Source of the DNA: Thermoplasmata archaeon | GTDB lineage: Archaea; Thermoplasmatota; Thermoplasmata; UBA10834 | Length of the DNA: 64,000 nt | Direction: 5' to 3' | Assembly: GCA_041554135.1 (NCBI GenBank) | Contig: JBFFML010000003.1 | Span: 2,858 to 66,857 of the forward strand | Shown: positions 1 through 64,000 of the stretch, piece by piece | Position numbering within the stretch: position 1 is the first letter of the stretch | Layout: each line of letters starts with the position of its first letter | Position numbers and translations under genes: made by a program | The notes under the pieces: model-generated | The model's database searches: none | The model's input: the letters and a program-made list of their open reading frames with translations, nothing else | What the model was told of the DNA's origin: nothing

Positions 1-476
1 CTGATCCCCATTGCCTTCGCCTCGTCTTCGTTGGACGCGCCTATGTCTATGAACATCTTGTCCTGAGAGACCATCTTCTTCCGCTCGTCCGCCGACAGCA
101 GATGCGGAGGCTTGGCCGCGATGATTCCATTGACCAGGCCTTCTGATGTCCTGACCTTCACGCGCTGCCCAAGCAGCGCCTGATCAAACCAATCCCCCAA
201 TGGATTGAATGTGAGATACCCGAGTCTATTGATCGAGGAGATGATGAATCCTATCTCGTCGATATGTGCAGGAAGGAACACCACAGGCTTACGGGAACCT
301 CCCTTCTTTGAAAACAGCAAGGAGCCCATTTTGTCTTGGAAAATCTCATCCGAGTAGCTCCTCAAGTAGTCCCTGAGAATTACAGTCGGCTCCCTCTCGA
401 ATCCGGATGGCCCAAAGCTGTTCGACAGCTGCTCGAGAAATGCCGAGCTCTTGTCATTCAGCTTATCACCCTCTTG
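1..476 (-). CDS. M42-family (FrvX/CelM-like) aminopeptidase, partial; runs off the window start; start codon unresolved
   Basis: The minus-strand translation reads ...AFLEQLSNSFGPSGFEREPTVILRDYL...KMGSLLFSKKGGSRKPVVFLPAHIDEIGFIISSINRLGYLTFNPLGDWFDQ..., which carries the M42 motifs G-SG-E and AH(I/M)DEIGF. The frame is open back to a TAG at about 477-479. The first ATG (329) and TTG (365) both lie downstream of the conserved G-SG-E motif, so the gene uses a non-canonical start, is 5'-degraded, or carries a sequencing error. Confidence 0.5.
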
Positions 477-814
477 CTAGCGTATATGCATGAGGCAAAT
501 CAAAGTTGTCATCTGAACTGAGATCGTGTCTGATCACGCGCGGATGAATGGTTCGACATTTCCCGCTCTCGGAGGTAAGGCGGTGCGGACTCCCAGAGCG
601 CGGGCCACTTCCAGCAGAGTATAGGGGAGATCCTTAGCGATTGCCTGAATGTGAGCCAGAGCCGTCGGCCCAGTGAGCTCACGGAGGGGTAGACTGCACC
701 TTATTCACATCTGATGTGCCGTGCCCCCCATTAGCACCGACGCTCAGGGGGATTGGAGGCCAACAGGCTTATGCATCGGATAGTGCACTATGCTACCCCT
801 CGGTGGGAGTTCAC

Positions 815-1309
815 ATGAAAGGTATAGTGGCGTTCGACAGCGTGCATGGCAGCACGAAGCAGGCAGCTGAGGCGATAGCCGAGCAGATGAGATCGGAGGG
901 GCACGAGGCACAGCTGGTATTCATCAGGGAGCAGCCCGAAGGAACTCTCGAGGGCGATCTGCTGTTCGTCGGCTCACCGACCAGAGGCGGCAAGATGACC
1001 AAGGCTACAGCGAGGTTCATCTCGTCTCTTGACTCAGCGTATTGGAGGAGCAGAGAGATCGTTACATTCGACACCCTTGGTCCGTTGTCAAAGGACCCAC
1101 AGAAGCGGAGGAAGATGTTGGAGGCCATCAAAGAACCGTCCAAGACAGCATCCTCGAGGATGAAGGATTTGTTCGCTGAGCGTGGCGTTCAGGTGTCAAA
1201 GGTTATGCACTTCGCCGTAGTGGGCATGTGGGGTCCGTTGGCCCCGGACGGTCCGGAGAGAGCTAGGACAGAAACACACAGCTACCTAGCAGAACTGCAC
1301 ACGAAGTAG
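815..1309 (+). CDS. flavodoxin-family protein
   Basis: MKGIVAFDSVHGSTKQAAEAIAEQM... matches the flavodoxin N-terminal phosphate-binding loop. GGTGGGAG lies 6 nt upstream of the ATG at 815. The track ORF beginning at 716 adds a 33-aa leader that is probably not translated. Confidence 0.55.
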   Translation: MKGIVAFDSVHGSTKQAAEAIAEQMRSEGHEAQLVFIREQPEGTLEGDLLFVGSPTRGGKMTKATARFISSLDSAYWRSREIVTFDTLGPLSKDPQKRRKMLEAIKEPSKTASSRMKDLFAERGVQVSKVMHFAVVGMWGPLAPDGPERARTETHSYLAELHTK

Positions 1310-1424
1310 AGTCAGGAACTCAGTCCAGGTAGTTCGGAGCGCGATCATCAAGTGGACGCTAGCAAGGCATTGTAGGTCTTAGGAGAGCCCACTGAGGGAT
1401 GTCAGTCCAGACTCTCTTCGAGTA

Positions 1425-2366
1425 GTGGCTCCTCATAACAGATTTCAATCGTTCAATCAGCACGGGCAGCCTATGGACTATTCTCAACGATTGGCCATGA
1501 TCTCCCGGGCTTATCTCAGCAAGAATGATAGGGATGAGGTGAGATTAGCGCTCGTGAGAAGACAGATCGGACGCTTGCCGACGGGTCTGGGGTCATCCGA
1601 AGCGGCCAAGATAGCGAAGAGGCTGGGGTCGATCTCAGGCGGCAGAGTGCTGGATGTCGGCACCGGTAAGGGGGGATTCATCGACATCCTGATGAGCACC
1701 CTGAAGGATTACGAGTCCATCATAGGAATAGACAGCTGCGCCTCGAACGACTCCGTAGAGGAGGTGAGGGAGGGCTGAGCGCATTTCAGAGGAAAGCCCG
1801 TCGAACTCCTCTGTATGGATGGAGAAAGCATGGGATTTGGAGCCGGCTCGTTCGACACAGTCTGCATATCGTACGCTCTGCATCACCTCGATGATGTGGA
1901 TGCTGTGCTGACCGAGATGAGGCGTGTACTCAGGCCGGACGGTCGTTTCATCATCCAAGAGCTTTACTGCGACGGCGACAAGACGGAGGCTCAGAAGGTG
2001 GACGAACTCGAGCACGAGTGGTGTGCCATGATTGACAATCTGCTGGGGTTCACCCACAACAAGGCTTACACGAAGCAGAGGATCATGGACATGGCGAAAG
2101 GCCTGAAGGATGTCGAGGTCTTCGACTCAGACCGCCCTATGGACTGTCTATTCTGTGAGAAGAACTGGTTGTGTGAGGACCCGAAGAACCAGGCGAAATT
2201 CCACGACTTGATAAGCAGGATTGACGAGACATACGCCAGGATGAAGGACTACCCGGACCCAGTGGTCAAGAGCCGAGTCAAGGAGAAGGGTGAGATGCTT
2301 AAACAGGCAATAGCCAGGTCGTGCTCCGCTGCATCGGCATATCTATTCATAATCGGCACAAGGTAA
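1425..2366 (+). pseudogene. class I SAM-dependent methyltransferase interrupted by an in-frame TGA (1776-1778); pseudogene, split gene or recoding
   Basis: ORF 1425..1778 (motif I VLDVGTGKGG, IGID) and ORF 1815..2366 (GAGSFDTVCISYALHHLDD, RVLRPDGRFII) are in the same reading frame. Reading through the TGA gives ...VEEVREG*AHFRGKPVELLCMDGESMGFGAGSFD..., a colinear methyltransferase core. The second ORF has its own ATG at 1815. Confidence 0.55.
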
Positions 2367-2409
2367 AGGCCGCGAGGGTAGGTGGAGAATCTGGCAGGCA
2401 TGCCTCGAT

Positions 2410-2601
2410 ATGGGTACGACCGTTGAATCAGTCTCCCTACTGCTTGGTCACTCCTCAACCAGGACCACAGAGAGTCACTACTGCAGGAAGAGAGAAGACT
2501 CTGCAATCAAGGAGGTTCTCGAGATTTTCGACCCCGAGAGATCCCGAGTTGCAGAAAAACCTTTGATTGAAAACGAAAAATATATGTCTGGCTACGCATA
2601 G
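2410..2601 (+). pseudogene. tyrosine recombinase (phage-type integrase) C-terminal remnant
   Basis: MGTTVESVSLLLGHSSTRTTESHYCRK... matches the box II C-terminal signature of tyrosine recombinases (LLGHSS..TT..Y with the catalytic Tyr). No upstream catalytic core (R, K, H-x-x-R) is present. The fragment ends 4 nt from the 3' end of tRNA-Gly. Confidence 0.5.
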
Positions 2602-2604
2602 GTG

Positions 2605-2676
2605 TGCGGCTGCCGGGATTCGAACCCGGGCTTAAAGCTTGGGAAGCTTCAGTCCTAACCGCTAGACTACAGCCGC
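2605..2676 (-). tRNA. tRNA-Gly(CCC)
   Basis: The reverse complement GCGGCTGTAGTCTAGCGGTTAGGACTGAAGCTTCCCAAGCTTTAAGCCCGGGTTCGAATCCCGGCAGCCGCA folds into a full cloverleaf. It has a 7-bp acceptor stem, a GTCT/GGAC D-stem, a GAAGC/GCTTT anticodon stem with loop TTCCCAA (anticodon CCC), a CCGGG/CCCGG T-stem with TTCGAAT loop, and discriminator A. No CCA is encoded. Confidence 0.85.
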
Positions 2677-2738
2677 ATTCGTGGGAAGAATGAGCAGATT
2701 CGATTTAAACATATCCGCAAGCCTCGACTGTGAGCGTC

Positions 2739-3407
2739 TCAGTTATGTGTGCCAGCCATGTCCAGAAACGAATAACCGCCATGACTCGCGGTTCTGCCCA
2801 TCGCGACCTTCACCGGGCTGCGGAACATCGGGCCGTCCGTCACGAAGGTGTGGTACTCGCCCCCCTCGCCTGAAATGTCGATCCCTAGAGCCTCAAGCTC
2901 CTCGATTGCGACGTTGTCGAGAGTCCTGCCTAGGAATCTGCGGTCCAAAACACCATCTTTCACAGATACTATCGTGGCTTTGAAGCCAGCGGATATGAAC
3001 TCGTCGAGGAGCGTCCGTCTATCCGAACGCCATAGCGGCAACACCGCCTCGACGCCCGCTTGTCGACAGACCCTCTCGACCCATTCTCTGTGCCCTTCGA
3101 TATCTATGTCGCCGAAGACGCCCGCGGAGAACCCCTCGTCCCGCAAAGTCCCGACGACGTCGAGAAAGTTGTCTTCATAATCGTCCCATGACGTGGCCCT
3201 TGTGATCGACCGAACGCCGAGGGCCGACGCCTGAGCGCCAAGCGCGCCCGTCGACAGGCCATGCGCTCTCGATCTTCTCCCGTCCTCCGCCAGCATTGTC
3301 ACAAGGACGGACGGCTTAGTCCCGTCGACTGCCGATCTGTGGAACGCGAGGCAGGAGTCCTTTCCCCCGCTCCATGAACAGAACCGCTTTTCCTCCGCAT
3401 GCGACAA
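2739..3407 (-). CDS. PP-loop ATP pyrophosphatase, Dph6-like (diphthine-ammonia ligase / MJ0570 family)
   Basis: A TTG start gives MSHAEEKRFCSWSGGKDSCLA..., with the SGGKDS PP-loop near the N-terminus. The length (222 aa) and C-terminal EGGEYHTFV motif fit this family. Confidence 0.6.
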   Translation of the reverse strand: MSHAEEKRFCSWSGGKDSCLAFHRSAVDGTKPSVLVTMLAEDGRRSRAHGLSTGALGAQASALGVRSITRATSWDDYEDNFLDVVGTLRDEGFSAGVFGDIDIEGHREWVERVCRQAGVEAVLPLWRSDRRTLLDEFISAGFKATIVSVKDGVLDRRFLGRTLDNVAIEELEALGIDISGEGGEYHTFVTDGPMFRSPVKVAMGRTASHGGYSFLDMAGTHN

Positions 3408-3472
3408 GTCCGGTACCCCTTGGGTTAGAGCGGGAGGTACGCCTCCTCAGCCGATCATAGGAGACAATCGTC

Positions 3473-3736
3473 TCACTTGACGGTCTCGAGCTGGCTTATT
3501 ATGTTCCAGATCAGGGTCCTTCCGTGCAGCGGGATATTCGGGTCGTTCGCGAGCTCGTCGAGAATCATTATCGCGCTCGCACTTCTGATGTCCAAAGCTT
3601 CTTGATTCTGCTGGAGCCGCTCCTTAGCCTCTGTGGCGCCGCGCCTTATGTTCCTGGGAACAGACGTGTCCTCCGCCAGCTGATCGAGCACGTCCATGAT
3701 CTGCCTCAACCTCGTCTCCATATCCATGACAATCAA
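3473..3736 (-). CDS. UPF0147-family small archaeal protein
   Basis: The 87-aa protein carries ...SVPRNIRRGATEAKERL... and ...DPNIPLHGRTLIWNIISQLE..., which I recognise as the UPF0147 signature. This rests on memory of the family, not a database search. Confidence 0.5.
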   Translation of the reverse strand: MIVMDMETRLRQIMDVLDQLAEDTSVPRNIRRGATEAKERLQQNQEALDIRSASAIMILDELANDPNIPLHGRTLIWNIISQLETVK

Positions 3737-3771
3737 CCACCATTATCCTCACTCTTGAAATGCGGCCTCGA

Positions 3772-4122
3772 CTATTTTTCAGGGCTCTCCTCGTCTTCCT
3801 GCTCGCGCAACAGCTTCCCTCTCTCCTTGAACGTGGTGACGACCATGAATGTCCTGGTCTCCTTCACGCCGTTGATCTCGGCCACCTCGTCGACGATGAA
3901 CCTCTTCAACGCGGCGTAGCTCGGGAAACGCGCCTTGGCGATGATGTCGGTGTCTCCCGTGACGAGGAAGACGTCCTCGATGTTGTTGCTGTTCGCGATC
4001 TTCTCGGCTACCTCGTCCGACCCCTTCGTGTCTATCTTGAATGTCACAAGGGCAGTGACCTGGTCATCACCGTAATACGACGAGATGACCTCTTCATATT
4101 CCTTCTTGTCCTTCTCTTCCAT
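3772..4122 (-). CDS. Lrp/AsnC-type ligand-binding (RAM) domain protein without an HTH domain
   Basis: MEEKDKKEYEEVISSYYGDDQVTALVTFKIDTKGSDEVAEKIANSNNIEDVFLVTGDTDIIAKARFPSYAALKRFIVDEVAEINGVKETRTFMVV has the AsnC C-terminal RAM-domain pattern. A GGGGG run lies 7 nt upstream of the ATG at 4122. Confidence 0.5.
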   Translation of the reverse strand: MEEKDKKEYEEVISSYYGDDQVTALVTFKIDTKGSDEVAEKIANSNNIEDVFLVTGDTDIIAKARFPSYAALKRFIVDEVAEINGVKETRTFMVVTTFKERGKLLREQEDEESPEK

Positions 4123-4269
4123 GGGAACGCCCCCTGGTGTTCGGTCGTTGGCGCAGCGTTGGTTTTGGCTTTCGGCGGTCTCCCAAGTCCCATGGATGAA
4201 CAAGAGGGCTTACGTGAAAGACGGGGCGTGCGAAGCGGCGCCCGTTCCTTGTGCGAACTCAGACGCGAA

Positions 4270-4440
4270 TCAGAGCCGTGCCCCTTCGAACTCCTCTTGC
4301 AGGTCGATGATGACCTGTTCGAGTATCTCTTCGAGGCTCGTGCTTCGGTACTCGCGCATCCCGCCCAGATCGCTCTGGACTCTCGCCAGGTATGCGGCGC
4401 TGCTCTTCAGAAACTCCACGTTGCACAAGGGTTCTTCCAT
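4270..4440 (-). CDS. hypothetical small protein (56 aa)
   Basis: The ATG-to-TGA ORF MEEPLCNVEFLKSSAAYLARVQSDLGGMREYRSTSLEEILEQVIIDLQEEFEGARL has genome-typical GC3 codon usage. It falls below the track's 60-aa cutoff and I recognise no homology. Confidence 0.25.
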   Translation of the reverse strand: MEEPLCNVEFLKSSAAYLARVQSDLGGMREYRSTSLEEILEQVIIDLQEEFEGARL

Positions 4441-4762
4441 TCGTGTTCACCCCATCGGCCCTGGGTACCCACCCTGGCCATGGTATGCACGAAGCCGCGC
4501 TATGCGTCCACAGTTATTTAGACCTTTCCCACGGGCCGCTGAGGGTCCAGACTATGGTCCTCGCCATGGTATGGACGCCTCACCGACGGGTGCGTGCCCG
4601 TGGCGTCGGGGCCCCGTCGCCATCGGAGAAGTATTATATACAAATCAGCCACTGCAAACTCTCCGATGAACTCGGCTTTGACGTTCGTTATAGCCATCAT
4701 TAGCTGATTCTAGCTTGTTCATTGCCGAGTTTTTGCCCGTCCTTCTTGATGGAGTCACGGAG

Positions 4763-7700
4763 ATGGCCAAGTACTATCGGGAACCTGCCGGGGAGACCTT
4801 CCCCATGCTCGAGGAGGAGATCCTCGGCTACTGGCGTAGCCGAGGCATACCGGGGAAAGCCGTCGAGCGTATGGCGGCAGGAGAGCCGCTGGTCTTCTGC
4901 GAAGGCCCTCCGACCCCCAAGAAGAGCCCGCATATGGGCGAGGCGCTTCCCAGAGCCGTCAAGGACGCGATCCTGCGATATCACGTCATGAACGGGAGGA
5001 GGATAGTCCCGTTCAAAGCCGGATGGGATTGCCACGGCCTGCCGGTCGAGATAGAGGTCGAGAGGGCACTCGGCATCGATTCGAAGGGCGAGATCGAGGC
5101 TTTCGGGGTCGGAGAATTCAACGACATGTGCCGGGAGAGGGTCGCGAGGTTCAGGACCGAGTGGGAGCAGATGAGCCGTCGCATAGGCTATTGGCTGAAC
5201 TACGACGACGCCTATGTCACCATGTCCAACGACTACATCGAGAGCGTATGGTGGGCCGCGAAGCAGCTGCACGGCAAAGGCCTCCTGAAGCGCGAGCGGC
5301 GCGTGGCGCCATACTGCTACCGATGCGGGACGACGCTGAGCAGCCACGAGGTCGCCCTGGGGTTCAGGGAGGTCGAGGACCGGACCGTCGTCGTGCGGTT
5401 CCGGGTCGACGACCTCGACGCGGACATGCTCTCGCACACGACGAGCCCGTGGACGCTGGTCGCCAACATGTTCCTTGCGGTGAGGAGGGATTGGGACTAC
5501 GTCCTCGTGGAGCACCAAGGTGAGAGGTTCGTCCTGTCGGCGGCACACGCGAAGGCGCTGATGCCAGAGGCGCGCGAGGTGCGGCGGTTCAAGGGCGAGA
5601 CGTTGGTGGGGCGGAAATACCGCCGACTGTTCGAATTCATGGAGGATCCCGGTGACGCATTCAAGATAGTCCATTCTACCGAAGTGCCCGAGACCGAAGG
5701 CACCGGTGTCGTGCAGATATCCCCCGCCTACGCGGCGGTCGACTATGGCATAGCCGCGGATGAGGGCTCCGACATATTCGACCCGGTAGACGACTCCGGG
5801 AGATTCTCGGAGCAGGTGCCAGAGCTTCAGGGCAAGACGGCAGGGGACTCCGACGCAGAGGTCATCCGGATGATAGAGTCGGCCGGCCGGCTGTTCAGCT
5901 GGGGCCTGATCCGGCATTCGTATCCGTTCTGCTGGAGGTGCGACACGCCTCTCATATACAAGCCGAAAGAGGTCTGGACCGTGGCCGCCGCGGGCGCGCG
6001 CGACCGCATGCAGGAGCTCAACGAGGAGGTCCGATGGACGCCTGAGTCGTTCATGTACGAGCGGTTCGGCAAGTTCGTCGCTGACGCCAAGGATTGGGTC
6101 GTGAGCCGCACCAGGTACTGGGGCACTCCACTGCCCGTCTGGCGTTGCCCGTCCGGGCACGAGACATGCGTGGGCAGCGTCGACGAATTGAGAAAGCATG
6201 CGGCAGACGCGTTGCCGGATGCGTTGGACCTGCATCGTCCCGGGATCGACGACATAGTGCTCACGTGTCCCGACTGCGGAGCCCATATGAGGCGGGAGGA
6301 GTTCGTGCTCGACTGCTGGTTCGACTCCGGCTGTGCGCCGTTCGCCCAGTACCACTACCCGTTCGACAACATCGGGGAGTTCGATGACCATCGCGCGGTC
6401 GACTTCATAAGCGAGTCGGTCGACCAGACGCGAGGCTGGTTCTACACACAGCACGTCCTCTCAACACTCATGTTCGACATTCCCGCCTTCAAGTCGGTGC
6501 TAGTCATGGGTCAGGTGTTCGACGAGACGGGCAGGAAGATGGGCGCCGGCGACAACGCCGTCGATCCGAACGAGGTGTTCTCCTCGGTCGGCGCCGACGC
6601 GTCGAGGCTCTATCTCATGAGCGCGCCCGTGTGGGAGGACGTGGAGTTCTCGATGGAGAACGTCCGTAAGACAATGGTCCGCACGTTGACCACCCTGGTC
6701 AACGTGTACGCCTATTTCGCCTCGAACTCCAACAGGCTGAGCTACCGGGGGGAACGGTTGCCAAGGAAGACCCACGACCTCGATGTGTGGATCCTGTCCA
6801 GGCTTAACACCACCATCGCGGAGTCCCGACGCGCCTTCGACGCGCTCGAGGTGCACAAGGCGGTCCGTGCGCTCACGGACCTCGTGGACGACCTCAGCAA
6901 CTGGTACCTCAGGCGGTCCCGAAGACGCTTCATACACGAAGGCGATCCGGAGGACCGGTTCTCGGCCTACAGCACGCTCTGCGAATGCCTCCTGACCATG
7001 TCGAAGCTCATGGCCCCAGTCACGCCCTTCTTGGCGGAGGGGTTGTACAAGAGCATGCGTGGCAAGGAGGACAGCGTGCATTTCGAGCGCTATCCGGAGG
7101 CCGATGTGAGCGCAATCAACACGCCCCTCGAGAGCCAGATGGCGCTGGTCCGAAGCGCGGTCGAGGCTGGCCGCCTGGCTCGGCAGAAGGCTGGGCTGAA
7201 ACTCAGACAGCCGCTCGAGGAGGTGGTCATCGCGGCCGGGGAGGACGGTGTCTGGGTGCTCAGAAGGTACGAGAGGACCATAGCAGACGAGCTGAACGTC
7301 AAGCGCGTTGAGTGCATCGAGTCCAGGGAGCCGATGATTGAGTATGTCCTGGCACCGAACCTGCGCTCCCTGGGGCCGCGGCTGAAGGAGGCCGCCTCCG
7401 AGGTTGCGAAGCTGATGGAGAAGATGGACGGGAGCGAGATGGCCCGCCACCTCTCCGCCACAGGCAGGGTCCGCCTCGGGGGGTTCGACATATTCGAGGA
7501 GGACGTGGTCGTCAGTGAGAAGGAGAAGGCTGGATACTCGCATGCCTGCGTCGGAGCCGTCCACGCCTATGTCTCCACCTCGCTCAGACCGCAGCTGAAG
7601 CTGGAAGGCCTCGCAAGGGAGGTGATCCGGCGGATACAGCACATGCGGAAGGATATGGCTTTGGGCTTCGGAGAGCCGATCGTGGTGGAGTATGCCGGCC

Positions 7701-7852
7701 ACCCCGACATCGAGAAGGCGATATCTGCATACGAGGACAGGATACTGAGGGAGACCCATTCGCGGGGGCTGACCAAGAAAGCGGCGGTGGAGTCTGCGAG
7801 GAAGTGGACGATCAACAAGATGCCATTCGAGGTGTCCGTCAGGAGAGTCTGA
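4763..7852 (+). CDS. ileS: isoleucyl-tRNA synthetase
   Basis: This class I aaRS is 1030 aa from the ATG at 4763 (MAKYYREPAGETFPMLEEEILGYW...) and carries HMGEALPRAVKD (HIGH-type) and a KMSKS-like KMGAGDN. Its size and C-terminal editing and anticodon-binding regions match IleRS. GGAG lies 8 nt upstream of the ATG, and the track ORF starts at a TTG at 4715. Confidence 0.9.
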   Translation: MAKYYREPAGETFPMLEEEILGYWRSRGIPGKAVERMAAGEPLVFCEGPPTPKKSPHMGEALPRAVKDAILRYHVMNGRRIVPFKAGWDCHGLPVEIEVERALGIDSKGEIEAFGVGEFNDMCRERVARFRTEWEQMSRRIGYWLNYDDAYVTMSNDYIESVWWAAKQLHGKGLLKRERRVAPYCYRCGTTLSSHEVALGFREVEDRTVVVRFRVDDLDADMLSHTTSPWTLVANMFLAVRRDWDYVLVEHQGERFVLSAAHAKALMPEAREVRRFKGETLVGRKYRRLFEFMEDPGDAFKIVHSTEVPETEGTGVVQISPAYAAVDYGIAADEGSDIFDPVDDSGRFSEQVPELQGKTAGDSDAEVIRMIESAGRLFSWGLIRHSYPFCWRCDTPLIYKPKEVWTVAAAGARDRMQELNEEVRWTPESFMYERFGKFVADAKDWVVSRTRYWGTPLPVWRCPSGHETCVGSVDELRKHAADALPDALDLHRPGIDDIVLTCPDCGAHMRREEFVLDCWFDSGCAPFAQYHYPFDNIGEFDDHRAVDFISESVDQTRGWFYTQHVLSTLMFDIPAFKSVLVMGQVFDETGRKMGAGDNAVDPNEVFSSVGADASRLYLMSAPVWEDVEFSMENVRKTMVRTLTTLVNVYAYFASNSNRLSYRGERLPRKTHDLDVWILSRLNTTIAESRRAFDALEVHKAVRALTDLVDDLSNWYLRRSRRRFIHEGDPEDRFSAYSTLCECLLTMSKLMAPVTPFLAEGLYKSMRGKEDSVHFERYPEADVSAINTPLESQMALVRSAVEAGRLARQKAGLKLRQPLEEVVIAAGEDGVWVLRRYERTIADELNVKRVECIESREPMIEYVLAPNLRSLGPRLKEAASEVAKLMEKMDGSEMARHLSATGRVRLGGFDIFEEDVVVSEKEKAGYSHACVGAVHAYVSTSLRPQLKLEGLAREVIRRIQHMRKDMALGFGEPIVVEYAGHPDIEKAISAYEDRILRETHSRGLTKKAAVESARKWTINKMPFEVSVRRV

Positions 7853-8315
7853 CCTTCGTCCTCCTCCCCCTCATCGTCGTGTCCTTCTCCATGTAGAAAG
7901 CGTCCATGCCTCTTCCGTAGTAGTCGACGATCAGAGATTTGATGCGGTATCCGTTTGACTCGTACATCCTCACGGCCACCTTGTTGTCGACGGAGGCCTC
8001 GAGGCCGAATCTCGTGACTCCCATCTCGCGCAACTCCTCCTCGCACGTCCCGAGCAGCTCGGACCCTATCCCGCGTCCCCGATGCTCAGGTAGGACGGCC
8101 ACAGAGGCGATCCTCCCTATGCCCTGCGCCCTCGAGAACAGGCACATGGCAGCGCCCACTATGGCATCGTCCTCGATTGCGACCAACGCGAAAGCGTGGT
8201 TCCTCGAGATCAGCGACCGTACGACCTGAGAGCTGAACCGTCCGTCCGCGAAGCACCGGTCCTCCGTCAACATGATGCCCGGCAAGTCCTCCAGCGACGC
8301 CCGCCTTATTCTCAC
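7839..8315 (-). CDS. GNAT-family N-acetyltransferase (RimI-like)
   Basis: VRIRRASLEDLPGI...AIVGAAMCLFSRAQGIGRIASVAVLPEHRGRGIGSELL...YESNGY carries GNAT motifs A and B. The start is a GTG at about 8315. Confidence 0.6.
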   Translation of the reverse strand: MRIRRASLEDLPGIMLTEDRCFADGRFSSQVVRSLISRNHAFALVAIEDDAIVGAAMCLFSRAQGIGRIASVAVLPEHRGRGIGSELLGTCEEELREMGVTRFGLEASVDNKVAVRMYESNGYRIKSLIVDYYGRGMDAFYMEKDTTMRGRRTKVRLS

Positions 8316-8401
8316 AGGGCACGGTAAGGCCGCTCCGCCGTTAAGTCGATTCCTCCCCACTCCGAAGGTCTTATATCCGGTCTTTGGCTACAGCATGTGG
8401 A

Positions 8402-9691
8402 ATGCAGGCCATACAAGATATCATCTCGAGGAACGCCTCCGGCGACGCGGTCGGCATCCGAGGCTGGATATACCGCACACGAAGCAGCGGAGGGATAGTC
8501 TTCGTCATCGTCAGGGACTCCTCGGGAGTCCTACAGGCGACCGTCAAGAAGGGGGAGGTTCCGGACGCCGACTTCGAAGCCGCGTCACAGGCGGGCATAG
8601 AGTCGTCGGTCGAGATCGAGGGGACGTTGGCGGAGGACAAGCGCGCGCCCGGGGGGTTCGAGGTGCGGGCGAGCACATTCCGCGTGATAGGCTCGTCGGA
8701 ACCGTTCCCGATAACGGAGTATCAGAGCACCGAGCTACTGCTGGACAAGCGACATCTGTGGATACGGTCCCGCGAGCAGACGGCCGTGACGAAGGTGAAG
8801 GCGGCGCTCGTCAAAGGCGCGAGGAAGTGGTTCGACGAGAACGGCTACATCGAGGTGACGCCGCCGATCGTGACTGGCGTGGCGCCTGAGGACAGCACGA
8901 CGTTGTTCCAGCTGAAGTACTTCGACAGGATGGCGTACCTGTCGCAGAGCGCTCAGTTCTACCTCGAATCACTGATATTCTCCTGCGAGAGGGTATGGTC
9001 CATGACCCCGTCGTTCAGGGCTGAGAAGTCCAGGACCCCCAGGCATCTCGCGGAGTACTGGCATATCGAGATGGAGGCCGCATGGCTCGATAACGAGGGC
9101 AACATGAGTGTCCAGGAGGGACTGGTGTCCTCCATGTTGGAGTGCGCTGTGAGCGAACGTCCCACCGAGCTGGAGTTCCTGGGGCGCGACCCCGCGTCGC
9201 TGAAGAAGATCGTGCCGCCCTTCGACCGCATGTCCTACGCGGAGGCGATGGACGTGCTCCGGAAGCGCGGCTTCGAGACGGATTGGGGGGCCGACCTCGG
9301 TGCGGTGGAGGAGCGCGAGCTGACCAAGGAGAGCGACATGCCGCTGTTCGTCGTCAACTACCCCAAAGAGCTGAAACCGTTCTACATGAAGGAGAACCCT
9401 GACGACCCGAGGACATACAAGAACAGCGACCTCCTGGCGCCCGAGGGCTTCGGGGAGATAGTCGGGGGGAGCGAGAGGGAGACCGATAACGCGCTGATCA
9501 TGGAGAGACTGCGCGACATCGGGGAGAGCTTCGACAACTACGAGTGGTACCTCGACCTCAGGAGATACGGCTCCGTCCCGCACTCCGGCTTCGGCCTCGG
9601 GCTCGAGAGGATCACCACCTGGGTCTGCAAGCTCGACCATATAAGGGACGCGATCCCGTTCCCCCGGACCGTCGCGAGGGTCTATCCGTAG
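8402..9691 (+). CDS. aspS: aspartyl-tRNA synthetase (archaeal type)
   Basis: MQAIQDIISRNASGDAVGIRGWIYRTRSSGGIVFVIVRDSSGVLQ... has an OB anticodon-binding domain followed by a class II core (FRAEKSRTPRHLAEYWHIEME, GSERE, GFGLGLERI). The TATA-like ctTATATcc at 8369-8378 sits about 28 nt upstream of the ATG at 8402, so the transcript is probably leaderless. Confidence 0.9.
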   Translation: MQAIQDIISRNASGDAVGIRGWIYRTRSSGGIVFVIVRDSSGVLQATVKKGEVPDADFEAASQAGIESSVEIEGTLAEDKRAPGGFEVRASTFRVIGSSEPFPITEYQSTELLLDKRHLWIRSREQTAVTKVKAALVKGARKWFDENGYIEVTPPIVTGVAPEDSTTLFQLKYFDRMAYLSQSAQFYLESLIFSCERVWSMTPSFRAEKSRTPRHLAEYWHIEMEAAWLDNEGNMSVQEGLVSSMLECAVSERPTELEFLGRDPASLKKIVPPFDRMSYAEAMDVLRKRGFETDWGADLGAVEERELTKESDMPLFVVNYPKELKPFYMKENPDDPRTYKNSDLLAPEGFGEIVGGSERETDNALIMERLRDIGESFDNYEWYLDLRRYGSVPHSGFGLGLERITTWVCKLDHIRDAIPFPRTVARVYP

Positions 9692-9702
9692 ATGGGCCGT
9701 CC

Positions 9703-10776
9703 TCACCGGCCAGCCATTCTCGTGCAGTATTCCCTGTAGACGTCGACCGCCCTGGGTATGCTCGACACGTCGACCCACTCGTCGATCATGTGCGCTTGAG
9801 TGGGCTCGCCCGGCCCGCATACCATCAGCGTCGAGTTGTCCTGCTTGAACATGACCATCTCTGTCGCGTACGGCACGCTCAGGACGCGCGCGTCTTCGCC
9901 AACGACCTCCCTGAGGGCGCCGACGGCTGGCAGTCCCGGGTCCGTCTCGACGGGTTCCAGGAGGTGCATGACCTTCAGCTCGTATCGCAGGTCCCCAAGC
10001 CGCTCCTTCACGGCTTCGAGCAGGTCCTCTCCCGTCGTGTCCGGGGGGAATCTCGAATCCAGCTGCGCCTCGCACGCGTCGGGTATGACGTTCACCTGCG
10101 TGCCCCCACTTATCACATCCACGCACAGCGTGAGCTCCTCCGCGGGGTTGTCAGGCACCTTCAGGAGGCCCTCGATCCTCCCGAGTGCAGACATCATGTT
10201 CAGGATGGCGTTCTCTCCCAGGGTGGGCATGCTCGCGTGCGCGCTCTTCCCCGAGGTGCGTATGGAGAACTGGATCAGCCCCTTCTCACGGACCACTATG
10301 TCGAAGTCCGTGGGCTCGGCGACGACCACCGCCGGCGCGTCCTTGAGGAGATGCGCGCGGGCCACCGCGAGCGCGCCGTTCATGGTTATCTCCTCGTCGA
10401 GCGTGAGGCAGACGGAGAAGGGCACATCGTCCCGTGCTAGTCTCTCAGCGGCCAGCAGTATCGCCGCGCACCCAGCCTTCATGTCGCAAGTCCCGCGACC
10501 GTACATCCTGCCGTCGGCCATCTCCCCCTGCTCCTTGGTCCAGCCGCTCCCCAGCGGGACGGTGTCCAGGTGACCGGAGAGGACGACGCCGCCCTCGCCA
10601 TGGCTCGCGAATATCGCCGGCTTGTCGGCGTCGCCGTACTCCTCGGGCTCAAGGCCGATCCTGGCCAGCCGCTCCGAGACGAACCTCGCGAGCGGCAGCG
10701 CGTCGTCCCCCTCGGAACTCGCATGGAGGACGAGGTCCCTGAGCAGCGTCTCCGCCTCTTTCAGCAGTCCGCTCAC
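9703..10776 (-). CDS. M20-family peptidase (ArgE/DapE-like deacylase)
   Basis: GHLDTVP..., ...GRGTCDMKAG... and the C-terminal dimerisation region match M20. The start is a GTG at 10776 (GGGGAAGAG-GTG) overlapping the upstream gene's TGA. The track ORF extends further 5' only through spurious read-through. Confidence 0.7.
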   Translation of the reverse strand: MSGLLKEAETLLRDLVLHASSEGDDALPLARFVSERLARIGLEPEEYGDADKPAIFASHGEGGVVLSGHLDTVPLGSGWTKEQGEMADGRMYGRGTCDMKAGCAAILLAAERLARDDVPFSVCLTLDEEITMNGALAVARAHLLKDAPAVVVAEPTDFDIVVREKGLIQFSIRTSGKSAHASMPTLGENAILNMMSALGRIEGLLKVPDNPAEELTLCVDVISGGTQVNVIPDACEAQLDSRFPPDTTGEDLLEAVKERLGDLRYELKVMHLLEPVETDPGLPAVGALREVVGEDARVLSVPYATEMVMFKQDNSTLMVCGPGEPTQAHMIDEWVDVSSIPRAVDVYREYCTRMAGR

Positions 10777-11814
10777 CTCTTCCCCGTACCCTTCGATATG
10801 TGCGCTGCCAGCTTGACGAGGAGGCGGGACATGTCCCTGACATCCTTCAGGCTGGCGCACTCCGTCGGCGCGTGCGTATACTTCATCGGTATGCCCAGCG
10901 GCATCGCGAGCGCGCCGAACTCCTGTATCGCCGCGCCGTCGGTCGCGCCGCCCCCGGAGCCGCATTGGAGCGGTATCTTGTTCTTCCCCGCGACCTCCTC
11001 GACGAGCCTCCTCAGCTTCGGCGACGCAATGGCTGCGCTGTCGAACATCCTCATCGCGGGGCCACCGCCGATGAGTATCTTCTCGTACGTGTCGCCCTGC
11101 ATCGGCCCGTCGGTCGTTGTCATGGTGTCCACCGCGAAAACGTAGTCGGGCCTTAGCGTGAAACCTATGACCTTGGCGCCGCGCAGGCCTATCTCCTCCT
11201 GCACGCTCCACGCGAAGGTCAGCCTCGCGGGCAGGCCCATGCCCTTGACCTGGTCAAGGGCATCGAGCAACACGGCACAGCCAGCGCGGTCGTCCACGCC
11301 TCTGGAGCAGATCACGTCCTTCCCGATGTACGAGATGTCCTTCTTGAGCACCATCGGGTCGAGCACTCGTATCCCGAGCCTCTCCGTCTCCTTCCTGCTC
11401 CTCGTGCCGACGTCCACCCTGACATCCTCCCAGCTGACGACCTTCTTCCTGTCGTCGTTCTCAGTCATCAGATGCGGTGGTTTCAGCCCGAGCACGCCGG
11501 TGACCGTGCCTTTCGCCGTCTTGATCTCCACGACCCTGCCGACGAGCGTGCGGTCGTCTATGCCCCCAACCTTCCGTATCCGGAGCGAACCGTCGTCCTC
11601 CATCTTCGTGACGACGAGGCCGAGTTCGTCCATGTGTGCGACGAACACTATGTGCGGCCCCTCCGAGCCCACCGTCGTCAGGAGGTTGCCTATGTTGTCC
11701 TCCTCGACTTCGCAGCCCATCGCCTCGACCTTGGCCCTTATGTGTTCCCTTATGTCGTCCTCGTAGCCGGATACCCCGGGTATCCGTATCATCTCCTCGA
11801 TCATCTCTCTCATC
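10773..11814 (-). CDS. M42-family aminopeptidase (FrvX/TET-like)
   Basis: MREMIEEMIRIPGVSGYEDDIREHI...FVAHMDELGLVV...GRGVDDRAGCAVLLDAL... matches M42. The ATG start at 11814 overlaps the upstream gene's stop. This is a second M42 copy in the window, the first being at 1-476. Confidence 0.75.
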
Positions 11815-12958
11815 TTCGTTCCCTCCTGACGAAAGGCGTATCGACTATCTCCGCGGGCACCGTGTTGTCCCTGATGCGCACGCTCACCTCCGTTCCCAGG
11901 TCCGCGCAGTCGAAAGGCACGTAGCCAAGGGCTATCCCCTCCTTCAGCACCGGGGAGAGCGTCCCGCTCGTGACCTTGCCGATGACGGTTGAGCCGGAGA
12001 CGATGTCGTAGCTGTGCCTGGGCACCCCTCGCCCCTTCATCCTGATGCCGACCAGCTTCGGATACCCGCCCGCGAGGCGCTGTCGGGCGACGGCCTCCCT
12101 GCCTATGAAGTCGTGTCCCTCCTTGACGACCCATGGCGGCCCTGTCTGAAGCGGCGTCTGCGACCCGTCGAAATCCGTGCCGGATAGGAGCAGCCCCTTC
12201 TCCAGCCTGAGGGTGTCGCGCGCCCCGAGGCCGACCGGACGCAGCCCATGCTCCTTGCCGCGTGTCAGCAGCTCGTTCCACACCGCCACGGCCGAGGGAT
12301 TCTCGCACACGACCTCGAACCCGTCCTCGCCCGTGTAACCCGTGCGGGACAGGAACGCTGGTACACCGCGTCCCCCTTCACTCCCTCGGCCGGCGAGCAG
12401 AGGGGTGGCTGGCTCCGATGCTCGCTCCACGCGGTCTAGCTCGGCGAACGTGGCCCAGAACGGGCCGACGGACGATAGGTCTGCCGCCGTCAGCTCGGCG
12501 AGCGCGGACGCGGCGGTCGGTCCCTGGACCGCGATCGCGGACAACGCGTCCGAGAGGTCGAGCACCTCCGCCCCCTCCGAGTGCTCGACGATCCACCTGA
12601 GCATCCTCGGCGTGGTGGCAGCGTTCGGGACGACGAGGAACTCATGGTCGCCCAGCCTCGTGACGATCGTGTCATCCAGGATCCTCCCGTCCTCGTCGAG
12701 GATGTGGGAGTAGACGCACCGGCCCACGGGGGCGGACGCGACATCGTTGGTCATCAGACGCTCCATCGCCGCCTCAGCCCCGTCGCCCCTTACTATGACG
12801 TCACCCATGTGCGATACGTCGAACGCGCCGCAGCGTGACCTTACGGTCATGTGCTCGTCGATTATGGACCCGTATTGCAGCGGCATGTCCCAGCCGGCGA
12901 AGGGCATCATCCTGGCTCGGAGGGAGAGGTGCTCTGAGTGCAGCGGTGTCTCCTTCAT
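11810..12958 (-). CDS. gcvT: glycine cleavage system T protein (aminomethyltransferase)
   Basis: MKETPLHSEHLSLRARMMPFAGWDMPLQYGSIIDEHMTVRSRCGAFDVSHMG... is the canonical GcvT N-terminus, followed by the folate-binding and C-terminal barrel regions. Confidence 0.8.
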   Translation of the reverse strand: MKETPLHSEHLSLRARMMPFAGWDMPLQYGSIIDEHMTVRSRCGAFDVSHMGDVIVRGDGAEAAMERLMTNDVASAPVGRCVYSHILDEDGRILDDTIVTRLGDHEFLVVPNAATTPRMLRWIVEHSEGAEVLDLSDALSAIAVQGPTAASALAELTAADLSSVGPFWATFAELDRVERASEPATPLLAGRGSEGGRGVPAFLSRTGYTGEDGFEVVCENPSAVAVWNELLTRGKEHGLRPVGLGARDTLRLEKGLLLSGTDFDGSQTPLQTGPPWVVKEGHDFIGREAVARQRLAGGYPKLVGIRMKGRGVPRHSYDIVSGSTVIGKVTSGTLSPVLKEGIALGYVPFDCADLGTEVSVRIRDNTVPAEIVDTPFVRRERR

Positions 12959-13029
12959 ACGGCGGCCATAATGATGATATCTATCCAAAAGCTTTGGCAA
13001 GCGCGCGCCCGCTCAGGCACGCGTGGCCG

Positions 13030-13599
13030 TCACCGGTACTGGTCGATGAGGCTCGTGAGGTCCTTCTCCAACGCGACACTCATCGCCGGCTGCTCGATGA
13101 CCTCGACGTTGCGCTCCAGCAGCGCGAGCTCCTTCTCGCTGAACGCGCTGGGGCTGATGGGTATGAGCACGGTCGACTTGCTCTGCATGACCTGCTCGTT
13201 GACGTGCTCCATGAACCGCAGCACCTGCTGGAAGCCGTTGTTGATCACGAGGTACTCCAGCCCGTCGATGATCACCATCGCCTTCTCGTAGCGCTCTATG
13301 AACGACGATATGATGGTGGCCAGCGTGCCTATGCTGGTCGGGTTGTGGTGGTTCTCGCCCGGTGTGTGGCTGAGCCATATCACGCGCGTGTCGCCGAGGC
13401 TGAAGGTCTCCTTCAACTTGTCCGGGAACTGCCGGGTCACGCACAGCCCCGGCACGCCGTCGGACACCTCGTTCTCGAAAAGTGCGAACGCGAGGAACGG
13501 CTTGCGCTCTCTGACTATGTAGCAGAGTCCCTGCTCAAGGTCGACAAGTTCCAGTGGGCTGTCGTCTTCGTTCAATCCGACCCTTTCCTCGCCTGTCAT
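13030..13599 (-). CDS. hypothetical protein, possibly DUF835 family
   Basis: LCVTRQFPDKL...VIWLSHTPGE...AMVIIDGLEYLVINNGFQQVLRFMEHV...STVLIPISPSAFSEKELALLERN resembles the pattern I remember for archaeal DUF835 proteins, which I could not verify. It overlaps the 3' end of orc1. Confidence 0.35.
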   Translation of the reverse strand: MTGEERVGLNEDDSPLELVDLEQGLCYIVRERKPFLAFALFENEVSDGVPGLCVTRQFPDKLKETFSLGDTRVIWLSHTPGENHHNPTSIGTLATIISSFIERYEKAMVIIDGLEYLVINNGFQQVLRFMEHVNEQVMQSKSTVLIPISPSAFSEKELALLERNVEVIEQPAMSVALEKDLTSLIDQYR

Positions 13600-13663
13600 C
13601 GGGACAGAAGCGGCGTTATATAAACGTGCCCCACGATGTCCGGAATCAGACTGCTGGCGATGC

Positions 13664-14833
13664 TCATTCTTCGCCATCCAAGACCATAGATACCTTCTGC
13701 TCGAGCACCTTCGCCGGGATGTCCAAGAGTTTGATGACGGTCGTCTTGCCTGATATGCCGGGGCCGCTCTTCTTGGCGCTCACGAGGCCGAGCGTGTCGA
13801 GATCCTTCATCAGCCCCCAGAAGGCCGTGTGCGCCCTCGGCTTCTCGCCCCGCTCCTCGCACGCCACCCTGTACGCCGTCTCCACCTCCCTGGTGGTGAC
13901 GAACGCCTTGCCCTTGGAGCTGCGCGCGATCGCGAGCAGCGTGAGCCTCTGATGGCGGTCGAGGTCGGTCAGCTTCGACTCCGTTATCGAACTGTACGCC
14001 TCCGCCTTGGCGCCTCTCACATGCTCGACGGACACCTCATCCGAGCCCTCCTCGTCGGCGAGCATGCCGGCCTTCTCAAGGATCTCTATCGCGAACCTGG
14101 CATCGCCCCACTCGGACGCCACCTCCGCGACGAGGTCGACGACGTCCTCGCCGACCGCCCCCTCCTGGAACGCCAGCTCGCCCCTCTGCGCCACTATGTC
14201 GCGCAGCTCGTCGCAGCTGTACTTGCCGAACTCGACCACGTTCGTCCGCTTGAAGGTGCTCGCGGACGCCGCGTCCATTAGGTCGAGGACGTTCTTCTGG
14301 GAGATCAGTATGAGCGATATGTGCTCCCTCCCCTCCACCTTCTCCTCGCCGAAGCGCGTGAGCTTGTATATGATGTCGGGCCCAGCCTTCTTCAGCAGCA
14401 CGTCCGCCTCGTCCAGGACGATCACGAGGTGCACCTTCCTCTTCTCGAGGTCCTTGCGCAGTATGCGCAGCATCTCCGTGATCGAGAACCCCCTGTCCGG
14501 GAAGTTCGGTTGGAAATGGTTCACCACCTGGAGGACGACGCTCGACTCGCTGTTCCTCTGCCTGCAGTTCACTATCGTCCAGTCGATGGCCTTCTGGTGC
14601 TTCTCGCCGTACTCCTTGAGGTCGATGCAGAACCGCTTGGAGGTGGCCGTCTTCCCCGTCCCGACGCTGCCCGTGAGGACCGCGTTCTGCGAGAAGTTGG
14701 AGTCGAGGACAGGCCTGAAGAGCATGATGAGCTTCTTCATCTGCTCATCCCTGTGCACCAGCTTGGGCGGCACGTAGTCGAACGAGAGCGCCCTCTGGTC
14801 CTTGAATACGCTCTTGCCTATGGTGTCCCACAT
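13664..14833 (-). CDS. orc1: Orc1/Cdc6 replication initiator
   Basis: SFDYVPPKLVHRDEQMKKL...LTGSVGTGKTATSKRF (Walker A), VIVLDEADVL (Walker B) and a C-terminal winged helix (LTLLAIARSSKGKAFVTTREVETAYRV) are all present. Confidence 0.9.
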   Translation of the reverse strand: MWDTIGKSVFKDQRALSFDYVPPKLVHRDEQMKKLIMLFRPVLDSNFSQNAVLTGSVGTGKTATSKRFCIDLKEYGEKHQKAIDWTIVNCRQRNSESSVVLQVVNHFQPNFPDRGFSITEMLRILRKDLEKRKVHLVIVLDEADVLLKKAGPDIIYKLTRFGEEKVEGREHISLILISQKNVLDLMDAASASTFKRTNVVEFGKYSCDELRDIVAQRGELAFQEGAVGEDVVDLVAEVASEWGDARFAIEILEKAGMLADEEGSDEVSVEHVRGAKAEAYSSITESKLTDLDRHQRLTLLAIARSSKGKAFVTTREVETAYRVACEERGEKPRAHTAFWGLMKDLDTLGLVSAKKSGPGISGKTTVIKLLDIPAKVLEQKVSMVLDGEE

Positions 14834-15012
14834 ACGTCTCAGCCTGGCCAGCTCTCGCTAACGACTTCTCCGTATTTTAAACGATTTGCACGCCTCGTCC
14901 GCCGTCGGCGGCAGGGCAAACGATTTATCCTAATATAGCGGTCGAAGGGCACGGTGGTACAACGTCTTCTGACGACGACCTGGTCAACTCGCTCATCAAG
15001 GGCACGAAGACC

Positions 15013-15309
15013 ATGCTCAGCTCGGAGACGATACTGATCGAGGCCGTGCACGACCTCGTGCGGGACGAAGTCAAGAGGCACATAAGGCAGAAGATCGACC
15101 AGGATCCAGAGCTGAAGAAGGAACTCACGGACGCCGTGAGGATGTTGATGGACGCGAAGATCCATGAGGCCATCGCCGTGCTGAGGCTCGCGAAGGGCGG
15201 GGCGAAACTCGGACTCGCCATGGTTCCGCCAGAGCTCAGGAAGGAGATGGGACAGGAGCTCGTCAGCATGTTCGAGCAAGAAGTCGGCAAGATGCTCGAA
15301 CACGATTAG
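15013..15309 (+). CDS. hypothetical protein (98 aa)
   Basis: MLSSETILIEAVHDLVRDEVKRHIRQKIDQDPELKKELTDAVRMLMDAK... has coding-like codon usage and is followed by a GCCGAAgccgTTCGGC hairpin (15309-15324). I recognise no family. Confidence 0.35.
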   Translation: MLSSETILIEAVHDLVRDEVKRHIRQKIDQDPELKKELTDAVRMLMDAKIHEAIAVLRLAKGGAKLGLAMVPPELRKEMGQELVSMFEQEVGKMLEHD

Positions 15310-15324
15310 CCGAAGCCGTTCGGC
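15309..15324 (+). terminator. short GC hairpin immediately 3' of the 15013-15309 ORF
   Basis: GCCGAA-gccg-TTCGGC is a perfect 6-bp stem. No oligo-T follows. Confidence 0.2.
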
Positions 15325-15427
15325 TACGCTGGTCAGGCGCTCGGGGCCGCGTCCGCGGTCTGGGCACGCGTGCCAAGTCCCAGTCAGCACCAGGACCGCA
15401 CGGTCGTGGCGCCCGAAGCCGGCAGCT

Positions 15428-15739
15428 TCAGCCGAACAGGGCGCTCAGGCCGGCTGCGGCTTCCTCTTCCGAGACCTTCTCTTCCTTCTTCTCCTCTTTC
15501 TTCTCTTCCTTCTTGTCTTCAGGTCCCGCGGCAGCAGGTGCCTGCGGAGCAGCAGCGGGTGCGGCTATGGCCGTGGCGATCGCCTCGTCGATGTCGACGC
15601 CCTCGAGTGCGGCGGTCAACGCCTTCACCCGGGCGGAGTCGACCTCGACGCCAGCTGACTTCAGTACTTTCGTGATGCTCTCCTCTGTCACGGGCTTCTT
15701 CGCCGCATGCAGGACCATTGCGCTGTACACATACTCCAT
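15428..15739 (-). CDS. rpl12: 50S ribosomal protein L12 (P1 stalk protein)
   Basis: [54 protein letters not shown]... has a K/E-rich linker and the C-terminal [13 protein letters not shown]. Confidence 0.9.
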
Positions 15740-15761
15740 TCCTATGCCTCCTTCTATCAGA

Positions 15762-16781
15762 TTATCCGAACAGGGCGCTCAGGCCGGCCGCGGCCTCCTC
15801 CTCGGAGACCTTCTCGTCGTCCTTCTTGTCCTTGTCGTCCTTCTTCCCGCCCTCGGCGTCGGGCTTCTTATCGTCCTTGGCAGGCGCCGCTGGGGCGCTG
15901 CTGAGCGCGGACTTGAGCTCATCGTCGAGCGCGTCCGGCGCCCTCGACGCGAGGGAAAGCATCTGCGCCCTCGCCTTCGCGAGGGCCAGCTTGACCGTCT
16001 CGCTGTTCAGCACGCCCGCGTTCACGGCCAGGCCCAGCGCGCTGGAGTGCGCTTTCGCGAGGAGCGGTCTTATCGAGACCTCCGTCGGGTGTCCTATGAA
16101 CACCGAGAGGTTCAACGCGCCCGCGGCCGCGAACCGGACCTTGCCGAGGTACGCCGCGTCGTCGACTTCGAGCACGTCCTTGGCGAACACGGTCCCGTCC
16201 TCGAACGCCGCGCGCAGGTCGAGACCGACTGTGATAGGGAATATCTCCAACTTCGAGAGCACGAGCGCCACCTCCCTGGATATCTCGTCGCCCTCCTTGA
16301 CGAGGACCTTGTCCCGCTTGACCACGACCTTGCCCTGCTCGATGGCGGCCGGGATGCCAGCCTTCTGAAGGTCGCCGACTATGGGCCCTGGCTTGAACGG
16401 CGTGTCGCCGGCCTTGATCTCGATGTCCTCGGGACTGGTCTCGCCGCCCTTGGCGGGCATCTTCGTCTTTGTGGCGTCCAGCTGCTTGAACAGCCTGAAC
16501 GGGTTCAGCTCCGAGGTCACGATCGCGCACTGTCCGTCGACCGCGCCCGCGAGCTCCTCGATGCCCTTCCTCTTCTTGCCAGCCTCCTGCAGGGCGAGCC
16601 GGACGAGGGAGTTCTTCAACATGGTTATCTGCGCCTTGTCCCTGAGGTTGGAGCGCATAGTCTGGAACGCTGGCGCAGGGATGCCCTTGACGTCTATTAT
16701 GCCCACGACCTTGCTGGTCTCCAGCCGCGATGCCAGATTGGCGACCGCGTCCTTCTTCCATTGGGCGACATGCGCCGTCAT
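15762..16781 (-). CDS. rpl10: 50S ribosomal protein L10 (P0)
   Basis: The N-terminal L10 domain ([38 protein letters not shown]) is followed by a stalk C-terminus identical to that of L12 ([15 protein letters not shown]). Confidence 0.9.
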
Positions 16782-16782
16782 C

Positions 16783-17421
16783 TCAGATCACCTTGAACGA
16801 CGGGCCCATCGTCGTCTTGACATAGGCCGAGCGGATGTTCTGCTTGCCTCTCTCCAGCTTCGTGGTGATCCTCCCAAGGACGACGTCGATGTTCTCCGCG
16901 AGGTGCTCCGGGGGCATGTCCTTCGCCCCGATGGGCAGGTGGAACGTCAGCTTGTCCCTGGTCCTGACGGTCACGCTCGTCCTCAGCTTCTGTATGACGG
17001 GCCCAGGGTCGGAGCCCGGCGGTATCGGCTTCGGCATCTTGCCCCTGGGAGCCAGTATTATACCCAGGCGCTTGCCGATGGTAGGCATCAACGGCGCCTC
17101 GGCGACGAAATAGTCGCTCGAGCGGGCGAACTTGCGCGCTTTGGCCTTGTCGCCCGCAAGGTCCTCTATGTCCTCGGGCTGGACGACCACGTCGGCGACG
17201 CCTTTCGCCTTCACGGCCATCTCGGAACCCCCGAACACGCCCACCTTGACCTGCTTCCCCCGTCCGTGAGGCAGGACGATGTCCTCCTGGATACGATTCT
17301 TGGGGTTCGACAGGTCTATGTCCTTCAGGTTGATCGCGAGCTCGACAGTCTCGAGAAAATTGCGCTTCTTCGATTCCGCCTGAAGCTTCTTGATTACATC
17401 GATAAGCCGCTGGTCAGTCAC
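16783..17421 (-). CDS. rpl1: 50S ribosomal protein L1
   Basis: MTDQRLIDVIKKLQAESKKRNFLETVELAINLKDIDLSNPKNR... is a GTG start, with GGAGGG 7 nt upstream. A TATA-like CTTATAAA (17500-17508) lies about 80 nt upstream. Confidence 0.9.
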   Translation of the reverse strand: MTDQRLIDVIKKLQAESKKRNFLETVELAINLKDIDLSNPKNRIQEDIVLPHGRGKQVKVGVFGGSEMAVKAKGVADVVVQPEDIEDLAGDKAKARKFARSSDYFVAEAPLMPTIGKRLGIILAPRGKMPKPIPPGSDPGPVIQKLRTSVTVRTRDKLTFHLPIGAKDMPPEHLAENIDVVLGRITTKLERGKQNIRSAYVKTTMGPSFKVI

Positions 17422-17499
17422 TTCGTATCCCTCCGGTGTAGTCCGTGCGAGCGCTTGGCTCTCCTACATTCCTAGGGAAGTGAGCGAATGCGGCGGTTG

Positions 17500-17508
17500 T
17501 TTATAAGC
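17500..17508 (-). promoter_or_regulatory. TATA-like box upstream of rpl1 (own promoter, about 50-nt leader)
   Basis: tttataag/cttataaa lies between rpl1 and the divergent nox gene. Confidence 0.35.
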
Positions 17509-17642
17509 CTTTTGGGCCCCCCTCCCGCCGTGCTGGCTGTATCTTTGGCCACTGGAGCGACCGCACTCGTCGTCGACCGGTTGGGAATGATTTAACCGCA
17601 TTAAACGCAATCCCCTTCGGTCTGCATAGGGAGGAACCACTC

Positions 17643-19061
17643 ATGGCGAGGAAGATCGTCATCGTAGGCGGCGGCTGTGGTGGGGGGACCGCTGCCCAAT
17701 TTGCCAGGAAGACGGACAGCGGTTCAGAGATAACGATCATAGAGCGCGAGGTGTATCCGCAATACTCGAGGTGCGGCCTGCCCTACGGCATATCCGGCGT
17801 GATCCCAGAGCTCACCAACCTGATCGAGGCTCCGGAGGAGCGCCTGCGCAAGAGCAGAATAAGCGTCCACCTCGGGTCGACAGTGACGAAGGTGGACACC
17901 GAAGGCAAAATCGTCCATGTGTCGAAGCAGGAGGGCGATGAGCTGGAGCTGGAGTACGACTCCCTCGTCCTCGCCACCGGCGCGAAGGCGGTGGTCCCGC
18001 CGATCAAGGGCGCGTTCCGCGAAGGCGGCATGCCTGACGAGCTGAAGGAGGGGGTGTATGTCCTCAGGACGATAGAGGACGCCAGAGGCATCCAGTCCCT
18101 CGCCTCCAAGGGCAAGCGCGCGGTCGTCATCGGAGCCGGCCTCGTTGGCCTAGAGGTTGCGGAGGCGCTGCTGATCCGGGGCTGCAAGGTCACGGTCATC
18201 GAGTACCTCTCGAACTGCATCCTGGCCATGGTCGACGATGACATGGCGCAGATGATGGCGGCCGCGCTCGACAGGGACGGCGTCAAGCTGTTCACGGAGT
18301 ACGAGGCGACGGAGATACTCGGCGAGGAGAAGGCGAACTGCGTGGTGGCCAACGACCGGAAGACCGGCGAGGAGCGCACGTTCTATGCGGATGTCATCGT
18401 GTTCGCCACGGGCCAGCGGGGCGAGACGGACATCGCCAAGAGCATCGGCTGTGCGACGGGCCCGACGAGACAGATCTCGGTCGACGACCGCTGCGAGACG
18501 AGCGTCAAAGGGGTGTTCGCGGTGGGCGACTGCACCGAGTACCCTGAGTTCGTGACGGGCAAGCCGACCGTGAGCGGCCTCGGCACCATCGCGGTCAAGA
18601 TGGCCATGGTCGCCGGCGTCAACGCCGCGGGCGGGGACGAGAGGCTGCCCAAGGGTTTCCTGCAGACGAGGGCCACGGAGCCTTTCGGATGCCAGGTCGC
18701 CGCCGTGGGCCCGACCAGCGCGCAGCTGGAGCAGGCGGGGATGAAGCCGCTGATCGGCAAGGTGCGAGGGTTCACGCTGCCCGACTACTTCCCCGGCAGG
18801 AAGGAGATATACGTCAAGGTGCTCGCCCACCCGGAGGACGGCAGGATCCTCGGGGCGCAGATAGTCGGCGAGTCACGCGTGCACATGAGGATCAACGCCT
18901 ACGCGGCCGCCGTGCAGGCGGGGATGACCGTGCACGACTTCGCCAAGCTCGAGACGGCGTACTGCCCGCCAGCGGCGCCCACGATGGATGTAATCACGAT
19001 CGCCTGCGAGGCCGTGCGCGTGAAGATGAGACGGGCGAAAGCCCCGGCTGGCGGTCGATGA
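17643..19061 (+). CDS. FAD-dependent pyridine nucleotide-disulfide oxidoreductase (NADH oxidase / CoA-disulfide reductase-like)
   Basis: KIVIVGGGCGGGTAA (FAD GxGxxG), the redox-active YSRCGLPYGI, a second Rossmann motif VVIGAGLVGLEVAEA, and a C-terminal dimerisation domain are present. GGGAGG lies 9 nt upstream of the ATG. Confidence 0.8.
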   Translation: MARKIVIVGGGCGGGTAAQFARKTDSGSEITIIEREVYPQYSRCGLPYGISGVIPELTNLIEAPEERLRKSRISVHLGSTVTKVDTEGKIVHVSKQEGDELELEYDSLVLATGAKAVVPPIKGAFREGGMPDELKEGVYVLRTIEDARGIQSLASKGKRAVVIGAGLVGLEVAEALLIRGCKVTVIEYLSNCILAMVDDDMAQMMAAALDRDGVKLFTEYEATEILGEEKANCVVANDRKTGEERTFYADVIVFATGQRGETDIAKSIGCATGPTRQISVDDRCETSVKGVFAVGDCTEYPEFVTGKPTVSGLGTIAVKMAMVAGVNAAGGDERLPKGFLQTRATEPFGCQVAAVGPTSAQLEQAGMKPLIGKVRGFTLPDYFPGRKEIYVKVLAHPEDGRILGAQIVGESRVHMRINAYAAAVQAGMTVHDFAKLETAYCPPAAPTMDVITIACEAVRVKMRRAKAPAGGR

Positions 19062-19107
19062 TCGTCGTATGCCGCCGCGCGGCCGGGCGGCGATGCCGTC
19101 AAGGTTG

Positions 19108-19590
19108 TCAGAACAGTCCCTGGTAGCCGCCGGCGTCTATCTCCTCGATGACCTTCCTGGGGTCCTTGCCATCGACGGTGACGCCCATGGACACGCAGGT
19201 GCCGACGACCTCCCGGAAGCGCCCCCGCTTGTCCTTGGCCAGCATCGAGCCGGCCTTCATCTCGCCTATCTTCGCGACCTGCTGCACCGTGAGGTTGCCG
19301 ACGAAGTCCGAGTTGGGCTTCCCGCTACCCTTCTCGATGCCCAGCTCCTTCATTATGAGCGCGGTCGTGGGCGGGGTGCCGACCTTTATCTCGAACGCCT
19401 TGGTTTTCGAATCCACGATTAGCGTGACGGGCACCTTCATGCCTATGAACGCCTTCGTCTTCTCGTTTATCGCGCCGACCACCTGTATGACGTTCACTCC
19501 GAGCGGTCCCAGGGCGGGACCGAGCGGCGGACCGGGCGTGGCCTTGCCCCCGTCCACAAGAACCTCAAGCTTCTCTGGCATGGAACTCAC
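19108..19590 (-). CDS. rpl11: 50S ribosomal protein L11
   Basis: [32 protein letters not shown]... is the canonical L11 N-terminal domain. Confidence 0.9.
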
Positions 19591-20504
19591 TTCTCCTTCT
19601 CAAGCACTCGCACATGGTCCCCTCTGATCGTCACCGGGATGGGAACCATCGCCTCGAACAACTCCACGGTGATCTCCTCTTTGGCCTCGTCGATCTGCTG
19701 GACCCTGGCCTTCTCGCCCTTGAACGGCCCCGCGATGAGCTCGACGATGTCGCCCTCGACGATGCCGGACACTATCGGTTTGGGGGTCAGGAAGTGCTCG
19801 ATCTCGCCGAAGCTCGTCTCGCCCTTCACCAACCCTCTGGTGCGTCTCACGCCCTTCACGACCTCCCGGAGCGCGTCCGTGTTCATCGCCTCGACGAACA
19901 CGTAGCCGCGTATCGTCGCCGGGGATAGTATCGCGAAAACGCCGATCGGCTTGCCCTTCGCCCTGCTGGCAAGCGAGTCGGCCACCGTCTTCTCGTGGCC
20001 TATCGAGGTCTTGACCGCGAGGATCGATTGCCTCGCGGACGCCTGGAGCGTGGCGACGTCCGACACGTTTGGATCGTCCTTCAGGCTCGCGCTCACGAGG
20101 ACGGTTATCTTGTCCCCGAAGCGCGCGCCGGTGGGCGACGTGATAGTGAGGGTGAATGTCTTCTCCTGCCCGGCCATGATGTCGAATGTGCGCTCGTCCT
20201 CCTGGTCGGCCGAGGGCGTGTTCTCCCAGACCACTCCTAGAGGGTCGAAGAGCTTCACAAACCACTCGGGCGACCCTTCCTCGGTCGCCGAGAAGAGCGT
20301 GTCGACCTTGATCACCACGGTGTGCGGCAGACCGTCCTCGGGTATCCTCAGAACCATGTCGAAGTCCGATGAGTCGCCCGACGCCATGCTGCGTTTTGAC
20401 TCCCCCGTCACCTGGAGCTTGAGCGTCTTGTCCATGGGCTGCGCTGGGGGTGCGCTCTTGTCCCTCTCCTTCTCGACCGGCTCTACGTCATCAAAGATTC
20501 CCAA
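19587..20504 (-). CDS. spt5: transcription elongation factor Spt5 (NusG) with an unexplained 5' extension of about 150 codons
   Basis: The C-terminal about 150 aa ([18 protein letters not shown]...[26 protein letters not shown]... and the KOW motif [19 protein letters not shown]) form a complete NGN+KOW Spt5. The ORF continues upstream without a stop for about 155 aa of non-repetitive, coding-like sequence. Internal GTGs that would give a canonical-length Spt5 exist near 20040-20070. Confidence 0.8.
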
Positions 20505-20550
20505 AACGATCCCTCGTTGAAGCGTTGGACGGAGTTCCCCTCAAGCGGCG

Positions 20551-20790
20551 CTAGCCGAAAGTCCTCACGACTATGTCGGCGCCGTACTCGAAGAGCCAGT
20601 AAATGAGGAAACCCAGGCCGCCCATGAGTATCAGACCTATCGCCACTATCTGGCTGATGCGGAGGTACTCCTCACCGGAGGGCTTCCTGGCCATCTTGAA
20701 CACACGGCCGTACTTGCCCTTGCCGATGTGCTTGGTCTTCTCCTCGATCCTCCTCTGGAGGTCCCAGGATTTCTCAATGATCTCACTCAT
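20551..20790 (-). CDS. secE: protein translocase subunit SecE (Sec61 gamma)
   Basis: The 79-aa protein reads MSEIIEKSWDLQRRIEEKTKHIGKGKYGRVFKMARKPSGEEYLRISQIVAIGLILMGGLGFLIYWLF and has a single C-terminal TM. Its position between ftsZ and spt5 is the conserved archaeal order. Confidence 0.8.
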   Translation of the reverse strand: MSEIIEKSWDLQRRIEEKTKHIGKGKYGRVFKMARKPSGEEYLRISQIVAIGLILMGGLGFLIYWLFEYGADIVVRTFG

Positions 20791-20813
20791 CGCGGTCCTT
20801 CCTAGTACAGCAC

Positions 20814-21920
20814 CTACTTAATAAAGTCTAGTCCAAGGTCGCGGCCCTTCCTGTCCTTTGTGGGGCCGAATATGTGCTTCGATTTGACGCCGGTGATGAC
20901 CACCATGACGCGGATGGTGTCGACGAGCGTCTCGTCCACGGCGGCGCCCCAGATGATCCTCGCGTTGTCGTTTATCTTCGCCTGGATTATCTCGGCCACC
21001 TCCTCGGCCTCCTTGACGCTCATGTCGGGGCCCCCGGTCACGTTGACCAGCGCCGCCGTCGCCTCGCTTATGTCGAGCTCTATCAAGGGCGAGTTGATGG
21101 CCTCCGTCACGGCCGTGACGGCCCTGTCGTCGTCGTCGGCCTCTCCCAGACCTATCATGGCGACGCCGCCGGACTTCATGACTGTCTTTATGTCGTTGAA
21201 GTCGAGGTTCACGAGCCCGGGCTTCGTGACTATCTCCGTAATGCCTTTGATGGCTCTCATCAGCACCTCGTCGGCCACCTTGAAGGCGGCGTTGAGGGAC
21301 AGCTTGGGTACGAGGTCTATGAGCCTGTCGTTCGGTATCACGATGACGGTGTCGGCGACGCCCCTGAGCCTGTCCAGACCCCAGTCGGCGTTCTCTGCCC
21401 GGATGACGCCCTCCGCCTTGAACGGATAGGTGCATATCGCTATCGTCAGCGCGCCGAGCTCCTTCGCGATCTGCGCGACGAACGGCGCGGAGCCCGTGCC
21501 TGTGCCTCCGCCGAGCCCGCACGTTATGAACACGACGTCGGAGTCCTTCATGGCGGCCTTCAGCTCTTCCTCCGCCTCCCTGGCGGCCTCCTCGCCCACC
21601 TGCGGCAACGCGCCCGCGCCCAACCCACGAGTGACGCGCTTGCCGAGCAGTATCTTGTGCGGCGCCCTCGTCATGAGCAGATGCTGTGCGTCGGTGTTCG
21701 CCGCGTAGAGCTCAGCACCTATGATGCCGGCCTCGGCCAGGCGGTTTACCGTGTTGCAGCCTCCACCGCCGCAGCCGACTATCTTTATGTTGGTCCTGAG
21801 GTTCTGCAGTATCCTCTGCAGCTCCTCGTCCTCGGCGGTGAATGCCCGCATATCCTCGGGCAACTTCTTCTTGTGCTCCTCCTCCACGTCGGACAGGGCA
21901 CTCTCGATGAGCGATTTCAT
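20814..21920 (-). CDS. ftsZ: cell division GTPase FtsZ (FtsZ1-type), tandem copy A
   Basis: [18 protein letters not shown], the tubulin signature [12 protein letters not shown], a T7 loop NLDFND and a C-terminal tail are present. The ATG is at 21920 (MKSLIESAL). Confidence 0.9.
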
Positions 21921-22012
21921 GTTCGACCTCCATCGTGCGTGAACCGTCAACTAGATGACAAAGCCAGGGGCCGGTCGAGCCCACGGGCTTTTTGACCGTA
22001 GCCGATTAGTTG

Positions 22013-22022
22013 TCTTAAAAGT
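22013..22022 (-). promoter_or_regulatory. TATA-like element in the ftsZ-ftsZ spacer
   Basis: cttttaagac on the minus strand lies 65-95 nt upstream of the start of copy A. Confidence 0.3.
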
Positions 22023-22044
22023 TTCGGCAGACTGGAAAGGTCGT

Positions 22045-23166
22045 TCAGTGCACTTCGTCCAGCTCGCCAGCGCCCTTGAAGCGCTTGTCGCTGGGCTTCC
22101 CGAGGATCTGCTTCGACTTCACGCCCGTGGCCACGAGCATCACCTTGATCGTCTTGTCGAGCGCTGGATCGACGGCCGCGCCCCATATTATCCGGGCGTT
22201 GGGTCCGACTCTGGACTGTATCTCCTCCGCGGCCCTCTCGGCCTCTGCGATGGTCATGTCCGTGCCGCCTATGACGTCGACGAGCACGCCGTTCGCCTCG
22301 CTTATGTCCACCTCGAGCAGCGGCGAGTTGATGGCCTGGTCGATGGCCTCCTGTATCCTCTCCTCTCCGGGCGCGTCGGACTCGCCAAGCCCCATCATGG
22401 CGACGCCCGCGCCTTTCATCACGGTCTTGACGTCGTTGAAGTCCAGGTTGACTAGCCCCGGTCTGGTGATGACCTCGGTGAGGCCCTTGATGGACCTCAT
22501 GAGCACCTCGTCCGCGACCTTGAACGCGGCGTTGAGCGACAGCCTCGGCACGAGGTCGAGCAGCTTGTCGTTGGGGATGACGATGACGGTGTCGGAGGCG
22601 TCCCTGAGCCTGTCGAGACCCCACTCGGCGTTCTCCATCCTCATGCGCCCCTCGCCCCTGAACGGCACAGTCGCGATGGATATCGTGAGCGCGCCCATCT
22701 CCTTGGCCATACGCGCAACGACCGGTGCTCCGCCCGTTCCAGTGCCTCCGCCGAGCCCGCATGTGATGAAGCATATGTGCGTGTCCGCGAGGATCTTCTT
22801 AAGGTCGTCCTCGGCCTCCCTGGCCGCTTCCTCGCCGACCTGCGGCAGCGCGCCCGCGCCCAAGCCTCTGGTGACCCTCCTGCCAAGGAGTATCTTGTGC
22901 GGTACCCTCAGGACCAACAGGTGCTGCGCGTCGGTGTTGGCGGCGAATATCTCCGCGCCGACCACGCCCTCGTCGTATACACGAGCGATCGTGTTGGTTC
23001 CGGCTCCTCCGACTCCGATGATCTTGATGTTCGTCTTGAGGCTGCGGAGTATCTGCTCGAGCTCGGCGTCGACCCGCTGGTCCTGAAACACTCCGACGTC
23101 GCTCTCTCCACCGGTTCCCATCGTAGGCTCTCGTGCAAGCGCATCTTCGACTAGCGATCTCATCAT
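22045..23166 (-). CDS. ftsZ: cell division GTPase FtsZ (FtsZ1-type), tandem copy B
   Basis: The same signature motifs are present ([18 protein letters not shown]). It is about 70% identical in protein to copy A, with long identical stretches such as [23 protein letters not shown]. Confidence 0.9.
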   Translation of the reverse strand: MMRSLVEDALAREPTMGTGGESDVGVFQDQRVDAELEQILRSLKTNIKIIGVGGAGTNTIARVYDEGVVGAEIFAANTDAQHLLVLRVPHKILLGRRVTRGLGAGALPQVGEEAAREAEDDLKKILADTHICFITCGLGGGTGTGGAPVVARMAKEMGALTISIATVPFRGEGRMRMENAEWGLDRLRDASDTVIVIPNDKLLDLVPRLSLNAAFKVADEVLMRSIKGLTEVITRPGLVNLDFNDVKTVMKGAGVAMMGLGESDAPGEERIQEAIDQAINSPLLEVDISEANGVLVDVIGGTDMTIAEAERAAEEIQSRVGPNARIIWGAAVDPALDKTIKVMLVATGVKSKQILGKPSDKRFKGAGELDEVH

Positions 23167-23244
23167 GCTGCGTCACCATCCCTGAGGCTCGATTTGTGAT
23201 GCACTTCGTACCGCTTAAGTGCATCCCTCGCGCGCGCCGCGCGC

Positions 23245-23275
23245 ATTTTAATAAATCGCTATGTGGGTATAAATA
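23245..23275. promoter_or_regulatory. AT-rich double TATA region (ATTTTAATAAAT ... GGTATAAATA) preceded by an alternating CG tract
   Basis: This is the only AT-rich island between ftsZ copy B (minus) and acyP (plus). GGTATAAATA recurs upstream of other genes in the window. Confidence 0.4.
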
Positions 23276-23386
23276 TGTTGTTCCAGGCGGGGGCTTGCGC
23301 GGGGATCGCCCCGAAGCGCAAGGGCGAGCCCTCTCGCGCGCCCCGTCGACGATACGTTTTTCGCCGTCCTATGCGATTGAATCCGA

Positions 23387-23662
23387 GTGAAGGTGAGGGT
23401 GAGGGTTGTCTTCGAAGGGCGCGTCCAGGGTGTATTCTTCAGGGCGAACACCCAGCGGGTCGCGGAATCCCTCGGCCTGGTCGGATGGGTCAGGAACACG
23501 GACGACGGCCGCGTCGAGGCGGTGTTCGAGGGGGAGGAGGAGACGGTGCGCAAGGCGATAGAGCGGTGCGAACACGAGCAGCCGTTCGCCGATGTCACGT
23601 CCAAGCGCGTGGAGTTCTCGGAACCGACGAGGGAGTTCCGCAGGTTCTCGATCGTGCATTGA
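23387..23662 (+). CDS. acyP: acylphosphatase
   Basis: A GTG start gives [49 protein letters not shown]..., the canonical V-x-G-x-V-Q-G-V-x-F-R acylphosphatase signature. Confidence 0.85.
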
Positions 23663-23677
23663 GCGTCATGGCTGCCC

Positions 23678-24865
23678 TCATTTTACGACGATGATGTAAG
23701 CGAGCGCGACCCCGGCGAGGGCGAGCGTCGCGATGAGGTCGAACCCGAGCACGAGCGCCACGATGACGAAGCCGACGCCGAAGACCTTCCCGCTGTTCAG
23801 GAAGAACTCGCGGAGGAGCACGCCCTTCTTCTTGAACCTCTCGAGCTTGTCCACGAGCATCGTGAAGAGGAACGACGGTATCATCGCGATCCAGAAGTAC
23901 GCGATGCTTATGGCGGTGAGGTACTCGTGAGGGCTCCCAGCGTACGCCGCGAACAGCACGCTTATCCCGCCGAAGGTTGCGCCGATCCTCACTATCGACG
24001 CCCTGTCGTGCAGCCGGTCGGAGAGATAGCCCAACGCGACCGTGGCCACGGCGCCCCAGAGGGCGAACAGGGAGAGATAGCCGCTCAGGGCGGCCTCGTT
24101 CTTGGCGAACTCGAAGCTGATGACAGGGATCGCTACCCAGAACACGCCGTCCTGGACGCCCTCGGCGAACAGCGCGGAGCATATCCTCCAGTCGATGCCC
24201 TTGAGGTCGAGGTCCACGTTGAACCGGCCGACGAGGTTCAGCTTCAACGACTGCAGCAACTCTGGTATGATTATCCTGCGCCTTATGCGCCACAGTATCT
24301 TGAAGCGTGATATGTAGAACAGGTCGAGGAGCGTCAGCGCGGCGCCCACCGAGAAGAGCATCTGGTACGAGTGGTATGTTATTATGAGTCCACCGAGGAG
24401 CGGGGCGACCGTCGTCAGCAGGGGGAATATGAGGAAATAGGCGCCTATGCCGGCACCGCGCTTCTTGCGCGAGGTTATGTGCATGACGAGCGCGAAGTAC
24501 GGCACCCAGAACGTGGCGATGTATGTCCCGAAGAAGAGCGGCGGTATGAGCACGAGGTGCCACCCGTCCAGGAAGATCAGCGCGATGTAGTACATCGCGA
24601 GGCATATCAGCGAAGTGGTTATCGACGCGGGGAAGTTCTTCAGTATGGGCCTCGACGCGAAGGCCATGATCACAGTCGGCACAGCGGCGCTGATGAATAT
24701 GAATATCGCGCAATCGAGGTAGCTGTGCCCCTCCCTTATCAGGTAGATGAGGGCGAAGGCGTTCGCGAGCGTGTTCGCGAACGCCACGAGCGTCTGGACG
24801 ATCACCAGTGATCCGTGCCTGTGCGAGAGCGCCAGGACGTAGTGTTTGAAGTGGGCCTGAGCCAT
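23678..24865 (-). CDS. MFS-type transporter (about 12 TM)
   Basis: The 395-aa protein is hydrophobic and shows two six-helix halves with basic loop motifs (SRKKRGAGIG, DRLHDRASIVRIG). Confidence 0.6.
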   Translation of the reverse strand: MAQAHFKHYVLALSHRHGSLVIVQTLVAFANTLANAFALIYLIREGHSYLDCAIFIFISAAVPTVIMAFASRPILKNFPASITTSLICLAMYYIALIFLDGWHLVLIPPLFFGTYIATFWVPYFALVMHITSRKKRGAGIGAYFLIFPLLTTVAPLLGGLIITYHSYQMLFSVGAALTLLDLFYISRFKILWRIRRRIIIPELLQSLKLNLVGRFNVDLDLKGIDWRICSALFAEGVQDGVFWVAIPVISFEFAKNEAALSGYLSLFALWGAVATVALGYLSDRLHDRASIVRIGATFGGISVLFAAYAGSPHEYLTAISIAYFWIAMIPSFLFTMLVDKLERFKKKGVLLREFFLNSGKVFGVGFVIVALVLGFDLIATLALAGVALAYIIVVK

Positions 24866-24940
24866 CGGCTGATCCTCTTCGACCCATCATGCTCTCAGGT
24901 TATTCATACGGTTTTCGTTCCGTCGCGACACGGGTGAGCG

Positions 24941-25783
24941 TCATCCGAAGGCGGACCCGTATGTGCGCCTCGGGTTCCGGACGTGTATCTCGTGCGCCTG
25001 TCCCTCTGTCATCGTCCCCGACTCAAGCAGCGCCAGCGTCCTCTTGGGCACGGTCGTTATGGCCAGGACGGCGCCGGGCCTGTCCGGATCGTCGAGGAAG
25101 TCCGTCTCCATCATGAACCGCGACCCTTTCGACAACGCTTGGGGGACGGCGTCCCTGCTTGCGAGGACCGATGGCATGAGCCCGAAGTTCTCCTTGGGCA
25201 GCACGGCGGGCGGACAGTAGTGCTTCACGACCCGCCCTCTGGCGAGCCCCGCGGCGTCTGCCATCCCCGCCAGGTCCTTCATGGTCTCCACGGTGCCGCT
25301 CTCGGTGTGGAGAACTATCGCGCAATCGGCGTCGCGCGCCAGCGCCATCGCGTACGAGAGGATGTCGTTCGATGCGTCCCAGATGTCCCCGGGCACGTCG
25401 AAGTGCGGCCTGCCCACCTCGCCTATCGCGAGCGCCTTGCCCTCCGTGACATACTCGGCCGCTATGTCCATGCCGGCCATCATCGTCTCCTTGGCCCGGT
25501 CGAGGCCGAACCTCTTCGCGAGGCCGAGGAGGTCGACCGGGTACGGGCCTACGGTCGCATAGGCCTTCACCGATGTCTCGGCGTTCACGCGCCCGACCAT
25601 CGACACGGTGATGTCGAAGCTCCTGCGATAATCATCAGCCGAGCTCACCGGGATCTCGCCATACGGCTGATGCGACACGACGATGTGCGTCCCGCCCCGC
25701 CGCTCGAAATCCCTGACGGCGTCGATGTTCCTCCCCTTGTAGGGCTCCAGGTGAACGTGGTTGTCCAGTATCGGCACTGACAT
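24941..25783 (-). CDS. TatD-related metal-dependent hydrolase
   Basis: MSVPILDNHVHLEPYKGR... has the TatD-family H-x-H N-terminus, and ...GEVGRPHFD..., ...IVLHTESG... are conserved metal-ligand regions. It lies 14 nt downstream of tbp. Confidence 0.65.
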   Translation of the reverse strand: MSVPILDNHVHLEPYKGRNIDAVRDFERRGGTHIVVSHQPYGEIPVSSADDYRRSFDITVSMVGRVNAETSVKAYATVGPYPVDLLGLAKRFGLDRAKETMMAGMDIAAEYVTEGKALAIGEVGRPHFDVPGDIWDASNDILSYAMALARDADCAIVLHTESGTVETMKDLAGMADAAGLARGRVVKHYCPPAVLPKENFGLMPSVLASRDAVPQALSKGSRFMMETDFLDDPDRPGAVLAITTVPKRTLALLESGTMTEGQAHEIHVRNPRRTYGSAFG

Positions 25784-25797
25784 GCGGAGCTCTCTCG

Positions 25798-26346
25798 TCA
25801 CCTGAGCAGTCCTGCGGCCTTCAGCTCCTCTGTTATCTTGTCCACGGCGGCCTCGACGTCCTCCGGCTTCCTCGCCCCCGTGCAAACGAGCTTCCCGCTG
25901 CCGAACAGGAGGACCACGACCTTCGGCACATCGATCCTGTAGACGAGCCCCGGGAACTGCTCGGGCTCGTACTCGACCTTCTCGAGCCCCAGGCTGATAG
26001 CTATCGCGTTTAGGTTTATCTGGGCGCCGAGGTCGCTCGACGCGACGATGTTCTGAACCTCGATCTTGGGCTCTATCTTGATCACTATGCCCGCAGCCTC
26101 TATCTGCTTGGCCACCTTGCTGATGGCCGTCTTGACCTGCTCGAGGCTCTTTGCGCCCGTGCACACGACCTTGCCGCTCCTGAAGAGCAGCGTGGCCGTC
26201 TTCGGCTCCTTCAACCTGTATATCAGGCCCGGGAACTGCTCGGGCTCGTACTCCGCACCGTCAAGCGCCAGCGCTATCGCCTGAAGGTCCAACTCCCCAC
26301 CGAGAGACGTTGACGCGACAACGTTCTCTATCTTTATAACCGCCAT
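25798..26346 (-). CDS. tbp: TATA-box binding protein
   Basis: MAVIKIENVVASTSLGGELDLQAIALAL...EYEPEQFPGLIYRL...GKVVCTGAKS is the first repeat, followed by a second direct repeat (VQNIVASSDLGAQINLNAIAISL...EYEPEQFPGLVYRI...GKLVCTGARK). This is the classic TBP internal duplication. Confidence 0.95.
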   Translation of the reverse strand: MAVIKIENVVASTSLGGELDLQAIALALDGAEYEPEQFPGLIYRLKEPKTATLLFRSGKVVCTGAKSLEQVKTAISKVAKQIEAAGIVIKIEPKIEVQNIVASSDLGAQINLNAIAISLGLEKVEYEPEQFPGLVYRIDVPKVVVLLFGSGKLVCTGARKPEDVEAAVDKITEELKAAGLLR

Positions 26347-26366
26347 AAAATCTCCACCGGCCTGCC

Positions 26367-26390
26367 GGTATTTAAATAGGTATTTAAATA
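26367..26390 (-). promoter_or_regulatory. tandem palindromic TATA boxes (GGTATTTAAATA x2) upstream of tbp
   Basis: A perfect 12-mer direct repeat is present, and each copy contains the palindrome TATTTAAATA. The proximal copy sits about 20 nt from the tbp ATG, which fits a near-leaderless transcript. Confidence 0.6.
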
Positions 26391-26588
26391 AGTTTCCGGG
26401 AAAGGTACGTTTCCAGTGGACTTCCCCGCTCTGTCTGGCTTCTGTCCTTGTCGAACTCGGGAGGCCGTTCTGCGGCTCTGAGCGAACAGGCGTCCGATTA
26501 CCGGCGATTCCTGGCTCGGACATCGGCATACGCCGAAAACGTGTGCGGCCTAGCACTGACCCGGGAATCCGGTTTCGGAGGCATTATT

Positions 26589-27872
26589 CTACCTTCTTAG
26601 CATGGCGAGGAGTCCCCGCCTCATCCCGAGCGCCTTCCGGTCTATCCTGCCCGTGAGGAGCCTGTCCGTCCTGAATATCCATATCGTGATGCCGATCATC
26701 ACGGCGGCGAACACGGCGACGTAGGCTATGCCCGCGATGACCAGGCCATAGTCGTCGAACATCAAGGCCCTCATCGCCATCATTGGGTGGGAGAACGGTA
26801 TCGCGAAGAGCACGGCCTGACCCGCCAGCGGCAGCGTGTTGAAGTCCTTGAATATGATCATGAACATCGGGACCATTGCGAGGAACGTGATGGGCATGGT
26901 CAGAGTCTGGGCCGATTTGTAGTTCTTCGCGAATGTCCCGAGGACCATGCACATCGACAACGCCGCTATCAGCGTTATGAACAGCGACGCGCCGACGAGG
27001 ACGTAGTCGATCGGGCTAAGCACGAGGCCATACTCGGCGAGGTCGACGGTGGTCGAGCCGGTGAACGCACTCATGTAGTAGTTGAATCCCACCATGTATA
27101 TGGCGGCCATCACTAGCCCGATGAGCGCCCCTGCCACGAGCTTCCCCGTCACGATCGAGCTGCGTCGGACGGGGAGCGTCAGCAACGTCTCGAGCGTCTT
27201 GTTCTCTTTCTCCATACCCATCGACGATATGACCGTCCCGCCGGCTGCCATTATCAGCATCATGATGACGAGTGGCACCATGAACGATTGAGCGGACATG
27301 ATGCCGCTAAGATCGCCTGGGGATATGCCGTCCATCTCCTTGTCGCCGAAGATAGTCACCTCGCTTCTGCCAGTCGGCGACAGCGCGAGCTCCGCGTCGA
27401 CGGACGCGTTCATCTCTATTAGGTGAAGGGAGATGGCACGGTCCACGTGCCAGAGAACCGCGTCCACCGTCGAGGACGAGATGGAGTCCATGAGACCGGC
27501 ACCCCTCATCACCCAGTATATCTCTATCATACCAGGCGAGCCAGAGAGGATGTTCTCCGTGAACGTGGAAGGTATCCGCAGGACAGCGACGCCGTCGTAT
27601 TCGCGTACAGCCTCCAACCCCTCTTCCACATCCGTCCCGTTGTACACAAGCCTAGCATGCTCTAATACCGTCTCGAAAGCGACTGAGGCGAGCTCGCCAT
27701 CGTCCTCGATGGTCAGTCCCACGATGGGCTTGCTGGTGGCCTCCTCCTCCACGCCGCTGAGCATGTTGCCCATGGCGCCGAAGAGGATCGCGATGACCAC
27801 AACCGGGAGTATCGTGGAGCGCGTAAACATCTCCCTGATCTCCTTCCTGAGGATGTTGAGCGTGCTCTTCAT
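26589..27872 (-). CDS. ABC-2 family transporter permease
   Basis: MKSTLNILRKEIREMFTRSTILPVVVIAILFG... has an N-terminal TM, a large extracytoplasmic loop, and a C-terminal bundle of about 5 TM. Its start overlaps the ATPase stop (ATGA). Confidence 0.7.
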   Translation of the reverse strand: MKSTLNILRKEIREMFTRSTILPVVVIAILFGAMGNMLSGVEEEATSKPIVGLTIEDDGELASVAFETVLEHARLVYNGTDVEEGLEAVREYDGVAVLRIPSTFTENILSGSPGMIEIYWVMRGAGLMDSISSSTVDAVLWHVDRAISLHLIEMNASVDAELALSPTGRSEVTIFGDKEMDGISPGDLSGIMSAQSFMVPLVIMMLIMAAGGTVISSMGMEKENKTLETLLTLPVRRSSIVTGKLVAGALIGLVMAAIYMVGFNYYMSAFTGSTTVDLAEYGLVLSPIDYVLVGASLFITLIAALSMCMVLGTFAKNYKSAQTLTMPITFLAMVPMFMIIFKDFNTLPLAGQAVLFAIPFSHPMMAMRALMFDDYGLVIAGIAYVAVFAAVMIGITIWIFRTDRLLTGRIDRKALGMRRGLLAMLRR

Positions 27873-28630
27873 GACACCACCTTCGTGAACACCTCTTCGA
27901 TGTTCTCCGCCCCGTGGCGGTCTTTCAGCTCCGTCGGCGTGCCGAGCTCCACTATCCTGCCGTCGTTGATCAGGGCTATCCGGTCGCACATCAGCTCGAC
28001 CTCGAGCATGTTGTGCGACGACAGCAGTACCGTCGTACCACGTCGAGACGTGTCCTTGACGACCTTCCTTATCTCCTGGGCATTCAGAACGTCCAGGCCG
28101 GAGGTGAGCTCGTCGAGCACGGCTATCCGTGGCTCGATCATGAGCGCTCTGGCCACCAACAGTCTGCGGGTCATACCCTTGCTGTAGGTGTCGACCTTGT
28201 CGCGCATCCTGTCGCCGAGGCTGGCTATCTCTACGCCCTTGGACACAATCCTCTCGACCTCCGCGTGGTCGTCCGCGAAGAATCGCGCTATGAACTGCAG
28301 GTACTCATCGCCCGTCAGGTTCTTGTACGCTCCGGCGTCCTCCGGAAGATAGCTGAGCATCTTCCTCGCCTCGTGGGGCTCTCGCGAGATGTCCGTGCCG
28401 AAGATCGAAACCGAGCCGGAGGAGATCTGCAGTATCGTCGATATGATTCTCAACGCCGTCGTCTTGCCAGCGCCGTTTGGCCCGATGAGCCCGAACACCT
28501 CTCCCCTCTTCACGGTGAAGGATATCCCCTTCAACGCGCGGAACTCACCGTAGTCTTTCACGAGTTCAGAGACCACGAGCGCGAGACCATCCGCGCCAGC
28601 CACGCCGATGCCCCGTCCGTTTGACTGCAT
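27869..28630 (-). CDS. ABC transporter ATP-binding protein
   Basis: GLIGPNGAGKTT (Walker A), LSGGMTRRLLVARAL-type signature (SKGMTRRL), Walker B IAVLDELTSGLD and the H-loop are present. Confidence 0.85.
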   Translation of the reverse strand: MQSNGRGIGVAGADGLALVVSELVKDYGEFRALKGISFTVKRGEVFGLIGPNGAGKTTALRIISTILQISSGSVSIFGTDISREPHEARKMLSYLPEDAGAYKNLTGDEYLQFIARFFADDHAEVERIVSKGVEIASLGDRMRDKVDTYSKGMTRRLLVARALMIEPRIAVLDELTSGLDVLNAQEIRKVVKDTSRRGTTVLLSSHNMLEVELMCDRIALINDGRIVELGTPTELKDRHGAENIEEVFTKVVS

Positions 28631-28692
28631 GCTGCCTCCTCGGGATTCCACCGAGCGTATTTACATATAGCGTAGGAACGCCGAGCCGGCCA

Positions 28693-29748
28693 TCAATACA
28701 TGTCGGCGTACCTGCTCAGAATCGTTATCGCCGTCTCGGTGATCCACATGTCCTTCTCTGGATGTGGTCTCTGCGAGCGATGCCAGAAGCCGTCTCTGGA
28801 CCGGCACTTCAGGAGCCACTCGACGGGCTTCCTCATGCGCTCGTCGTCTGGTCCGTATCCCATGTACGTGAGGATGTCCAAAGCGGTAAGTCCGCTACCC
28901 TGGGACGTCGGATACTTGAGCATCGTCCAGTTCTTCTCCGAATGGTAGAACGAGGTGTGGTGGTTCCTCTTGAAGAACCTGTCCAAGAAGAACTCTGCTC
29001 CGCGCTTGGCCGCCTTCGATGACGAGAGGTCAACGTTCCAAGAGAACGCCCTGACCACCATCATCGTGGTCCATATGCAGCTCGGGACGGAGTCGTACTC
29101 CGAAGGATCGTAGGGCGGGCGCTCGTCGCCCTCGATCAGGTCCCAGAAAGCGCTAGCCTTCATGTGTCTGTAAGCGGGGAGATAACGTACATCCTGAATA
29201 TAGGGTATGTTCCACCCGCCGTCGTGGCGCTGCGTCGAGAGTAGCCATCGAGTCAACCTCTTCGTTCTGGGGTCCTCCTCCATCTCGAACTGCAGGAGGT
29301 TCCTCAGCGCGAAACCGTTGTACTGTGGCATGGGGAATGCCGCAGTCTTCGGACCCAGTATGTATCCTTCTTCGCCCACCCAGCTCAATATGCGCTCCAA
29401 GGCCGTGGGGACATTCCCCTCGCGATTCGAGGTGACGTAGTCTCCCAGGGTGTATAGGTTGTTGAGCATCGTGAGGAATGTCCATCCAACGGGCGGGCCT
29501 GGCCCCCTCCGCTCCTGGGCGTATCTGCTGCTTGAGATGGGCCATGTGCCGTCCTCCCTGAGCGCATTGAGTAGTTTGACCCTCGGAGGGTATGTCGCCG
29601 CGAGCTCCACCGTCCGCTGCACTATCGGGTCGTTCTTGTCCCTTCCCATCATGCCGACGAGTAGATAGTATCGGATCGGGGGCGGCGAGACCTGAAGGAG
29701 CTTGCTCGAGGACTCCTGCACTACCTTTCTTATCTCGTCCAAAGTCAT
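28693..29748 (-). CDS. hypothetical protein with prenyltransferase / terpene-cyclase-like QW repeats (alpha/alpha toroid)
   Basis: DGxW motifs recur (REDGTWPISS, RHDGGWNIPY, SRDGFWHRSQ), separated by aromatic-rich segments. The assignment is tentative. Confidence 0.4.
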   Translation of the reverse strand: MTLDEIRKVVQESSSKLLQVSPPPIRYYLLVGMMGRDKNDPIVQRTVELAATYPPRVKLLNALREDGTWPISSSRYAQERRGPGPPVGWTFLTMLNNLYTLGDYVTSNREGNVPTALERILSWVGEEGYILGPKTAAFPMPQYNGFALRNLLQFEMEEDPRTKRLTRWLLSTQRHDGGWNIPYIQDVRYLPAYRHMKASAFWDLIEGDERPPYDPSEYDSVPSCIWTTMMVVRAFSWNVDLSSSKAAKRGAEFFLDRFFKRNHHTSFYHSEKNWTMLKYPTSQGSGLTALDILTYMGYGPDDERMRKPVEWLLKCRSRDGFWHRSQRPHPEKDMWITETAITILSRYADMY

Positions 29749-29812
29749 CGCAGATTCCCCCTGAACGCTTACTCGCCAATCTGGTTTTCGGTTCGTGGCC
29801 GGATTTCAGAAA

Positions 29813-29822
29813 GGTATAAATA
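29813..29822 (+). promoter_or_regulatory. TATA box (GGTATAAATA) for the RHH gene
   Basis: It matches the GGTATAAATA motif at 23266 and lies about 70 nt upstream of ATG 29892, with GGAGGG 8 nt upstream of that ATG. Confidence 0.5.
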
Positions 29823-29824
29823 TC

Positions 29825-29856
29825 GACGAAACGATAATGACAATCGTCTGACGAAA
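29825..29856 (+). promoter_or_regulatory. candidate operator: GACGAAA direct repeats flanking an ACGAT-N7-ATCGT inverted repeat
   Basis: GACGAAACGATaatgacaATCGTctGACGAAA lies between the TATA box and the RHH start codon, where a repressor would occlude the transcription start site. Confidence 0.3.
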
Positions 29857-29891
29857 TGCCCTTATTCGTCGGACGACAGGAGGGTCGCCGT

Positions 29892-30206
29892 ATGGTCGAG
29901 TCCGAGAGGGTAACCATCAGGTTACCGCACGAGCGAATATCAGCGCTCCAGGCGCTGGTTGACCAGGGACGGTTCTCGACTCTCTCCGACGCGATCCGCG
30001 CTGCCATAGACAGGTTTGTGGACGGAGAGTTCACGCCCGAGTACATAGAGAAGGTGACGGTCGAGCTGCCCAAGGGGAACGTCGTGAACCTGAAGCAGCT
30101 GGTCCAGGATGGCGACTCGATATCCGTCGACGACGCGATAAGAAACGCGGTCCGCGAATACATACGCGCGAAACTCTCCAAGGCGATGGAAGAGATGGAG
30201 AAATAG
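29892..30206 (+). CDS. ribbon-helix-helix (CopG-like) DNA-binding protein, CdrS-like, directly upstream of an ftsZ-family gene
   Basis: MVESERVTIRLPHERISALQALVDQGRFSTLSDAIRAAIDRFV has the RHH beta-strand-then-helices pattern. A second RHH-like unit follows (KVTVELPKGNVVNLKQLVQDGDSISVDDAIRNAVREYI). Haloarchaeal cdrS lies directly upstream of ftsZ2 in the same way (established knowledge). Confidence 0.6.
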   Translation: MVESERVTIRLPHERISALQALVDQGRFSTLSDAIRAAIDRFVDGEFTPEYIEKVTVELPKGNVVNLKQLVQDGDSISVDDAIRNAVREYIRAKLSKAMEEMEK

Positions 30207-30296
30207 GGCCGTCGGAAGCGCGAAGCGGGATGGGGTGCAAGTTGGCCACGCACGTACACATGCACGAGCGAGAGCGCTCAACCGGGGGCGGCTGAA

Positions 30297-31367
30297 ATGC
30301 TCAGCAAGCTCCTCGAAGATGCCCTCCAGAGCGAATGCGGTTTCGAGGCGCATCTCGCACCGAGGATGTGCGTCGTGGGCTGTGGCGGCGGCGGCTCAAA
30401 CAGCGTCCACAGGATCAACGCTATAGGCCTCGAGGGCGTGGACACCATCGCGATCAACACGGACAAGTTCCATCTGTCGAAGGTGAAGGCGAACAAGCGG
30501 CTACTGATCGGCCAGAGATCCACCGGCGGCTACGGCACCGGAGGCGACGCCGAGCTGGGGGAGAAGCTGGCGTTCGAGTTCGCCGAGGAGATAGAATCGC
30601 TGGTGAAGCCATACGACATAGTGTTCATCAGCGCTGGCATGGGCGGGGGCACGGGGACAGGCACAGCGCCGGTCGTGGCCGAGCTCGCCAGGAAGCACGG
30701 CGCGGTGACCGTCGCCCTCGTGACTATACCTTTCGACATCGAGCGGTCGCGTTTCAAGACCGCGTTCAGGGGCATCTCCAAGCTGAGGGACGCTGCCCAC
30801 AGCACGATCATCCTCGACAACAACCGCCTTCTGAAGATCGTCCCCAAGCTGCCGGTCGAGCAGGCGTTCATGGTCATGGACCAGCTCATAGTCGAGGTCG
30901 TCAAGGGCATCACCGAGACGATATGCCAGACGAGCATGATCAACCTCGACTTCGCCGATTTCAGGAACATAATGCTCCAGGGTGGCGCATCGACGGTGCT
31001 CTACGCGGAGAGCGAGGACGCCGAGAAGGTCGTCTTGGAGGCGATCACGAACCCGCTCCTCGACATCGACTTCGACGGCGCGTCGGGGGCGATGATACAC
31101 ATAACCGGCGGTCCTGGTCTATCCCTCCGAAAGGCCTACGAGGTGTTGAACGGCGTCACGGCCAAGCTCGGAAGGAACGCCGCCATAAAACTGGGCGCCA
31201 GAATAGACCCCGATATGGCCAGCACGATAAAGCTCATGGCCATCGTCACGGGCGTACGCCCGCCAGAGGAACGGATGGAGGCGTTCGACAGACGGTCCCA
31301 AGCCCAATTCGCGGATGTCCGGCTAGATAGAGCCGCATCCATGCAATCCTGCGTCACGGAGATCTGA
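30297..31367 (+). CDS. divergent FtsZ-family tubulin-like GTPase (FtsZ2- or CetZ-like)
   Basis: MCVVGCGGGGSN, GMGGGTGTGTAP, NLDFADFRN are present. It is only about 35-40% identical to the tandem FtsZ1 copies. Confidence 0.85.
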   Translation: MLSKLLEDALQSECGFEAHLAPRMCVVGCGGGGSNSVHRINAIGLEGVDTIAINTDKFHLSKVKANKRLLIGQRSTGGYGTGGDAELGEKLAFEFAEEIESLVKPYDIVFISAGMGGGTGTGTAPVVAELARKHGAVTVALVTIPFDIERSRFKTAFRGISKLRDAAHSTIILDNNRLLKIVPKLPVEQAFMVMDQLIVEVVKGITETICQTSMINLDFADFRNIMLQGGASTVLYAESEDAEKVVLEAITNPLLDIDFDGASGAMIHITGGPGLSLRKAYEVLNGVTAKLGRNAAIKLGARIDPDMASTIKLMAIVTGVRPPEERMEAFDRRSQAQFADVRLDRAASMQSCVTEI

Positions 31368-31418
31368 GGCTGAACATAGTTCCTCCCCCCAAAAAGGAAA
31401 AACAACAAAGGCAAACAC

Positions 31419-31461
31419 GCGCCCCTCATTTCAACTCACCGAGGGGCGCAACCAATTTTCT
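31419..31461. terminator. bidirectional terminator-like hairpin with T-tracts on both strands
   Basis: GCGCCCCTC-N13-GAGGGGCGC is a perfect 9-bp stem. AATTTTCTT follows it on the plus strand and TTTGTTGTTTTTCCTTTTT on the minus strand. It lies between the convergent ftsZ-family and trmJ-like genes. Confidence 0.4.
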
Positions 31462-32178
31462 TCATCGTCCACGCCCGGTCTCCTTGGAGCTCCGCTTGGC
31501 CGCCTCATCGAGCACCCCCATCATCGTGTGGAACTCCCATGTCGAGGGCACGGACCTGGCTATCATGCGTCTGAACATCACACGCGTCTTCTTCTTCTTG
31601 TGTTCGGGGTAATCTATCGCGTCCAACAGCTTGGAGAAGTACTCGTTGAGTTTCTCGATCTCCAGCTCGGAGGCTTCCTTGGGTCCCTCTCTGACGATGC
31701 CGTGCGCGAAGAGCTCGTACATCAGGATGGCCGCGGCGTGGCTGATGTTCAGTATGCCGTACTCCGGGTTCGCGGGTATCGTCACGAGGAAATCGCACCG
31801 CCTCACAAGGTCGTTGTCCAGGCCGAAATCCTCCCTGCCGAAGAGCACCGCGATGTTCCCCTCGCACCTGTCGATCTTCTCCGCGAAGGCCTTCGGTGTG
31901 ATGGATATCCTTGAGAATTTCTTGTCGTTCGCCGTGTCTATACCCGAGGTCCCGACTATGTAATCGGTGCCTTCGAGAGCGTCGTCCTCGCGCGCAACGG
32001 TCCTCGCCTTCTTCAGGATGTCGACCCCGTGCATCGAGCGCTTGACCGCCTCCTCGCCTATCTCGCATGGCCTGACCAGTACCAGCTCCTCGAGGCCGAA
32101 GTTCTTCATGGATCTGGCAACGGCTCCGACATTGCCGTCGTTCAGAGACTCGACGAGGACGATTCTTATGTGCGGCAC
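31462..32178 (-). CDS. SpoU/TrmH-family RNA 2'-O-methyltransferase (TrmJ-like)
   Basis: A GTG start gives PHIRIVLVESLNDGNVGAVARSMKNFGLEELVLVRP..., then ...IVGTSG... and ...NISHAAAILMYEL (SPOUT motifs). A basic C-terminal extension like that of archaeal TrmJ follows. Confidence 0.65.
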   Translation of the reverse strand: MPHIRIVLVESLNDGNVGAVARSMKNFGLEELVLVRPCEIGEEAVKRSMHGVDILKKARTVAREDDALEGTDYIVGTSGIDTANDKKFSRISITPKAFAEKIDRCEGNIAVLFGREDFGLDNDLVRRCDFLVTIPANPEYGILNISHAAAILMYELFAHGIVREGPKEASELEIEKLNEYFSKLLDAIDYPEHKKKKTRVMFRRMIARSVPSTWEFHTMMGVLDEAAKRSSKETGRGR

Positions 32179-32200
32179 GGCATTCGCACAGACGAGGCAG

Positions 32201-32208
32201 ATATATAA
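32201..32208. promoter_or_regulatory. shared palindromic TATA box (ATATATAA) between the divergent trmJ-like and truA genes
   Basis: It lies 26-27 nt from both the GTG at 32178 (minus) and the GTG at 32231 (plus). Both transcripts are therefore probably leaderless. Confidence 0.5.
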
Positions 32209-32230
32209 CTCTGTACTCGATGGACGCGGC

Positions 32231-33055
32231 GTGAAGCGTGAGCGCAACATCGCGGTCAAGTTGGCCTACGACGGGTCCAAGTTCTTCGGCTTTCAGAGGC
32301 AGCCGGAGAAGTCAACGGTCGAAGGCGCGTTGATAGACGCCTTGTGCGCCATCGGCGCCGTGCGCTCCGCGGAGGAGAGTTCGTTCCGCAGCTCCAGCAG
32401 GACTGACAGAGGCGTGAGCGCGGTCGGCAATGTCGTCTCGTTCAGGACGGCGTTTCCATTGAGGTCGTTGTGCTCGGCGGCCAACTCGGAGCTCAGAGAC
32501 GCCTGGGTCTACGCCGTCGCCGAGGTGCCGGACGAGTTCAACCCGAGATGGGCGAGGCAGAGATGGTACCGTTACCATCTCCCGAGGCAAGAGCAGGACG
32601 TCGCCGCCATGAGGGAGATCGCCTCGGAGTTCGAGGGCACGCACGATTTCTCGCACTTCTGCAGAAAGGACCACAGAAACCCGGTCCGCAAGATCGATTC
32701 GATCGGGATATCGGAACTCGGTGACATGATGGTCATCGATCTCAGGGCCGAGAGCTTCCTGTGGAACATGGTGCGCAGGATCGTATGGGTCCTGGACGCC
32801 GCATCGAAGGGGCTGGTCGAGCGTGCCGTCGCCAGCCCCGAGGCTGGGCACAGGCTCGCCCGGACCGGCCTCGCGCCAGCGGCCGGGCTGGTGCTCATGG
32901 ACGTCGATTGCGGTGTTGATTTCGTTGTCGACGGGAAAGCGGCTCAGGCGGTCGCCTCCACGATCAGGGCGACGCTCGTGGAGGCGAGTGTTAGACGGGA
33001 GTTCTCGATGCGGCTGCTCGAAGCGGTGTGCTCGGCCAAGGATTGTGAAGGTTGA
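32231..33055 (+). CDS. truA: tRNA pseudouridine synthase A
   Basis: The GTG start VKRERNIAVKLAYDGSKFFGFQRQ aligns with the TruA N-terminus (M-x-R-x-alkyl-lkiaYDGt-f-GfQ-Q). The catalytic Asp region (RTDRGVSAV) is present. The track ORF starting at 31967 carries an N-terminal extension that is probably not translated. Confidence 0.75.
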   Translation: MKRERNIAVKLAYDGSKFFGFQRQPEKSTVEGALIDALCAIGAVRSAEESSFRSSSRTDRGVSAVGNVVSFRTAFPLRSLCSAANSELRDAWVYAVAEVPDEFNPRWARQRWYRYHLPRQEQDVAAMREIASEFEGTHDFSHFCRKDHRNPVRKIDSIGISELGDMMVIDLRAESFLWNMVRRIVWVLDAASKGLVERAVASPEAGHRLARTGLAPAAGLVLMDVDCGVDFVVDGKAAQAVASTIRATLVEASVRREFSMRLLEAVCSAKDCEG

Positions 33056-33082
33056 TATCGCTTGGAGCGGTTGTCCAATCAG

Positions 33083-33595
33083 ATGAAGGCGGCTCTCACG
33101 GGCACACCAGGAACGGGGAAGTCCAGCGCCGCGGCGCTCGTCACGACCATCGGCGTGATGAGCGTCCGTCAGCTAGCGGACGATTCCGGGGCGTCTTCTC
33201 GGACCGACGGAGGGGAGTCCGTCGAGGTGGACGTCGAGGTGGTGGCCCGTGCCCTGGACGGTATCGAGGACGACCTGCTCGTCGAAGGACATCTGGCGCA
33301 CTTGCTCGGAGTCGATCTCGCGGTTGTGCTGCGCTGCTCACCGAAGGTGCTCGGGGAGCGGTTGGCGGGAAGAGGCTACGCGGAAGCGAAGGTCAGGGAG
33401 AACATCGAGGCCGAAGCCGTCGATGTGATATTGGTCGAAGCGCTGGAGATCGTGCCCACCGTATGCGAGATAGACACGACACGCCTGTCGCCCGCCGAGG
33501 TGGCCAAATCTGTCGAGGAGATATTGGCCGGAGAAAGTGAGAAATATCCAGTGGGTCATGTTGACTGGAGCCAGGAGGTCTTGGGCTGGTTCTAG
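33083..33595 (+). CDS. Fap7 / adenylate-kinase-6-like P-loop kinase
   Basis: MKAALTGTPGTGKSS is the N-terminal Walker A. The size (about 170 aa) is typical of the archaeal family of putative adenylate kinases. Confidence 0.55.
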   Translation: MKAALTGTPGTGKSSAAALVTTIGVMSVRQLADDSGASSRTDGGESVEVDVEVVARALDGIEDDLLVEGHLAHLLGVDLAVVLRCSPKVLGERLAGRGYAEAKVRENIEAEAVDVILVEALEIVPTVCEIDTTRLSPAEVAKSVEEILAGESEKYPVGHVDWSQEVLGWF

Positions 33596-33654
33596 ATGGG
33601 TATCGCGAAGAGGCCGATCAGCTGCTGTCGCCGGCAGCGAAGAGACTGTCGTCC

Positions 33655-34206
33655 GTGAACCCGAACCATCTGTCCGCGGTGTCCCTCGTCTTCGCGCTTC
33701 TCGCAGGCATCTTCTTCGCGCAGGAGCCTTCGCACTTCCTTTTGTTGGGTGCGCTCATGGTCTCCGCGAACGGCCTCCTGGACGCCTTGGACGGCAAGGT
33801 CGCCAGGCTGAGGGCGACTGAGTCGAAGCGTGGCGATTTCGTGGACCACGTTATCGACCGCTACGCCGACGTCTTCATCCTCGCGGGCGTCGCCCTGAGC
33901 GTGCACTGCTCGGTATTCGTGGGCCTCTTCGCCGTGATTGGCGTGATGCTGTCCAGCTACATGGGAACGCAGGCACAGGCCCTCGGCCTCAAGAGGCAGT
34001 ACGGCGGCATACTCGGAAGGGCGGACCGACTGGCGCTCCTGATAATCGTCCCTCTGGTGCAGTACATGTTCATGGTCGCCGACCTGGGCATCGGCGAGGA
34101 CCTGCTAGGCTTCTCCCTCGTAGGATGGATGATGATGTACTTCGGCATCGCGGGGAACGTCACCGCCGTCCAGCGCGCGCATCTGATCTGGAAGGCTTTG
34201 TCCTGA
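33655..34206 (+). CDS. CDP-alcohol phosphatidyltransferase family protein
   Basis: The D-G-x2-A-R-x8-G-x3-D-x3-D motif is present (DALDGKVARLRATESKRGDFVDHVIDRYAD), along with about 5 TM helices. Confidence 0.7.
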   Translation: MNPNHLSAVSLVFALLAGIFFAQEPSHFLLLGALMVSANGLLDALDGKVARLRATESKRGDFVDHVIDRYADVFILAGVALSVHCSVFVGLFAVIGVMLSSYMGTQAQALGLKRQYGGILGRADRLALLIIVPLVQYMFMVADLGIGEDLLGFSLVGWMMMYFGIAGNVTAVQRAHLIWKALS

Positions 34207-35296
34207 CCTTGCCGCGCCCCCTGCCCGGTCTCTTCCCCTTGACGCGGTAGTAGGTGAGAGGATGGGTCATCCAGTCCCTGTCGCAAAGGTCGTCGGGGTC
34301 GAAGCATATGCCGTAGCTCTTCATCGTGCTGCACTCCGGCGGGGTGTATTCGGTACCCGAGATCTCGCCGGTTATGTGCTGTATCTGGTACCTGCTCTTG
34401 CTCTCGTCGAAGTCGGCTGACGCGGCGAACGTCGAGAGTATCGTCTCGGAGTCCATGCCGAGCGTGTGCAAGAACGCGACTATCGCGAACCTCCCCGTGT
34501 GCGGCACGTTCTCGCCGCGACGTATCATCTCGAGGAGCGCCTTCATGCACGGGGGGAATCTCACTATGCTCACGCGCCCGAAGTCCTTCTCCGGGTGTTC
34601 CGCCCTCTTCTCCTCGAGCGCCCTCCTTATCTCCTCGATGTCCTCGGCGAACGTCTCGAGGATGGCGTCGTTGACGGGCAGCGGCAGCTCCGAGGCTATC
34701 TTGTCGGTTATCATCTGCTCGACAAGTCGTATCAGCTTTCCCTCGGAGACCAGCGTCGTGCCTTCTCGGACCTCCTGGTTGACAAGCTTCCAGGACTTGC
34801 TCTTCATCGAGGACGAGTACCTCAGGAAGTCGGCGAAGTCGACCGCGAGCGATCCATCGATGTCCCGTATCTGCAGGCCGAGCTCCTCCGCCACCCGCAT
34901 CACGAAAGGCTCGACGCGGTCCCCCGCGGGCTTCCGGTCTCTCTTCGCCCCGCGGTCTTTGGCGCTCTCGGCATCGGCCGTCAGCCTTGAGTTCGCGAGC
35001 TTCGCCTCGGCGATGGCGTAGCGGCGGATGAACTTCTCGTCGCCGAGGCACGAGACGAGCATCCTCGCGACCGGGTAGCTGAGCAGCTCGTTCATGGCGT
35101 CCGCCTCGGAGGTCATCGGGCGGTCGACGACCTTGGGGAACTCTATCGCCTCGAGGACCCGTTCCTTCCCGAGCGCACGTGCCCGCTCGTACGCGATGCT
35201 CGACATGAGGCTATCGAGCGTCACGCCTTCCTCCTTGAGCAGCTCCGAGGAACCTCTCAGGAACGGGTACCTCGCCGCGAGCTTCGTGTCTATCAT
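34160..35296 (-). CDS. priL: DNA primase large subunit PriL
   Basis: Conserved PriL helical regions (VPHTGRFAIVAFLHTLGMDSETIL) and C-terminal Fe-S cysteines (PPECSTMKSYGICFDPDDLCDRDW) are present. The TATA-like cttatagtatc sits about 25 nt upstream of the start. Confidence 0.75.
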   Translation of the reverse strand: MIDTKLAARYPFLRGSSELLKEEGVTLDSLMSSIAYERARALGKERVLEAIEFPKVVDRPMTSEADAMNELLSYPVARMLVSCLGDEKFIRRYAIAEAKLANSRLTADAESAKDRGAKRDRKPAGDRVEPFVMRVAEELGLQIRDIDGSLAVDFADFLRYSSSMKSKSWKLVNQEVREGTTLVSEGKLIRLVEQMITDKIASELPLPVNDAILETFAEDIEEIRRALEEKRAEHPEKDFGRVSIVRFPPCMKALLEMIRRGENVPHTGRFAIVAFLHTLGMDSETILSTFAASADFDESKSRYQIQHITGEISGTEYTPPECSTMKSYGICFDPDDLCDRDWMTHPLTYYRVKGKRPGRGRGKVRTKPSRSDARAGRR

Positions 35297-35349
35297 CTGA
35301 GCAACGCCGGGCTGGGATGAATCGGCCGGTCGATACTATAAGTTGACTG

Positions 35350-36984
35350 TTACCCTTTGCATTCGCCGCGCACCGTCAGGTGCCCCTTGGCCACCAGCGC
35401 GTCCTCCCCCAACAGCCGCCAGAGCCCGTCATCGTCCTCGAACGGGCGGTTCCTCACGATCGCCATGGCCCTTTTCCTGCCGATGCCTGGGACGGCCTCG
35501 AGCATCGAGAGTGTCGCGACGTTCGCGTCCGTCGGATGGAGGATGGCCCTGACGCTTCGCGGCCCTCTGCCCGTCACAGCGACGTCGACCCATCGCCCAG
35601 GTTCGAAGGGATAGGGCAGGCCCACCAGTATGGGGTACGATCCCACTTGCCTGCCGAAGGTCCTTCCGCCCTCCCTCAGCTCGGTGTACACGTCGGTTAG
35701 GATCGTGCCGTCGGGCACCAGCTTCTCCAGCATCGGCAGGTCGACCTCCTCCCTGACGGATCGCTTGAACGCGGCGAACTCACGCCTCAGGCGCACGCCC
35801 GGGAACTCCTGGCGCGACGGGATGACCTGGCGTATGTTGATCCGTCTCAGGAGGAGTCCATCCGAGGCCACCCTCCGCAGGAACTCCAGGTTCGCTGCGT
35901 ATGTGTGCTTCGTCTCGCCGACCAGTCCGCAGATGAAGTTTATGCCGGGCAGCACTCGTGGCAGGCCCGTGGGGCCCCTCTCCCGGCCCACCTCGTTCAC
36001 TATGCGTATGGCCTCCATCGTGCGGTCCGCGTCGGCGTTCAGGTTGTTCGCCTTGGCGACCGCCGGGTCGGCGCTCTCGAGGCCGAAGGCGACCACATTG
36101 CCGCTCGTGCAGTGCTCGGCTATGGCCTTCGTGACATCCCTCGCCTCTGTTGGATGCTCCGCGATCACCGCCGGGTTCGCGTTGTCCAGGTGGAAGACTT
36201 TGGGTCTCGCCTGGCTCGATATGGCTCTCAACAGCTTCCCGATGACCTCCGCGTCTGGTCTCGGCGTCTCCGTCTCGTTGACGCCCTCGGCCTTGTACGA
36301 GTAGACGCATGTCTGCGCGCCTAGGCGGAGATGCTCGACGCCGACGCCCGCCAGAGCGACGGCCTCTCCGAGTATGTCCTTGGGTTCGCGGAACTCCACC
36401 TCGCCTTGGAGCGGCTCGATGCAGAACCTGCAGCCTCCGGAGATGTGCCTCACGCAGCCCCTGTACATCTGTATCTCGGCGATCAACGGGCCGCCGTGGT
36501 CGGGGTGTGCTTGACAGGCCCTCGCCCCCCTGAGCGACCACGCCCTCCACTCCTCTTGCGTGCGCCTCCGCTCAGACACGGCCCCTGAATCGACGAAATC
36601 GAAGGCGAACGCGTCCGGGTCGCCTGAGACGACGTGGTCGTAAGCAGCCGCAAGCCCGTCAGGCACTGCGCTGCGCGGCGTTCCGAGGCTCAAGAAGCTC
36701 CTCCCCGCGAACCGCCTCCCTATCTCTACGAGCTCCCTGTCGCTGGCGGGCATGCCACGGAGATACTTGCCAGGCACCGCCACATGGCGTATGGCCATCA
36801 GGACATCGAAGCGACCAAGGTCGGCACAGCCGCTCCTCCACCCGTCGATGGTGCGGTAGCCGACATCCGCTCCGGCGGCTTCCATGGCCCCGAAGGCCAG
36901 CCTCGCGTAAGGCGATATGAACGGGGGCACACCGAGGCAAGACGGCTCATCCGTGTATCCGTCCAACACGACGGCTTTCGTCAT
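35350..36984 (-). CDS. B12-binding-like / radical SAM domain protein with a C-terminal helix-hairpin-helix
   Basis: The N-terminal region has the B12/flavodoxin-like pattern. The cysteine cluster MYRGCVRHISGGCRFC is followed by a radical-SAM core (GVEHLRLGAQT...VFHLDNANP...GLESADP). An HhH (LEAVPGIGRKRAMAIV) lies at the C-terminus. Confidence 0.6.
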   Translation of the reverse strand: MTKAVVLDGYTDEPSCLGVPPFISPYARLAFGAMEAAGADVGYRTIDGWRSGCADLGRFDVLMAIRHVAVPGKYLRGMPASDRELVEIGRRFAGRSFLSLGTPRSAVPDGLAAAYDHVVSGDPDAFAFDFVDSGAVSERRRTQEEWRAWSLRGARACQAHPDHGGPLIAEIQMYRGCVRHISGGCRFCIEPLQGEVEFREPKDILGEAVALAGVGVEHLRLGAQTCVYSYKAEGVNETETPRPDAEVIGKLLRAISSQARPKVFHLDNANPAVIAEHPTEARDVTKAIAEHCTSGNVVAFGLESADPAVAKANNLNADADRTMEAIRIVNEVGRERGPTGLPRVLPGINFICGLVGETKHTYAANLEFLRRVASDGLLLRRINIRQVIPSRQEFPGVRLRREFAAFKRSVREEVDLPMLEKLVPDGTILTDVYTELREGGRTFGRQVGSYPILVGLPYPFEPGRWVDVAVTGRGPRSVRAILHPTDANVATLSMLEAVPGIGRKRAMAIVRNRPFEDDDGLWRLLGEDALVAKGHLTVRGECKG

Positions 36985-37197
36985 GGTCGACGGGCGTATC
37001 GCTCGACGTCGTTATATGGTTCTCCGGTCGGACACCGTTGCGCTCTGAACCCCTCAAGTAACATGGCAACGTATTAATCCGCCGAATTAATCTCCAAGAA
37101 CGGCACGCAGCATAAGGAAGCCGTTACAAAGTTGTCAGAAATCGGAATAACTCGCAACGACTTTCGAAGCACACCGTGAGATGAGGGGTCGAATCGG

Positions 37198-38625
37198 ATG
37201 GCAAAGAAATCCAAATCCGTCAAGAGGAAGCCCGAAGGGAAGGCTTCCGCGAAGGGCGCCACGAAGGCGAAGGGCAAGGGACCGAAGAAAGTGTCGGTTG
37301 AGGATCTTTTGAAGAAGGCGTATGAGCCAGCCAGGCTGGCGATGGCGTATCACCCCTTCTACGAGGGGAAGATAGAGATCGTACCGAAGTGCGTTGTCCG
37401 CGACTTCAACGACTTCGCGATCTGGTACACGCCAGGCGTGGCGGAGCCGTGCAAGGCGATCAACAAGGACAAGGAACTGTCGTACATCCACACGAACAGA
37501 TGGAACACCGTCGGCGTGATATCGGACGGCACGAGGGTGCTGGGCCTCGGGGACATCGGTCCCGAGGCGGGCCTGCCAGTGATGGAGGGCAAGTCGCTCC
37601 TGTTCAAGTACCTAGGGGGCGTGGACGCGTTCCCTCTCTGCCTTGGCACGAAGGACCCGGACGAGATCATCAGGACGGTCAAGTACCTCCAGCCGTCGCT
37701 CGGAGGGATAAACCTCGAGGACATCTCACAGCCCAAGTGCTTCTACATACTCGAGCGGCTGAGGGAGGAATGCGAGATACCCGTCTGGCACGACGACCAA
37801 CAGGGCACGGGCACGATCGTCGCCGCGGGGGCGATAAACGCGGCGAAGATCGTGGGCAAGAAGCCATCGGAGATGAAGGCCGTGTTCATCGGCGCCGGAG
37901 CGGCGAACATCGCGATATCGAGGATCATGCAGATATCAGGTTACAGCTGGAAGAACATGGTCATGTGCGACTCCAAGGGTGCGCTTCACCCTGGTAGGAA
38001 GGACGTGAAGGAGCATTTCAAGGAGAAGTGGTTCATGTGCACGCACTCCAACGCCGAGTGCGTCGAGGGCGCCGACAAGGACGCCATGAAAGGCGCGGAC
38101 ATCGTGGTCGCGGCGTCGAAGCCTGGCCCGGGAACGATCAAGCCGGAGTGGATACGCGGCATGGCCGACGACGCCATCGTGTTCGCCACGGCGAACCCCA
38201 TCCCTGAGATATGGCCTTGGGAGGCCAAGGAGGCCGGGGCCAGGATCATCGCCACTGGGAGGTCCGACTTCCCCAACCAGGTGAACAACTCGCTCGGGTT
38301 CCCCGGTATATTCCGCGGGACGCTGGACGTCAAGGCGCGGACGATATCCGACACGATGTGCCTCGCCGCCGTTCTCGAGCTGGCGAAGACGGCGGAGGAC
38401 AACGGCCTGCGGGAGGACTACATCGTCCCGACGATGGACGAGTGGGAGGTCTTCCCGAGGGAGGCTGCCGCGGTGGGCATGGCCGCGATAAAGGAAGGCC
38501 TCGCCCGTGAGAAGCACACCCGTAAGGAGCTCTATGCGAAGGCCGAGGCGATAATCGGCCGCGCCAGGAACGAGACGAAGTACCTGATGAAGGGGAAGTA
38601 CATCCTTCCGCCGCCCAAGGTGTGA
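37198..38625 (+). CDS. NAD(P)-dependent malic enzyme with a lysine-rich N-terminal tail
   Basis: The ALxYH-GKIE and YTPGVAEPC N-terminal patterns are present, with dinucleotide-binding GAGAANIAI and GTGTIVAAG. GAGGGG lies 8 nt upstream of ATG 37198. That ATG adds MAKKSKSVKRKPEGKASAKGATKAKGKGPKK ahead of the canonical start position, which corresponds to a GTG at about 37291. Confidence 0.85.
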   Translation: MAKKSKSVKRKPEGKASAKGATKAKGKGPKKVSVEDLLKKAYEPARLAMAYHPFYEGKIEIVPKCVVRDFNDFAIWYTPGVAEPCKAINKDKELSYIHTNRWNTVGVISDGTRVLGLGDIGPEAGLPVMEGKSLLFKYLGGVDAFPLCLGTKDPDEIIRTVKYLQPSLGGINLEDISQPKCFYILERLREECEIPVWHDDQQGTGTIVAAGAINAAKIVGKKPSEMKAVFIGAGAANIAISRIMQISGYSWKNMVMCDSKGALHPGRKDVKEHFKEKWFMCTHSNAECVEGADKDAMKGADIVVAASKPGPGTIKPEWIRGMADDAIVFATANPIPEIWPWEAKEAGARIIATGRSDFPNQVNNSLGFPGIFRGTLDVKARTISDTMCLAAVLELAKTAEDNGLREDYIVPTMDEWEVFPREAAAVGMAAIKEGLAREKHTRKELYAKAEAIIGRARNETKYLMKGKYILPPPKV

Positions 38626-38728
38626 CCGACGGGCTGACGCGAAACGCTTTCTCTGAAACCCTTTCACAAACACATTCTCATTGCCGCGGCCATGCCGCGG
38701 TCGACGTCTTCTGCCGCGCGCGCACTGT

Positions 38729-38995
38729 TCAGAGCAGCCCCATCTCGATCATCTCTACGCTCTGGACACCGTCGACTCCTGACAGGGCCGCCTCGACGGC
38801 GTCTGCTCCGCCCTTCTTGTCGTCCATTACGACGAGGACGTGCAATGCGTTCAGGCCGAACGCCACGGGTTTCTTCTCCGAGGCCTTGATCGCCGCCCCT
38901 TCTGGCAGGGCGTCTCTCAGGCTCTCCATCAAGGCGTCGAGGTCGACCTCGAGCCCGTCCGGGAGCACACGGTATTGAAGTGCGACCTCTCCCAT
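38729..38995 (-). CDS. ef1b: elongation factor 1-beta (aEF-1B)
   Basis: MGEVALQYRVLPDGLEVDLDALMESLRDALPEGAAIKASEKKPVAFGLNALHVLVVMDDKKGGADAVEAALSGVDGVQSVEMIEM aligns along its full length with archaeal aEF-1beta. Confidence 0.85.
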   Translation of the reverse strand: MGEVALQYRVLPDGLEVDLDALMESLRDALPEGAAIKASEKKPVAFGLNALHVLVVMDDKKGGADAVEAALSGVDGVQSVEMIEMGLL

Positions 38996-39005
38996 GCAAA
39001 ACACC

Positions 39006-39176
39006 TCACGGGCCGGTGAATCCGCACTCTGGACAACGGTATTTCACGCTCTGGTCCCTGCATCTCGTGCATCTGCCGATCGTGGCTCTGCCACAGCTCG
39101 GACAGGGGAAGGTGGTCTCGGATGCTATCACGAGGCGCACCCCGCAAGATGAACAAGCCCTTTCCTGGCTACTCAA
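39006..39176 (-). CDS. small Zn-ribbon protein (COG2888-like double CxxC), TTG start
   Basis: MSSQERACSSCGVRLVIASETTFPCPSCGRATIGRCTRCRDQSVKYRCPECGFTGP has four CxxC pairs. It lies immediately upstream of ef1b, which is the conserved archaeal arrangement. The remainder of the long track ORF 39006-39446 is not coding. Confidence 0.55.
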   Translation of the reverse strand: MSSQERACSSCGVRLVIASETTFPCPSCGRATIGRCTRCRDQSVKYRCPECGFTGP

Positions 39177-39210
39177 GCTCTTCGACCTCGAAGCTGAGGA
39201 ATATGCTATC

Positions 39211-39220
39211 TGTATATAAC
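39211..39220 (-). promoter_or_regulatory. TATA box (gTTATATAca) for the Zn-ribbon/ef1b operon
   Basis: It lies about 35-40 nt upstream of the TTG at 39176. Confidence 0.4.
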
Positions 39221-39566
39221 ATCTGCTGATTGCCCGCGAAGAGGGTCTTCCGACGTTCGGGAGCACGTGGGGCACTGAAAGTTGTCCGAACGAATGGCGG
39301 ACGGTAGCGTCGCCCGCACTTGTGTGTGCCGCGATGCGAGGTCCGCGCTCTCCCGGGGGATCGAGCTCCGGGCGACACGTCCAGCATCTTGTGCGGTCCG
39401 CTGTTGAATGAGTACTGACAAGCCCCCGCACGGCAAGCCGTCGCAAGCGTAAGGTTGATATCCTTTATGGAGAAACACGCCTTTTATAAGCTTTCAATAA
39501 TTATACGAACGGAGATTTAAATCCGACAATCGTAGTCGTCGGCCCGAGACCCCGAAATCGTAGGAT

Positions 39567-39578
39567 GTATTAAATATC
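39567..39578 (+). promoter_or_regulatory. TATA-like box (GTATTAAATATC) upstream of tRNA-Lys
   Basis: It lies about 55 nt upstream of tRNA position 1. Further TATA-like elements lie at 39483-39523. Confidence 0.35.
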
Positions 39579-39629
39579 AGAATGGACTACACGCCCTGCT
39601 GAAGCAGCCTCGGGTATCTCGCCGCCCAC

Positions 39630-39773
39630 GGGCCCGTAGCTCAGCTAGGTAGGAATCTCATGCATTCTCCGTGTATAAGACTCCCTAGAAAGAGCATCTG
39701 CCTTTTAAGCAGGTGGCCCGGGGTTCGAATGACTATGCCTTACAGACTAGTCTCGGAAATCCCCGCGGGCCCG
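39630..39773 (+). tRNA. tRNA-Lys(UUU) precursor with two apparent non-canonical introns (D-arm and T-loop 59/60)
   Basis: Exons: GGGCCCG-TA-GCTC-AGCTAGGTA(G), then an insert of about 39 nt, then GAGC-A-TCTGC-CTTTTAA-GCAGG-TGGCC-CGGGG-TTCGAA(T), then an insert of about 30 nt, then CCCCG-CGGGCCC-G. The reassembled 73-nt molecule has perfect acceptor (GGGCCCG/CGGGCCC), D (GCTC/GAGC), anticodon (TCTGC/GCAGG, loop CTTTTAA) and T (CGGGG/CCCCG, loop TTCGAAT) stems. It closely resembles the M. jannaschii tRNA-Lys. Confidence 0.7.
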
Positions 39774-39850
39774 CTCGGCGGCGGCCCCAGCGTTCCTGAG
39801 TCTGGAGCGAATTTGACAGATCCTCGAGTGGCTGGTCCTGCGTCTACGGG

Positions 39851-40120
39851 GTGAGTATCAGAATGACCGAAGAGTTCAACGTTCTGGAGCATGAGCTCGT
39901 TCCTGAGCATCATCTGCTGACGGATAAGGAGGTCGACAAGGTTTTGGGAGACATCGGACTGACGAAGGACCAGCTCCCCCGGATCAGATTGTCCGACCCG
40001 TGCATACGGGCTCTGGACGCCGTAAGCGGCCCTGTCGAGGAAGGAATGATCATCAAGATCGTAAGGCGCAGCGAGACAAGCGGTATGTCCGTGTGCTATA
40101 GACTCGTCGTGCGAGGGTAG
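39851..40120 (+). CDS. rpoH: DNA-directed RNA polymerase subunit H (Rpb5-like)
   Basis: The 89-aa protein ...[43 protein letters not shown]...[23 protein letters not shown] has the RpoH/Rpb5 C-terminal domain signature. Confidence 0.85.
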
Positions 40121-40124
40121 AATC

Positions 40125-43100
40125 ATGAGAGAGCTTGTCGAGACTTACTTCAGGGAGCGGAGCATAGTCAACCACCACATCGCGTCGTACAACGACTTCC
40201 TCCCAACGCTTGATCATCCCAACAGCAGGATGCAGAAGATCGTGGACAACGTCAGGGCGTCCCCTGACGAGGCCTATCGCGGCGTGATACGTCTGGACCC
40301 CGACAGGACCGAGGGCAAGATGATAGAGATACGCCTCGGGAGGAAGAGGGACGAGAAGACCGGCCAGATCGACGCCAACGCGAGGCCGACCATCTCCGTC
40401 GGCCGGCCCATCATCAAGGAGGCCAACGGCGCGACGCACTCGCTCTTCCCAATGGAGGCGAGGCTGAGGAACCTCAACTACTCCGCGCCCATCTCCCTCG
40501 AGTTCACCGTGCTGGAGGACGGCATCGAGCGCGAGCCCGAGAAAGTGCACATCGGGGACCTGCCGGTGATGGTCAAGTCGAAGAAGTGCAACCTCCACAA
40601 GGACAACATCGACATCGACCGCGAGCCGACTGACGCGGAGATGGAAAAGTTCCTCGCATCGATGGGCGAGGACCTGTGCGACCCAGGCGGGTATTTCGTC
40701 ATAGGCGGGACGGAGCGCGCCCTGATATCGCTCGAGGACCTGGCTCCCAACAGGGTGATGGTCGAACTCAACGAGAGGTACGGCACGAGCCTCCATGTCG
40801 CGAAGGTGTTCTCCCAGAGGGAGGGCTACCGCGCGCTCACGCTGATGGAGAAGAAGAAGGACGGCGTCCTCGTCGTGTCCGTGCCCGCGGCGTCCGGACA
40901 GATACCTCTGATGGTGCTGATGAAGGCGCTCGGCATGGAGAGCGACGAGGAGATCTACAAGTCGATAGTCTCCGACCCTCAGATGGCGAACATCGTGTAC
41001 GCCAACATCGAGGAGTGCCAGAACAAGAAGCTGTATCCGCCGAACGGCATATTCACGACAGAGGACGCGATACTCTACCTCGAGCGCAAGTTCGCCACGG
41101 GCCAGGCGAAGGAGTACAGGGCGAAGAAGGTCGAGAGCATAATCGACAGATCGCTTCTGCCTCACCTAGGCGACACGTCCGACGTGCGTCTGAAGAAGTC
41201 GATATTCCTTGGCAGGGTCGCGAGGACGATCCTGGAGATGGAGCTCGGCAAGAGGAAGGAGGACGACAAGGACCATTACGCCAACAAGCGTCTGAAGCTC
41301 GCGGGGGACCTGATGGAGGACCTGTTCCGCGTCGCGCTCACGAACCTCATTAAGGATCTCAAGTACCAACTCGAGAGGGGCTACACACGGAAGAAGGGCC
41401 TGAGGATATCGTCGGCAATCAGGCCGGACCTGCTGACGCACAGGCTGCTCCACGCGTTCGCCACCGGCAACTGGGTCGGAGGAAGGGCGGGTGTGTCACA
41501 GCTTCTCGACAGGACATCGAACATGAGCGCCCTGTCGCACCTGAGACGCGTGACGTCGCCGCTGACGCGGAGCCAGCCGCACTTCGAGGCGAGGGACCTG
41601 CATCCCACCCAGTGGGGGAGGCTCTGTCCCAACGAGACGCCGGAAGGTCAGAACTGTGGCCTGGTGAAGAACTGCGCCCTCATTGTGGACGTGTCGGAGG
41701 GGACCGACGAGAAGGAGATCATCTGGCTCCTGCGGGACCTCGGCGTCAGGGAGGTCAGCGAACATCAGACCACGGAGACGAGGGTATACACGAACGGGGA
41801 CCTGATCGGCCTGCACGACAAGCCGCGCGAACTCGTGGAGGAGATACGCCAGAGGCGCCGGTCGGGCCTGCTATCGTCGGAAGTCAACATACGGTTCGAC
41901 CTCAACATGAACGAGATCATAATCAACTGCGACGAGGGGAGGCTGAGGCGGCCGCTGCTCGTCGTGAGGAACGGCAAGACGCTGCTCACCCGGAGGCATC
42001 TCGAGGACATGCACTCGGCGAAGGCCAGATGGTCGGAGCTGATACGGGAGGGCGTCGTCGAGTGGGTGGATGCTGAGGAGGAGGAGGATTCCTACATCGC
42101 GGTGTCCGCGTTCGAGACTCCCGAGAGCTGCGAGCACTGCGGCAAGATACTGTCCGAGATCGACGTCGACTGGCGGAACCCCGGCGAGGGCGGGAAGGTC
42201 GTGCTCGAGTGCAAGTCGTGCGGCGGCACGAGCCAGGTCGATTCGCTCCTGACGGAGGACCACACGCATCTGGAGATAGACTCCATGGTCATACTTGGCG
42301 TCTGCTCCGCGGTGGTCCCGTATCCGGAGCATAATTCGAGCCCGAGGGTCACGATGGGCTCGGGCATGGCCAAGCAGTCGCTCGGCCTCAGCTCGTCCAA
42401 CTTCAGGATCCGGCCGGACACGAGGAGCCACATACTCCACTATCCGCAGAAGCCGCTCGTGACGACGAAGCCCATGGAGTTCGTCAGCTTCGACAAGAGG
42501 CCCGCGGGTCAGAACTTCGTCGTGGCGATACTCTCGTACCAGGGGTACAACATGGAGGACGCGGTCATCATGAACAAATCGTCGGTCGAGCGCGCGCTCG
42601 GCAGGTCGACGTTCATGAGGACTTACAGGGCGGAGGAGCGCAGATACCCAGGAGGGCAGGAGGACCATTTCGAGATCCCGAGCCCGGATGTCAGGGGCGC
42701 CCGCGCGGACCTCTCGTACAGCAACCTGGGCGAGGACGGCCTGATCAGTCCCGAGACCCTGGTCGAGGGCGGCGACGTGCTCATAGGCAAGACATCGCCT
42801 CCGAGGTTCCTGGAGGAGGAGGCCGACTTCCTCACGCCTCAGAAGAGGCGGGAGACGTCGGTCACCGTCCGTCCAGGGGAGAAGGGCTGGGTCGACAGCG
42901 TGATGCTCACGGAGTCCGAGAACGGCTCACGCCTCGTGAAGGTCAAGGTCAGGGACGAGCGGACGCCGGAGCTGGGCGACAAGTTCGCGTCGAGGCACGG
43001 GCAGAAGGGCGTCGTCGGACTGCTGGTCGACCAGCATGACATGCCGTTCACTGAGGACGGCGTCGTGCCGGACCTGCTGATCAACCCGCACGCCGTGCCG

Positions 43101-43711
43101 TCGAGGATGACCGTCGCGCACGTGCTCGAGATGATCGGCGGCAAGGTCGGCTCGATGGAGGGGCGCGTGATCGACGGCACATCCTTCAGCGGGGAGCGCG
43201 AGGAGGCCCTCAGGGACGCCCTCGTCAAGAACGGGTTCAAGCACAACGGCAAGGAGGTCCTGTACGACGGCATAACCGGCAGGATGATCGAGGCCGAGGT
43301 GTTCATCGGCGTGATATACTACCAGAAGCTGCACCACATGGTCTCTGGGAAGCTGCACGTGAGGAGCCGAGGCCCCGTGCAGATACTCACGAGGCAGCCG
43401 ACGGAGGGTCGCTCGAGGCAGGGCGGCCTGAGGTTCGGCGAGATGGAGAGGGACTGCCTGATAGGCCACGGGGCGGCGATGGTCATACGCGACAGGCTCC
43501 TGGACGAGTCCGACGGGACGCTGCAGTACGTCTGCGGCAACCCGAGCTGCGGGCACATAGCGATCCTGGACAGACGAGGGTCGTTCAGGTGTCCCGTCTG
43601 CGGCAACAACTCGAAGATATACCAGGTGCAGACGTCGTACGCGTTCAAGCTCCTGCTGGACGAGCTCCTGTCGCTTGGGGTCGTCATGCGCCTTCAACTG
43701 GAGGACCTGAA

Positions 43712-43715
<4 letters not shown>
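40125..43715 (+). CDS. rpoB: DNA-directed RNA polymerase subunit B (unsplit, 1196 aa)
   Basis: Rpb2 homology runs along the full length ([13 protein letters not shown], ...[24 protein letters not shown]..., C-terminal Zn ribbon CGNPSCGH...CPVCGN). It is a single ORF, not split into B'/B''. An extra CxxC...CxxC module lies at about aa 660-705 (CEHCGK...CKSCGG). Confidence 0.95.
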
Positions 43716-48222
<4,507 letters not shown>

Positions 48223-48223
<1 letters not shown>

Positions 48224-48660
48224 TGAGTGGTCGTATGGGCGACATCACCTTTACGGGGGACACACTCCGGTACATATCTCTCTTCGAGAAGCTCACGAAC
48301 ACGCAGGTGAAGGACTGCCTCGAGACGGAGGAGAAACTCGTCTTCGTCGTCGAGAAGGGCCAGGGCAGCAGGGCCGTTGGCAAGAAGGGCGAGAACGTCA
48401 TCCGCCTGAAGAACCTCACCGGGAAGAACATACATGTCATAGAGTACTCTGACGACCCTGAGACGTTCATACGTAACGTGTTCCACACGTACAGCGTCCA
48501 GTCCGTGTCGTTGGAGAACCGGGGCAGCATCATCCACGCCACGGTGACCGTCGACCCCAAGATGAAGGGGAAGGCGATAGGCAAGAACGGCAAGAACCTG
48601 AGGATAGCGCGCGAGGTCGTCAGCAGGCATCACAACGTGCAGAGCATCAGCGTCGCTTGA
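48223..48660 (+). CDS. nusA: transcription termination/antitermination factor NusA homolog (two KH domains)
   Basis: MSGRMGDITFTGDTLRYISLFEKLTNTQVKDC...GKKGENVIRLKNLTGKNIHVIEY...GKAIGKNGKNLRIAREVV carries two GxxG KH motifs. Its start overlaps the rpl30e stop by 1 nt. Confidence 0.8.
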
Positions 48661-49726
48661 GCGGCATCCTCTCTACCTCGAGCCGGTCCGCGGTCGGATA
48701 TTCCTCCACTATGTAACACTCAGCGTCGAGCTCGTCCGCGACCTCGGCGAGCACCCAGGCCGCCACCTCCAGCCGGTCCTTCTCGCGGTCCCTCCACAGG
48801 AGCTCGCGGGGCACTCCGTGCCCGACGATCAGCGCGTCCGCGACGCCGTCGGGGTCGGCCGTCTCGACGACGCCCTTGAGCAGGAGTCCCTCCTCCGTCA
48901 GCAGCTCGTGCGGTCTGCGCACGTTCCTGCCCCTTCGGGTGATCCTCCTCCTCAGCTGGACGCCGTCCTTGAAGGCGGCGGAGCAGTAGTGAAGCGGTAC
49001 GGAGCGGTGCGAGCCGAGGATGTCGAGGGCCAGCGACTCGCTGCCGAGGACGCCCGACGACACGTCGTCCCTGACGGTCATGCCGCGGGCGTTCAGGGCG
49101 TCGCAGTTCTCCTCGGAGAACTCCAGCTCGTTCAGGTTTACGAAGTCGAGCTCCTCCGATTCGGCGAAGCCAATCAGCCTGGTCGTGTCATCCCGCCGCC
49201 CGGGTATCGCGGGCACCTCCAGACCGACGGCCATGCCCCGCGCCCTGGCGGTCCTGACAGCCCCCTCGTATTGCGACCCGGCAAGCCGTCTCCACATGTT
49301 CGTCGGGGGGTGGAACCTGATCTCGTCCAGCCCCGCCTCCGCCACGGCTCGGATCTTCCGCGCGTCTGTCGTGGATGTGTAGAGGTGTATGTGGTGGTCG
49401 TCGCCGAACGACCGCTTCAGCGCGCGGATGGAGTCGGTCGTGCGCCTCAGCGCCGCCATGGGATCGCCTCCGGTGATGCCTGTCCCGAGCGCAGCCATCA
49501 GCCCGGCCTCCTCGACGGCCTCGGCGACGCGCTCTATGCGCGCCTCGTTCGCGAAGAAGACGTCCTTGCCTCGCTTGGCGCTGGACAATGGACAGTAGTA
49601 GCATCTCCGGCCGCACTTGCCGGTGACGAGGAGGACCAGTTTGGCGCCCTTCTCGCACAGCCTGCACCCTTCCGCCAAGGGTCCTCTGCGCGCGGACCCC
49701 TTCAGCATGCGCGCGGTCCTGGTCAC
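48647..49726 (-). CDS. radical SAM protein (pyruvate-formate-lyase-activating-enzyme-related, COG2108-like)
   Basis: CGRRCYYC (CxxxCxxC) lies near the N-terminus within GCRLCEKGAKLVLLVTGKCGRRCYYCP. This is a second radical SAM gene in the window. Confidence 0.6.
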   Translation of the reverse strand: MTRTARMLKGSARRGPLAEGCRLCEKGAKLVLLVTGKCGRRCYYCPLSSAKRGKDVFFANEARIERVAEAVEEAGLMAALGTGITGGDPMAALRRTTDSIRALKRSFGDDHHIHLYTSTTDARKIRAVAEAGLDEIRFHPPTNMWRRLAGSQYEGAVRTARARGMAVGLEVPAIPGRRDDTTRLIGFAESEELDFVNLNELEFSEENCDALNARGMTVRDDVSSGVLGSESLALDILGSHRSVPLHYCSAAFKDGVQLRRRITRRGRNVRRPHELLTEEGLLLKGVVETADPDGVADALIVGHGVPRELLWRDREKDRLEVAAWVLAEVADELDAECYIVEEYPTADRLEVERMPLKRR

Positions 49727-49815
49727 GAGGCTACCATATCATGGTGTTCGTAATAAACAGTCGGCTCGGGCGCGGCCCAAAAAGACTAAGAGCAGGCCGG
49801 TTGATGCGTCGATAC

Positions 49816-50457
49816 ATGGAGAAGAAGACGAGGGTGATACTCGCCCTGGATGTCACCTCGCGGGACGAGGCGCTGCGCATCGTTGACGTCTGTGGCGACC
49901 ACATAGACGCGGTTAAGACCAACTGGCCTCTGACATTGGCGGCCGGCCCTGAGATAATCACCGACATATCTCATATGAAGCCGGTCATCTGCGACATGAA
50001 GATCGCCGACATACCGAGCGTCAACAGCCTGATCGTCGAGCAGGCCTTCGCCCGAGGCGCGAGCGCCGTGATATGCCACGGCTTCCCGGGGGAGGACTCC
50101 GTCAGGGCATGCGTCGACACCGCCAAGGGACAGGCGTTCGTCGTGGCCGAGATGAGCCATCCCGGCGGGAAGGAGTTCACTGCCCCAGCGGCGGACAGGA
50201 TCGCGGGGATCGCGAAGGCCGCGGGCGCGAGAGGGATAGTCGCCCCGGCCACGAGGCCGGACAGGGTCGCCGCGCTGAGGAGGATAATCGGCGACCTGGA
50301 GATAATCAGCCCGGGAGTGGGCGCTCAGGGGGGGAAGGCCTCCGACGCCCTGAGAGCGGGGGCCGACTACATCATAGTCGGCCGCTCGATATACAACTCG
50401 CCCGACCCGCGCGAGGCCGCCCGCAGGATGGCCGAAGAGGCTGTTTCGGCCCTCTGA
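49816..50457 (+). CDS. pyrF: orotidine 5'-phosphate decarboxylase
   Basis: MEKKTRVILALDVTSRDEALRIVDVCGDHIDAVKTNWPL...ICDMKIADIP...IISPGVGAQGG...IVGRSIY carries the catalytic D-x-K-x-x-D and the substrate-binding loops. Confidence 0.85.
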   Translation: MEKKTRVILALDVTSRDEALRIVDVCGDHIDAVKTNWPLTLAAGPEIITDISHMKPVICDMKIADIPSVNSLIVEQAFARGASAVICHGFPGEDSVRACVDTAKGQAFVVAEMSHPGGKEFTAPAADRIAGIAKAAGARGIVAPATRPDRVAALRRIIGDLEIISPGVGAQGGKASDALRAGADYIIVGRSIYNSPDPREAARRMAEEAVSAL

Positions 50458-50554
50458 GCCCCTGAGCCGTGCCGGCGCACGCACATCGGGAGTTTAGCGA
50501 CATGCCAGACGTCGTCGTATCGCCCGTCGCGCGGCCGCGTTCCGCCCGATAACG

Positions 50555-50584
50555 TATATATAGCCCTCCCGGTATCGGAGGGCT
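50555..50584 (+). promoter_or_regulatory. TATA box (TATATATA) immediately followed by a perfect 8-bp inverted repeat (AGCCCTCC-N7-GGAGGGCT) upstream of aglB
   Basis: It lies about 100 nt upstream of the probable aglB ATG at 50686. The hairpin or operator covers the expected transcription start site. Confidence 0.4.
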
Positions 50585-50595
50585 ACTATCTCTAG

Positions 50596-53500
50596 GTGGA
50601 AGTATCGTTGGCTGAGACAAGGGATGATCCTCCTAGGCCTCTTCTGTCCGGGCTTTTCCGCAGGGGTGGAGGACCTAACGAGTTCATGAAGTGGCTCGGG
50701 GCGAACTGGGCGCCATTGGCCATGCTCATATTCATATTCCTACTCGCGCTGTTCGTGCGCTCGTTCTTCGCCTTCGAGATCAGCGCCGACAACGACTACA
50801 TCGTCTCCGGCGGGTCCGACTCGTACTACTGGCGCAGGATCATCGACTATCATGTTGACACGGGCGATTCCATGTACTGGGACTCGCTGATCAACTTCCC
50901 GATTGGCATCAGGAACCCGAGGCCGCCACTCTACAGCATGTCCGTCGCGGTGCCGGCCGTGGCGGTGTCGGACCTGTTCGAGAGCATGAGCGACGCCGTC
51001 GGGTTCATGTTCGTGTGGTCGACGGCCTTCTGGGGCGCGCTGACCGTCATCCCGGTCTACTTCCTGGGGAAGGAGACGTTCGGCAGACGGGCGGGCCTGG
51101 TAGCGGCCTTCCTGCTGGCGCTTATGCCCAGCCACGTCCAGAGAAGCGTGCTGTCCAACGCGGACCACGACGCGTTCATCCTGTTCTTCATAGTCCTGAC
51201 CTTCTACTTCATGCTGAAGGCCGTGACGGAGCAACGTCATGATAGATGGGTGGGCAGTTGGAAGAGCCGGTCGAGTATCTCGGCTGGGCTCTCAACTTAC
51301 TTCTCCGATAGCAGGACGGCCATCCTGTACGCCCTCATGGCAGGGATGTCCTTCGGCTGCGTCATCATGGCCTGGGTCGGCTTCGCCTACGTGGCCGTGC
51401 TCATGCTCGCCTATCTGCTGGTGCAGGTACTGATCAACAAGTTCAAGAACATCGACTCTACGAGCGTAACGATGCTCGTGCTCATCACGATGGGTTTCGG
51501 CTACCTGCTGGCGTTCCCGGTGTACTACGAGCAGTCGCTTATCGCGACCAGGTTCGATGTCCCCGTCTACCTCTTCGCCGGGGCGATACTCGTCGCGGCG
51601 TTGTTCGTCATCACGAGGGACTATCCATGGACGATCACCCTGCCGGCGATCGTCGGTACGCTGGTCGTCGGCGTCCTCGCGATAAGCGCGTTCTACCCCG
51701 CGCTCGGAGAGGCCATAATGACGGGCCAGGGATACTTCGTGCAGAGCAAGCTATACTCCACCATCGCGGAGGCGCGCGCGCCTGAGTTCAGCGAGTTGGC
51801 GATGGCCTTCGGCATGGTCACGTTCTTCGTGTCGCTCATAGGCCTCATCTACGCCGTGACGAGGATACCCAAGCAGACGTCTGCAGGGTCGACATTCATG
51901 ATCGTCTGGCTCGCGGCGGCCATATTCATGGCGATATCCGCTGGCAGGTTCATGTTCAACGCCGCGCCCGCTTTCGCAATCGCGGCCGGCTGGGTCCTCG
52001 TGATCATGGTCGACAAGATAGACTTCGCTGGCGTCGTGAAGTCGATGAAAGGCGCCAGCGGCTCGTTCCTGCAGGTGTTCAGGAAGAGCGTGAAGATACG
52101 CCATGTGACCGCGGCGCTGTTCCTGGCGTTCTTCATCGTGGTGCCGAACGTGTGGTTCAGCGTGGACGCGGGCATACCGGCGGAGACCAAGCGGGAGTAC
52201 GACAAGCAGATATACAACAGCTTCCCCGAGTTCATGAGACCCGCGGGCTACGACACCCACAACGGTTCGAACTGGTATCTCGGCGCCTTCGGTTTCTCGT
52301 TGCCGTTGCCCTCGCAGTACTATCCCGCGGCATGGGACTGGTTCTCGGAGCAGGATTCCGACATCTACCCCGAGACGACACGTCCGGCATACGTCGCCTG
52401 GTGGGACTACGGTTTCGAGGCGGTCGAGGAAGGCGACCATCCGACCGTCGCAGACAACTTCCAGAACGGGTACCAGGTGGCCGGTAACATCATAATGGCC
52501 CAGGGCGAGGACGACGCGATCGCGCTGTTCTCCCTGAGGCTAATGCAGCATGTCTACGTCACCGACGAGGACATGAAGGAGCGCATAGTCGCTTTGTTGG
52601 AGAAGCACGGGGTCGCGAGCGACGACATCGACTACACATTCACGGGCCCCGCGCAGGAGATCATAGACGCCGTGCTCGACGACCCTGAGAAGTACGGACC
52701 CATGGCCAGCGATATGAGCGCGACGAACGCCAGGCTGGTGTACGGTCGGGAGGTGCTATCGAGCATAGGCCTTGAGCCGTTGGTCGCTTTCTACGACGAG
52801 CTCTGCGAGCTCCTCAGCTGGGAGATACGATACTTCAATGTCGACTCCAGGATGTTCCCCTCGTCCGCCACCAACCCGGGGATATTCTACGCCCCGGCCA
52901 AGTTGGCGGACAGGCGTATACTCGGAGGGTCCATCCCGGTGGACTTCTTCGAGATCAAAGCGGTCACCGACCAGGGCCAGACAATCGCCCTCGAGGACGT
53001 GACGAGCAACATGAGGATAGTCGATTACTCGATAGAGTACAAGGACATGTTCTACGACAGCCTGTTCTACAGCGCCATGTGCGGCTTCAGCGGCGACGAC
53101 ATCGGCCTGGAGAAGAAGGGACTCCCGGGAATGAGCGGCACGGTCTCCACGCAGGAACCGATGCCCGGCTGGAACATGACGCATTTCAAGCTGGTCTACA
53201 GGACGAGCTATTACAACCCGTACCCAGCCGACCTCGTGCCGTTCCACCAGGACGCGTGGAGGGCCGTCAGCTACGACGAGGCCCAGGAGCTCGCGAAGGA
53301 GATACGCGCCGGCGACATCGAAGGCGTGATCGACCAGAGTGCGAGGTCGCTGTACATGAGCGGCACGGTCTTCCTGAAGTACTATCACGGAGCCTACCTG
53401 AACGGTACGGTCACGACCGAGGATGGCAAGGTCGTCGCGGGAGCGCGCGTCACCATACAGGACGAGTACGGCATACCGCACGACACGTGTCTGACGGACG

Positions 53501-56500
53501 ACGACGGCGCCTACTCGCTCCTCGCCCCGTTCGGCAACCTGTCGCTCGTCATCTCGTCTGGCGACGCCGCGCTCAACACGAGGCTTGAGGGAAGCACGGT
53601 CATCGCGGAGTTCGATGTCGACGTCACGGACGACCAGTCGATGAGGGTGAGGCAGGACCTCGACCTCGACGGCGTGTACGATTACATCATCACCAAGGAT
53701 TGCACGGTTGGCAGCGGGGAGGTCATGGGGGACGTGTTCTGGGACCTCAACTTCGACGGCGAGTATTCGCTGACAGACGACGACCTCATACCCGAGGGGA
53801 CGGTCTACTTCGAGAACAAGGTGAGCGGGGAGGAGGCATCAGTCGAGTTCTCGGAGGGTTTCTACACCGTCCCACTGCCGCCAGGTCAGTACAGGGTGTA
53901 CGCTAACGTGCTCGGCACGGAACTTACGATGTCGCTCCAGGAGAACGTGACCTCGGGCAAGAAGAGCGAGGTCAACCTGGCCGTGAAGCCGGCCATGCTC
54001 AAGGGCAACGTCACGACTGCCGACGGCGTCCCCGTCGCCGGCATGGAGCTCGCGCTCAGGAACGCCTTCTTCGACACCGAGTTCACGGCCGTGACGAACG
54101 CGACGGGCGCATACATCTTCTCGAAGGTCATAGGCGGCAAGTACACCCTGTCGACCGAGGATCCGGAACTCATCGTCTTCAACGCGTTGATATCGCTCGA
54201 TGTGGAGTCCGTCGAGGAGAGGGATGTCACCGTGTTCGAGAGGCGGAGCGTGAAGTTCAGGGTGTCTCTCGACGGCGTCCCGGTGCCTTACGCGCCCTAC
54301 ACGATCCACAACATGTACTATCCGAACGAGTACATCTCCGGCGTGACGGACAGATATGGGTGGGTCAAGGCCGACCTGTCGAAGGGGTACTGGTCCATAT
54401 ACTCCGTGTACAGCGACGGCGCCGAAGACTACGCCGGGTACGTCGGATTGGACCTCTACTACGAGGATAGCGCGGCGGGCACCATCGCGCTCGAGCCGGC
54501 CTTCACCGTCGAGGGCAGCCCGAGGTTGTCCGGACCGTACGGGCTCATCAGGGACACGTTCGTCGTGTTCGTCGCCGAGGATGGCGCGAGACTGTTCTTC
54601 AGGACCGACAACCTGGGCAACTTCGACACCCGTCTCCCAGAGGGGACCTACGATGTGCTCTGCTGGGCCGTGTCGGGGTCGAGCGTGCTCTCGGAGACGT
54701 TGACGGTCGATGAGGACCTCACAGGCCTTAGGCTGTACGCAGAGGGCAGCGTGATCGTCACCGGAAGCGTCTGGCTCGACGAGGACAGTTCGGGGTCGAG
54801 GGGAGCTTCCGAGCTCGGCGCCTTCGCGTTGCTCGAGGTCACCGACGCCTATGGCAGGACATACGCGACGAGGGCGGACCACGGGGGCGACTACAGGTTC
54901 CTCGTGGTCAAGGGCATGAGGGTCACATTCACAGTCGCCGACCCGGGCTACTCCGGATGGAGCATGAGCGCCCTGTACGGCAACGAGGCGAAGAACGTCA
55001 CGCTGTTCGCGACACCGGACGATGTGGTCGTCTCTGGGTGCGTCATACACGACGGCGCAGGCGTGAGGGGCGTCGAGGTGGCGTTCCTGCCGGACACGAT
55101 AGCCAAGGAGGCGATATACGTGGTGACGGGCACCGGGGGTTACTACACCGCGCATGTGCCTCCGGGCGACTACACCATCCTCGTCGACGATGACGTGGGC
55201 GTCATCGGGGGCGAGGTACTGCAGTTCGAGGCCGAAGAGACCATCGAGCCGACCGGCGAGGTCGTGCTTTACGACATCTATCCCGCGCGCAGGGTCCAGA
55301 TCTCCGGCAACGTGCTCGGAGCGGCGGAGGTGACGGAGGTCAGGATGGACGGCCCGGAGGAGGTCGTCGTCGACATCGACGGGTTCACATACAGCGCATG
55401 CGTCATCCCAGGTACATATCACATATACGCCTCAGGAATGACGGACGACACCGTGCTGGCGGGCGTGCTCAAGGTCTATGTCCAGGCAGGCGCGACACAG
55501 TTCGACGTGTACCTGGACGAGGCACGCGAAGTGTCGGGCGTGGTGTACATCGACTCCGCCCCGGCGACGAGCGCCGTCGCCATCTCCGTGTTCACGGAGG
55601 ACGGCGCCAAGGTCGCGGCTGTGACGTCTGTGACGGGCGCGTTCAGCCTTCACCTCCCGTCCGGCAGCTACGCGTTCACCTACAGCCTCGAGTCCACCAG
55701 CGTCGAGGACGGCCGGACGCTGTACGTGGAGTACGTCTCATCCGAGATGGTCAGCGTCGCCTCGTCGAACGTCACTCTGAGCCCGCACCTGGAAATGCGG
55801 CTCGACAACACGACGCTCACGGGAACGGTCACCGACGCCGACGGTGCGCCTGTCCAGGCGCAGATACAGCTCACCCCCAACACTCGGTATGGGCTCGCGG
55901 CGACTTTCTACACCGACGCCTCGGGTGACTTCGAGGCGTGGATACAGCCGGGAGACTATACCGTGTACGTCAAGCGGTCGCAGGATGCCAGCGTGTCGCT
56001 CGGCTTCGTCGGGATATCGAGGAACGAGGCCAAGGACCACGATGTGCAGGTGTCCGAGGGGAGGTTCCTGTCCGGTAGGATCACGGCCGGCGGATACCCC
56101 GTCGCCGGCTCGTTGACGGTCTCGTCGGGCGACGCCTCGCTGAGTGTCTCGAGCGACGCCGACGGCTACTTCAGGTCGCTGCTGCCGCAGGGCTCCTACG
56201 TCGTCTCGTCGAGCACGCAGAGGACGGAAGGCGGGATGACCATCCGGTACTCGCTCACGACGACCGTGGACCTGGGGTCGTTCGACCGCTATGTCAACCT
56301 CAAGCTCAACAGGGAGAACACTCGGTCTGTGACGGCCAGCTGGAACGCCTCCCTGGCGCTGCCGGCGGGCGTCGGCCAGACCGTCACCTATGTGTTCGTC
56401 GTGGAGAACACGGGCAACGTGGGGGACGACTTCGAATGCCGGTTCATGGGCACCGGGTTCGACGTGACCTTCGTGCCTGAGAGCCAGTTCATAGATTTCG

Positions 56501-57195
56501 GGACGAACGGGAACACCGCCACCTTCGTCGCCCAGGTGACGGTCCTCGAGGACGCTGTCGCTGGCGACACCCCTGTCCCGATCCAGATGCGGTCCGAGAC
56601 GTCGTCGAGCGCACGGGCAGACCTGGAGCTCATCGTCAAGGTGCCGCCCGTGTATTCCACGGAGGTGACGACGGTAGATGAGGAGGGGGCGTCGGTCGTC
56701 GGCGACACGACGAGGACGCTCATACATGTGATTAACACCGGCAACACGCAGGCCGAGTACGATCTGGCCATAACGAACCTCGAGTACCTCGTGAGCCGCG
56801 GTTGGAGCGCGCGGGCGATGCTCACGGGCTCCGGGGAGGAGGTCGGTGTCATGAATATAGAGTACCAGGGTCACAGGGAGATATACATCGAGTTCACGTC
56901 CATCAGGAGTGACCCCGACCCGAAGGCGGAGGCGACGGTCCTCGTGTGGTCCGTCGCGGACCCAGGGCAGACCACGGTCGCCTCGATACCCATCATCCTC
57001 CCGGACATCAGCATCGGCCCCGGAGGCCTGGATGTCGTTCGGGACGACTTGACATACGAGTACGATCCATCCGACCTGTACATCAACATCGGCCTGGTCT
57101 GCGCAATCGGCGCCCTGGTCGCCATGTTCGTGTTGCTCAGGCGGAGGAAGGGCCTCGGCGGCCTCAGGAAGAAGGGCAAGGGTGATAAGCGATGA
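50596..57195 (+). CDS. aglB: oligosaccharyltransferase AglB/STT3 fused to a C-terminal region of about 1300 aa carrying S-layer-like beta-sandwich repeats and a membrane anchor (2199-aa ORF; probable start ATG 50686)
   Basis: The N-terminal 13-TM core has the EL1 acidic motif region and WWDYGFEAVEEGDHP (WWDYG) at about aa 600. From about aa 900 onward there are at least 8 carboxypeptidase-regulatory-like repeats (GTVTTEDGKVVAGARVTIQDEYG..., GNVTTADGVPVAGMELALRN..., GTVTDADGAPVQAQIQL..., GRITAGGYPVAGSLTVSS...). CARDB/DUF11-like units follow (VTYVFVVENTGNVGDDF, IHVINTGNTQAEYDLAI), ending in a TM helix plus RRRKGLGGLRKKGKGDKR. The ORF is continuous. Confidence 0.85.
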   Translation: MEVSLAETRDDPPRPLLSGLFRRGGGPNEFMKWLGANWAPLAMLIFIFLLALFVRSFFAFEISADNDYIVSGGSDSYYWRRIIDYHVDTGDSMYWDSLINFPIGIRNPRPPLYSMSVAVPAVAVSDLFESMSDAVGFMFVWSTAFWGALTVIPVYFLGKETFGRRAGLVAAFLLALMPSHVQRSVLSNADHDAFILFFIVLTFYFMLKAVTEQRHDRWVGSWKSRSSISAGLSTYFSDSRTAILYALMAGMSFGCVIMAWVGFAYVAVLMLAYLLVQVLINKFKNIDSTSVTMLVLITMGFGYLLAFPVYYEQSLIATRFDVPVYLFAGAILVAALFVITRDYPWTITLPAIVGTLVVGVLAISAFYPALGEAIMTGQGYFVQSKLYSTIAEARAPEFSELAMAFGMVTFFVSLIGLIYAVTRIPKQTSAGSTFMIVWLAAAIFMAISAGRFMFNAAPAFAIAAGWVLVIMVDKIDFAGVVKSMKGASGSFLQVFRKSVKIRHVTAALFLAFFIVVPNVWFSVDAGIPAETKREYDKQIYNSFPEFMRPAGYDTHNGSNWYLGAFGFSLPLPSQYYPAAWDWFSEQDSDIYPETTRPAYVAWWDYGFEAVEEGDHPTVADNFQNGYQVAGNIIMAQGEDDAIALFSLRLMQHVYVTDEDMKERIVALLEKHGVASDDIDYTFTGPAQEIIDAVLDDPEKYGPMASDMSATNARLVYGREVLSSIGLEPLVAFYDELCELLSWEIRYFNVDSRMFPSSATNPGIFYAPAKLADRRILGGSIPVDFFEIKAVTDQGQTIALEDVTSNMRIVDYSIEYKDMFYDSLFYSAMCGFSGDDIGLEKKGLPGMSGTVSTQEPMPGWNMTHFKLVYRTSYYNPYPADLVPFHQDAWRAVSYDEAQELAKEIRAGDIEGVIDQSARSLYMSGTVFLKYYHGAYLNGTVTTEDGKVVAGARVTIQDEYGIPHDTCLTDDDGAYSLLAPFGNLSLVISSGDAALNTRLEGSTVIAEFDVDVTDDQSMRVRQDLDLDGVYDYIITKDCTVGSGEVMGDVFWDLNFDGEYSLTDDDLIPEGTVYFENKVSGEEASVEFSEGFYTVPLPPGQYRVYANVLGTELTMSLQENVTSGKKSEVNLAVKPAMLKGNVTTADGVPVAGMELALRNAFFDTEFTAVTNATGAYIFSKVIGGKYTLSTEDPELIVFNALISLDVESVEERDVTVFERRSVKFRVSLDGVPVPYAPYTIHNMYYPNEYISGVTDRYGWVKADLSKGYWSIYSVYSDGAEDYAGYVGLDLYYEDSAAGTIALEPAFTVEGSPRLSGPYGLIRDTFVVFVAEDGARLFFRTDNLGNFDTRLPEGTYDVLCWAVSGSSVLSETLTVDEDLTGLRLYAEGSVIVTGSVWLDEDSSGSRGASELGAFALLEVTDAYGRTYATRADHGGDYRFLVVKGMRVTFTVADPGYSGWSMSALYGNEAKNVTLFATPDDVVVSGCVIHDGAGVRGVEVAFLPDTIAKEAIYVVTGTGGYYTAHVPPGDYTILVDDDVGVIGGEVLQFEAEETIEPTGEVVLYDIYPARRVQISGNVLGAAEVTEVRMDGPEEVVVDIDGFTYSACVIPGTYHIYASGMTDDTVLAGVLKVYVQAGATQFDVYLDEAREVSGVVYIDSAPATSAVAISVFTEDGAKVAAVTSVTGAFSLHLPSGSYAFTYSLESTSVEDGRTLYVEYVSSEMVSVASSNVTLSPHLEMRLDNTTLTGTVTDADGAPVQAQIQLTPNTRYGLAATFYTDASGDFEAWIQPGDYTVYVKRSQDASVSLGFVGISRNEAKDHDVQVSEGRFLSGRITAGGYPVAGSLTVSSGDASLSVSSDADGYFRSLLPQGSYVVSSSTQRTEGGMTIRYSLTTTVDLGSFDRYVNLKLNRENTRSVTASWNASLALPAGVGQTVTYVFVVENTGNVGDDFECRFMGTGFDVTFVPESQFIDFGTNGNTATFVAQVTVLEDAVAGDTPVPIQMRSETSSSARADLELIVKVPPVYSTEVTTVDEEGASVVGDTTRTLIHVINTGNTQAEYDLAITNLEYLVSRGWSARAMLTGSGEEVGVMNIEYQGHREIYIEFTSIRSDPDPKAEATVLVWSVADPGQTTVASIPIILPDISIGPGGLDVVRDDLTYEYDPSDLYINIGLVCAIGALVAMFVLLRRRKGLGGLRKKGKGDKR

Positions 57196-58004
57196 CCGGA
57201 CGCAATGCGTGGTCGCGTTCGAGGCGCCGGTTGGCCGCGCTGATCGCGCTCGCGGCGCTCGCAGTGCCGTTGTTCGCCGTCCTGCCAGTCACGCAGGACG
57301 CGCAGGCCTACAGCGACATAGGGATCGACCTGGACTGCCCCACCTTCGCCGGCACGCTCGAGAAGGTCGAGTGCAGGCTCACGGTCACCGGGGGGCCCGC
57401 GGGGGACGTCGGGGGCAACTTCAGCTACAAGATCGAGATAATCGCCGACAACAAGACCGGCTCCAGCGTCACACCGCCCAGCGGCTCGTCGGCGACGGGC
57501 GTGTTCAACTTGACTGTGACGATGCCCGGTGAGGCGCAGCAGACGATCAAACTGCGCGTCAACGTGACGTCCAAGGCGCTCCCCTCCAGCGATACGCAGG
57601 ACAAGGTCAGGGACTTCGAGATCAAGGTCGTGGAGCCGATCGTGATCACCGCGACGGTGTTCAACACGGGCGCGGTCGAGGCGAAGAACGTGACCGCGAA
57701 GTTCTACGCGGACAGCGTGTTCATCGGAGAGCGGAAATTCGACCTCGCGGCGGGCGCGAGCATCACGCTCACGCACAACTGGACGTGGCTGAACGTCGAT
57801 ACGGGGAAGCACACGGTGACGGTCGTCGTCGACGACAAGGACGGGATCGTGGAGTTCAGCAACGGCAACAACGCGTACACGATGACCATCTACGTGGGGG
57901 AGGAGAGCAACCCGTTAGGGGGCGTCCTCACGATAGGCGTCATCGTGATGTCCGTGATGGTATTCCTGACGTATCTACAGAAGCCTGCGCCGAGGAAGAA
58001 GTGA
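57192..58004 (+). CDS. secreted cell-surface protein with CARDB-like domains and a C-terminal TM/basic anchor, rich in N-x-S/T sequons
   Basis: A signal peptide (RRRLAALIALAALAVPLFAVLP) is followed by CARDB-like VTATVFNTGAVEAKNVTAKFYADSVFIGERKFDLAAGASITLTHNWT. The C-terminus is LTIGVIVMSVMVFLTYLQKPAPRKK. Its ATG overlaps the aglB TGA (ATGA). Confidence 0.7.
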   Translation: MTGRNAWSRSRRRLAALIALAALAVPLFAVLPVTQDAQAYSDIGIDLDCPTFAGTLEKVECRLTVTGGPAGDVGGNFSYKIEIIADNKTGSSVTPPSGSSATGVFNLTVTMPGEAQQTIKLRVNVTSKALPSSDTQDKVRDFEIKVVEPIVITATVFNTGAVEAKNVTAKFYADSVFIGERKFDLAAGASITLTHNWTWLNVDTGKHTVTVVVDDKDGIVEFSNGNNAYTMTIYVGEESNPLGGVLTIGVIVMSVMVFLTYLQKPAPRKK

Positions 58005-58045
58005 CCCACGGCCGAGGCGACCCTTGCCGCACAGGTCAGGGATAG

Positions 58046-58055
58046 CATAAAATAT
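58046..58055 (+). promoter_or_regulatory. TATA box (CATAAAATAT) for trx
   Basis: It lies about 45 nt upstream of the GTG at 58097. Confidence 0.35.
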
Positions 58056-58096
58056 GGCACAGGCTTTTCCATGCGCTCGTTACTGGAGCGGTTGAC

Positions 58097-58423
58097 GTGT
58101 CTGAGAACATCCACGATCTGACAGATGCGAACTTCGACGAGAAGGTCAAGGGTTCGCCAAGGCTAGTGGTTGACTGTTGGGCCCCTTGGTGCGGACCTTG
58201 CAGGATGATCGCCCCCACGCTCGAGGCGCTCGCCAAGGACTATGACGGGAAGGTCGCGTTCGCCAAGCTCAACACGGACGAGGCGGCCAAGACTGCCATG
58301 TCGCTCGGGATACACAGCATCCCGACGCTGATATTCTTCAAGGACGGCGAACAGGTCGAGCGACTGACGGGCGCCCATCCGAGGGCCAACATCGAGGCGG
58401 TGCTGAAGAAGCACTTCGGCTGA
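58097..58423 (+). CDS. trxA: thioredoxin
   Basis: A GTG start is followed by the WCGPC active site (VVDCWAPWCGPCRMIAP). It is 108 aa long. Confidence 0.9.
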   Translation: MSENIHDLTDANFDEKVKGSPRLVVDCWAPWCGPCRMIAPTLEALAKDYDGKVAFAKLNTDEAAKTAMSLGIHSIPTLIFFKDGEQVERLTGAHPRANIEAVLKKHFG

Positions 58424-58426
58424 GGC

Positions 58427-59053
58427 TCACTGGCCGTGGGACCTGGCGGCCAGGTCGTCGAGCTTGTCGTGCAGCCTCTTCGCGTTGGTCGCGACGGCGA
58501 CGTCGCCCCTGGTCTTCTCGAGCAGGCTCCTCGCGACGTCCTGCTTGTGCTTGACGGCAGCTATCGCGTCGGGATAGTCGAACCTCATGAGCGCGTGGTA
58601 TATGTCCTCCATGACGTCGAGGTGATGGTTTGCGCGCTCCGTGTTCCCCTTCCGCAGCTCCTCCAGCGCGAACCTCCTGAGCTCCCCGACGGTGTCCCCG
58701 AGGGCTAGGAGGTAGGGTATGCTCCCGATGCCGAGGTCCTCCGGCAACGGCACGTCGTCCTTCGACAGCAGCGACATCACCATGCCCACTTCGCCGTATT
58801 CCTGGAACGCGCTCTCGACATAGCCCGTCCGTGCGAGGTCGGGGTGGTCCAGGAGCAGGTTGGTGAGCCTCGAGGCCTCGTCCTTCAGCTCAGCGAGCTT
58901 GGGGCCGATGTCGACGCCCCGGTGTAGGTCCTTCAACGCAGAGCCCGACAGCCTCACGACGGCCCTGGAGGACTTGAGCGCGATCTCCCTTATCTGGTCC
59001 TTCTCGTCGAGTTCGAGCTCTATCTTGGCGACCGCCTCTTCCAGGTTCTTCAT
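58427..59053 (-). CDS. translin-family-like helical protein (tentative)
   Basis: The 208-aa protein looks all-helical and has periodic charged/hydrophobic heptads (IREIALKSSRAVVRLSGSALKDLHRG...). The resemblance to archaeal translin homologs rests on memory only. Confidence 0.35.
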   Translation of the reverse strand: MKNLEEAVAKIELELDEKDQIREIALKSSRAVVRLSGSALKDLHRGVDIGPKLAELKDEASRLTNLLLDHPDLARTGYVESAFQEYGEVGMVMSLLSKDDVPLPEDLGIGSIPYLLALGDTVGELRRFALEELRKGNTERANHHLDVMEDIYHALMRFDYPDAIAAVKHKQDVARSLLEKTRGDVAVATNAKRLHDKLDDLAARSHGQ

Positions 59054-60381
59054 CCGCTCACCCCTCTGACCTCCCTCATATGGCGCACGCGCGCCTCGAT
59101 CATGTCTCTCTTGCCTATGTCGTGTCGTACTGCGACCCTTCCTGAGATGTGTCTCACGGCGCGCTCGGCCACTTCCTCGGCCTCCTCAATGGTGTCCGAG
59201 ACGCCCACGACGCCAGCGGCCCTGGAGGTCGTGGTGTACACGCGTCCGCCATCCTCGTTCACGTTGGCGTAGTACAGCAACGCCCCCTCGTCGGATATGG
59301 CCCTCTCGTCGATGCCTATCTCTTCCCCGGAAAGGGGTCTCACGCCGTATCCCTCGGGCACGACGTACTTGCACACTGTCGCCTTCGCGCCGAAGGCGAC
59401 ATCCTCGGATGACAGCGACCCGTTCGCCATGCCCTCGCATATGGCCACAAAGTCGTCGTCCAGTATCGAGAGGGCGTTCATCGCCTCAGGGTCGCCGAAC
59501 CTGGCGTTGAACTCCACTATCTTGGGGCCTTCCCTCGTGAGCATGAACTGCCCGTACAGTGTGCCCCTGTACTCGGCCCCTTCCTCCCTCAACGCCTCGA
59601 CCGTCCGGCGCATTATCTCGACGGCGGAGTTGTAGTCGGCCTGCGGCAGGAAGGGCAGCAGCCCGCCCGCCTGGGAGTACGACCCCATCCCGCCAGTGTT
59701 CGGCCCTTCGTCGCCCTCGAACGCCCTCTTGTGGTCCTGTACCGCGGGCATCGGGGCCAATCGCGTGCCGTCACAGAAGGCCTGCAACGTGAACTCCTCG
59801 CCGACCAGCCGCTCCTCGATGACGAGCGAGGCGCTGCCGCCGATGCTCTTGTCCAGTATCTCGCCGGCGTAGGCCATCGTGTCCTCCCGGGACCTCAGAT
59901 GCTCTCCGAACACCTTGACGCCCTTGCCGCCCGTCAATCCCGTCGGCTTGACCACGACGTCGTCGCCGAGATCGCCAAGGGCGTGTTTGACATCGTCGAG
60001 GCTCGTCGCCACGGCGAACCTCGTCCGGCCCGGCACATCGTGTCTGAGCATGAGCTCCCGCGCGAATACCTTGGATGTCTCGATCCGCGCGGCGGCCTTC
60101 GTCGGGCTGGCCACCGGCACGCCCGCCGCCTGGAGGGCGTCCGCGAGCCCAGCCTCCAAGGGGGCCTCGGGACCGACAACGGCGAGCGAGACGGACTTGC
60201 TCTCCGCGTACTCGACCACCTTGGCCACGTCCATCTCATCGGCCAAGAGGCAGTCGGCCGCGGTCCTTCTTATGCCCGGGTTGCTGTTCTTCATGCAGGC
60301 GTACACTTCGGCGCCGGACCTTGCCAGTGCCTCTACGATCGCGTGCTCTCGGCCTCCGCCTCCGATGGCCAGAACCTTCAT
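59050..60381 (-). CDS. purD: phosphoribosylamine--glycine ligase
   Basis: MKVLAIGGGGREHAIVEALARS... is the canonical PurD N-terminus. The ATP-grasp core (VVVKPTGLTGGKGV, EERLVGEEFTLQAF) and C-terminal domain are present. Confidence 0.9.
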   Translation of the reverse strand: MKVLAIGGGGREHAIVEALARSGAEVYACMKNSNPGIRRTAADCLLADEMDVAKVVEYAESKSVSLAVVGPEAPLEAGLADALQAAGVPVASPTKAAARIETSKVFARELMLRHDVPGRTRFAVATSLDDVKHALGDLGDDVVVKPTGLTGGKGVKVFGEHLRSREDTMAYAGEILDKSIGGSASLVIEERLVGEEFTLQAFCDGTRLAPMPAVQDHKRAFEGDEGPNTGGMGSYSQAGGLLPFLPQADYNSAVEIMRRTVEALREEGAEYRGTLYGQFMLTREGPKIVEFNARFGDPEAMNALSILDDDFVAICEGMANGSLSSEDVAFGAKATVCKYVVPEGYGVRPLSGEEIGIDERAISDEGALLYYANVNEDGGRVYTTTSRAAGVVGVSDTIEEAEEVAERAVRHISGRVAVRHDIGKRDMIEARVRHMREVRGVSG

Positions 60382-60501
60382 GTCCCGCTCCCCCAGCGGG
60401 GCATAATGTTCGCGTCTTAAGTATGTTGCCACATGCGCGGAACCGAGCGGTGTGCGCCATCCAGCAAATCATTTAATGCGACAAATCCCATCCACCGCAT
60501 C

Positions 60502-61791
60502 ATGGGCTACACTGGCCGCGTCGGCCGGCTGCTGGAAGACGCCGCCGCGGGCGTAGGGGACGAGATAGAGGTCGTCCAGGGGCGGAGGGTTCACAGAGGC
60601 ACGCTGATGCCCCATCACGACTTCAGCGACCCTGCGATAGTGACGGTGAAGCTGTCAAGCGGCTACAACGTGGGCCTCTTACTCGATGATGAGTCGAAGG
60701 TGAAGGTCGTGAGCAAGAAGCAGACGAGGGATTCGATACGCCGCAGCCTGCCTAGCGATGACTCGAAGAAGGACGTGGCGTTCCTGGGGACCGGTGGAAC
60801 GATCGCCTCGTACGTCGACTACCGCACTGGAGCGGTCCACCCGGCCAAATCGGCGGAGGAACTGGCGTTCTCCGTGCCTGAGCTCATGGACCTGTGCAAC
60901 GTCAGGGCGCGGGTGCTGTACTCGATATACAGCGAGAACATGGAGGTGGCTCACTGGCAGGCGCTGGCCAAGGCCGCTGCGGACGAGCTCAACTCAGGCG
61001 CTTCCGGCGTCATAATCCCGCATGGCACGGACACGATGGGTTTCACCTCGGCGGCGCTGTCGTTCATGCTCAGATGCCTGTCAGGCCCCGTCGTGTGCGT
61101 GGGCTCCCAGCGCTCCTCGGACCGCCCGTCGTCGGACGCGACGATGAACCTGCTCGCGGCGACGAGGCTGTGCGTGTCGTCCGACCTCGGGGAGGTCGTC
61201 GTCGTGATGCACGGGGACATCTCGGACACATACTGCGTCGCCCATCGCGGCGTGAAGGTGCGCAAGATGCACTCTTCTCGGCGCGACGCGTTCAGGAGCG
61301 TCAACTCGGAGCCGTTGGCGCGAATCGAGGGCGAGGATGTGTCGTTCACGTCCGACCACGCCAGAAGGTCGGCCGGCCCGGTGGAGGTGATGGACAAGAT
61401 GAACAAGCGGGTCAGCATGTTGCACTTCTACCCTGGCTTCGAGCCTGAGCACTTCGAGATGATATCCGGGAAGGTCGACGGCCTCATCATCGCCGGCACC
61501 GGCCTGGGCCATGTCTCGGAGAAGCTCATCGAGCCGATCCGAAAGGCGGTGAGCGACGGCGTGTTCGTGGGCATCACTACACAGTGCCTACAGGGCGCGG
61601 TGAACCTGAACGTCTATTCGACAGGTCGGGACATGACCTCCGCCGGGGCTTTGCCGTTGGGGGACATGCTCCCCGAGACCGCCTATGTGAAGCTCATGTG
61701 GGTCCTGGGACAGACGACGAACCAGGAGGAGGTCAGGAAGCTCATGCTGAAGGACCTCGCGGGCGAGATGGCCGCGAGGAGGGGTGTGTGA
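60502..61791 (+). CDS. gatD: Glu-tRNA(Gln) amidotransferase subunit D
   Basis: The GatD-specific N-terminal domain is followed by an asparaginase-like core (VAFLGTGGTIAS, GVIIPHGTDTMGF, GLIIAGTGLGHV). Confidence 0.85.
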   Translation: MGYTGRVGRLLEDAAAGVGDEIEVVQGRRVHRGTLMPHHDFSDPAIVTVKLSSGYNVGLLLDDESKVKVVSKKQTRDSIRRSLPSDDSKKDVAFLGTGGTIASYVDYRTGAVHPAKSAEELAFSVPELMDLCNVRARVLYSIYSENMEVAHWQALAKAAADELNSGASGVIIPHGTDTMGFTSAALSFMLRCLSGPVVCVGSQRSSDRPSSDATMNLLAATRLCVSSDLGEVVVVMHGDISDTYCVAHRGVKVRKMHSSRRDAFRSVNSEPLARIEGEDVSFTSDHARRSAGPVEVMDKMNKRVSMLHFYPGFEPEHFEMISGKVDGLIIAGTGLGHVSEKLIEPIRKAVSDGVFVGITTQCLQGAVNLNVYSTGRDMTSAGALPLGDMLPETAYVKLMWVLGQTTNQEEVRKLMLKDLAGEMAARRGV

Positions 61792-63667
61792 TTTGGACTA
61801 CAGGGACCTCGGCCTGAAAGTGGGCATAGAGATCCACCAACAGCTCAGCACCGGCAAGTTCTTCTGCGCGTGCGAGTCGGAGCTCGTCGAGGAGTACGAC
61901 CACGAGTTCGTGCGCCGGCTCAGGCCAACCCAGAGCGAGATGGGGGAGATCGACAGGGCGGCTCTGGAGGAGTCGGAGAGGAAGCTGCAGTTCCGGTATC
62001 AGACGGTCGGATGCTCCTGCCTGGTCGAGGCGGACGAGGAGCCGCCGCACGACGCGAACAGGCTCGCCATCGAGACAGCGCTCGAGATGTCCTACGTGCT
62101 CGGTGCCACCCCGGTCGACGAGATACACTTCATGCGGAAGATAGTCATAGACGGCTCGAACACCACGGGGTTCCAGAGGACGACGCTGGTCGCGACGGAC
62201 GGACACCTCGACCTGGATGGCAGGCGCATAACGATAACCGCGATAAGCCTGGAGGAGGACGCGGCGAGGAAGATGTCGGAGTCAGGCCGCGAGGTGGTCT
62301 ACCGCCTCGACCGCCTCGGCATACCGCTGGTGGAGATTGCCACAGGTCCGGAGATATCCACGCCCGACGAGGCCAAGCGCGTCGCGGCGAGGCTCGGATC
62401 CCTGCTCAGGGCCACGCGGAAAGTCAGGAGAGGCATAGGGACGATAAGGGAGGACCTCAACATATCGATCAGCGGCGGCGCGAGGGTCGAGGTGAAAGGC
62501 GTGCAGGAGCTGAAGCTCCTGCCAGTATACGTGGAGAAGGAGGTCCGCAGGCAGCTTGCGCTGCTCGAAATCAAGGACCTGCTGCGCGGGAGAGGGGCGA
62601 GCAGGATGACGTGCAAGGTCGAGGACGCGTCAGGCGCACTCGCAGAATCCAAGTGCAAGGTCGTCTTGTCCGCGCTGAGGTCGGGCGGAGGCGTGTTCGC
62701 GGCGAAGCTCCCCAAGTACGCCGGGACGTTGGCGAGAACCGAGGACGGCATACCCCGGCTGGGAGCCGAGCTCGCGGCGCACGCCCGCGTGTCGGGCGTC
62801 AGGGGGCTGTTCCACTCCGACGAGCTGCCTGCGTACGGCATCACGGAGGAGGAGAAGGCCGCGGTCGCCGCCAGCTTGTGTCTGGACGACGAGGACGCGT
62901 TCATACTCATAGCCGACGACAGGGCTCGCGCGGAGGCCGCGATGGAGCGGGCGTTCGACAGGGCCAATGCGGCGCTCGACGGCGTTCCCGAGGAGACCAG
63001 AGCGCCGCTCCCGGACGGCTCGACGGTTTACAGCAGGCCACTTCCGGGCAAGGCTAGGATGTATCCAGAGACGGATGTGCGGCCCATAAGGGTCAGCGAG
63101 CAGTTGTTGGAGGCCATCAGGCTCAACCTTCCGGAGCTGCCTGAGGAGAAGGTGGACAGGTTCGTCAGGGAGTTCGGCCTGAGCAAGGATCAGGCCGAGT
63201 CGCTGATCGACGACGCCCTGGATGACGAGTTCGAGCTGCTCGCGGGCTCCCTGGGCAGCCCGCAGGTGGTCGCGAGGATATTCCTTCAGCTGTTGCCGGA
63301 GATCGCGAAGCAGGGGCGGGACGTATCGTCCATCGACCTCGAGACGCTGAGGGCCGTGCTAGAGCATCTGAGGGACGGTTCGTTCGCGAAGGAGGCCATC
63401 CCCGACCTGCTGTCCTGGATGATAGACAACGATGTCAACGACGTGGGTAAGGCGCTCGAGGCGACGGGCCTCGAGACGGTCGACGTCGACATGGTCAGGG
63501 AGGTCTGCGACCGAGTCGTCAAGGACCGCGAGGATTTCATACGCGAGCGAGGAGACGCGAGCCTCGGCCCGCTCATGGGTCTCGTGATGAAGGAGCTCAG
63601 AGGCAAGGTCGACGGGAAGGTCATCAGCGCGGTCTTGAGCGAGAAGATAAGACAGCTCCTGCCTTGA
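61784..63667 (+). CDS. gatE: Glu-tRNA(Gln) amidotransferase subunit E
   Basis: The GTG start (overlapping gatD by 8 nt) gives LGLKVGIEIHQQLSTGKFFCACESEL..., with GatB/E catalytic motifs and a C-terminal YqeY-like tail. Its position directly after gatD is canonical. Confidence 0.85.
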   Translation: MCDLDYRDLGLKVGIEIHQQLSTGKFFCACESELVEEYDHEFVRRLRPTQSEMGEIDRAALEESERKLQFRYQTVGCSCLVEADEEPPHDANRLAIETALEMSYVLGATPVDEIHFMRKIVIDGSNTTGFQRTTLVATDGHLDLDGRRITITAISLEEDAARKMSESGREVVYRLDRLGIPLVEIATGPEISTPDEAKRVAARLGSLLRATRKVRRGIGTIREDLNISISGGARVEVKGVQELKLLPVYVEKEVRRQLALLEIKDLLRGRGASRMTCKVEDASGALAESKCKVVLSALRSGGGVFAAKLPKYAGTLARTEDGIPRLGAELAAHARVSGVRGLFHSDELPAYGITEEEKAAVAASLCLDDEDAFILIADDRARAEAAMERAFDRANAALDGVPEETRAPLPDGSTVYSRPLPGKARMYPETDVRPIRVSEQLLEAIRLNLPELPEEKVDRFVREFGLSKDQAESLIDDALDDEFELLAGSLGSPQVVARIFLQLLPEIAKQGRDVSSIDLETLRAVLEHLRDGSFAKEAIPDLLSWMIDNDVNDVGKALEATGLETVDVDMVREVCDRVVKDREDFIRERGDASLGPLMGLVMKELRGKVDGKVISAVLSEKIRQLLP

Positions 63668-63812
63668 CGTCCTTTCTCTCGAGCATGGTCAGGAAGTCCT
63701 TGCAGTACTCGATGGCCGCTCCGGCGTCGTTGTCCCTGCAGGCGAGGAACTTCCTGCAGAGCTCGTCAAGGCTGTCCTCATCGTTGTACTTCCTCTTCCT
63801 GTGTTCGGCCAT
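63624..63812 (-). CDS. hypothetical small protein (about 63 aa)
   Basis: MAEHRKRKYNDEDSLDELCRKFLACRDNDAGAAIEYCKDFLTMLERKDV... follows a TATA-like TTTTATAAA (63857-63865), which lies about 45 nt upstream of this ATG. The ATG at 63854 that opens the track ORF is too close to the TATA to be the start. Confidence 0.25.
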   Translation of the reverse strand: MAEHRKRKYNDEDSLDELCRKFLACRDNDAGAAIEYCKDFLTMLERKDVKAGAVLSSRSRPR

Positions 63813-63880
63813 GGCCGTCAACTCTGGCAGGGTTCGGAGATGGCCAATCTCCATTTATAAAACTTATGACCTACTTATCA

Positions 63881-64000
63881 CCGGCCAGGTTCTTCAGCTC
63901 GAATCTATACGCGAATATAGATTCGAAATACAAGTGCTTCTCCTCCAGCATGGTCCACGTGTAGAGCTCGCGGGCTGGCCGGAGCAGCGACCTGAGGCCC
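63881..64000 (-). CDS. partial CDS (C-terminus only; runs off the window end), unknown function
   Basis: The frame is open from the window edge to a TAG at 63881-63883: ...RELYTWTMLEEKHLYFESIFAYRFELKNLAGDK*. It contains a perfect 11-bp palindrome. Confidence 0.3.

Follow-up and report, generated by a model that had tools for sequence, protein, structure and literature searches.

An N-terminal acidic Ig-like domain ahead of the NGN domain of Spt5 in a lineage of Thermoplasmata

We show here that Spt5 in a Thermoplasmata archaeon has an N-terminal extension of 160 amino acids. It is a real and translated part of the protein, under selection, folded and monophyletic, and it is specific to Spt5. 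Most of the extension is a predicted Ig-like beta-sandwich; a conserved N-terminal domain of this kind is present at this position in no studied Spt5 or NusG. In the literature searched we have found no description of an archaeal Spt5 with such a domain. Our explanation for the whole protein is that a canonical Spt5 has received a module, added by this lineage, which probably works as a docking platform on the upstream face and gives a total length of 305 aa. The stretch of DNA analysed has 64,000 nucleotides and will be called the window. The features which we will discuss are the following:

20551–20790, minus strand: secE (PF00584), the upstream neighbour, which ends 46 nt before the spt5 start
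20509–20515, minus strand: Shine-Dalgarno-like GAGGGAT, 4–10 nt upstream of the TTG
20502–20504, minus strand: TTG at which the long Spt5 starts; no start-type codon lies between it and the upstream stop
19587–20504, minus strand: long Spt5 ORF, one frame of 305 codons (305 aa) without any in-frame stop
20424–20504, minus strand: N-terminal tail, aa 1–27, with the motif MG[LIV]F[DE] followed by a disordered K/E/P-rich linker
20031–20423, minus strand: acidic Ig-like beta-sandwich, aa 28–158, with 10 strands as predicted by AlphaFold2
20019–20036, minus strand: junction SARQSI, aa 157–162, between the last strand of the sandwich and NGN strand 1
19788–20024, minus strand: Spt5 NGN domain, aa 161–239 (PF03439, E 1.4e-16; TIGR00405)
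19590–19757, minus strand: KOW domain and C-terminus, aa 250–305 (PF00467 at aa 250–281, E 1.1e-8)
19587–19589, minus strand: spt5 stop codon (TGA)
19108–19590, minus strand: gene of ribosomal protein L11 (PF03946 and PF00298), the downstream neighbour of spt5

The gene and its canonical core

A preliminary description of this DNA had recognised the long open frame, the 46 nt which separate it from SecE and the complete NGN+KOW Spt5 at its C-terminus, and in all this it was right. It gave ATG as the first codon, which is TTG, and a length of about 150–155 codons for the extension, which has 160.

The assignment to Spt5 is clear. The NCBIfam equivalog for Spt5, TIGR00405, gives 181.3 bits against a cut-off of 69.95, and aa 163–305 correspond to positions 2–144 of the 145 in the model, so that the last 145 aa make up a complete Spt5 of the canonical archaeal kind. 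PF03439 and PF00467 are also over their cut-offs and show the archaeal arrangement, NGN and then one KOW. The NGN domain is contiguous on positions 2–84 of PF03439, with the extra domain wholly N-terminal to it, and it matches the NGN of MjSpt5 in Foldseek (TM 0.8, normalised to the target). The archaeal Spt5 chains with a solved structure have 138–147 aa and are 44–51% identical to the core. Among close relatives the KOW/C-terminal region is nearly invariant and the NGN highly conserved.

The neighbourhood is also that of an archaeal Spt5: secE, spt5 and L11 (rpl11) follow each other on one strand, and the same order is kept in relatives L002, L003 and L079. The GTG start of L11 and the TGA stop of spt5 overlap as GTGA; an alternative ATG for L11 is found 9 nt further on. 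A scan which was not designed for archaea found no sigma-70 promoter or intrinsic terminator around spt5.

Residues 161–305 are thus like the Spt5 of Pyrococcus furiosus (P. furiosus, 3p8b_B), T. kodakarensis (9bct_G) and M. jannaschii (4zn3_A). An archaeal Spt5 is ordinarily a two-domain protein of about 145–155 aa with nothing before NGN, and reviews present it as the minimal form, NGN+KOW (PMC7819879). Here the protein has 305 aa and 160 of them precede NGN, as a 27-aa tail and a folded domain of 130 aa.

Structure, relations and distribution of the N-terminal domain

AlphaFold2 predicts an Ig-like fold for the extension, a confident all-beta sandwich which agrees with the small beta-sandwich guessed in the preliminary description. 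The model of the N-domain has 10 strands, with pLDDT 82 and pTM 0.73; pLDDT is about 90 over most of aa 31–160 and 75–84 in blocks 71–80 and 91–110. In both AlphaFold2 models aa 1–23 of the tail stay below 50, and the N-terminal peptide, with pLDDT about 40, makes no confident contact. Strand 148–157 is followed after two residues by the NGN strand 160–166 in the full-length model. Since the last Ig strand runs directly into NGN strand 1, the sandwich is probably held rigidly against NGN; this rigidity is judged from continuity of secondary structure and conservation of sequence. At the junction, at least 90% of divergent members keep R158 and Q159.

The sandwich is acidic (pI 4.39; 22 D/E vs 12 K/R, net charge about -10), as is the whole of aa 1–160 (pI 4.38), and some relatives begin with poly-Glu runs. 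The motif MG[LIV]F[DE] is kept across lineages which share just 24–35% identity in the Ig-like domain. No other ORF in the window starts with MG[LIV][FL][DE], and an HMM search of the window found no paralogue of the Ig-like domain.

The preliminary description did not recognise the extension, and aa 1–160 match no curated family over its threshold; the best is NPCBM_assoc with 14.7 vs 24.4 bits. In the best relative, P0130, the scores approach the thresholds: 24.7 vs 25.6 for FixG_C and 23.6 vs 24.4 for NPCBM_assoc. Sub-threshold matches to NPCBM_assoc (NEW3) with E <0.05 are found in 12 of 19 members, and the best E for FixG_C among members is 1.5e-6. Foldseek returns generic Ig-like/E-set sandwiches, including CARDB structures 3idu and 2kl6 (E about 1e-3, TM 0.36–0.53); the CARDB domain of PF1109 is among the matches. 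A sequence search of the PDB with the N-domain profile gave no match at E up to 10.

We consider the sandwich to be remotely related to the Ig-like domains NEW3 (NPCBM_assoc, PF10633), FixG_C (PF11614) and CARDB (PF07705). It has the same beta-sandwich fold and the same C-terminal motif G-x-x-K-x-F-T-L-x-I-x-x-P-x-G-A-x-x-G-D. Those domains are typically found in surface or extracytoplasmic proteins and in glycosidases, often as tandem repeats, whereas the Spt5 module is a single copy on a cytoplasmic transcription factor and has diverged below the Pfam gathering thresholds of all three. PEW and P-x-G-A-x-Y-G-D, the motifs of the sandwich with the strongest conservation, are presumably structural and not a binding site, judging from domains of the NEW3/CARDB type.

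The best 120 of 2408 matches to the long Spt5 have 303–326 aa, 76–100% identity and 91–100% of the query covered (100% in most of them). The fused, uninterrupted architecture is present in 67 of the 80 GTDB species loci retrieved, and the uninterrupted ORF recurs in independent assemblies from NCBI, ENA, JGI and Logan. Invariant blocks within the extension are apparent when close relatives are aligned; among all carriers its identity falls to about 24%. In a neighbour-joining tree of the core the Ig-bearing Spt5s form one clade, and the N-terminal module was apparently gained once, by one lineage of Thermoplasmata. The Thermoplasmatales have the order ftsZ-secE-spt5-L11, with an Spt5 of 147 aa, a secE-spt5 spacer of 18 nt and no gene in between.

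Outside Spt5 the domain is practically absent. When aa 1–160 alone were used as query in an exhaustive HMMER search, which covered 1.84 billion representatives, the full-length matches were only proteins which also have NGN and/or KOW, or short fragments too small to tell. No free-standing copy of this domain was found among these representatives; the short matches are contig-end fragments. One exception, P0122, is an enoyl-CoA hydratase in which 52 residues match the domain with 75% identity (E 7e-17); we read it as a chimeric assembly. The remaining matches are weak and correspond to Ig repeats in surface proteins. Profile searches of a 5.8-billion-protein index with the N-domain alignments A2 and A5 gave 12 and 16 matches respectively, nearly all of them proteins annotated as Spt5/NusG or fragments, plus P0122; they added no new contexts and no named or cultured organisms.

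Translation of the extension

The preliminary description called the extension coding-like and rich in GC3, and its GC3 of 0.85 bears this out (0.89 in the core, 0.84–0.86 in neighbouring genes); both peptide strings which it quoted are present. By our own estimate, in which a random codon at 62% GC is a stop with a frequency of about 0.029, a run of 160 codons stays open by chance in about 1% of cases. The decisive evidence is conservation, rather than this figure. Residues 2–11 are conserved as a peptide while their codons vary synonymously. Values of dN/dS are 0.11–0.34 in the extension and 0.01–0.08 in the core; they are approximate, with dS near saturation in most comparisons. Purifying selection acts on aa 2–160.

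The Shine-Dalgarno-like element before the TTG is also conserved: most of 61 related loci have, with the same spacing, GAGGGAT or GAGGGGT or, where the lineage is more distant, TAGGAGGTG. The codon at the homologous start is TTG in 43 of these loci, GTG in 13, ATG in 3 and CTG in 2. The first in-frame ATG is codon 24, which is not conserved. Internal GTGs had been put forward as the only candidates for a canonical Spt5 start; there are indeed GTGs near the NGN boundary, at codons 137 and 147, but neither is conserved. No conserved internal start codon was found among 68 relatives.

Could two isoforms be made, the long Ig-Spt5 and, by initiation inside the ORF at codon 161, where the canonical start is expected, a canonical Spt5 of about 145 aa? 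This codon is ATG in 21 of the 68 relatives and GTG in 8, and in many such relatives the AGG of Arg158 makes a GAGG 7 nt upstream of it; Arg158 is AGR in 80% of cases, vs 52% for Arg codons elsewhere in the gene. However, codon 161 is ATC in the window and the other 39 of the 68 relatives have no start-type codon there, Arg158 is often encoded by AGA, with which no GAGG arises, and Met, Ile or Val at 161 fit a buried beta-strand residue (Ile is found in Thermoplasmatales). We regard two isoforms as unlikely; a short canonical form may exist beside the long one in some species with ATG at codon 161. If two isoforms were made, the extension would mark only a sub-population of Spt5. Conservation of the ARQS junction as an internal Shine-Dalgarno element was also considered, but the enrichment of AGR at Arg158 is just modest and unconvincing.

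It is highly improbable that the 160 codons are an untranslated or incidentally open leader with the true start at the GTG of codon 147 or the ATG of codon 110. The latter was chosen in the 196-aa NCBI records of two relatives (UCE92489.1 and P0184), which begin at an internal Met inside the beta-sandwich, and a weak AAGGA lies 13–17 nt upstream of codon 147. Against such a leader stand the purifying selection, the peptide conserved down to 24% identity with synonymous variation, and the conserved element before the TTG; only 25 of the 68 relatives have at position 147 a codon which could serve as a start, and a start at codon 110 would halve the predicted sandwich.

The loss of the stop of a small gene between secE and spt5, which the preliminary description had offered as an alternative, or an assembly or frameshift error fusing two ORFs, is hardly credible. 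The lack of a recognised family and the chance of about 1% for an open frame of this length can be set in its favour. Against it, the uninterrupted ORF recurs in independent assemblies and in 67 species-level genomes, the junction shows almost no variation at R158 and Q159, no free-standing copy of the domain was found among the representatives searched and Thermoplasmatales have no gene at this place. The same description had listed what would speak against an extra domain: a separate ORF with its own stop in relatives, initiation at the internal GTG or poor conservation of the extension. We have found no such ORF, codon 147 is not conserved as a start, and the conservation of the extension spans several lineages. 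The other possibility which it had proposed, a true Spt5 with one more domain at its N-terminus, is supported.

Possible role and significance

The proposed mechanism starts from a single 305-aa polypeptide, whose translation begins at the TTG behind its Shine-Dalgarno-like element. The module consists of the MG[LIV]F[DE] peptide, a charged linker which is disordered and about 20 residues long, and the acidic sandwich, with its last strand entering NGN strand 1 through the conserved ARQ junction. NGN itself is expected to bind the RNAP clamp at its coiled-coil tip; the Rpo1N coiled-coil in the window aligns with that of T. kodakarensis without insertion. Rpo2 and Rpo1C in this genome also carry additions: Rpo2 has an insertion at aa 27–89 and a Zn-ribbon insertion, and Rpo1C is extended at its N-terminus.

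In the elongation complex of P. furiosus, His12 of Spt5 contacts upstream DNA (PMC11162788). By its position in the sequence this residue would be equivalent to H170, which is 10 residues past the junction and invariant in 20 close relatives. Since upstream DNA is touched by residues which closely follow the start of NGN, the sandwich is expected on the outer, upstream-DNA face, and its acidic character makes a protein-docking platform more likely than a DNA binder. The N-terminal peptide would then be a tethered second contact, through which a lineage-specific partner is recruited to elongating RNAP or positioned there. From geometry and charge, the extension is most likely a lineage-specific protein-docking module at the upstream-DNA face.

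Alternatively, the Ig-like domain might be an intramolecular regulator which packs on NGN or KOW and masks a surface for RNAP or a partner until it is released. The rigid conserved junction would set it beside NGN, and there is a precedent in the NusG of T. maritima, which is autoinhibited (PMC7819879). Yet in that NusG it is NGN and KOW which inhibit each other, and one would expect a housekeeping factor that is essential to be active at all times. We consider such regulation unlikely.

In eukaryotes, Spt5 has a disordered acidic region to which a part in the handling of histones has been ascribed. It is found directly N-terminal to NGN (PMC7819879), as is the acidic segment described here; the archaeal segment differs in being mostly folded, with only aa 1–27 predicted to be disordered. 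There is no sign of homology with the eukaryotic region or of an interaction with chromatin. A search for a histone gene in the 64-kb window found none, but the window is too short for this to be informative. One may still imagine that Thermoplasmata outside Thermoplasmatales have repeatedly elaborated the Spt5 N-terminus, as disordered acidic tails in some orders and as an Ig-like module with a docking peptide in others. The Ig module would then be the counterpart of the eukaryotic acidic N-terminus, handling chromatin proteins or recruiting a co-transcriptional factor, and maybe docking on the lineage-specific additions of Rpo2 or Rpo1C. This joint reading can be entertained, but it is doubtful.

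Some bacterial NusGs, those of Aquifex aeolicus (1m1g/1npp) and Thermotoga maritima (2xhc), are also housekeeping factors with an accessory domain beside NGN. Domain II of Aquifex NusG has been described as Ig-like. The accessory domains are lineage-specific globular domains adjoining NGN, large and positively charged, placed in a loop inside it and linked to non-specific nucleic-acid binding (PMC2995049). The Spt5 module is archaeal and acidic, and it precedes NGN instead of interrupting a loop; no sequence similarity with the bacterial domains was detected. By analogy with them it could bind upstream DNA or nascent RNA, as the NGN N-terminus is near upstream DNA, but its pI of 4.4, its net charge and the poly-Glu tails of some relatives make this very unlikely. 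Actinobacterial NusG also has a lineage-specific N-terminal extension, described as disordered (bioRxiv 10.1101/2022.10.21.513233), whereas the Spt5 module is mostly folded.

The docking module which we favour is found on an essential factor: a large clade stably carries there an additional folded domain together with a conserved peptide at the N-terminus. In public annotation the domain is hidden, in some NCBI records, because the true start is TTG or GTG. No transcription factor other than Spt5/NusG is known to be conserved throughout all domains of life. The presence of Ig-Spt5 throughout a clade means that the archaeal elongation complex is less uniform than has been assumed. The module can naturally be compared with the acidic N-terminus of Spt5 in eukaryotes and with the inserted domains of some bacterial NusGs, and it is a defined handle with which a partner of elongating RNAP that is specific to the lineage might be found.

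The Spt5 gene and the predicted fold of its extension

The long Spt5 reading frame ends with a complete canonical Spt5, which takes up its last 145 residues; the other 160 residues stand in front of it. We identify the canonical part as such because Pfam, TIGR00405 and Foldseek matches all fall on it. TIGR00405, the NCBIfam Spt5 equivalog, gives 181 bits (cut-off 70), with residues 163–305 aligned to model positions 2–144 of 145. In Foldseek, solved archaeal Spt5 chains (138–147 aa) match the full-length model in its C-terminal half, with 44–51% identity. The features of this region are the following:

Features of the spt5 region
19587–20504, reverse strand: long Spt5 reading frame, 305 uninterrupted codons
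aa 161–239 of Spt5, reverse strand: Spt5-NGN domain (Pfam)
aa 250–281 of Spt5, reverse strand: KOW domain (Pfam)
20551–20790, reverse strand: secE, 3' end 46 nt before the spt5 start
19108–19590, reverse strand: L11 gene, adjoining the spt5 stop codon

A preliminary description had noted a complete C-terminal NGN+KOW Spt5, the end of secE 46 nt upstream and genome-typical, GC3-rich codons in the extension. The matches and coordinates bear out the first two; as for the third, GC3 is 0.85 in the extension, 0.89 in the core and 0.84–0.86 in secE, L11 and ftsZ. Two tandem ftsZ paralogues (20814–21950 and 22045–23166, reverse strand) lie immediately upstream of secE-spt5. The usual ribosomal protein cluster is broken by a gene on the opposite strand (17643–19061, forward), which codes for a pyridine-nucleotide-disulfide oxidoreductase of 472 aa and lies between the L11 gene and the L1-L10-L12 genes.

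Residues 1–160 have no above-threshold match among Pfam or NCBIfam models, nor any match among PDB sequences. AlphaFold2 gives a mean pLDDT of 77 for the full protein; for residues 1–162 alone pLDDT is 82 and pTM 0.73. In both models residues 1–23 are disordered and residues 28–157 form an all-beta domain of 10 strands. In a Foldseek search of the PDB, every match is a generic Ig-like sandwich (E 4e-6 to 1e-3, query-normalised TM 0.29–0.58): the N-terminal domain of GH123, the ASH/PapD-like domain of CEP192, complement MG domains, pilins and the PF1109 CARDB domain. A small beta-sandwich had been guessed before, and the models agree with it. Of 19 family members, 12 have a sub-threshold Pfam match to NPCBM_assoc (NEW3; best E 9e-6) and three have one to FixG_C (best E 1.5e-6). 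The models thus point to a very diverged Ig fold; since the domain stays below Pfam thresholds, we describe it as resembling the NEW3/FixG_C/CARDB families, not as a member of them. It is acidic, with a pI of 4.39 (4.38 for residues 1–160, 7.05 for the Spt5 core).

Conservation and origin of the extension

A search of a collection of 5.8 billion proteins gave 2408 matches. The best 120 of them have 303–326 aa, with 76–100% identity over 91–100% of the query. In an alignment of 20 of these 120, several blocks of the extension are invariant, and the ATLQA-ARQS segment that leads up to the NGN domain is conserved. When one genome per GTDB species was scanned we found 80 loci; 67 of them have the fused architecture, with 43–89% identity (68 if the frameshifted locus L073 is counted). 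The extension is conserved across relatives, a point on which the preliminary description had made its reading depend. All 80 loci come from Thermoplasmata, Thermoplasmatota or 'Methanomassiliicoccales' MAGs, obtained from sediment, mud, groundwater and soil. Among the closest are MAGs UBA10834 (L006, 87% identity) and UBA9653 (L024), which have been assigned to the uncultured order UBA10834 of the class Thermoplasmata (Zinke et al., bioRxiv 10.1101/2020.03.09.984617). Pairwise Nei-Gojobori dN/dS with 12 relatives is 0.11–0.34 in the extension and 0.01–0.08 in the core; the values are approximate because dS is near saturation, but their direction is clear and indicates purifying selection on the extension.

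An exhaustive HMMER search with residues 1–160 against 1.84 billion cluster representatives gave 30 matches. Those of whole length (24–37% identity, and 66% for the database protein P0121) are proteins with NGN and/or KOW domains or short fragments at contig ends. An exception is P0122 (276 aa), an enoyl-CoA hydratase followed by a 52-residue piece of the domain (75% identity, E 7e-17), which looks like a chimeric assembly or gene call. The remaining matches are weak and correspond to Ig-like repeats of large surface proteins, either NEW3/FixG_C/Ig_VWA7 or PKD/Big_9. Another protein, P0124 (406 aa), is an Ig-bearing Spt5 with an inserted ribosomal L1-like segment, also chimeric-looking. One sub-lineage (loci L067 and L068, protein P0129 of 363 aa) has about 50 additional residues inside the Ig-like domain, helical-looking and charged (…KNHQEVKTRKEFIDRQVKELVDKGQPVPDDLAKERDSLVEKFREAEEG…), which separate the W-containing strand from the P-x-G-A-R-Y-G-D motif.

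A small upstream gene which lost its stop codon, the other origin that had been suggested, is very unlikely to be the source of the extension. The Thermoplasmatales locus L079 has the same order, ftsZ-secE-spt5-L11, with an Spt5 which begins 18 nt past secE, so that there is no ancestral intervening gene for a fusion. Neither HMMER among the 1.84 billion representatives nor profile searches of the 5.8-billion-protein collection found the complete domain standing on its own. A neighbour-joining tree built on the NGN-KOW core, unbootstrapped and only indicative, places the Ig-bearing sequences in a single clade, to which neither the canonical Thermoplasmatales nor the lineages with a different N-terminus belong; six sequences with a PRNPRYGS variant were counted as Ig-bearing, as they align fully over the domain. 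The simplest reading of this tree is that the domain was acquired once.

Other Thermoplasmata lineages (loci L072–L078 and L080–L083) include several Spt5s with different N-terminal extensions of about 50–255 aa. These are of low complexity, mostly acidic or charged, and disordered-looking by composition; the Spt5 of L072 (403 aa) has a long stretch of EEKP-type repeats. L079 has a canonical Spt5 of 147 aa and L081 a near-canonical one if an internal Met is its start. N-terminal elaboration of Spt5 seems common in this class.

Translation start

The long frame opens with TTG (20502–20504, reverse strand) and not, as previously described, with ATG: its first ATG is codon 24. The homologous first codon in 61 related loci is TTG in 43, GTG in 13, ATG in three and CTG in two. 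In most of them GAGGGAT, or TAGGAGGTG in more distant lineages, is found 4–10 nt before this codon; the window has cgaGGGATcgttTTG, and its Shine-Dalgarno-like element and TTG lie within 20502–20515. The opening residues, MG[LIV]F[DE], are kept while their codons vary synonymously, therefore constraint acts on the peptide. Non-ATG initiation of an essential gene is near-universal in these loci and, together with the well-conserved element, may point to translational control of the Spt5 level.

Internal start codons are not conserved. Codon 161, at the canonical start position, is of a start type (ATG or GTG) in 29 of 68 relatives; the other 39 have ATC, ATA, ATT, GTC or CTC, and the window has ATC. 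The window's internal GTG at codon 147 is start-capable in just 25 of the 68, which argues against it as the start. A short second isoform of Spt5 is conceivable in species with ATG at codon 161, and unlikely in the window genome. The conserved Arg158 codon is AGR in 80% of cases, compared with 52% of Arg codons elsewhere in the gene, but it is often AGA, so that the hint of an internal Shine-Dalgarno element is weak.

Public labels for Ig-bearing proteins are just Spt5 or NusG. For L005 (CP070732.1) and L037 (JACZKW010000050.1) the NCBI records have 196 aa (UCE92489.1 and P0184) and start at an internal ATG/Met, inside the predicted sandwich: the extra domain is hidden because the TTG start was overlooked.

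Possible role in transcription

Archaeal Spt5 is described as NGN plus one KOW, and an acidic N-terminus, additional KOWs and a CTR are ascribed to eukaryotic Spt5 (PMC7819879; PMC13289920). In Aquifex and Thermotoga NusG the extra domains are positively charged and inserted within NGN (PMC2995049), whereas here the domain is negative and N-terminal. Actinobacterial NusG has a disordered N-terminal extension with no function assigned (bioRxiv 10.1101/2022.10.21.513233). We found no description of an archaeal Spt5 with a folded N-terminal domain in the open-access literature and bioRxiv.

The clamp coiled-coil of the window Rpo1N aligns with that of T. kodakarensis without insertion, so that NGN should dock on it in the canonical way. 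In the full model, strand 148–157 is followed by two residues and then by NGN strand 1 (160–166); 90% or more of the divergent members retain R158 and Q159, and we take the junction to be rigid. Spt5 His12 touches upstream DNA in the P. furiosus elongation complex (PMC11162788). We equate it by sequence position with H170, which lies ten residues past the junction and is invariant in 20 close relatives. Given the rigid attachment and this position, the sandwich would stand out from the elongation complex on its upstream-DNA side. Our preferred reading is a protein-docking module, for which the MG[LIV]F[DE] peptide, tethered by its flexible charged linker, would make a second contact; we propose this function tentatively, with the odds somewhat against it. 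Less probably, the domain could regulate NGN intramolecularly, or there could be two isoforms of Spt5 of which one carries it. Binding of DNA or RNA is disfavoured by its negative charge, which favours protein docking.

Other transcription genes in the window also carry additions. Rpo2 (RNAP subunit B; 40125–43715, forward) has 1196 aa, compared with 1123 aa in T. kodakarensis: about 36 additional residues near the N-terminus (aa 27–89; 40203–40391, forward) and an insertion of about 44 aa (aa 664–708; 42114–42248, forward) with two CxxC pairs, zinc ribbon-like in appearance. Rpo1C (A''; 46470–47948, forward; 492 aa) is extended at its N-terminus by about 110 aa, in which a lysine-rich linker and a helix-hairpin-helix match below threshold (HHH_5, E 1.6e-3) are found; this is a further lineage-specific addition to the transcription machinery. 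Elsewhere, an ORF of 2199 aa (50596–57195, forward) joins an STT3/AglB-type oligosaccharyltransferase N-terminus to multiple CarboxypepD_reg-like beta-sandwich repeats.

Docking function and architecture taken together make an explanation which we consider probable. For the architecture by itself, an Spt5 with an extra N-terminal module as first suspected, we have hardly any doubt, given the conserved fused frame, purifying selection and the predicted Ig-like fold. The extended Spt5 is a genuine and ancient variant of a universal transcription factor, shared across the clade, to which an Ig-like module has been added.

What the first reader, a model, noticed from the sequence alone, without database searches (positions are those of the whole stretch)
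39630..39773. tRNA-Lys(UUU) apparently interrupted by two non-canonical introns (D-arm and T-loop 59/60), sitting directly upstream of the rpoH-rpoB-rpoA operon
A 144-nt segment begins GGGCCCGTAGCTCAGCTAGGTA and ends CCCCGCGGGCCCG. Removing two inserts of about 39 nt and about 30 nt leaves a perfect 73-nt tRNA-Lys. All four stems and a canonical TTCGAAT T-loop are intact, and it is almost identical in outline to methanogen tRNA-Lys. Both inserts sit at non-canonical positions: the D-loop/D-stem junction and between T-loop positions 59/60. This pattern is known mainly from Thermoproteales-like and a few deep-branching archaea. It is unexpected in a genome that otherwise looks euryarchaeal or Thermoplasmatota-like. 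The second insert contains the palindrome GACTAGTC. The gene lies 77 nt upstream of rpoH.
Basis: seen in the sequence. Interest (0 to 1): 0.7.

Follow-up and report, generated by a model that had tools for sequence, protein, structure and literature searches.

The report
Two-intron lysine tRNA gene, conserved
This is a real, functional-looking lysine tRNA gene split by two short protein-spliced introns in its D-loop and T-loop; the arrangement is inherited across many uncultured Thermoplasmata and is a known kind of feature, though it is under-reported in this group and invisible to standard tRNA finders.

Summary
The 144-nt segment (window 39630-39773, + strand) is as described. Removing a 40-nt insert (39651-39690, between tRNA positions 20/21) and a 30-nt insert (39730-39759, positions 59/60) gives a 74-nt tRNA-Lys(UUU), not 73 nt. 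This product has the same 74-nt length and the same D-loop and T-loop as intron-less orthologs at the same place upstream of rpoH in other Thermoplasmata.

[quoted passage not shown] The T-loop motif is near-canonical. The D-loop motif is relaxed: its 3' splice site lies in a 2x3 internal loop. Of 72 orthologs parsed by one rule, 50 are interrupted at the same one to three sites (D-loop, anticodon 37/38, T-loop), and 11 carry all three introns.

BHB helices covary, while intron sequences diverge. Exons are invariant in the window's clade (0/1110 differences, against 11-18% in introns). This rules out a pseudogene and an assembly artefact.

A sister genome with the three-intron gene encodes a 351-aa splicing endonuclease with two complete units and no known specificity loop.

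It is a new member of a known kind. Interest is moderate, centred on how a loop-less euryarchaeal endonuclease handles the relaxed D-loop motif.

The parts
39570..39577 (+). TATA-like box (TTAAATAT), about 60 nt upstream of the tRNA 5' end; putative promoter of the tRNA and probably of the downstream rpo genes
   Evidence: An AT-rich box of the same type (ATTAAATA/ATTATATA/TTTAAATA) lies at -40 to -62 in most orthologs. No AT-rich box lies between the tRNA and rpoH. Function is inferred, not shown.
39619..39626 (+). 5' leader segment (TCGCCGCC) complementary to the 3' trailer at 39777-39784
   Evidence: RNAduplex of leader against trailer gives -34 kcal/mol, z = -1.7; the pairing is stronger in sister clades. 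Side observation; no BHB geometry.
39630..39650 (+). Exon 1: acceptor 5' strand, nt 8-9, D-stem 5' strand, D-loop nt 14-20
39645..39648 (+). 5' strand (CUAG, D-loop nt 16-18) of the 4-bp central helix of the intron-1 BHB; pairs with 39685-39688
   Evidence: Forms in the unconstrained MFE. Three of its 4 pairs show compensatory changes across 37 distinct cores.
39649..39651 (+). 5' splice-site bulge of intron 1 (G19 U20 | A); a clean 3-nt bulge with cleavage after U20
39651..39690 (+). Intron 1 (40 nt), D-loop position 20/21
   Evidence: Excising it restores the D-loop AGCUAGGUA found in intron-less orthologs. Helix B (GGA..UCC and extension) covaries at 6/6 pairs.
39689..39691 (+). 3' splice-site 'bulge' of intron 1 (A A | A21). 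It lies opposite unpaired A14-G15, so it is a 2x3 internal loop (relaxed BHB)
   Evidence: The same arrangement is seen in 47/47 orthologs with this intron.
39691..39729 (+). Exon 2: A21, D-stem 3' strand, anticodon arm (anticodon UUU at 39704-39706), variable loop, T-stem 5' strand, T-loop nt 54-59
39724..39727 (+). 5' strand (UUCG, nt 54-57) of the central helix of the intron-2 BHB; pairs with CGGA at 39754-39757
   Evidence: Four of 4 bp form in 42/43 orthologs.
39728..39730 (+). 5' splice-site bulge of intron 2 (A58 A59 | U)
   Evidence: In the window clade one extra U (39753) lies opposite this bulge.
39730..39759 (+). Intron 2 (30 nt), T-loop position 59/60; interior hairpin GACUA/UAGUC
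39758..39760 (+). 3' splice-site bulge of intron 2 (A A | U60); a clean 3-nt bulge directly abutting the T-stem
39760..39773 (+). Exon 3: U60, T-stem 3' strand, acceptor 3' strand, discriminator G73 (CCA not encoded)
39863..40120 (+). rpoH (RNA polymerase subunit H / Rpb5 C-terminal domain)
   Evidence: Pfam PF01191, E = 9e-26.
40125..43715 (+). rpoB, unsplit, 1196 aa; followed by rpoA' (ORF 43589-46498 as listed from its first in-frame GTG; true start undetermined, presumably near the rpoB stop) and rpoA'' (46470-47948)
   Evidence: Pfam Rpb2 domains 1-7 and Rpb1 domains 1-5.

Best explanation
The segment is the functional gene for tRNA-Lys(UUU) of an uncultured Thermoplasmata archaeon related to Methanomassiliicoccales.

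It is transcribed as a precursor of at least 144 nt, probably from a TATA box about 60 nt upstream and possibly together with rpoH-rpoB-rpoA. In the precursor, each insert folds back on the adjacent exon to form a bulge-helix-bulge motif. In the D-arm, D-loop nt 16-18 pair with the 3' end of intron 1. In the T-arm, U54-G57 pair with the 3' end of intron 2, which copies the canonical anticodon-arm geometry shifted by 22 nt.

The archaeal splicing endonuclease (EndA) cuts two nucleotides into each 3-nt bulge, after U20, before A21, after A59 and before U60. An RtcB-type ligase then joins the three exons into a 74-nt tRNA. RNase P, RNase Z and the CCA-adding enzyme finish it.

What is shown here: the anatomy, the exact splice product, covariation of the BHB helices, purifying selection on the exons, and vertical inheritance.

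What is inferred: the enzymology (established archaeal pathway), that EndA handles the relaxed D-loop motif, and co-transcription with rpoH.
For: 1. The unconstrained MFE of the 144 nt forms acceptor, D, anticodon and T stems plus both intron helices with flanking 3-nt bulges.
2. The exact 74-nt product is called tRNA-Lys(ttt) by ARAGORN with a canonical cloverleaf. It has the same 74-nt length and the same D-loop (AGCUAGGUA) and T-loop (UUCGAAU) as intron-less orthologs at the same locus, and 81-100% identity to all orthologous mature sequences (mean 90.5%). Those intron-less orthologs score 69-75 bits with Rfam tRNA.
3. One fixed parsing rule turns 72 orthologs into 74-nt tRNAs (one is 73 nt). 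The architectures are D+T 29, none 22, D+AC+T 11, D 4, D+AC 3, T 3.
4. D-intron BHB core: 94.2% of cells are paired, against 78.3% in shuffles (0/500 reach the observed value) and 28-48% when the partner is slid. The central helix has 3/4 pairs and helix B 6/6 pairs with compensatory changes.
5. Central helices form in the MFE of 80% (D-loop intron) and 88% (T-loop intron) of real genes, against 0% and 1% with shuffled introns.
6. All 41 distinct T-intron interiors are hairpins of unrelated sequence, mean z = -2.9.
7. In the window clade, exons show 0/1110 differences, while introns differ at 17.8% and 11.3%.
8. Intron pattern follows the RpoB tree.
9. Identical sequence is found in the independent assembly GCA_041561375.1, and its 3' part in a Logan read assembly.
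10. A sister genome (CP070751.1) that holds the three-intron ortholog encodes an EndA with an intact catalytic triad.
Against: No RNA data exist, so splicing itself is not observed.

The D-loop motif is not a strict BHB. Its 3' splice site lies in a 2x3 internal loop in all 47 orthologs. In vitro, an A. fulgidus alpha'2 EndA and the loop-less M. kandleri EndA removed the analogous M. kandleri D-loop (20b/21) intron inefficiently (PMC5829648).

The window organism's own EndA and ligase were not seen. There is no EndA in the window or in the 80 loci; its type is inferred by phylogenetic bracketing.

The rest of the genome could not be scanned for a second tRNA-Lys(UUU).
Confidence: 0.88

Rival explanations
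1. It is a tRNA-Lys pseudogene disrupted by two insertions and no longer produces a working tRNA.
For: Standard tools do not recognise it. The rest of the genome was not available to exclude another tRNA-Lys(UUU).
Against: Exons are invariant (0/1110 differences) while the inserts diverge at 11-18% within the clade. The inserts keep BHB pairing through compensatory changes. The same interrupted gene sits at the same syntenic position in about 50 species spanning roughly 60-96% RpoB identity, and intron-less orthologs occupy that position elsewhere.
Confidence: 0.03
2. The T-loop insert is a normal EndA intron, but the relaxed D-loop insert is cut poorly or not at all by the lineage's endonuclease. 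Its removal would then need another factor, an ordered pathway or alternative folding, or it would act as a throttle on tRNA-Lys (and rpo operon) maturation.
For: The D-loop 3' splice site lies in a 2x3 internal loop in 47/47 orthologs. The EndA of the sister genome lacks any insertion at the CSL site. Loop-less EndAs cleaved the analogous M. kandleri D-loop intron inefficiently in vitro (PMC5829648).
Against: The D-loop intron is the most widespread of the three (47 of 50 interrupted orthologs) and is kept in an apparently essential gene. Its central helix and clean 5' bulge are strictly maintained by covariation, which argues that the BHB is read by EndA. Literature statements on specificity rest on a few enzymes, none from this family.
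Confidence: 0.07
3. The inserts are not removed, and the 144-nt RNA (or part of it) functions as an expanded tRNA-like or regulatory RNA at the head of the RNA polymerase operon.
For: The tRNA lies immediately upstream of rpoH with no separate promoter-like box between them. Leader and trailer are complementary.
Against: The inserts sequester G18 and U54-G57, which are needed for the D-loop/T-loop tertiary interaction. The exons, not the inserts, are the conserved part. Sister lineages have a plain 74-nt tRNA at the same place.
Confidence: 0.02

Closest known systems
Methanopyrus kandleri pre-tRNA-Glu(UUC): a two-intron euryarchaeal tRNA with a relaxed HBh' intron in the D-loop at 20b/21 plus a canonical intron (PMC5829648)
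   Same: It is euryarchaeal and multi-intron. Its D-loop intron sits immediately before A21 on a relaxed BHB in which the D-stem cannot abut the central helix. The endonuclease has alpha- and beta-like units and no specific loop.
   Different: Here the second intron is in the T-loop (59/60) rather than at 37/38, although 14 orthologs also have a 37/38 intron. The isoacceptor is Lys. The two endonuclease units are naturally fused in one 351-aa chain, whereas in M. kandleri they are two genes. The arrangement is conserved across a whole class rather than being a single-species case.
Multi-intron tRNA genes of Thermoproteales and Thaumarchaeota (Sugahara 2008; Fujishima 2010; summarised in PMC4033280 and PMC8450103)
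   Same: They carry up to three short BHB-flanked introns at non-canonical positions, including the D- and T-arms. Intron sequences evolve fast while BHB helices are kept.
   Different: Those lineages have (alpha-beta)2 EndA with the Crenarchaea-specific loop, and introns in many tRNA species, with evidence of intron transposition. Here I could document only one gene, the host is a 'Cluster II' euryarchaeon, and the EndA lacks that loop.
Non-canonical introns already tabulated for Methanomassiliicoccales by tRNAscan-SE 2.0 (PMC8450103, Supplementary Table S7: 3 genomes, 13 canonical + 6 non-canonical introns, 1 two-intron gene)
   Same: Same broader clade and same kind of feature. This shows the phenomenon is not unprecedented there.
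   Different: That table lists no three-intron gene in any of 144 Euryarchaeota and gives no positions or conservation. Here, 11 three-intron and 32 two-intron orthologs of one gene are documented, with covariation and phylogenetic distribution.
Canonical archaeal 37/38 tRNA intron (hBHBh' motif; Marck and Grosjean 2003, cited from my own knowledge)
   Same: The T-loop intron reproduces the geometry exactly: a 5-bp stem, a 4-bp central helix made of the first four loop nucleotides, and cleavage after loop nucleotide 6.
   Different: It is located in the T-arm, so the central helix uses the invariant U54-U55-C56-G57. In the window clade, one extra unpaired U lies opposite the 5' bulge.

Membership tests
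tRNA-Lys(UUU) | Cloverleaf with 7-bp acceptor, 4-bp D, 5-bp anticodon and 5-bp T stems; anticodon UUU in a 7-nt loop; GG in the D-loop; UUCGAAU T-loop | tested here: met
   ARAGORN on the exact spliced product plus CCA calls tRNA-Lys(ttt). All stems are already present in the precursor MFE.
tRNA-Lys(UUU) | Orthology with recognised tRNA-Lys genes | tested here: met
   It occupies the same position upstream of rpoH as intron-less tRNA-Lys(ttt) genes, which are called by ARAGORN and score 69-75 bits with Rfam tRNA. The mature sequence is 81-100% identical to all orthologous mature sequences, intron-less and spliced (mean 90.5%).
Archaeal EndA-dependent (BHB) tRNA intron | Two 3-nt bulges on opposite strands separated by a 4-bp helix, with the splice sites two nucleotides into each bulge | tested here: met
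   T-loop intron: T-stem | AAU bulge | UUCG/CGGA | AAU bulge | GACUA/UAGUC, with one extra U opposite the 5' bulge. The same geometry is seen in 43 orthologs, and 16 of 41 distinct interiors are fully flush, i.e. strict.
Archaeal EndA-dependent (BHB) tRNA intron | The same strict motif for the D-loop intron | tested here: not met
   The central 4-bp helix and the 5' 3-nt bulge are present. The 3' splice site, however, lies in a 2x3 internal loop (AAA opposite A14-G15) in 47/47 orthologs. It therefore qualifies only as a relaxed BHB (HBh'/hBH class), like the M. kandleri 20b/21 intron.
Archaeal EndA-dependent (BHB) tRNA intron | Pairing maintained by compensatory substitutions between exon and intron strands | tested here: met
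   9 of 14 pairs have double changes, the covariation score is 0.447 against 0.155 in shuffles, and slid controls give 0.08-0.13.
Archaeal EndA-dependent (BHB) tRNA intron | The genome encodes a splicing endonuclease with the Tyr-His-Lys triad (and an RtcB ligase) | tested here: inconclusive
   It is not in the window or the 80 loci. It is present in sister genome CP070751.1, which has the three-intron ortholog: a 351-aa, N-C-N-C protein with Y290/H298/K329. It is also present in named Methanomassiliicoccus MAGs. The ligase was not searched for.
Archaeal EndA-dependent (BHB) tRNA intron | Spliced mature RNA and excised (often circular) introns detectable | not testable with these tools
   No transcriptome data were available.
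Split or permuted tRNA genes | Exons encoded at separate loci or in permuted order | tested here: not met
   All three exons are contiguous and collinear within 144 nt.
Self-splicing group I/II intron in tRNA | An intron of a few hundred nt or more with a ribozyme core | tested here: not met
   The inserts are 40 and 30 nt. Rfam finds no match even at E<=1.

The most novel reading that the evidence does not exclude
Methanomassiliicoccales-related Thermoplasmata routinely splice a relaxed, HBh'-like D-loop BHB, and up to three introns per tRNA. They would do so with a naturally fused structural-plus-catalytic two-unit EndA (351 aa) that has none of the known specificity loops (CSL/ASL). That would mean broad substrate specificity arose in 'Cluster II' Euryarchaeota by a different structural route from the one in Crenarchaeota, DPANN or ARMAN. 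It would contradict the current view that this group has only narrow-specificity alpha'2 enzymes.
Probability: 0.35. Interest if true: 0.65.

Novelty: new member of a known kind. Interest (0 to 1): 0.45.

Why it matters
**Annotation.** ARAGORN and Rfam miss this gene completely. Two- and three-intron orthologs give no Rfam hit even at E<=1, and single-intron ones reach only about 30 bits. MAGs of these lineages will therefore appear to lack tRNA-Lys(UUU), which affects tRNA-based completeness estimates and codon-usage inferences.

**Evolution.** One orthologous gene at a fixed genomic position shows every combination of 0 to 3 introns across a well-sampled class. That makes it an unusually clean system for dating tRNA intron gain and loss.

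**Mechanism.** The literature places Thermoplasmata among euryarchaea with narrow-specificity alpha'2 EndA (PMC5829648, PMC6379350). The universally relaxed D-loop motif, together with a two-complete-unit, loop-less EndA in a sister genome, gives a concrete and testable challenge to the model that a specific loop confers broad specificity.

Tried and rejected
- **ARAGORN and Rfam on the raw window** (gathering score and E<=1) found only tRNA-Gly(CCC). This is expected for non-canonical introns and is not evidence against the gene.
- **ARAGORN on thousands of alternative excisions** is too permissive to fix splice sites. The sites were fixed by BHB geometry and by orthologs instead.
- **Bacterial promoter/terminator scan** is irrelevant for an archaeon and was replaced by an AT-box comparison.
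- **Leader-trailer complementarity as a possible fourth BHB**: z-scores are only moderate, there is no bulge-helix-bulge geometry, and it is absent in several intron-bearing clades. It is kept as a side note.
- **MFE prediction of the anticodon-intron central helix:** 0/14 formed. These are AU-rich CUUU/AAAG helices, and 11 of 14 are 4/4 complementary by inspection, so I treat this as a limitation of energy-based folding.
- **EndA search.** There is none in the window or loci. The first profile (A3) returned only alpha4- and Archaeoglobus-type hits. P0016 turned out to be ARMAN-like. Seed P0261 retrieved only 6 relatives. Charge filtering did not separate lineages. Success came through the 50%-representative search plus cluster names and contig lengths.
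- **The EndA of CP070732.1,** the closest complete genome (96% RpoB identity), was not recovered.
- **Literature searches** for the CP0707xx accessions, and for Methanomassiliicoccales together with tRNA intron, found nothing.
- **RpoB tree.** Five loci (L013, L016, L027, L033, L040) sit on spurious long branches because the longest ORF picked was not rpoB. They are ignored for tree-based statements.

Full report
**Observation.**
The 144-nt string is present at window 39630-39773 on the + strand. ARAGORN and Rfam find only an unrelated tRNA-Gly(CCC) at 2604-2676 in the whole 64-kb window, even at E<=1. Removing two internal segments makes ARAGORN call tRNA-Lys(ttt) over a wide range of boundaries. 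So the tRNA body is real, but ARAGORN alone cannot fix the splice sites.

**Anatomy of the precursor.**
The unconstrained minimum-free-energy fold of the 144 nt (-56.1 kcal/mol) forms the acceptor, D, anticodon and T stems. It also places each insert on a helical extension of its arm.
- D-arm, read 5' to 3': D-stem GCUC/GAGC; A14-G15 unpaired opposite AAA; a 4-bp helix CUAG (nt 16-18) with CUAG (intron 3' end); a clean 3-nt bulge G19-U20-A; then helix GGA.../...UCC.
- T-arm: T-stem CGGGG/CCCCG; a clean 3-nt bulge A-A-U60; a 4-bp helix UUCG (nt 54-57) with CGGA; bulge A58-A59-U, with one extra U opposite; then hairpin GACUA/UAGUC.

In a canonical 37/38 intron, the cut falls two nucleotides into each 3-nt bulge (established knowledge of the BHB motif). 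Applying that rule here gives cuts after U20, before A21, after A59 and before U60. The resulting parts are exon 1 at 39630-39650, intron 1 at 39651-39690 (40 nt), exon 2 at 39691-39729, intron 2 at 39730-39759 (30 nt) and exon 3 at 39760-39773. The mature tRNA is 74 nt, and ARAGORN calls it tRNA-Lys(ttt) with a standard cloverleaf. The T-arm geometry is the anticodon-arm geometry shifted by 22 nt, which explains why 59/60 is a natural site.

**Context.**
The downstream genes are rpoH (Rpb5-C), an unsplit 1196-aa rpoB, rpoA' and rpoA''. Upstream are a malic enzyme, a radical-SAM protein and an HVO_2753-type zinc-finger gene. RpoB places the window in uncultured Thermoplasmata. The nearest genome is CP070732.1 at 96% identity, and Methanomassiliicoccales are at about 76%.

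**Orthologs.**
In the 80 syntenic loci, a tRNA-Lys(UUU) gene lies upstream of rpoH in nearly all that extend far enough. With one fixed parsing rule (introns only at 20/21, 37/38 and 59/60), 72 genes reduce to a 74-nt tRNA (one to 73 nt). The architectures are:
- 22 uninterrupted
- 29 with D+T introns, including the window
- 11 with D+anticodon+T introns
- 3 with D+anticodon introns
- 4 with the D intron only
- 3 with the T intron only

. Uninterrupted orthologs read GCTCAGCTAGGTAGAGC and TTCGAATCC, exactly the junctions predicted for the window gene.

Orthologs also remove the positional ambiguity caused by repeated A and T at the window's junctions. The first intron base varies (A, T or C), while A21 and U60 are always supplied from the 3' side.

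**Is the BHB model more than a fit?**
- On 37 distinct D-intron cores, 94.2% of cells are paired. Column shuffles give 78.3% (0/500 reach the observed value), and sliding the partner strand by 1-3 columns gives 28-48%.
- Three of the four central-helix pairs covary (CUAG/CUAG, GUAG/CUAC, CCCG/CGGG, CCAG/CUGG). All six helix-B pairs show compensatory double changes.
- In unconstrained folds of 49 distinct full-length genes, the central helices form completely in 80% (D) and 88% (T). With shuffled introns the figures are 0% and 1%.
- The T-intron exon strand (UUCG) is invariant, so its partner can only toggle A/G.
- All 41 distinct T-intron interiors are hairpins of unrelated sequence, mean z = -2.9. 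Sixteen are flush on both sides, i.e. strict hBHBh'.
- The 14 anticodon introns have the canonical layout.
In L005 it is GACCAGTC, with a compensating G in the 5' strand.

**Functional gene or relic?**
Among six members of the window's clade (87-96% RpoB identity), the exons show 0 differences in 1110 compared positions. Intron 1 differs at 17.8% and intron 2 at 11.3%. The identical interrupted sequence is present in an independent MAG (GCA_041561375.1), and its 3' part in a Logan read assembly. Intron pattern follows the RpoB tree:
- the window clade is D+T
- its sister clades are D+A+T or D+A
- Methanomassiliicoccus is D+T
- Methanomethylophilaceae, Thermoplasmatales and DHVE2 have none
- distant soil and halophilic clades are D+T

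This fits ancient introns that were inherited vertically and lost repeatedly. It excludes both a pseudogene and an assembly artefact.

**Strict or relaxed motif?**
The T-loop motif is near-canonical. The D-loop motif is relaxed in all 47 orthologs, because the universally conserved A14-R15 keep the D-stem from abutting the central helix. The 3' splice site therefore lies in a 2x3 internal loop. The closest described case is the HBh' intron at 20b/21 of M. kandleri pre-tRNA-Glu. A. pernix (alpha-beta)2 EndA removed that intron, but A. fulgidus alpha'2 and the loop-less M. kandleri enzyme removed it only inefficiently (PMC5829648).

**The endonuclease.**
- Neither the window nor the loci encode EndA.
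- A 50%-representative search seeded with a Geoglobus alpha'2 enzyme, cluster names and a family profile led to a large family of about 351-aa proteins. Its named members are tRNA-intron lyases of Methanomassiliicoccales, Methanomassiliicoccus sp. and Thermoplasmata.
- One member, P0312, is encoded on CP070751.1, the chromosome that carries the three-intron ortholog L024.
- Its Pfam architecture is N-C-N-C.
- Its best solved relative is the artificially fused beta-alpha M. kandleri enzyme 5X89, aligned over the whole length (E = 1.7e-38). This is far better than its match to A. fulgidus (7e-22) or T. acidophilum alpha'2 (1.6e-19, C-terminal part only).
- Unit 1 aligns end to end with M. jannaschii EndA but has Phe and Pro in place of the catalytic Tyr and His. 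Unit 2 keeps Tyr290, His298 and Lys329. There is no insertion at the site of the Crenarchaea-specific loop.
- The window clade is bracketed in the RpoB tree by lineages with this enzyme. I therefore infer, but have not shown, that the window's organism has the same type.
- Other Thermoplasmata MAGs carry shorter forms of 314-322 aa. One of them (P0261, 314 aa) aligns with the A. fulgidus alpha'2 enzyme across both repeats.

**What is known already.**
Multi-intron tRNAs with BHB motifs at non-canonical positions are well described in Thermoproteales, Thaumarchaeota, Nanoarchaeum, Korarchaeum, ARMAN, M. kandleri and M. thermautotrophicus (PMC4033280). The tRNAscan-SE 2.0 paper tabulates 6 non-canonical introns and one two-intron gene in 3 Methanomassiliicoccales genomes. 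It lists no three-intron gene among 6970 euryarchaeal tRNA genes (PMC8450103, Table S7). I found no paper that pairs Methanomassiliicoccales with tRNA introns or describes their EndA.

The window feature is therefore a new member of a known kind. What goes beyond the literature I could read:
- the class-wide conservation of this particular split gene
- the three-intron orthologs in Euryarchaeota
- the association with a two-complete-unit, loop-less EndA

**Verdict.**
The most likely mechanism is EndA cleavage at two BHB motifs followed by RtcB-type ligation (confidence 0.88). The main open point is how the relaxed D-loop motif is recognised. Interest is 0.45.

Noticed in passing
window 39570-39577 and 39774-39862: A TATA-like box (TTAAATAT) lies 60 nt upstream of the tRNA. 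Similar boxes lie at -40 to -62 in most orthologs. No AT-rich box lies between the tRNA and rpoH. In Methanomethylophilaceae loci an ATG follows the tRNA after about 12 nt. The tRNA may be the first element of the rpoH-rpoB-rpoA transcript.
   Followed up: partly
window 39619-39626 with 39777-39784: The 5' leader (TCGCCGCC) and 3' trailer (GGCGGCGG) are complementary and would extend the acceptor stem beyond a small internal loop. Longer and stronger leader-trailer duplexes occur in sister clades (L011, L015, L019, L026, L036, L055; z = -2 to -4) but not in Methanomassiliicoccus or the intron-less lineages. No BHB geometry was seen.
   Followed up: partly
loci L011, L013, L015, L016, L017, L019, L020, L021, L024, L026, L041: Orthologous tRNA-Lys genes carry three introns (20/21, 37/38, 59/60) and are 164-226 nt long. 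The tRNAscan-SE 2.0 survey lists no three-intron tRNA gene in 144 Euryarchaeota.
   Followed up: yes
L083 3001-4056 (CP070751.1) and L084 3001-4056 (CP070767.1): The splicing endonuclease of Methanomassiliicoccales-related Thermoplasmata is a 351-aa fusion of two complete units. Unit 1 has lost the catalytic Tyr and His, and unit 2 is intact. It is closest to the engineered beta-alpha fusion of M. kandleri EndA (5X89) rather than to the truncated alpha'2 of Thermoplasma or Archaeoglobus, and it has no CSL-type insertion.
   Followed up: partly
L001, L011, L032, L055 (Rfam control): Rfam's tRNA model gives no hit at E<=1 for two- and three-intron orthologs, and only partial hits of about 30 bits for single-intron ones. 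Intron-less orthologs score 69-75 bits. These genes are likely missing from routine MAG annotations.
   Followed up: yes
L002 (CP070736.1, 93% RpoB identity), upstream of rpoB: This close relative has a different upstream region, with no tRNA-Lys within the 550-nt stretch examined upstream of rpoB. The gene must lie elsewhere in that genome or be lost.
   Followed up: no
window 2604-2676 (-): An ordinary uninterrupted tRNA-Gly(CCC) (69.5 bits) is the only other tRNA-like signal in the 64-kb window.
   Followed up: yes
window 39006-39446 (-): The gene immediately upstream of the tRNA, on the opposite strand, encodes a small protein with an HVO_2753-like zinc-binding domain (PF07754, E = 5e-15).
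   Followed up: no
window 50596-57195 (+): A very long ORF (2199 aa) lies downstream of the rpo genes. It was not examined.
   Followed up: no

What the first reader, a model, noticed from the sequence alone, without database searches (positions are those of the whole stretch)
50596..58004. Giant AglB: oligosaccharyltransferase core fused in-frame to about 1300 aa of S-layer-like repeats, co-operonic with a sequon-rich surface protein
Archaeal AglB/STT3 proteins are normally about 700-1000 aa, consisting of a 13-TM core plus a periplasmic domain containing WWDYG. Here the ORF is 2199 aa. After a normal AglB core (WWDYGF at about aa 600) it runs without a stop through at least 8 carboxypeptidase-regulatory-like beta-sandwich repeats and CARDB/DUF11-like units. 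It ends in a single TM helix plus a poly-basic tail (RRRKGLGGLRKKGKGDKR), which looks like a cell-surface anchoring or sorting signal but lacks the PGF motif. The next gene overlaps by ATGA. It encodes a signal-peptide, CARDB-like surface protein with the same TM-plus-basic-tail ending and many N-x-S/T sequons. The enzyme that N-glycosylates surface proteins therefore appears to be covalently built into an S-layer-like scaffold and is encoded with a likely substrate. A hairpin sits at its promoter (50555-50584) and a thioredoxin gene follows.
Basis: partly seen in the sequence, partly recalled or inferred. Interest (0 to 1): 0.85.

Follow-up and report, generated by a model that had tools for sequence, protein, structure and literature searches.

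The report
Giant AglB glycosyltransferase with membrane partner
The window encodes a real 2,195-residue form of AglB, the archaeal enzyme that attaches sugars to proteins: its normal catalytic core is followed by 13 beta-sandwich domains and a second membrane anchor, and it is always paired with (or, in distant relatives, fused to) a small sequon-rich membrane protein, a design shared by many Thermoplasmata including cultivated Methanomassiliicoccus luminyensis that I could not find described in the papers I could search.

Summary
The ORF is real and is not an assembly artefact. 116 cluster representatives are 2,150-2,226 aa long (SD 13 aa), with no domain-sized indels down to 35% identity. 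80 GTDB species carry it, as does cultured M. luminyensis (WP_081579967.1). The true start is a conserved TTG at 50608, giving 2,195 aa.

All catalytic motifs are invariant, and the modelled N-half matches A. fulgidus AglB-L. The tail is 13 beta-sandwich domains, a TM helix and a basic tail. Its structural matches are generic, so "S-layer-like" is not supported.

The main new result concerns the downstream CARDB protein. It follows the giant AglB in 73 of 76 loci, including relatives with 31-35% core identity that sit in unrelated neighbourhoods. It is fused to the AglB C-terminus in 14 distant representatives. It is also a remote paralog of the AglB C-terminal module. This points to a two-part oligosaccharyltransferase (OST) machine rather than an enzyme encoded beside a substrate.

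The promoter hairpin is not conserved, and the thioredoxin gene is only a syntenic neighbour. The architecture is common in databases under generic names. I found no description of it in the papers I could search.

The parts
50555..50562 (+). TATA-box-like element TATATATA of the AglB promoter, preceded by the conserved AACG
   Evidence: Invariant or nearly invariant in 36 aligned loci. Its role as a promoter is inferred from its position and the archaeal TATA consensus; it was not tested.
50563..50585 (+). Inverted repeat AGCCCTCC / GGAGGGCT with loop CGGTATC, lying between the TATA box and the inferred transcription start
   Evidence: Present in the window. Folding z-score -1.44. 72.2% of cells paired against 72.6% in shuffles, with no covariation. 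The primary sequence is conserved but the pairing is not.
50594..50599 (+). Shine-Dalgarno-like AGGTGG, which contains the mechanical GTG 'start' at 50596
   Evidence: Conserved in 36 loci, about 8-10 nt upstream of the conserved TTG.
50608..57195 (+). Giant AglB coding sequence (TTG start, 2,195 aa, TGA stop)
   Evidence: Full-length homologs are listed.
50608..52275 (+). N-terminal multi-pass membrane core (STT3 domain) carrying GGSD75SYY, D190-H191-D192, T389-I-A-E392 and R451
   Evidence: Pfam STT3. Aligns to A. fulgidus AglB-L 5GMY/3WAJ. These residues are invariant in 62 sequences. Modelled helices. Foldseek E=4e-25 to 7E9S. Motif coordinates.
52276..53385 (+). Extracytoplasmic catalytic domain with WWDYG (nt 52399-52413) and a DSRM...K stretch (aa 750-769) that reads as a DK-type motif with an insertion
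   Evidence: WWDYG is invariant. The whole N-half matches AglB-L with a target-normalised TM-score of 0.64. No Pfam family covers aa 601-930. The DK reading is mine and was not tested.
53386..56316 (+). Eleven transthyretin-like / CarboxypepD_reg-type beta-sandwich domains (D1-D11). DxDxDG-type acidic loops lie at aa 1021-1026 and 1049-1055.
56317..57000 (+). Two 'NTGN'-motif beta-sandwich domains (D12, D13)
   Evidence: DUF7507 scores 21.9 bits, below its cut-off, and D13 has no hit. hhalign aligns D12-D13-TM-tail with the partner family (91% probability, E=9.5e-7).
57082..57192 (+). C-terminal TM helix (aa 2163-2181) and cytoplasmic basic tail RRRKGLGGLRKKGKGDKR
   Evidence: Hydropathy scan. 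Modelled helix. 79 of 90 giant representatives carry a C-terminal TM plus basic tail.
57192..58004 (+). Partner protein, 270 aa: signal peptide (AQA|Y near aa 38), an N-terminal beta domain, a CARDB domain, a TM helix (aa 242-262) and a basic tail. Six sequons at N76, N87, N106, N124, N166 and N196. Overlaps the AglB stop by ATGA.
   Evidence: A partner is found downstream of the giant AglB in 73 of 76 loci.

Best explanation
This is the clade-typical oligosaccharyltransferase of a large part of the class Thermoplasmata (Methanomassiliicoccales and uncultured sister lineages). A complete and apparently active AglB has its extracytoplasmic catalytic domain continued by a fixed series of 13 beta-sandwich domains. 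The chain then returns to the cytoplasmic membrane through a C-terminal TM helix with a basic cytoplasmic tail, so the ectodomain would form a two-point-anchored arch.

The enzyme is translated together with a small type-I membrane protein (signal peptide, beta domain, CARDB domain, TM helix, basic tail). That protein is a remote paralog of the AglB C-terminal module. It most likely docks onto AglB as a non-catalytic subunit and is itself N-glycosylated at six conserved sequons.

The stalk evolves fast in sequence while its length is held almost constant. This fits a spacer or ruler role in the exterior protein layer of these S-layer-less cells better than a specific ligand-binding role.

Shown here: the architecture, the motifs, the conservation, the gene pairing, the fusions and the paralogy. 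Inferred: the membrane topology, complex formation, glycosylation of the partner and the spacer function.
For: Identity as AglB.
- Pfam STT3 scores 70.5 bits.
- The core aligns to A. fulgidus AglB-L.
- D75, D190/H191/D192, TIAE, R451 and WWDYG are invariant in 62 sequences (coordinates).
- The AlphaFold N-half (pLDDT 84.6, pTM 0.73) has AglB-L 7E9S/5GMY/3WAK as its best PDB match (E=4e-25, TMt 0.64), followed by STT3A/B and PglB.

Real and conserved.
- 116 full-length representatives average 2,184 +/- 13 aa.
- No internal gap of 15 or more columns across sequences of 35-71% identity.
- 80 GTDB species loci.
- M. luminyensis WP_081579967.1.
- Of the 150 best 50%-identity representatives of the core, 90 are 2,000 aa or longer, and 79 of those carry a C-terminal TM plus basic tail.

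Stalk.
- All-beta model with pLDDT 86.6 and a terminal helix.
- Only generic sandwich matches.
- Conservation gradient: core and D1 are 42-59% identical to the far clade, against 19-29% for D2-D13.

Partner link.
- ATGA overlap with an SD-like GGGTGAT upstream.
- A partner-HMM hit lies directly downstream in 73 of 76 loci. The exceptions are two fused forms and one frameshifted assembly.
- The pair persists where the radical-SAM, pyrF, thioredoxin, translin and purD synteny is lost.
- It also persists in classes with 31-35% core identity in unrelated neighbourhoods (E=1.8e-30 and 1.3e-43).
- The partner profile hits the extreme C-terminus of 14 distant giant AglBs. Two checked loci of this kind have no separate partner gene.
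- hhalign of the partner against AglB D12-D13-TM-tail gives 91% probability, E=9.5e-7.

Sequons.
- Six alignment columns carry a sequon in 49-84% of 67 partner sequences.
Against: - There is no direct evidence of a complex.
- The two C-terminal TM helices are poorly conserved (27% to the far clade), which does not suggest specific helix packing.
- Conserved sequons fit a pure-substrate reading equally well.
- I could not scan whole genomes for a second, conventional AglB.
- The hhalign score may be inflated by the TM and basic-tail composition.
- The partner HMM was built largely from the same loci used in the 73-of-76 count. That count therefore shows presence and is not an independent discovery.
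- The spacer function rests only on length constancy, and the stalk dimensions are estimates from general domain sizes.
Confidence: 0.6

Rival explanations
1. Enzyme plus dedicated substrate. The CARDB protein is simply an abundant surface glycoprotein co-transcribed with its glycosylating enzyme, with no stable complex. The AglB tail is a generic surface-exposed coat.
For: The partner has 6 sequons against 2.1 +/- 1.2 expected, and the neighbourhood baseline is 0.38 per 100 aa. Sequon positions are conserved. The partner has a signal peptide and a TM anchor, like many archaeal surface glycoproteins.
Against: A 4-nt start/stop overlap implies roughly equimolar synthesis, which is unusual for an enzyme and a bulk substrate. 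The module is fused to the AglB C-terminus in 14 distant representatives that, where checked, lack a separate gene. It is also paralogous to the AglB C-terminal module. Substrates are not normally retained next to their enzyme across every genomic rearrangement.
Confidence: 0.2
2. Structural protein with a vestigial enzyme. The giant protein is mainly an envelope component, and a separate, normal-length AglB carries out N-glycosylation.
For: The tail makes up 58% of the protein. The gene lies among housekeeping genes and not in an agl cluster. Whole genomes could not be scanned for paralogs.
Against: Every catalytic motif is invariant across 62 sequences down to about 45% identity in the N-terminal half, and WWDYG is present in 145 of 150 representatives. 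The core is the most conserved part of the protein. That pattern is what selection on catalysis would produce.
Confidence: 0.07
3. Inter-membrane tether. In double-membraned Methanomassiliicoccus-like cells the N-terminal core sits in the cytoplasmic membrane and the C-terminal helix inserts into the outer membrane, so the 13-domain stalk sets the width of the pseudo-periplasm.
For: M. luminyensis has been described as having an electron-dense outer layer read as a second membrane (PMC4243693; PMC6098224), and it carries the giant AglB. Thirteen sandwiches of about 4 nm each could span tens of nanometres (inference from general domain sizes).
Against: The strongly basic tail follows the positive-inside rule for the cytoplasmic membrane. 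In P0270 the helix is followed by a 7-residue basic loop and then the partner's signal-type helix. That is a hairpin, and both helices of a hairpin must sit in one membrane. The only other isolate in the order whose ultrastructure I read about has a single membrane (PMC10673518), and I did not determine whether it carries the giant AglB. The ultrastructural data for M. luminyensis are described as poor.
Confidence: 0.05
4. Assembly chimera or missed stop or frameshift that joins AglB to an unrelated surface-protein gene.
For: None beyond the unusual length.
Against: The same length and domain order occur in more than 200 independent cluster representatives from NCBI, ENA, JGI and Logan assemblies. 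These include closed chromosomes and a cultured isolate. No domain-sized indels are present.
Confidence: 0.01

Closest known systems
Archaeoglobus fulgidus AglB-L (PDB 3WAJ, 3WAK, 5GMY, 7E9S)
   Same: Multi-pass STT3 core, the acidic motifs in the first external loop, TIXE, WWDYG and an extracytoplasmic catalytic domain. It is the best sequence match (E=4e-14) and the best structural match (E=4e-25, TMt 0.64).
   Different: The crystallised chain is 875 residues against 2,195 here. It has no 13-domain stalk, no second membrane anchor and no coupled partner gene. Identity in the structural alignment is only about 15%.
Long AglBs with peripheral beta-rich units after the catalytic core (for example Pyrococcus furiosus AglB-L with CC, IS, P1 and P2 units). 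This comparison is recalled from the literature and was not tested here.
   Same: Extra beta-rich domains are appended to the catalytic domain. D1 here is as conserved as the core and may play a similar role.
   Different: Those proteins have one or two peripheral units and end there. This one continues for a further 12 domains and re-enters the membrane.
Eukaryotic OST complex: STT3 plus type-I membrane subunits with lumenal beta-sandwich domains (Ost1/ribophorin I, Wbp1/OST48)
   Same: Functional analogy only. A catalytic STT3-family subunit is accompanied by single-pass membrane proteins whose beta-sandwich domains lie on the glycosylation side and which have short basic cytosolic tails.
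   Different: No sequence homology was detected. The partner matches only CARDB structural-genomics domains in the PDB. The structural relationship was not tested. Here most of the accessory mass is fused to the catalytic chain.
NOMO (BOS complex subunit): a rod of transthyretin-like Ig domains with a C-terminal TM helix and a short tail
   Different: All hits are below the Pfam cut-off of 27 bits and are no better than those to carboxypeptidase D, pilins or SdrD. NOMO is not fused to an enzyme. There is no evidence of specific common ancestry.
CARDB-domain cell-surface proteins (PDB 3IDU, 2KL6, 2L0D)
   Same: The partner's second domain is a bona fide CARDB domain: Pfam 49-52 bits and PDB profile hits of E=3e-12 to 2e-8.
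   Different: The partner family has a fixed length of 245-277 aa, an extra N-terminal domain with no Pfam family, conserved sequons, and obligate linkage to a giant AglB.

Membership tests
AglB / STT3 oligosaccharyltransferase (GT66) | N-terminal multi-pass membrane domain of the STT3 type | tested here: met
   Pfam PF02516 scores 70.5 bits against a cut-off of 24.5, covering aa 72-485. The modelled helices superpose on AglB-L.
AglB / STT3 oligosaccharyltransferase (GT66) | Catalytic acidic motifs in external loop 1 and after TM helices 3-4, and the TIXE motif in external loop 5 | tested here: met
   GGSD75SYY, D190-H191-D192 and T389-I-A-E392 are invariant in 62 sequences. The first two align with the corresponding AfAglB-L positions.
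AglB / STT3 oligosaccharyltransferase (GT66) | WWDXG motif in the extracytoplasmic domain | tested here: met
   WWDYG at aa 602-606. It is invariant and present in 145 of 150 representatives.
AglB / STT3 oligosaccharyltransferase (GT66) | DK / DKi / MI motif that forms the Ser/Thr pocket | tested here: inconclusive
   D750-S-R-M...K769 has an invariant D and R and a nearly invariant K, and reads as a DK motif with an insertion. This is my own reading; it was not superposed on a solved structure.
AglB / STT3 oligosaccharyltransferase (GT66) | Overall fold of core plus catalytic domain | tested here: met
   Foldseek top hits are 7E9S, 5GMY and 3WAK (E=4e-25 to 4e-23, TMt 0.61-0.64), followed by STT3A/B, yeast Stt3 and PglB.
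AglB / STT3 oligosaccharyltransferase (GT66) | Transfer of a lipid-linked glycan to Asn in N-X-S/T | not testable with these tools
   Requires an enzyme assay or glycoproteomics.
TIGR04154 archaeo_STT3 (archaeosortase-A-system-associated AglB) | Score at or above the curated cut-off | tested here: not met
   215 bits against a cut-off of 450. Only model positions 2-595 of 831 are matched.
PGF-CTERM / archaeosortase-sorted surface protein | PGF motif immediately before the C-terminal TM helix and basic tail | tested here: not met
   Neither protein has a PGF motif. No sorting-signal family was hit in NCBIfam at E<=0.1. The fused relative P0270 keeps the helix as an internal TM segment.
Archaeal S-layer protein | Recognisable S-layer family, or a specific structural match to a lattice-forming protein | tested here: not met
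CarboxypepD_reg (transthyretin-like) domain repeats | Pfam PF13620 at or above its cut-off | tested here: met
CARDB domain (within AglB, D12-D13) | Pfam PF07705 hit | tested here: not met
   No CARDB hit at E<=1. There is only a DUF7507 hit of 21.9 bits, below its cut-off of 27. Remote similarity to the CARDB-containing partner is seen by hhalign.
CARDB domain (partner protein) | Pfam PF07705 at or above its cut-off | tested here: met
   49.1 and 51.8 bits against a cut-off of 22.7. PDB CARDB domains are hit at E=3e-12.
Eukaryotic OST3/OST6 thioredoxin subunit (for the downstream thioredoxin gene) | Lumenal thioredoxin domain joined to a four-TM membrane domain | tested here: not met
   The product is a 108-aa soluble WCGPC thioredoxin with no signal peptide or TM helix. 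The gene is absent from many loci that keep AglB and the partner. The OST3_OST6 Pfam hits in homologous loci only reflect the shared thioredoxin fold.

The most novel reading that the evidence does not exclude
Archaeal OST is not always a single-subunit enzyme. In this large Thermoplasmata clade it would be a two-component holoenzyme, fused into one chain in some lineages. The AglB catalytic core is built into a length-calibrated, doubly anchored arch of 13 beta-sandwich domains. A paralogous, glycosylated type-I membrane subunit docks at the foot of the arch. This would be a prokaryotic counterpart of the non-catalytic beta-sandwich subunits of the eukaryotic OST complex, and a defining structural element of the exterior protein layer of these wall-less cells.
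Probability: 0.35. Interest if true: 0.78.

Novelty: new variant of a known kind. Interest (0 to 1): 0.58.

Why it matters
AglB is generally treated as a stand-alone enzyme of roughly 600-1,000 residues. Here a whole clade, including a cultivable human-gut methanogen, uses a form more than twice that size, with a second membrane anchor and an obligate partner. This gives the first concrete candidate for an accessory OST subunit in Archaea. It can be tested directly in M. luminyensis.

It also bears on how S-layer-less Thermoplasmata build their outer protein layer. A fixed-length 13-domain arch attached to the glycosylation enzyme is an obvious candidate component.

There is a practical point too. 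Annotation pipelines name these proteins 'carboxypeptidase regulatory-like domain-containing protein' or 'glycosyltransferase family 39 protein'. Surveys of N-glycosylation genes can therefore miss or mis-size AglB in these genomes. In addition, the database gene start for this contig is probably wrong.

Tried and rejected
- Chimera or frameshift: rejected by cross-genome conservation.
- Promoter hairpin as a conserved RNA or DNA structure: rejected. There is no covariation, pairing equals the shuffled level, there is no Rfam hit, and the folding z-score is -1.44.
- SD-sequestering pairing between CTAGGTGGA (50591-50599) and TCCTCCTAG (50627-50635): inspection of the 36-locus alignment showed no consistent compensatory change, so I did not pursue it.
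- Thioredoxin as an OST3/6-like subunit: rejected.
- Direct BLASTP similarity between the partner and the AglB C-terminus: none. Only profile-profile comparison detects it.
- Specific homology of the stalk to NOMO, S-layer proteins or alpha-2-macroglobulin: only generic fold matches.
- Partner similarity to TRAP-beta: E=0.064 and 13 bits, which is chance level.
- afdb50 fold search: the library was unavailable.
- Look-up of the window's own contig by protein: not on record.
- Shorter relatives (under 1,300 aa) as natural short forms: most end in the middle of a domain and are contig-truncated fragments. A few of about 1,130-1,290 aa may be genuine.
- Literature: six searches combined AglB, oligosaccharyltransferase or STT3 with Methanomassiliicoccales, Methanomassiliicoccus, Thermoplasmata, 'carboxypeptidase regulatory' or CARDB. 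None found a description of this architecture.


Full report
1. THE OBSERVATION

The reading frame 50596-57195 (+) is open for 2,199 codons, and a 270-codon ORF starts at 57192. The four-base ATGA overlap is real: the sequence reads ...GAT AAG CGA TGA CCG..., with an SD-like GGGTGAT seven bases upstream.

The mechanical GTG start at 50596 is not the true start. It lies inside a conserved AGGTGG Shine-Dalgarno-like motif. The TTG at 50608 and this motif are invariant in 36 aligned loci. The peptide that begins there, (M)AETRDDPPRP..., is conserved at protein level. The product is therefore 2,195 aa. The database gene call for the identical protein (P0001, 2,169 aa, starting at ATG 50686) is probably 26 residues too short.

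2. WHAT THE PROTEIN IS

The N-terminal 930 residues are a full AglB.
- Pfam STT3 scores 70.5 bits.
- The sequence aligns with A. fulgidus AglB-L over residues 14-574 of the crystallised chain.
- GGSD75SYY, D190-H191-D192, T389-I-A-E392, R451 and W602-W-D-Y-G606 are invariant in 62 homologs that fall to about 45% identity in this half (coordinates).
- An AlphaFold model of aa 5-1200 (pLDDT 84.6, pTM 0.73) has AglB-L structures as its best PDB matches (E=4e-25, TM-score 0.64 on the target). Eukaryotic STT3A/B, yeast Stt3 and bacterial PglB follow.
- The protein falls below the cut-off of the archaeosortase-associated AglB subfamily TIGR04154 (215 against 450 bits).

From aa 931 the chain is all-beta up to a terminal helix (model of aa 1000-2199, pLDDT 86.6). 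I parse it as follows:
- eleven transthyretin-like (CarboxypepD_reg-type) sandwiches, D1-D11, aa 931-1907;
- two sandwiches with NTGN motifs, D12-D13, aa 1908-2135;
- a linker, a TM helix (aa 2163-2181) and the tail RRRKGLGGLRKKGKGDKR.

3. NOT AN ARTEFACT, AND NOT UNIQUE

A search of 5.8 billion proteins returned 116 full-length cluster representatives. They are 2,150-2,226 aa long (mean 2,184, SD 13) at 36-71% identity, from NCBI, ENA, JGI and Logan assemblies. Nineteen sequences spanning 35-71% identity align with no internal gap of 15 or more columns.

The best 80 loci from GTDB species representatives all carry the giant form. They come from Thermoplasmata and Methanomassiliicoccales genome bins, including closed chromosomes. 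The cultured type strain Methanomassiliicoccus luminyensis B10 has a 2,173-aa ortholog, WP_081579967.1, which NCBI names 'carboxypeptidase regulatory-like domain-containing protein'.

An exhaustive phmmer search of the core against 1.84 billion 50%-identity representatives found 304 with E<=1e-30. Of the best 150:
- 90 are 2,000 aa or longer, falling into classes of about 2,100, 2,190, 2,400 and 2,500-3,170 aa;
- 79 of those 90 end in a TM helix plus basic tail;
- 145 carry WWDYG.

Most shorter entries stop in the middle of a domain and are contig fragments. It is not met for the literature: six full-text searches found no description.

4. THE PARTNER PROTEIN (THE MAIN NEW RESULT)

The downstream protein has the following layout:
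- an Arg-rich n-region, a hydrophobic core and an AQA|Y cleavage-type site;
- an N-terminal beta domain with no Pfam family;
- a CARDB domain (49-52 bits);
- a TM helix and a basic tail.

It is sequon-rich. It has 6 sequons, against 2.1 +/- 1.2 in composition-preserving shuffles and 0.38 per 100 aa in nine neighbouring cytoplasmic proteins. Across 67 distinct orthologs, some only 26% identical, six alignment columns hold a sequon in 49-84% of sequences. The AglB stalk itself is not enriched (9 against 5.9 +/- 2.2).

Four lines of evidence tie the partner to AglB more tightly than 'a substrate encoded nearby'.
(a) A partner-profile hit lies directly downstream on the same strand in 73 of 76 loci that have a complete giant ORF and enough flanking sequence. 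The three exceptions are two fused forms and one frameshifted assembly.
(b) The pair persists where the surrounding synteny (radical-SAM, pyrF, thioredoxin, translin, purD) is gone. It also persists in two classes with only 31% and 35% core identity that sit in unrelated neighbourhoods. There the downstream ORFs match the partner profile at E=1.8e-30 and 1.3e-43 and carry 8 and 10 sequons.
(c) The partner profile hits the extreme C-terminus of 14 distant giant AglBs. In P0270 (2,667 aa) the AglB C-terminal helix is followed by a 7-residue basic loop, then a signal-peptide-like helix, then a full partner. In 13 other representatives a partner-type CARDB-TM-tail module forms the C-terminus. Both loci I checked lack a separate partner gene.
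(d) Profile-profile comparison aligns the partner (positions 41-254) with AglB D12-D13-TM-tail at 91% probability, E=9.5e-7. Plain BLASTP sees nothing.

The P0270 hairpin also fixes the topology. The AglB tail is cytoplasmic, and its last helix sits in the same membrane as the partner's signal helix.

5. HOW IT MOST LIKELY WORKS

Shown:
- an intact catalytic AglB;
- a stalk whose sequence drifts (19-29% identity to the far clade for D2-D13, against 42-59% for the core, the catalytic domain and D1) while its length and domain count stay fixed;
- a second membrane anchor;
- an obligate, sometimes fused, paralogous partner.

Inferred:
- The ectodomain forms a doubly anchored arch. At roughly 4 nm per sandwich (general knowledge, not measured) its contour is about 50 nm, so it could stand about 20-25 nm above the membrane.
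- The partner docks near the C-terminal foot as a non-catalytic subunit and is itself glycosylated.
- The stalk acts as a spacer within the exterior protein layer.

For context, Thermoplasmatales lack S-layers and carry an unordered protein layer about 20 nm thick (PMC12448462). M. luminyensis has been described as having an electron-dense outer layer read as a second membrane (PMC4243693). M. alvi has a single membrane and no wall (PMC10673518). I did not establish that Thermoplasmatales or M. alvi carry the giant AglB.

I give 0.6 to this overall picture. That breaks down as about 0.97 for 'a genuine clade-wide giant AglB' and about 0.55-0.6 for 'the partner is a physical subunit'.

6. RIVALS

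- Substrate-only partner (0.2). It fits the sequons but not the fusions, the paralogy or the translational coupling.
- Vestigial enzyme with a second AglB elsewhere (0.07). It is contradicted by invariant catalytic motifs, but whole genomes were not scanned.
- Inter-membrane tether (0.05). It is contradicted by the positive-inside tail and the P0270 hairpin.
- Artefact (0.01 or less).

7. SIDE CLAIMS

The promoter hairpin is a perfect 8-bp repeat in this genome only. Across 36 loci pairing is 72.2%, against 72.6% in shuffles, with no compensatory changes. What is conserved is the primary sequence of the whole block from the TATA box to the start codon.

The thioredoxin is a soluble WCGPC protein. 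It is separated from the partner gene by 92 nt that contain an AT-rich box. It is missing from many Methanomassiliicoccales loci, so it is a syntenic neighbour and not part of the module.

The rest of the window is housekeeping, and there is no agl gene cluster.

8. VERDICT

This is a new variant of a known kind. It is real, conserved and widespread in sequence databases. It is auto-annotated under misleading names, and I could not find it described in the papers I could search. Interest is 0.58. The obligate partner raises a testable question about multi-subunit OST in Archaea, and a cultured organism is available to answer it.

Noticed in passing
window 50548-50640, with a second motif at 50503-50510: The block from the TATA box through the SD, the TTG start and the first ~10 codons is conserved at DNA level in 36 loci whose AglB proteins are only 46-71% identical (consensus GATAACGTATATATAGCxCCCxxGGTATCGGTGGGCTACTATCxCxAGGTGGxAxxATCxTTGGCxGAG). 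That is better conserved than the coding sequence. A TGCCAGAY motif about 45 nt upstream of the TATA box is also positionally conserved, but it is not enriched elsewhere in the window (6 matches against 4.4 expected). Methanomassiliicoccales loci have different arms (GGGGTG...CACCCC) around a similar GTTATCAG core. The function is unknown; it could be a regulator site or an initiator region.
   Followed up: partly
window 50596-50686: The public gene call for the identical protein (P0001) starts at ATG 50686. Conservation shows the start is the TTG at 50608. Several homologs are likewise called with L or V starts or are truncated at the N-terminus.
   Followed up: yes
window 58097-58423; L001-L004, L085: The thioredoxin gene downstream gives Pfam OST3_OST6 hits in homologous loci. 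This looks suggestive next to an OST gene but only reflects the shared thioredoxin fold. The protein is soluble, and the gene is absent from many loci that keep the AglB-partner pair.
   Followed up: yes
L087 (P0270, gene 1751-9754) and L088 (P0302, gene 3096-10886): Distant giant AglBs of 2,600-2,670 aa carry the partner module in the same polypeptide. In one it follows a TM-loop-TM hairpin, and in the other it forms a terminal CARDB-TM. Neither locus has a separate partner gene, and the neighbouring genes are completely different. P0270 rests on a single contig, so an indel artefact cannot be excluded for that one case.
   Followed up: partly
P0329 (L089), P0270, P0257, P0316, P0367: Other giant-AglB classes are themselves very sequon-rich (47-72 sequons, 1.7-3.2 per 100 aa). 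The window's AglB has only 11 (0.5 per 100 aa), and its partner carries the sequons instead. Part of the difference is compositional, since Asn content ranges from 2.9% to 9.6%.
   Followed up: no
window 53656-53673 and 53740-53760 (aa 1021-1026, 1049-1055): Conserved DxDxDG-type acidic loops (DLDLDG, WDLNFDG) lie at the D1/D2 junction, with invariant Asp and Gly in 62 sequences. They resemble the Ca2+-binding loops of SdrD B domains, and Pfam SdrD_B gives a hit on the neighbouring D3 (aa 1143-1194). This suggests a metal-stabilised joint next to the catalytic domain.
   Followed up: no
L085 16775-18522 and L003 18573-22462: In M. luminyensis and a related genome bin, a very large Beta_helix/NosD-repeat protein (1,939 aa in M. 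luminyensis) lies a few genes downstream of the AglB module. It is another candidate envelope protein.
   Followed up: no
window 48647-49726 (-): A radical-SAM plus DUF8061 gene is conserved divergently upstream of pyrF in nearly all loci of the clade. Its function is unknown.
   Followed up: no
window 23598-24890 (-): A 431-aa ORF with no Pfam family at E<=1e-5. I did not check whether it is a real gene.
   Followed up: no
window 57621-57905 (partner CARDB domain): A weak Pfam hit to TRAP_beta (translocon-associated protein beta): E=0.064, 13.1 bits against a cut-off of 22.4. This is chance level and is recorded only because TRAP sits beside OST in eukaryotes.
   Followed up: no
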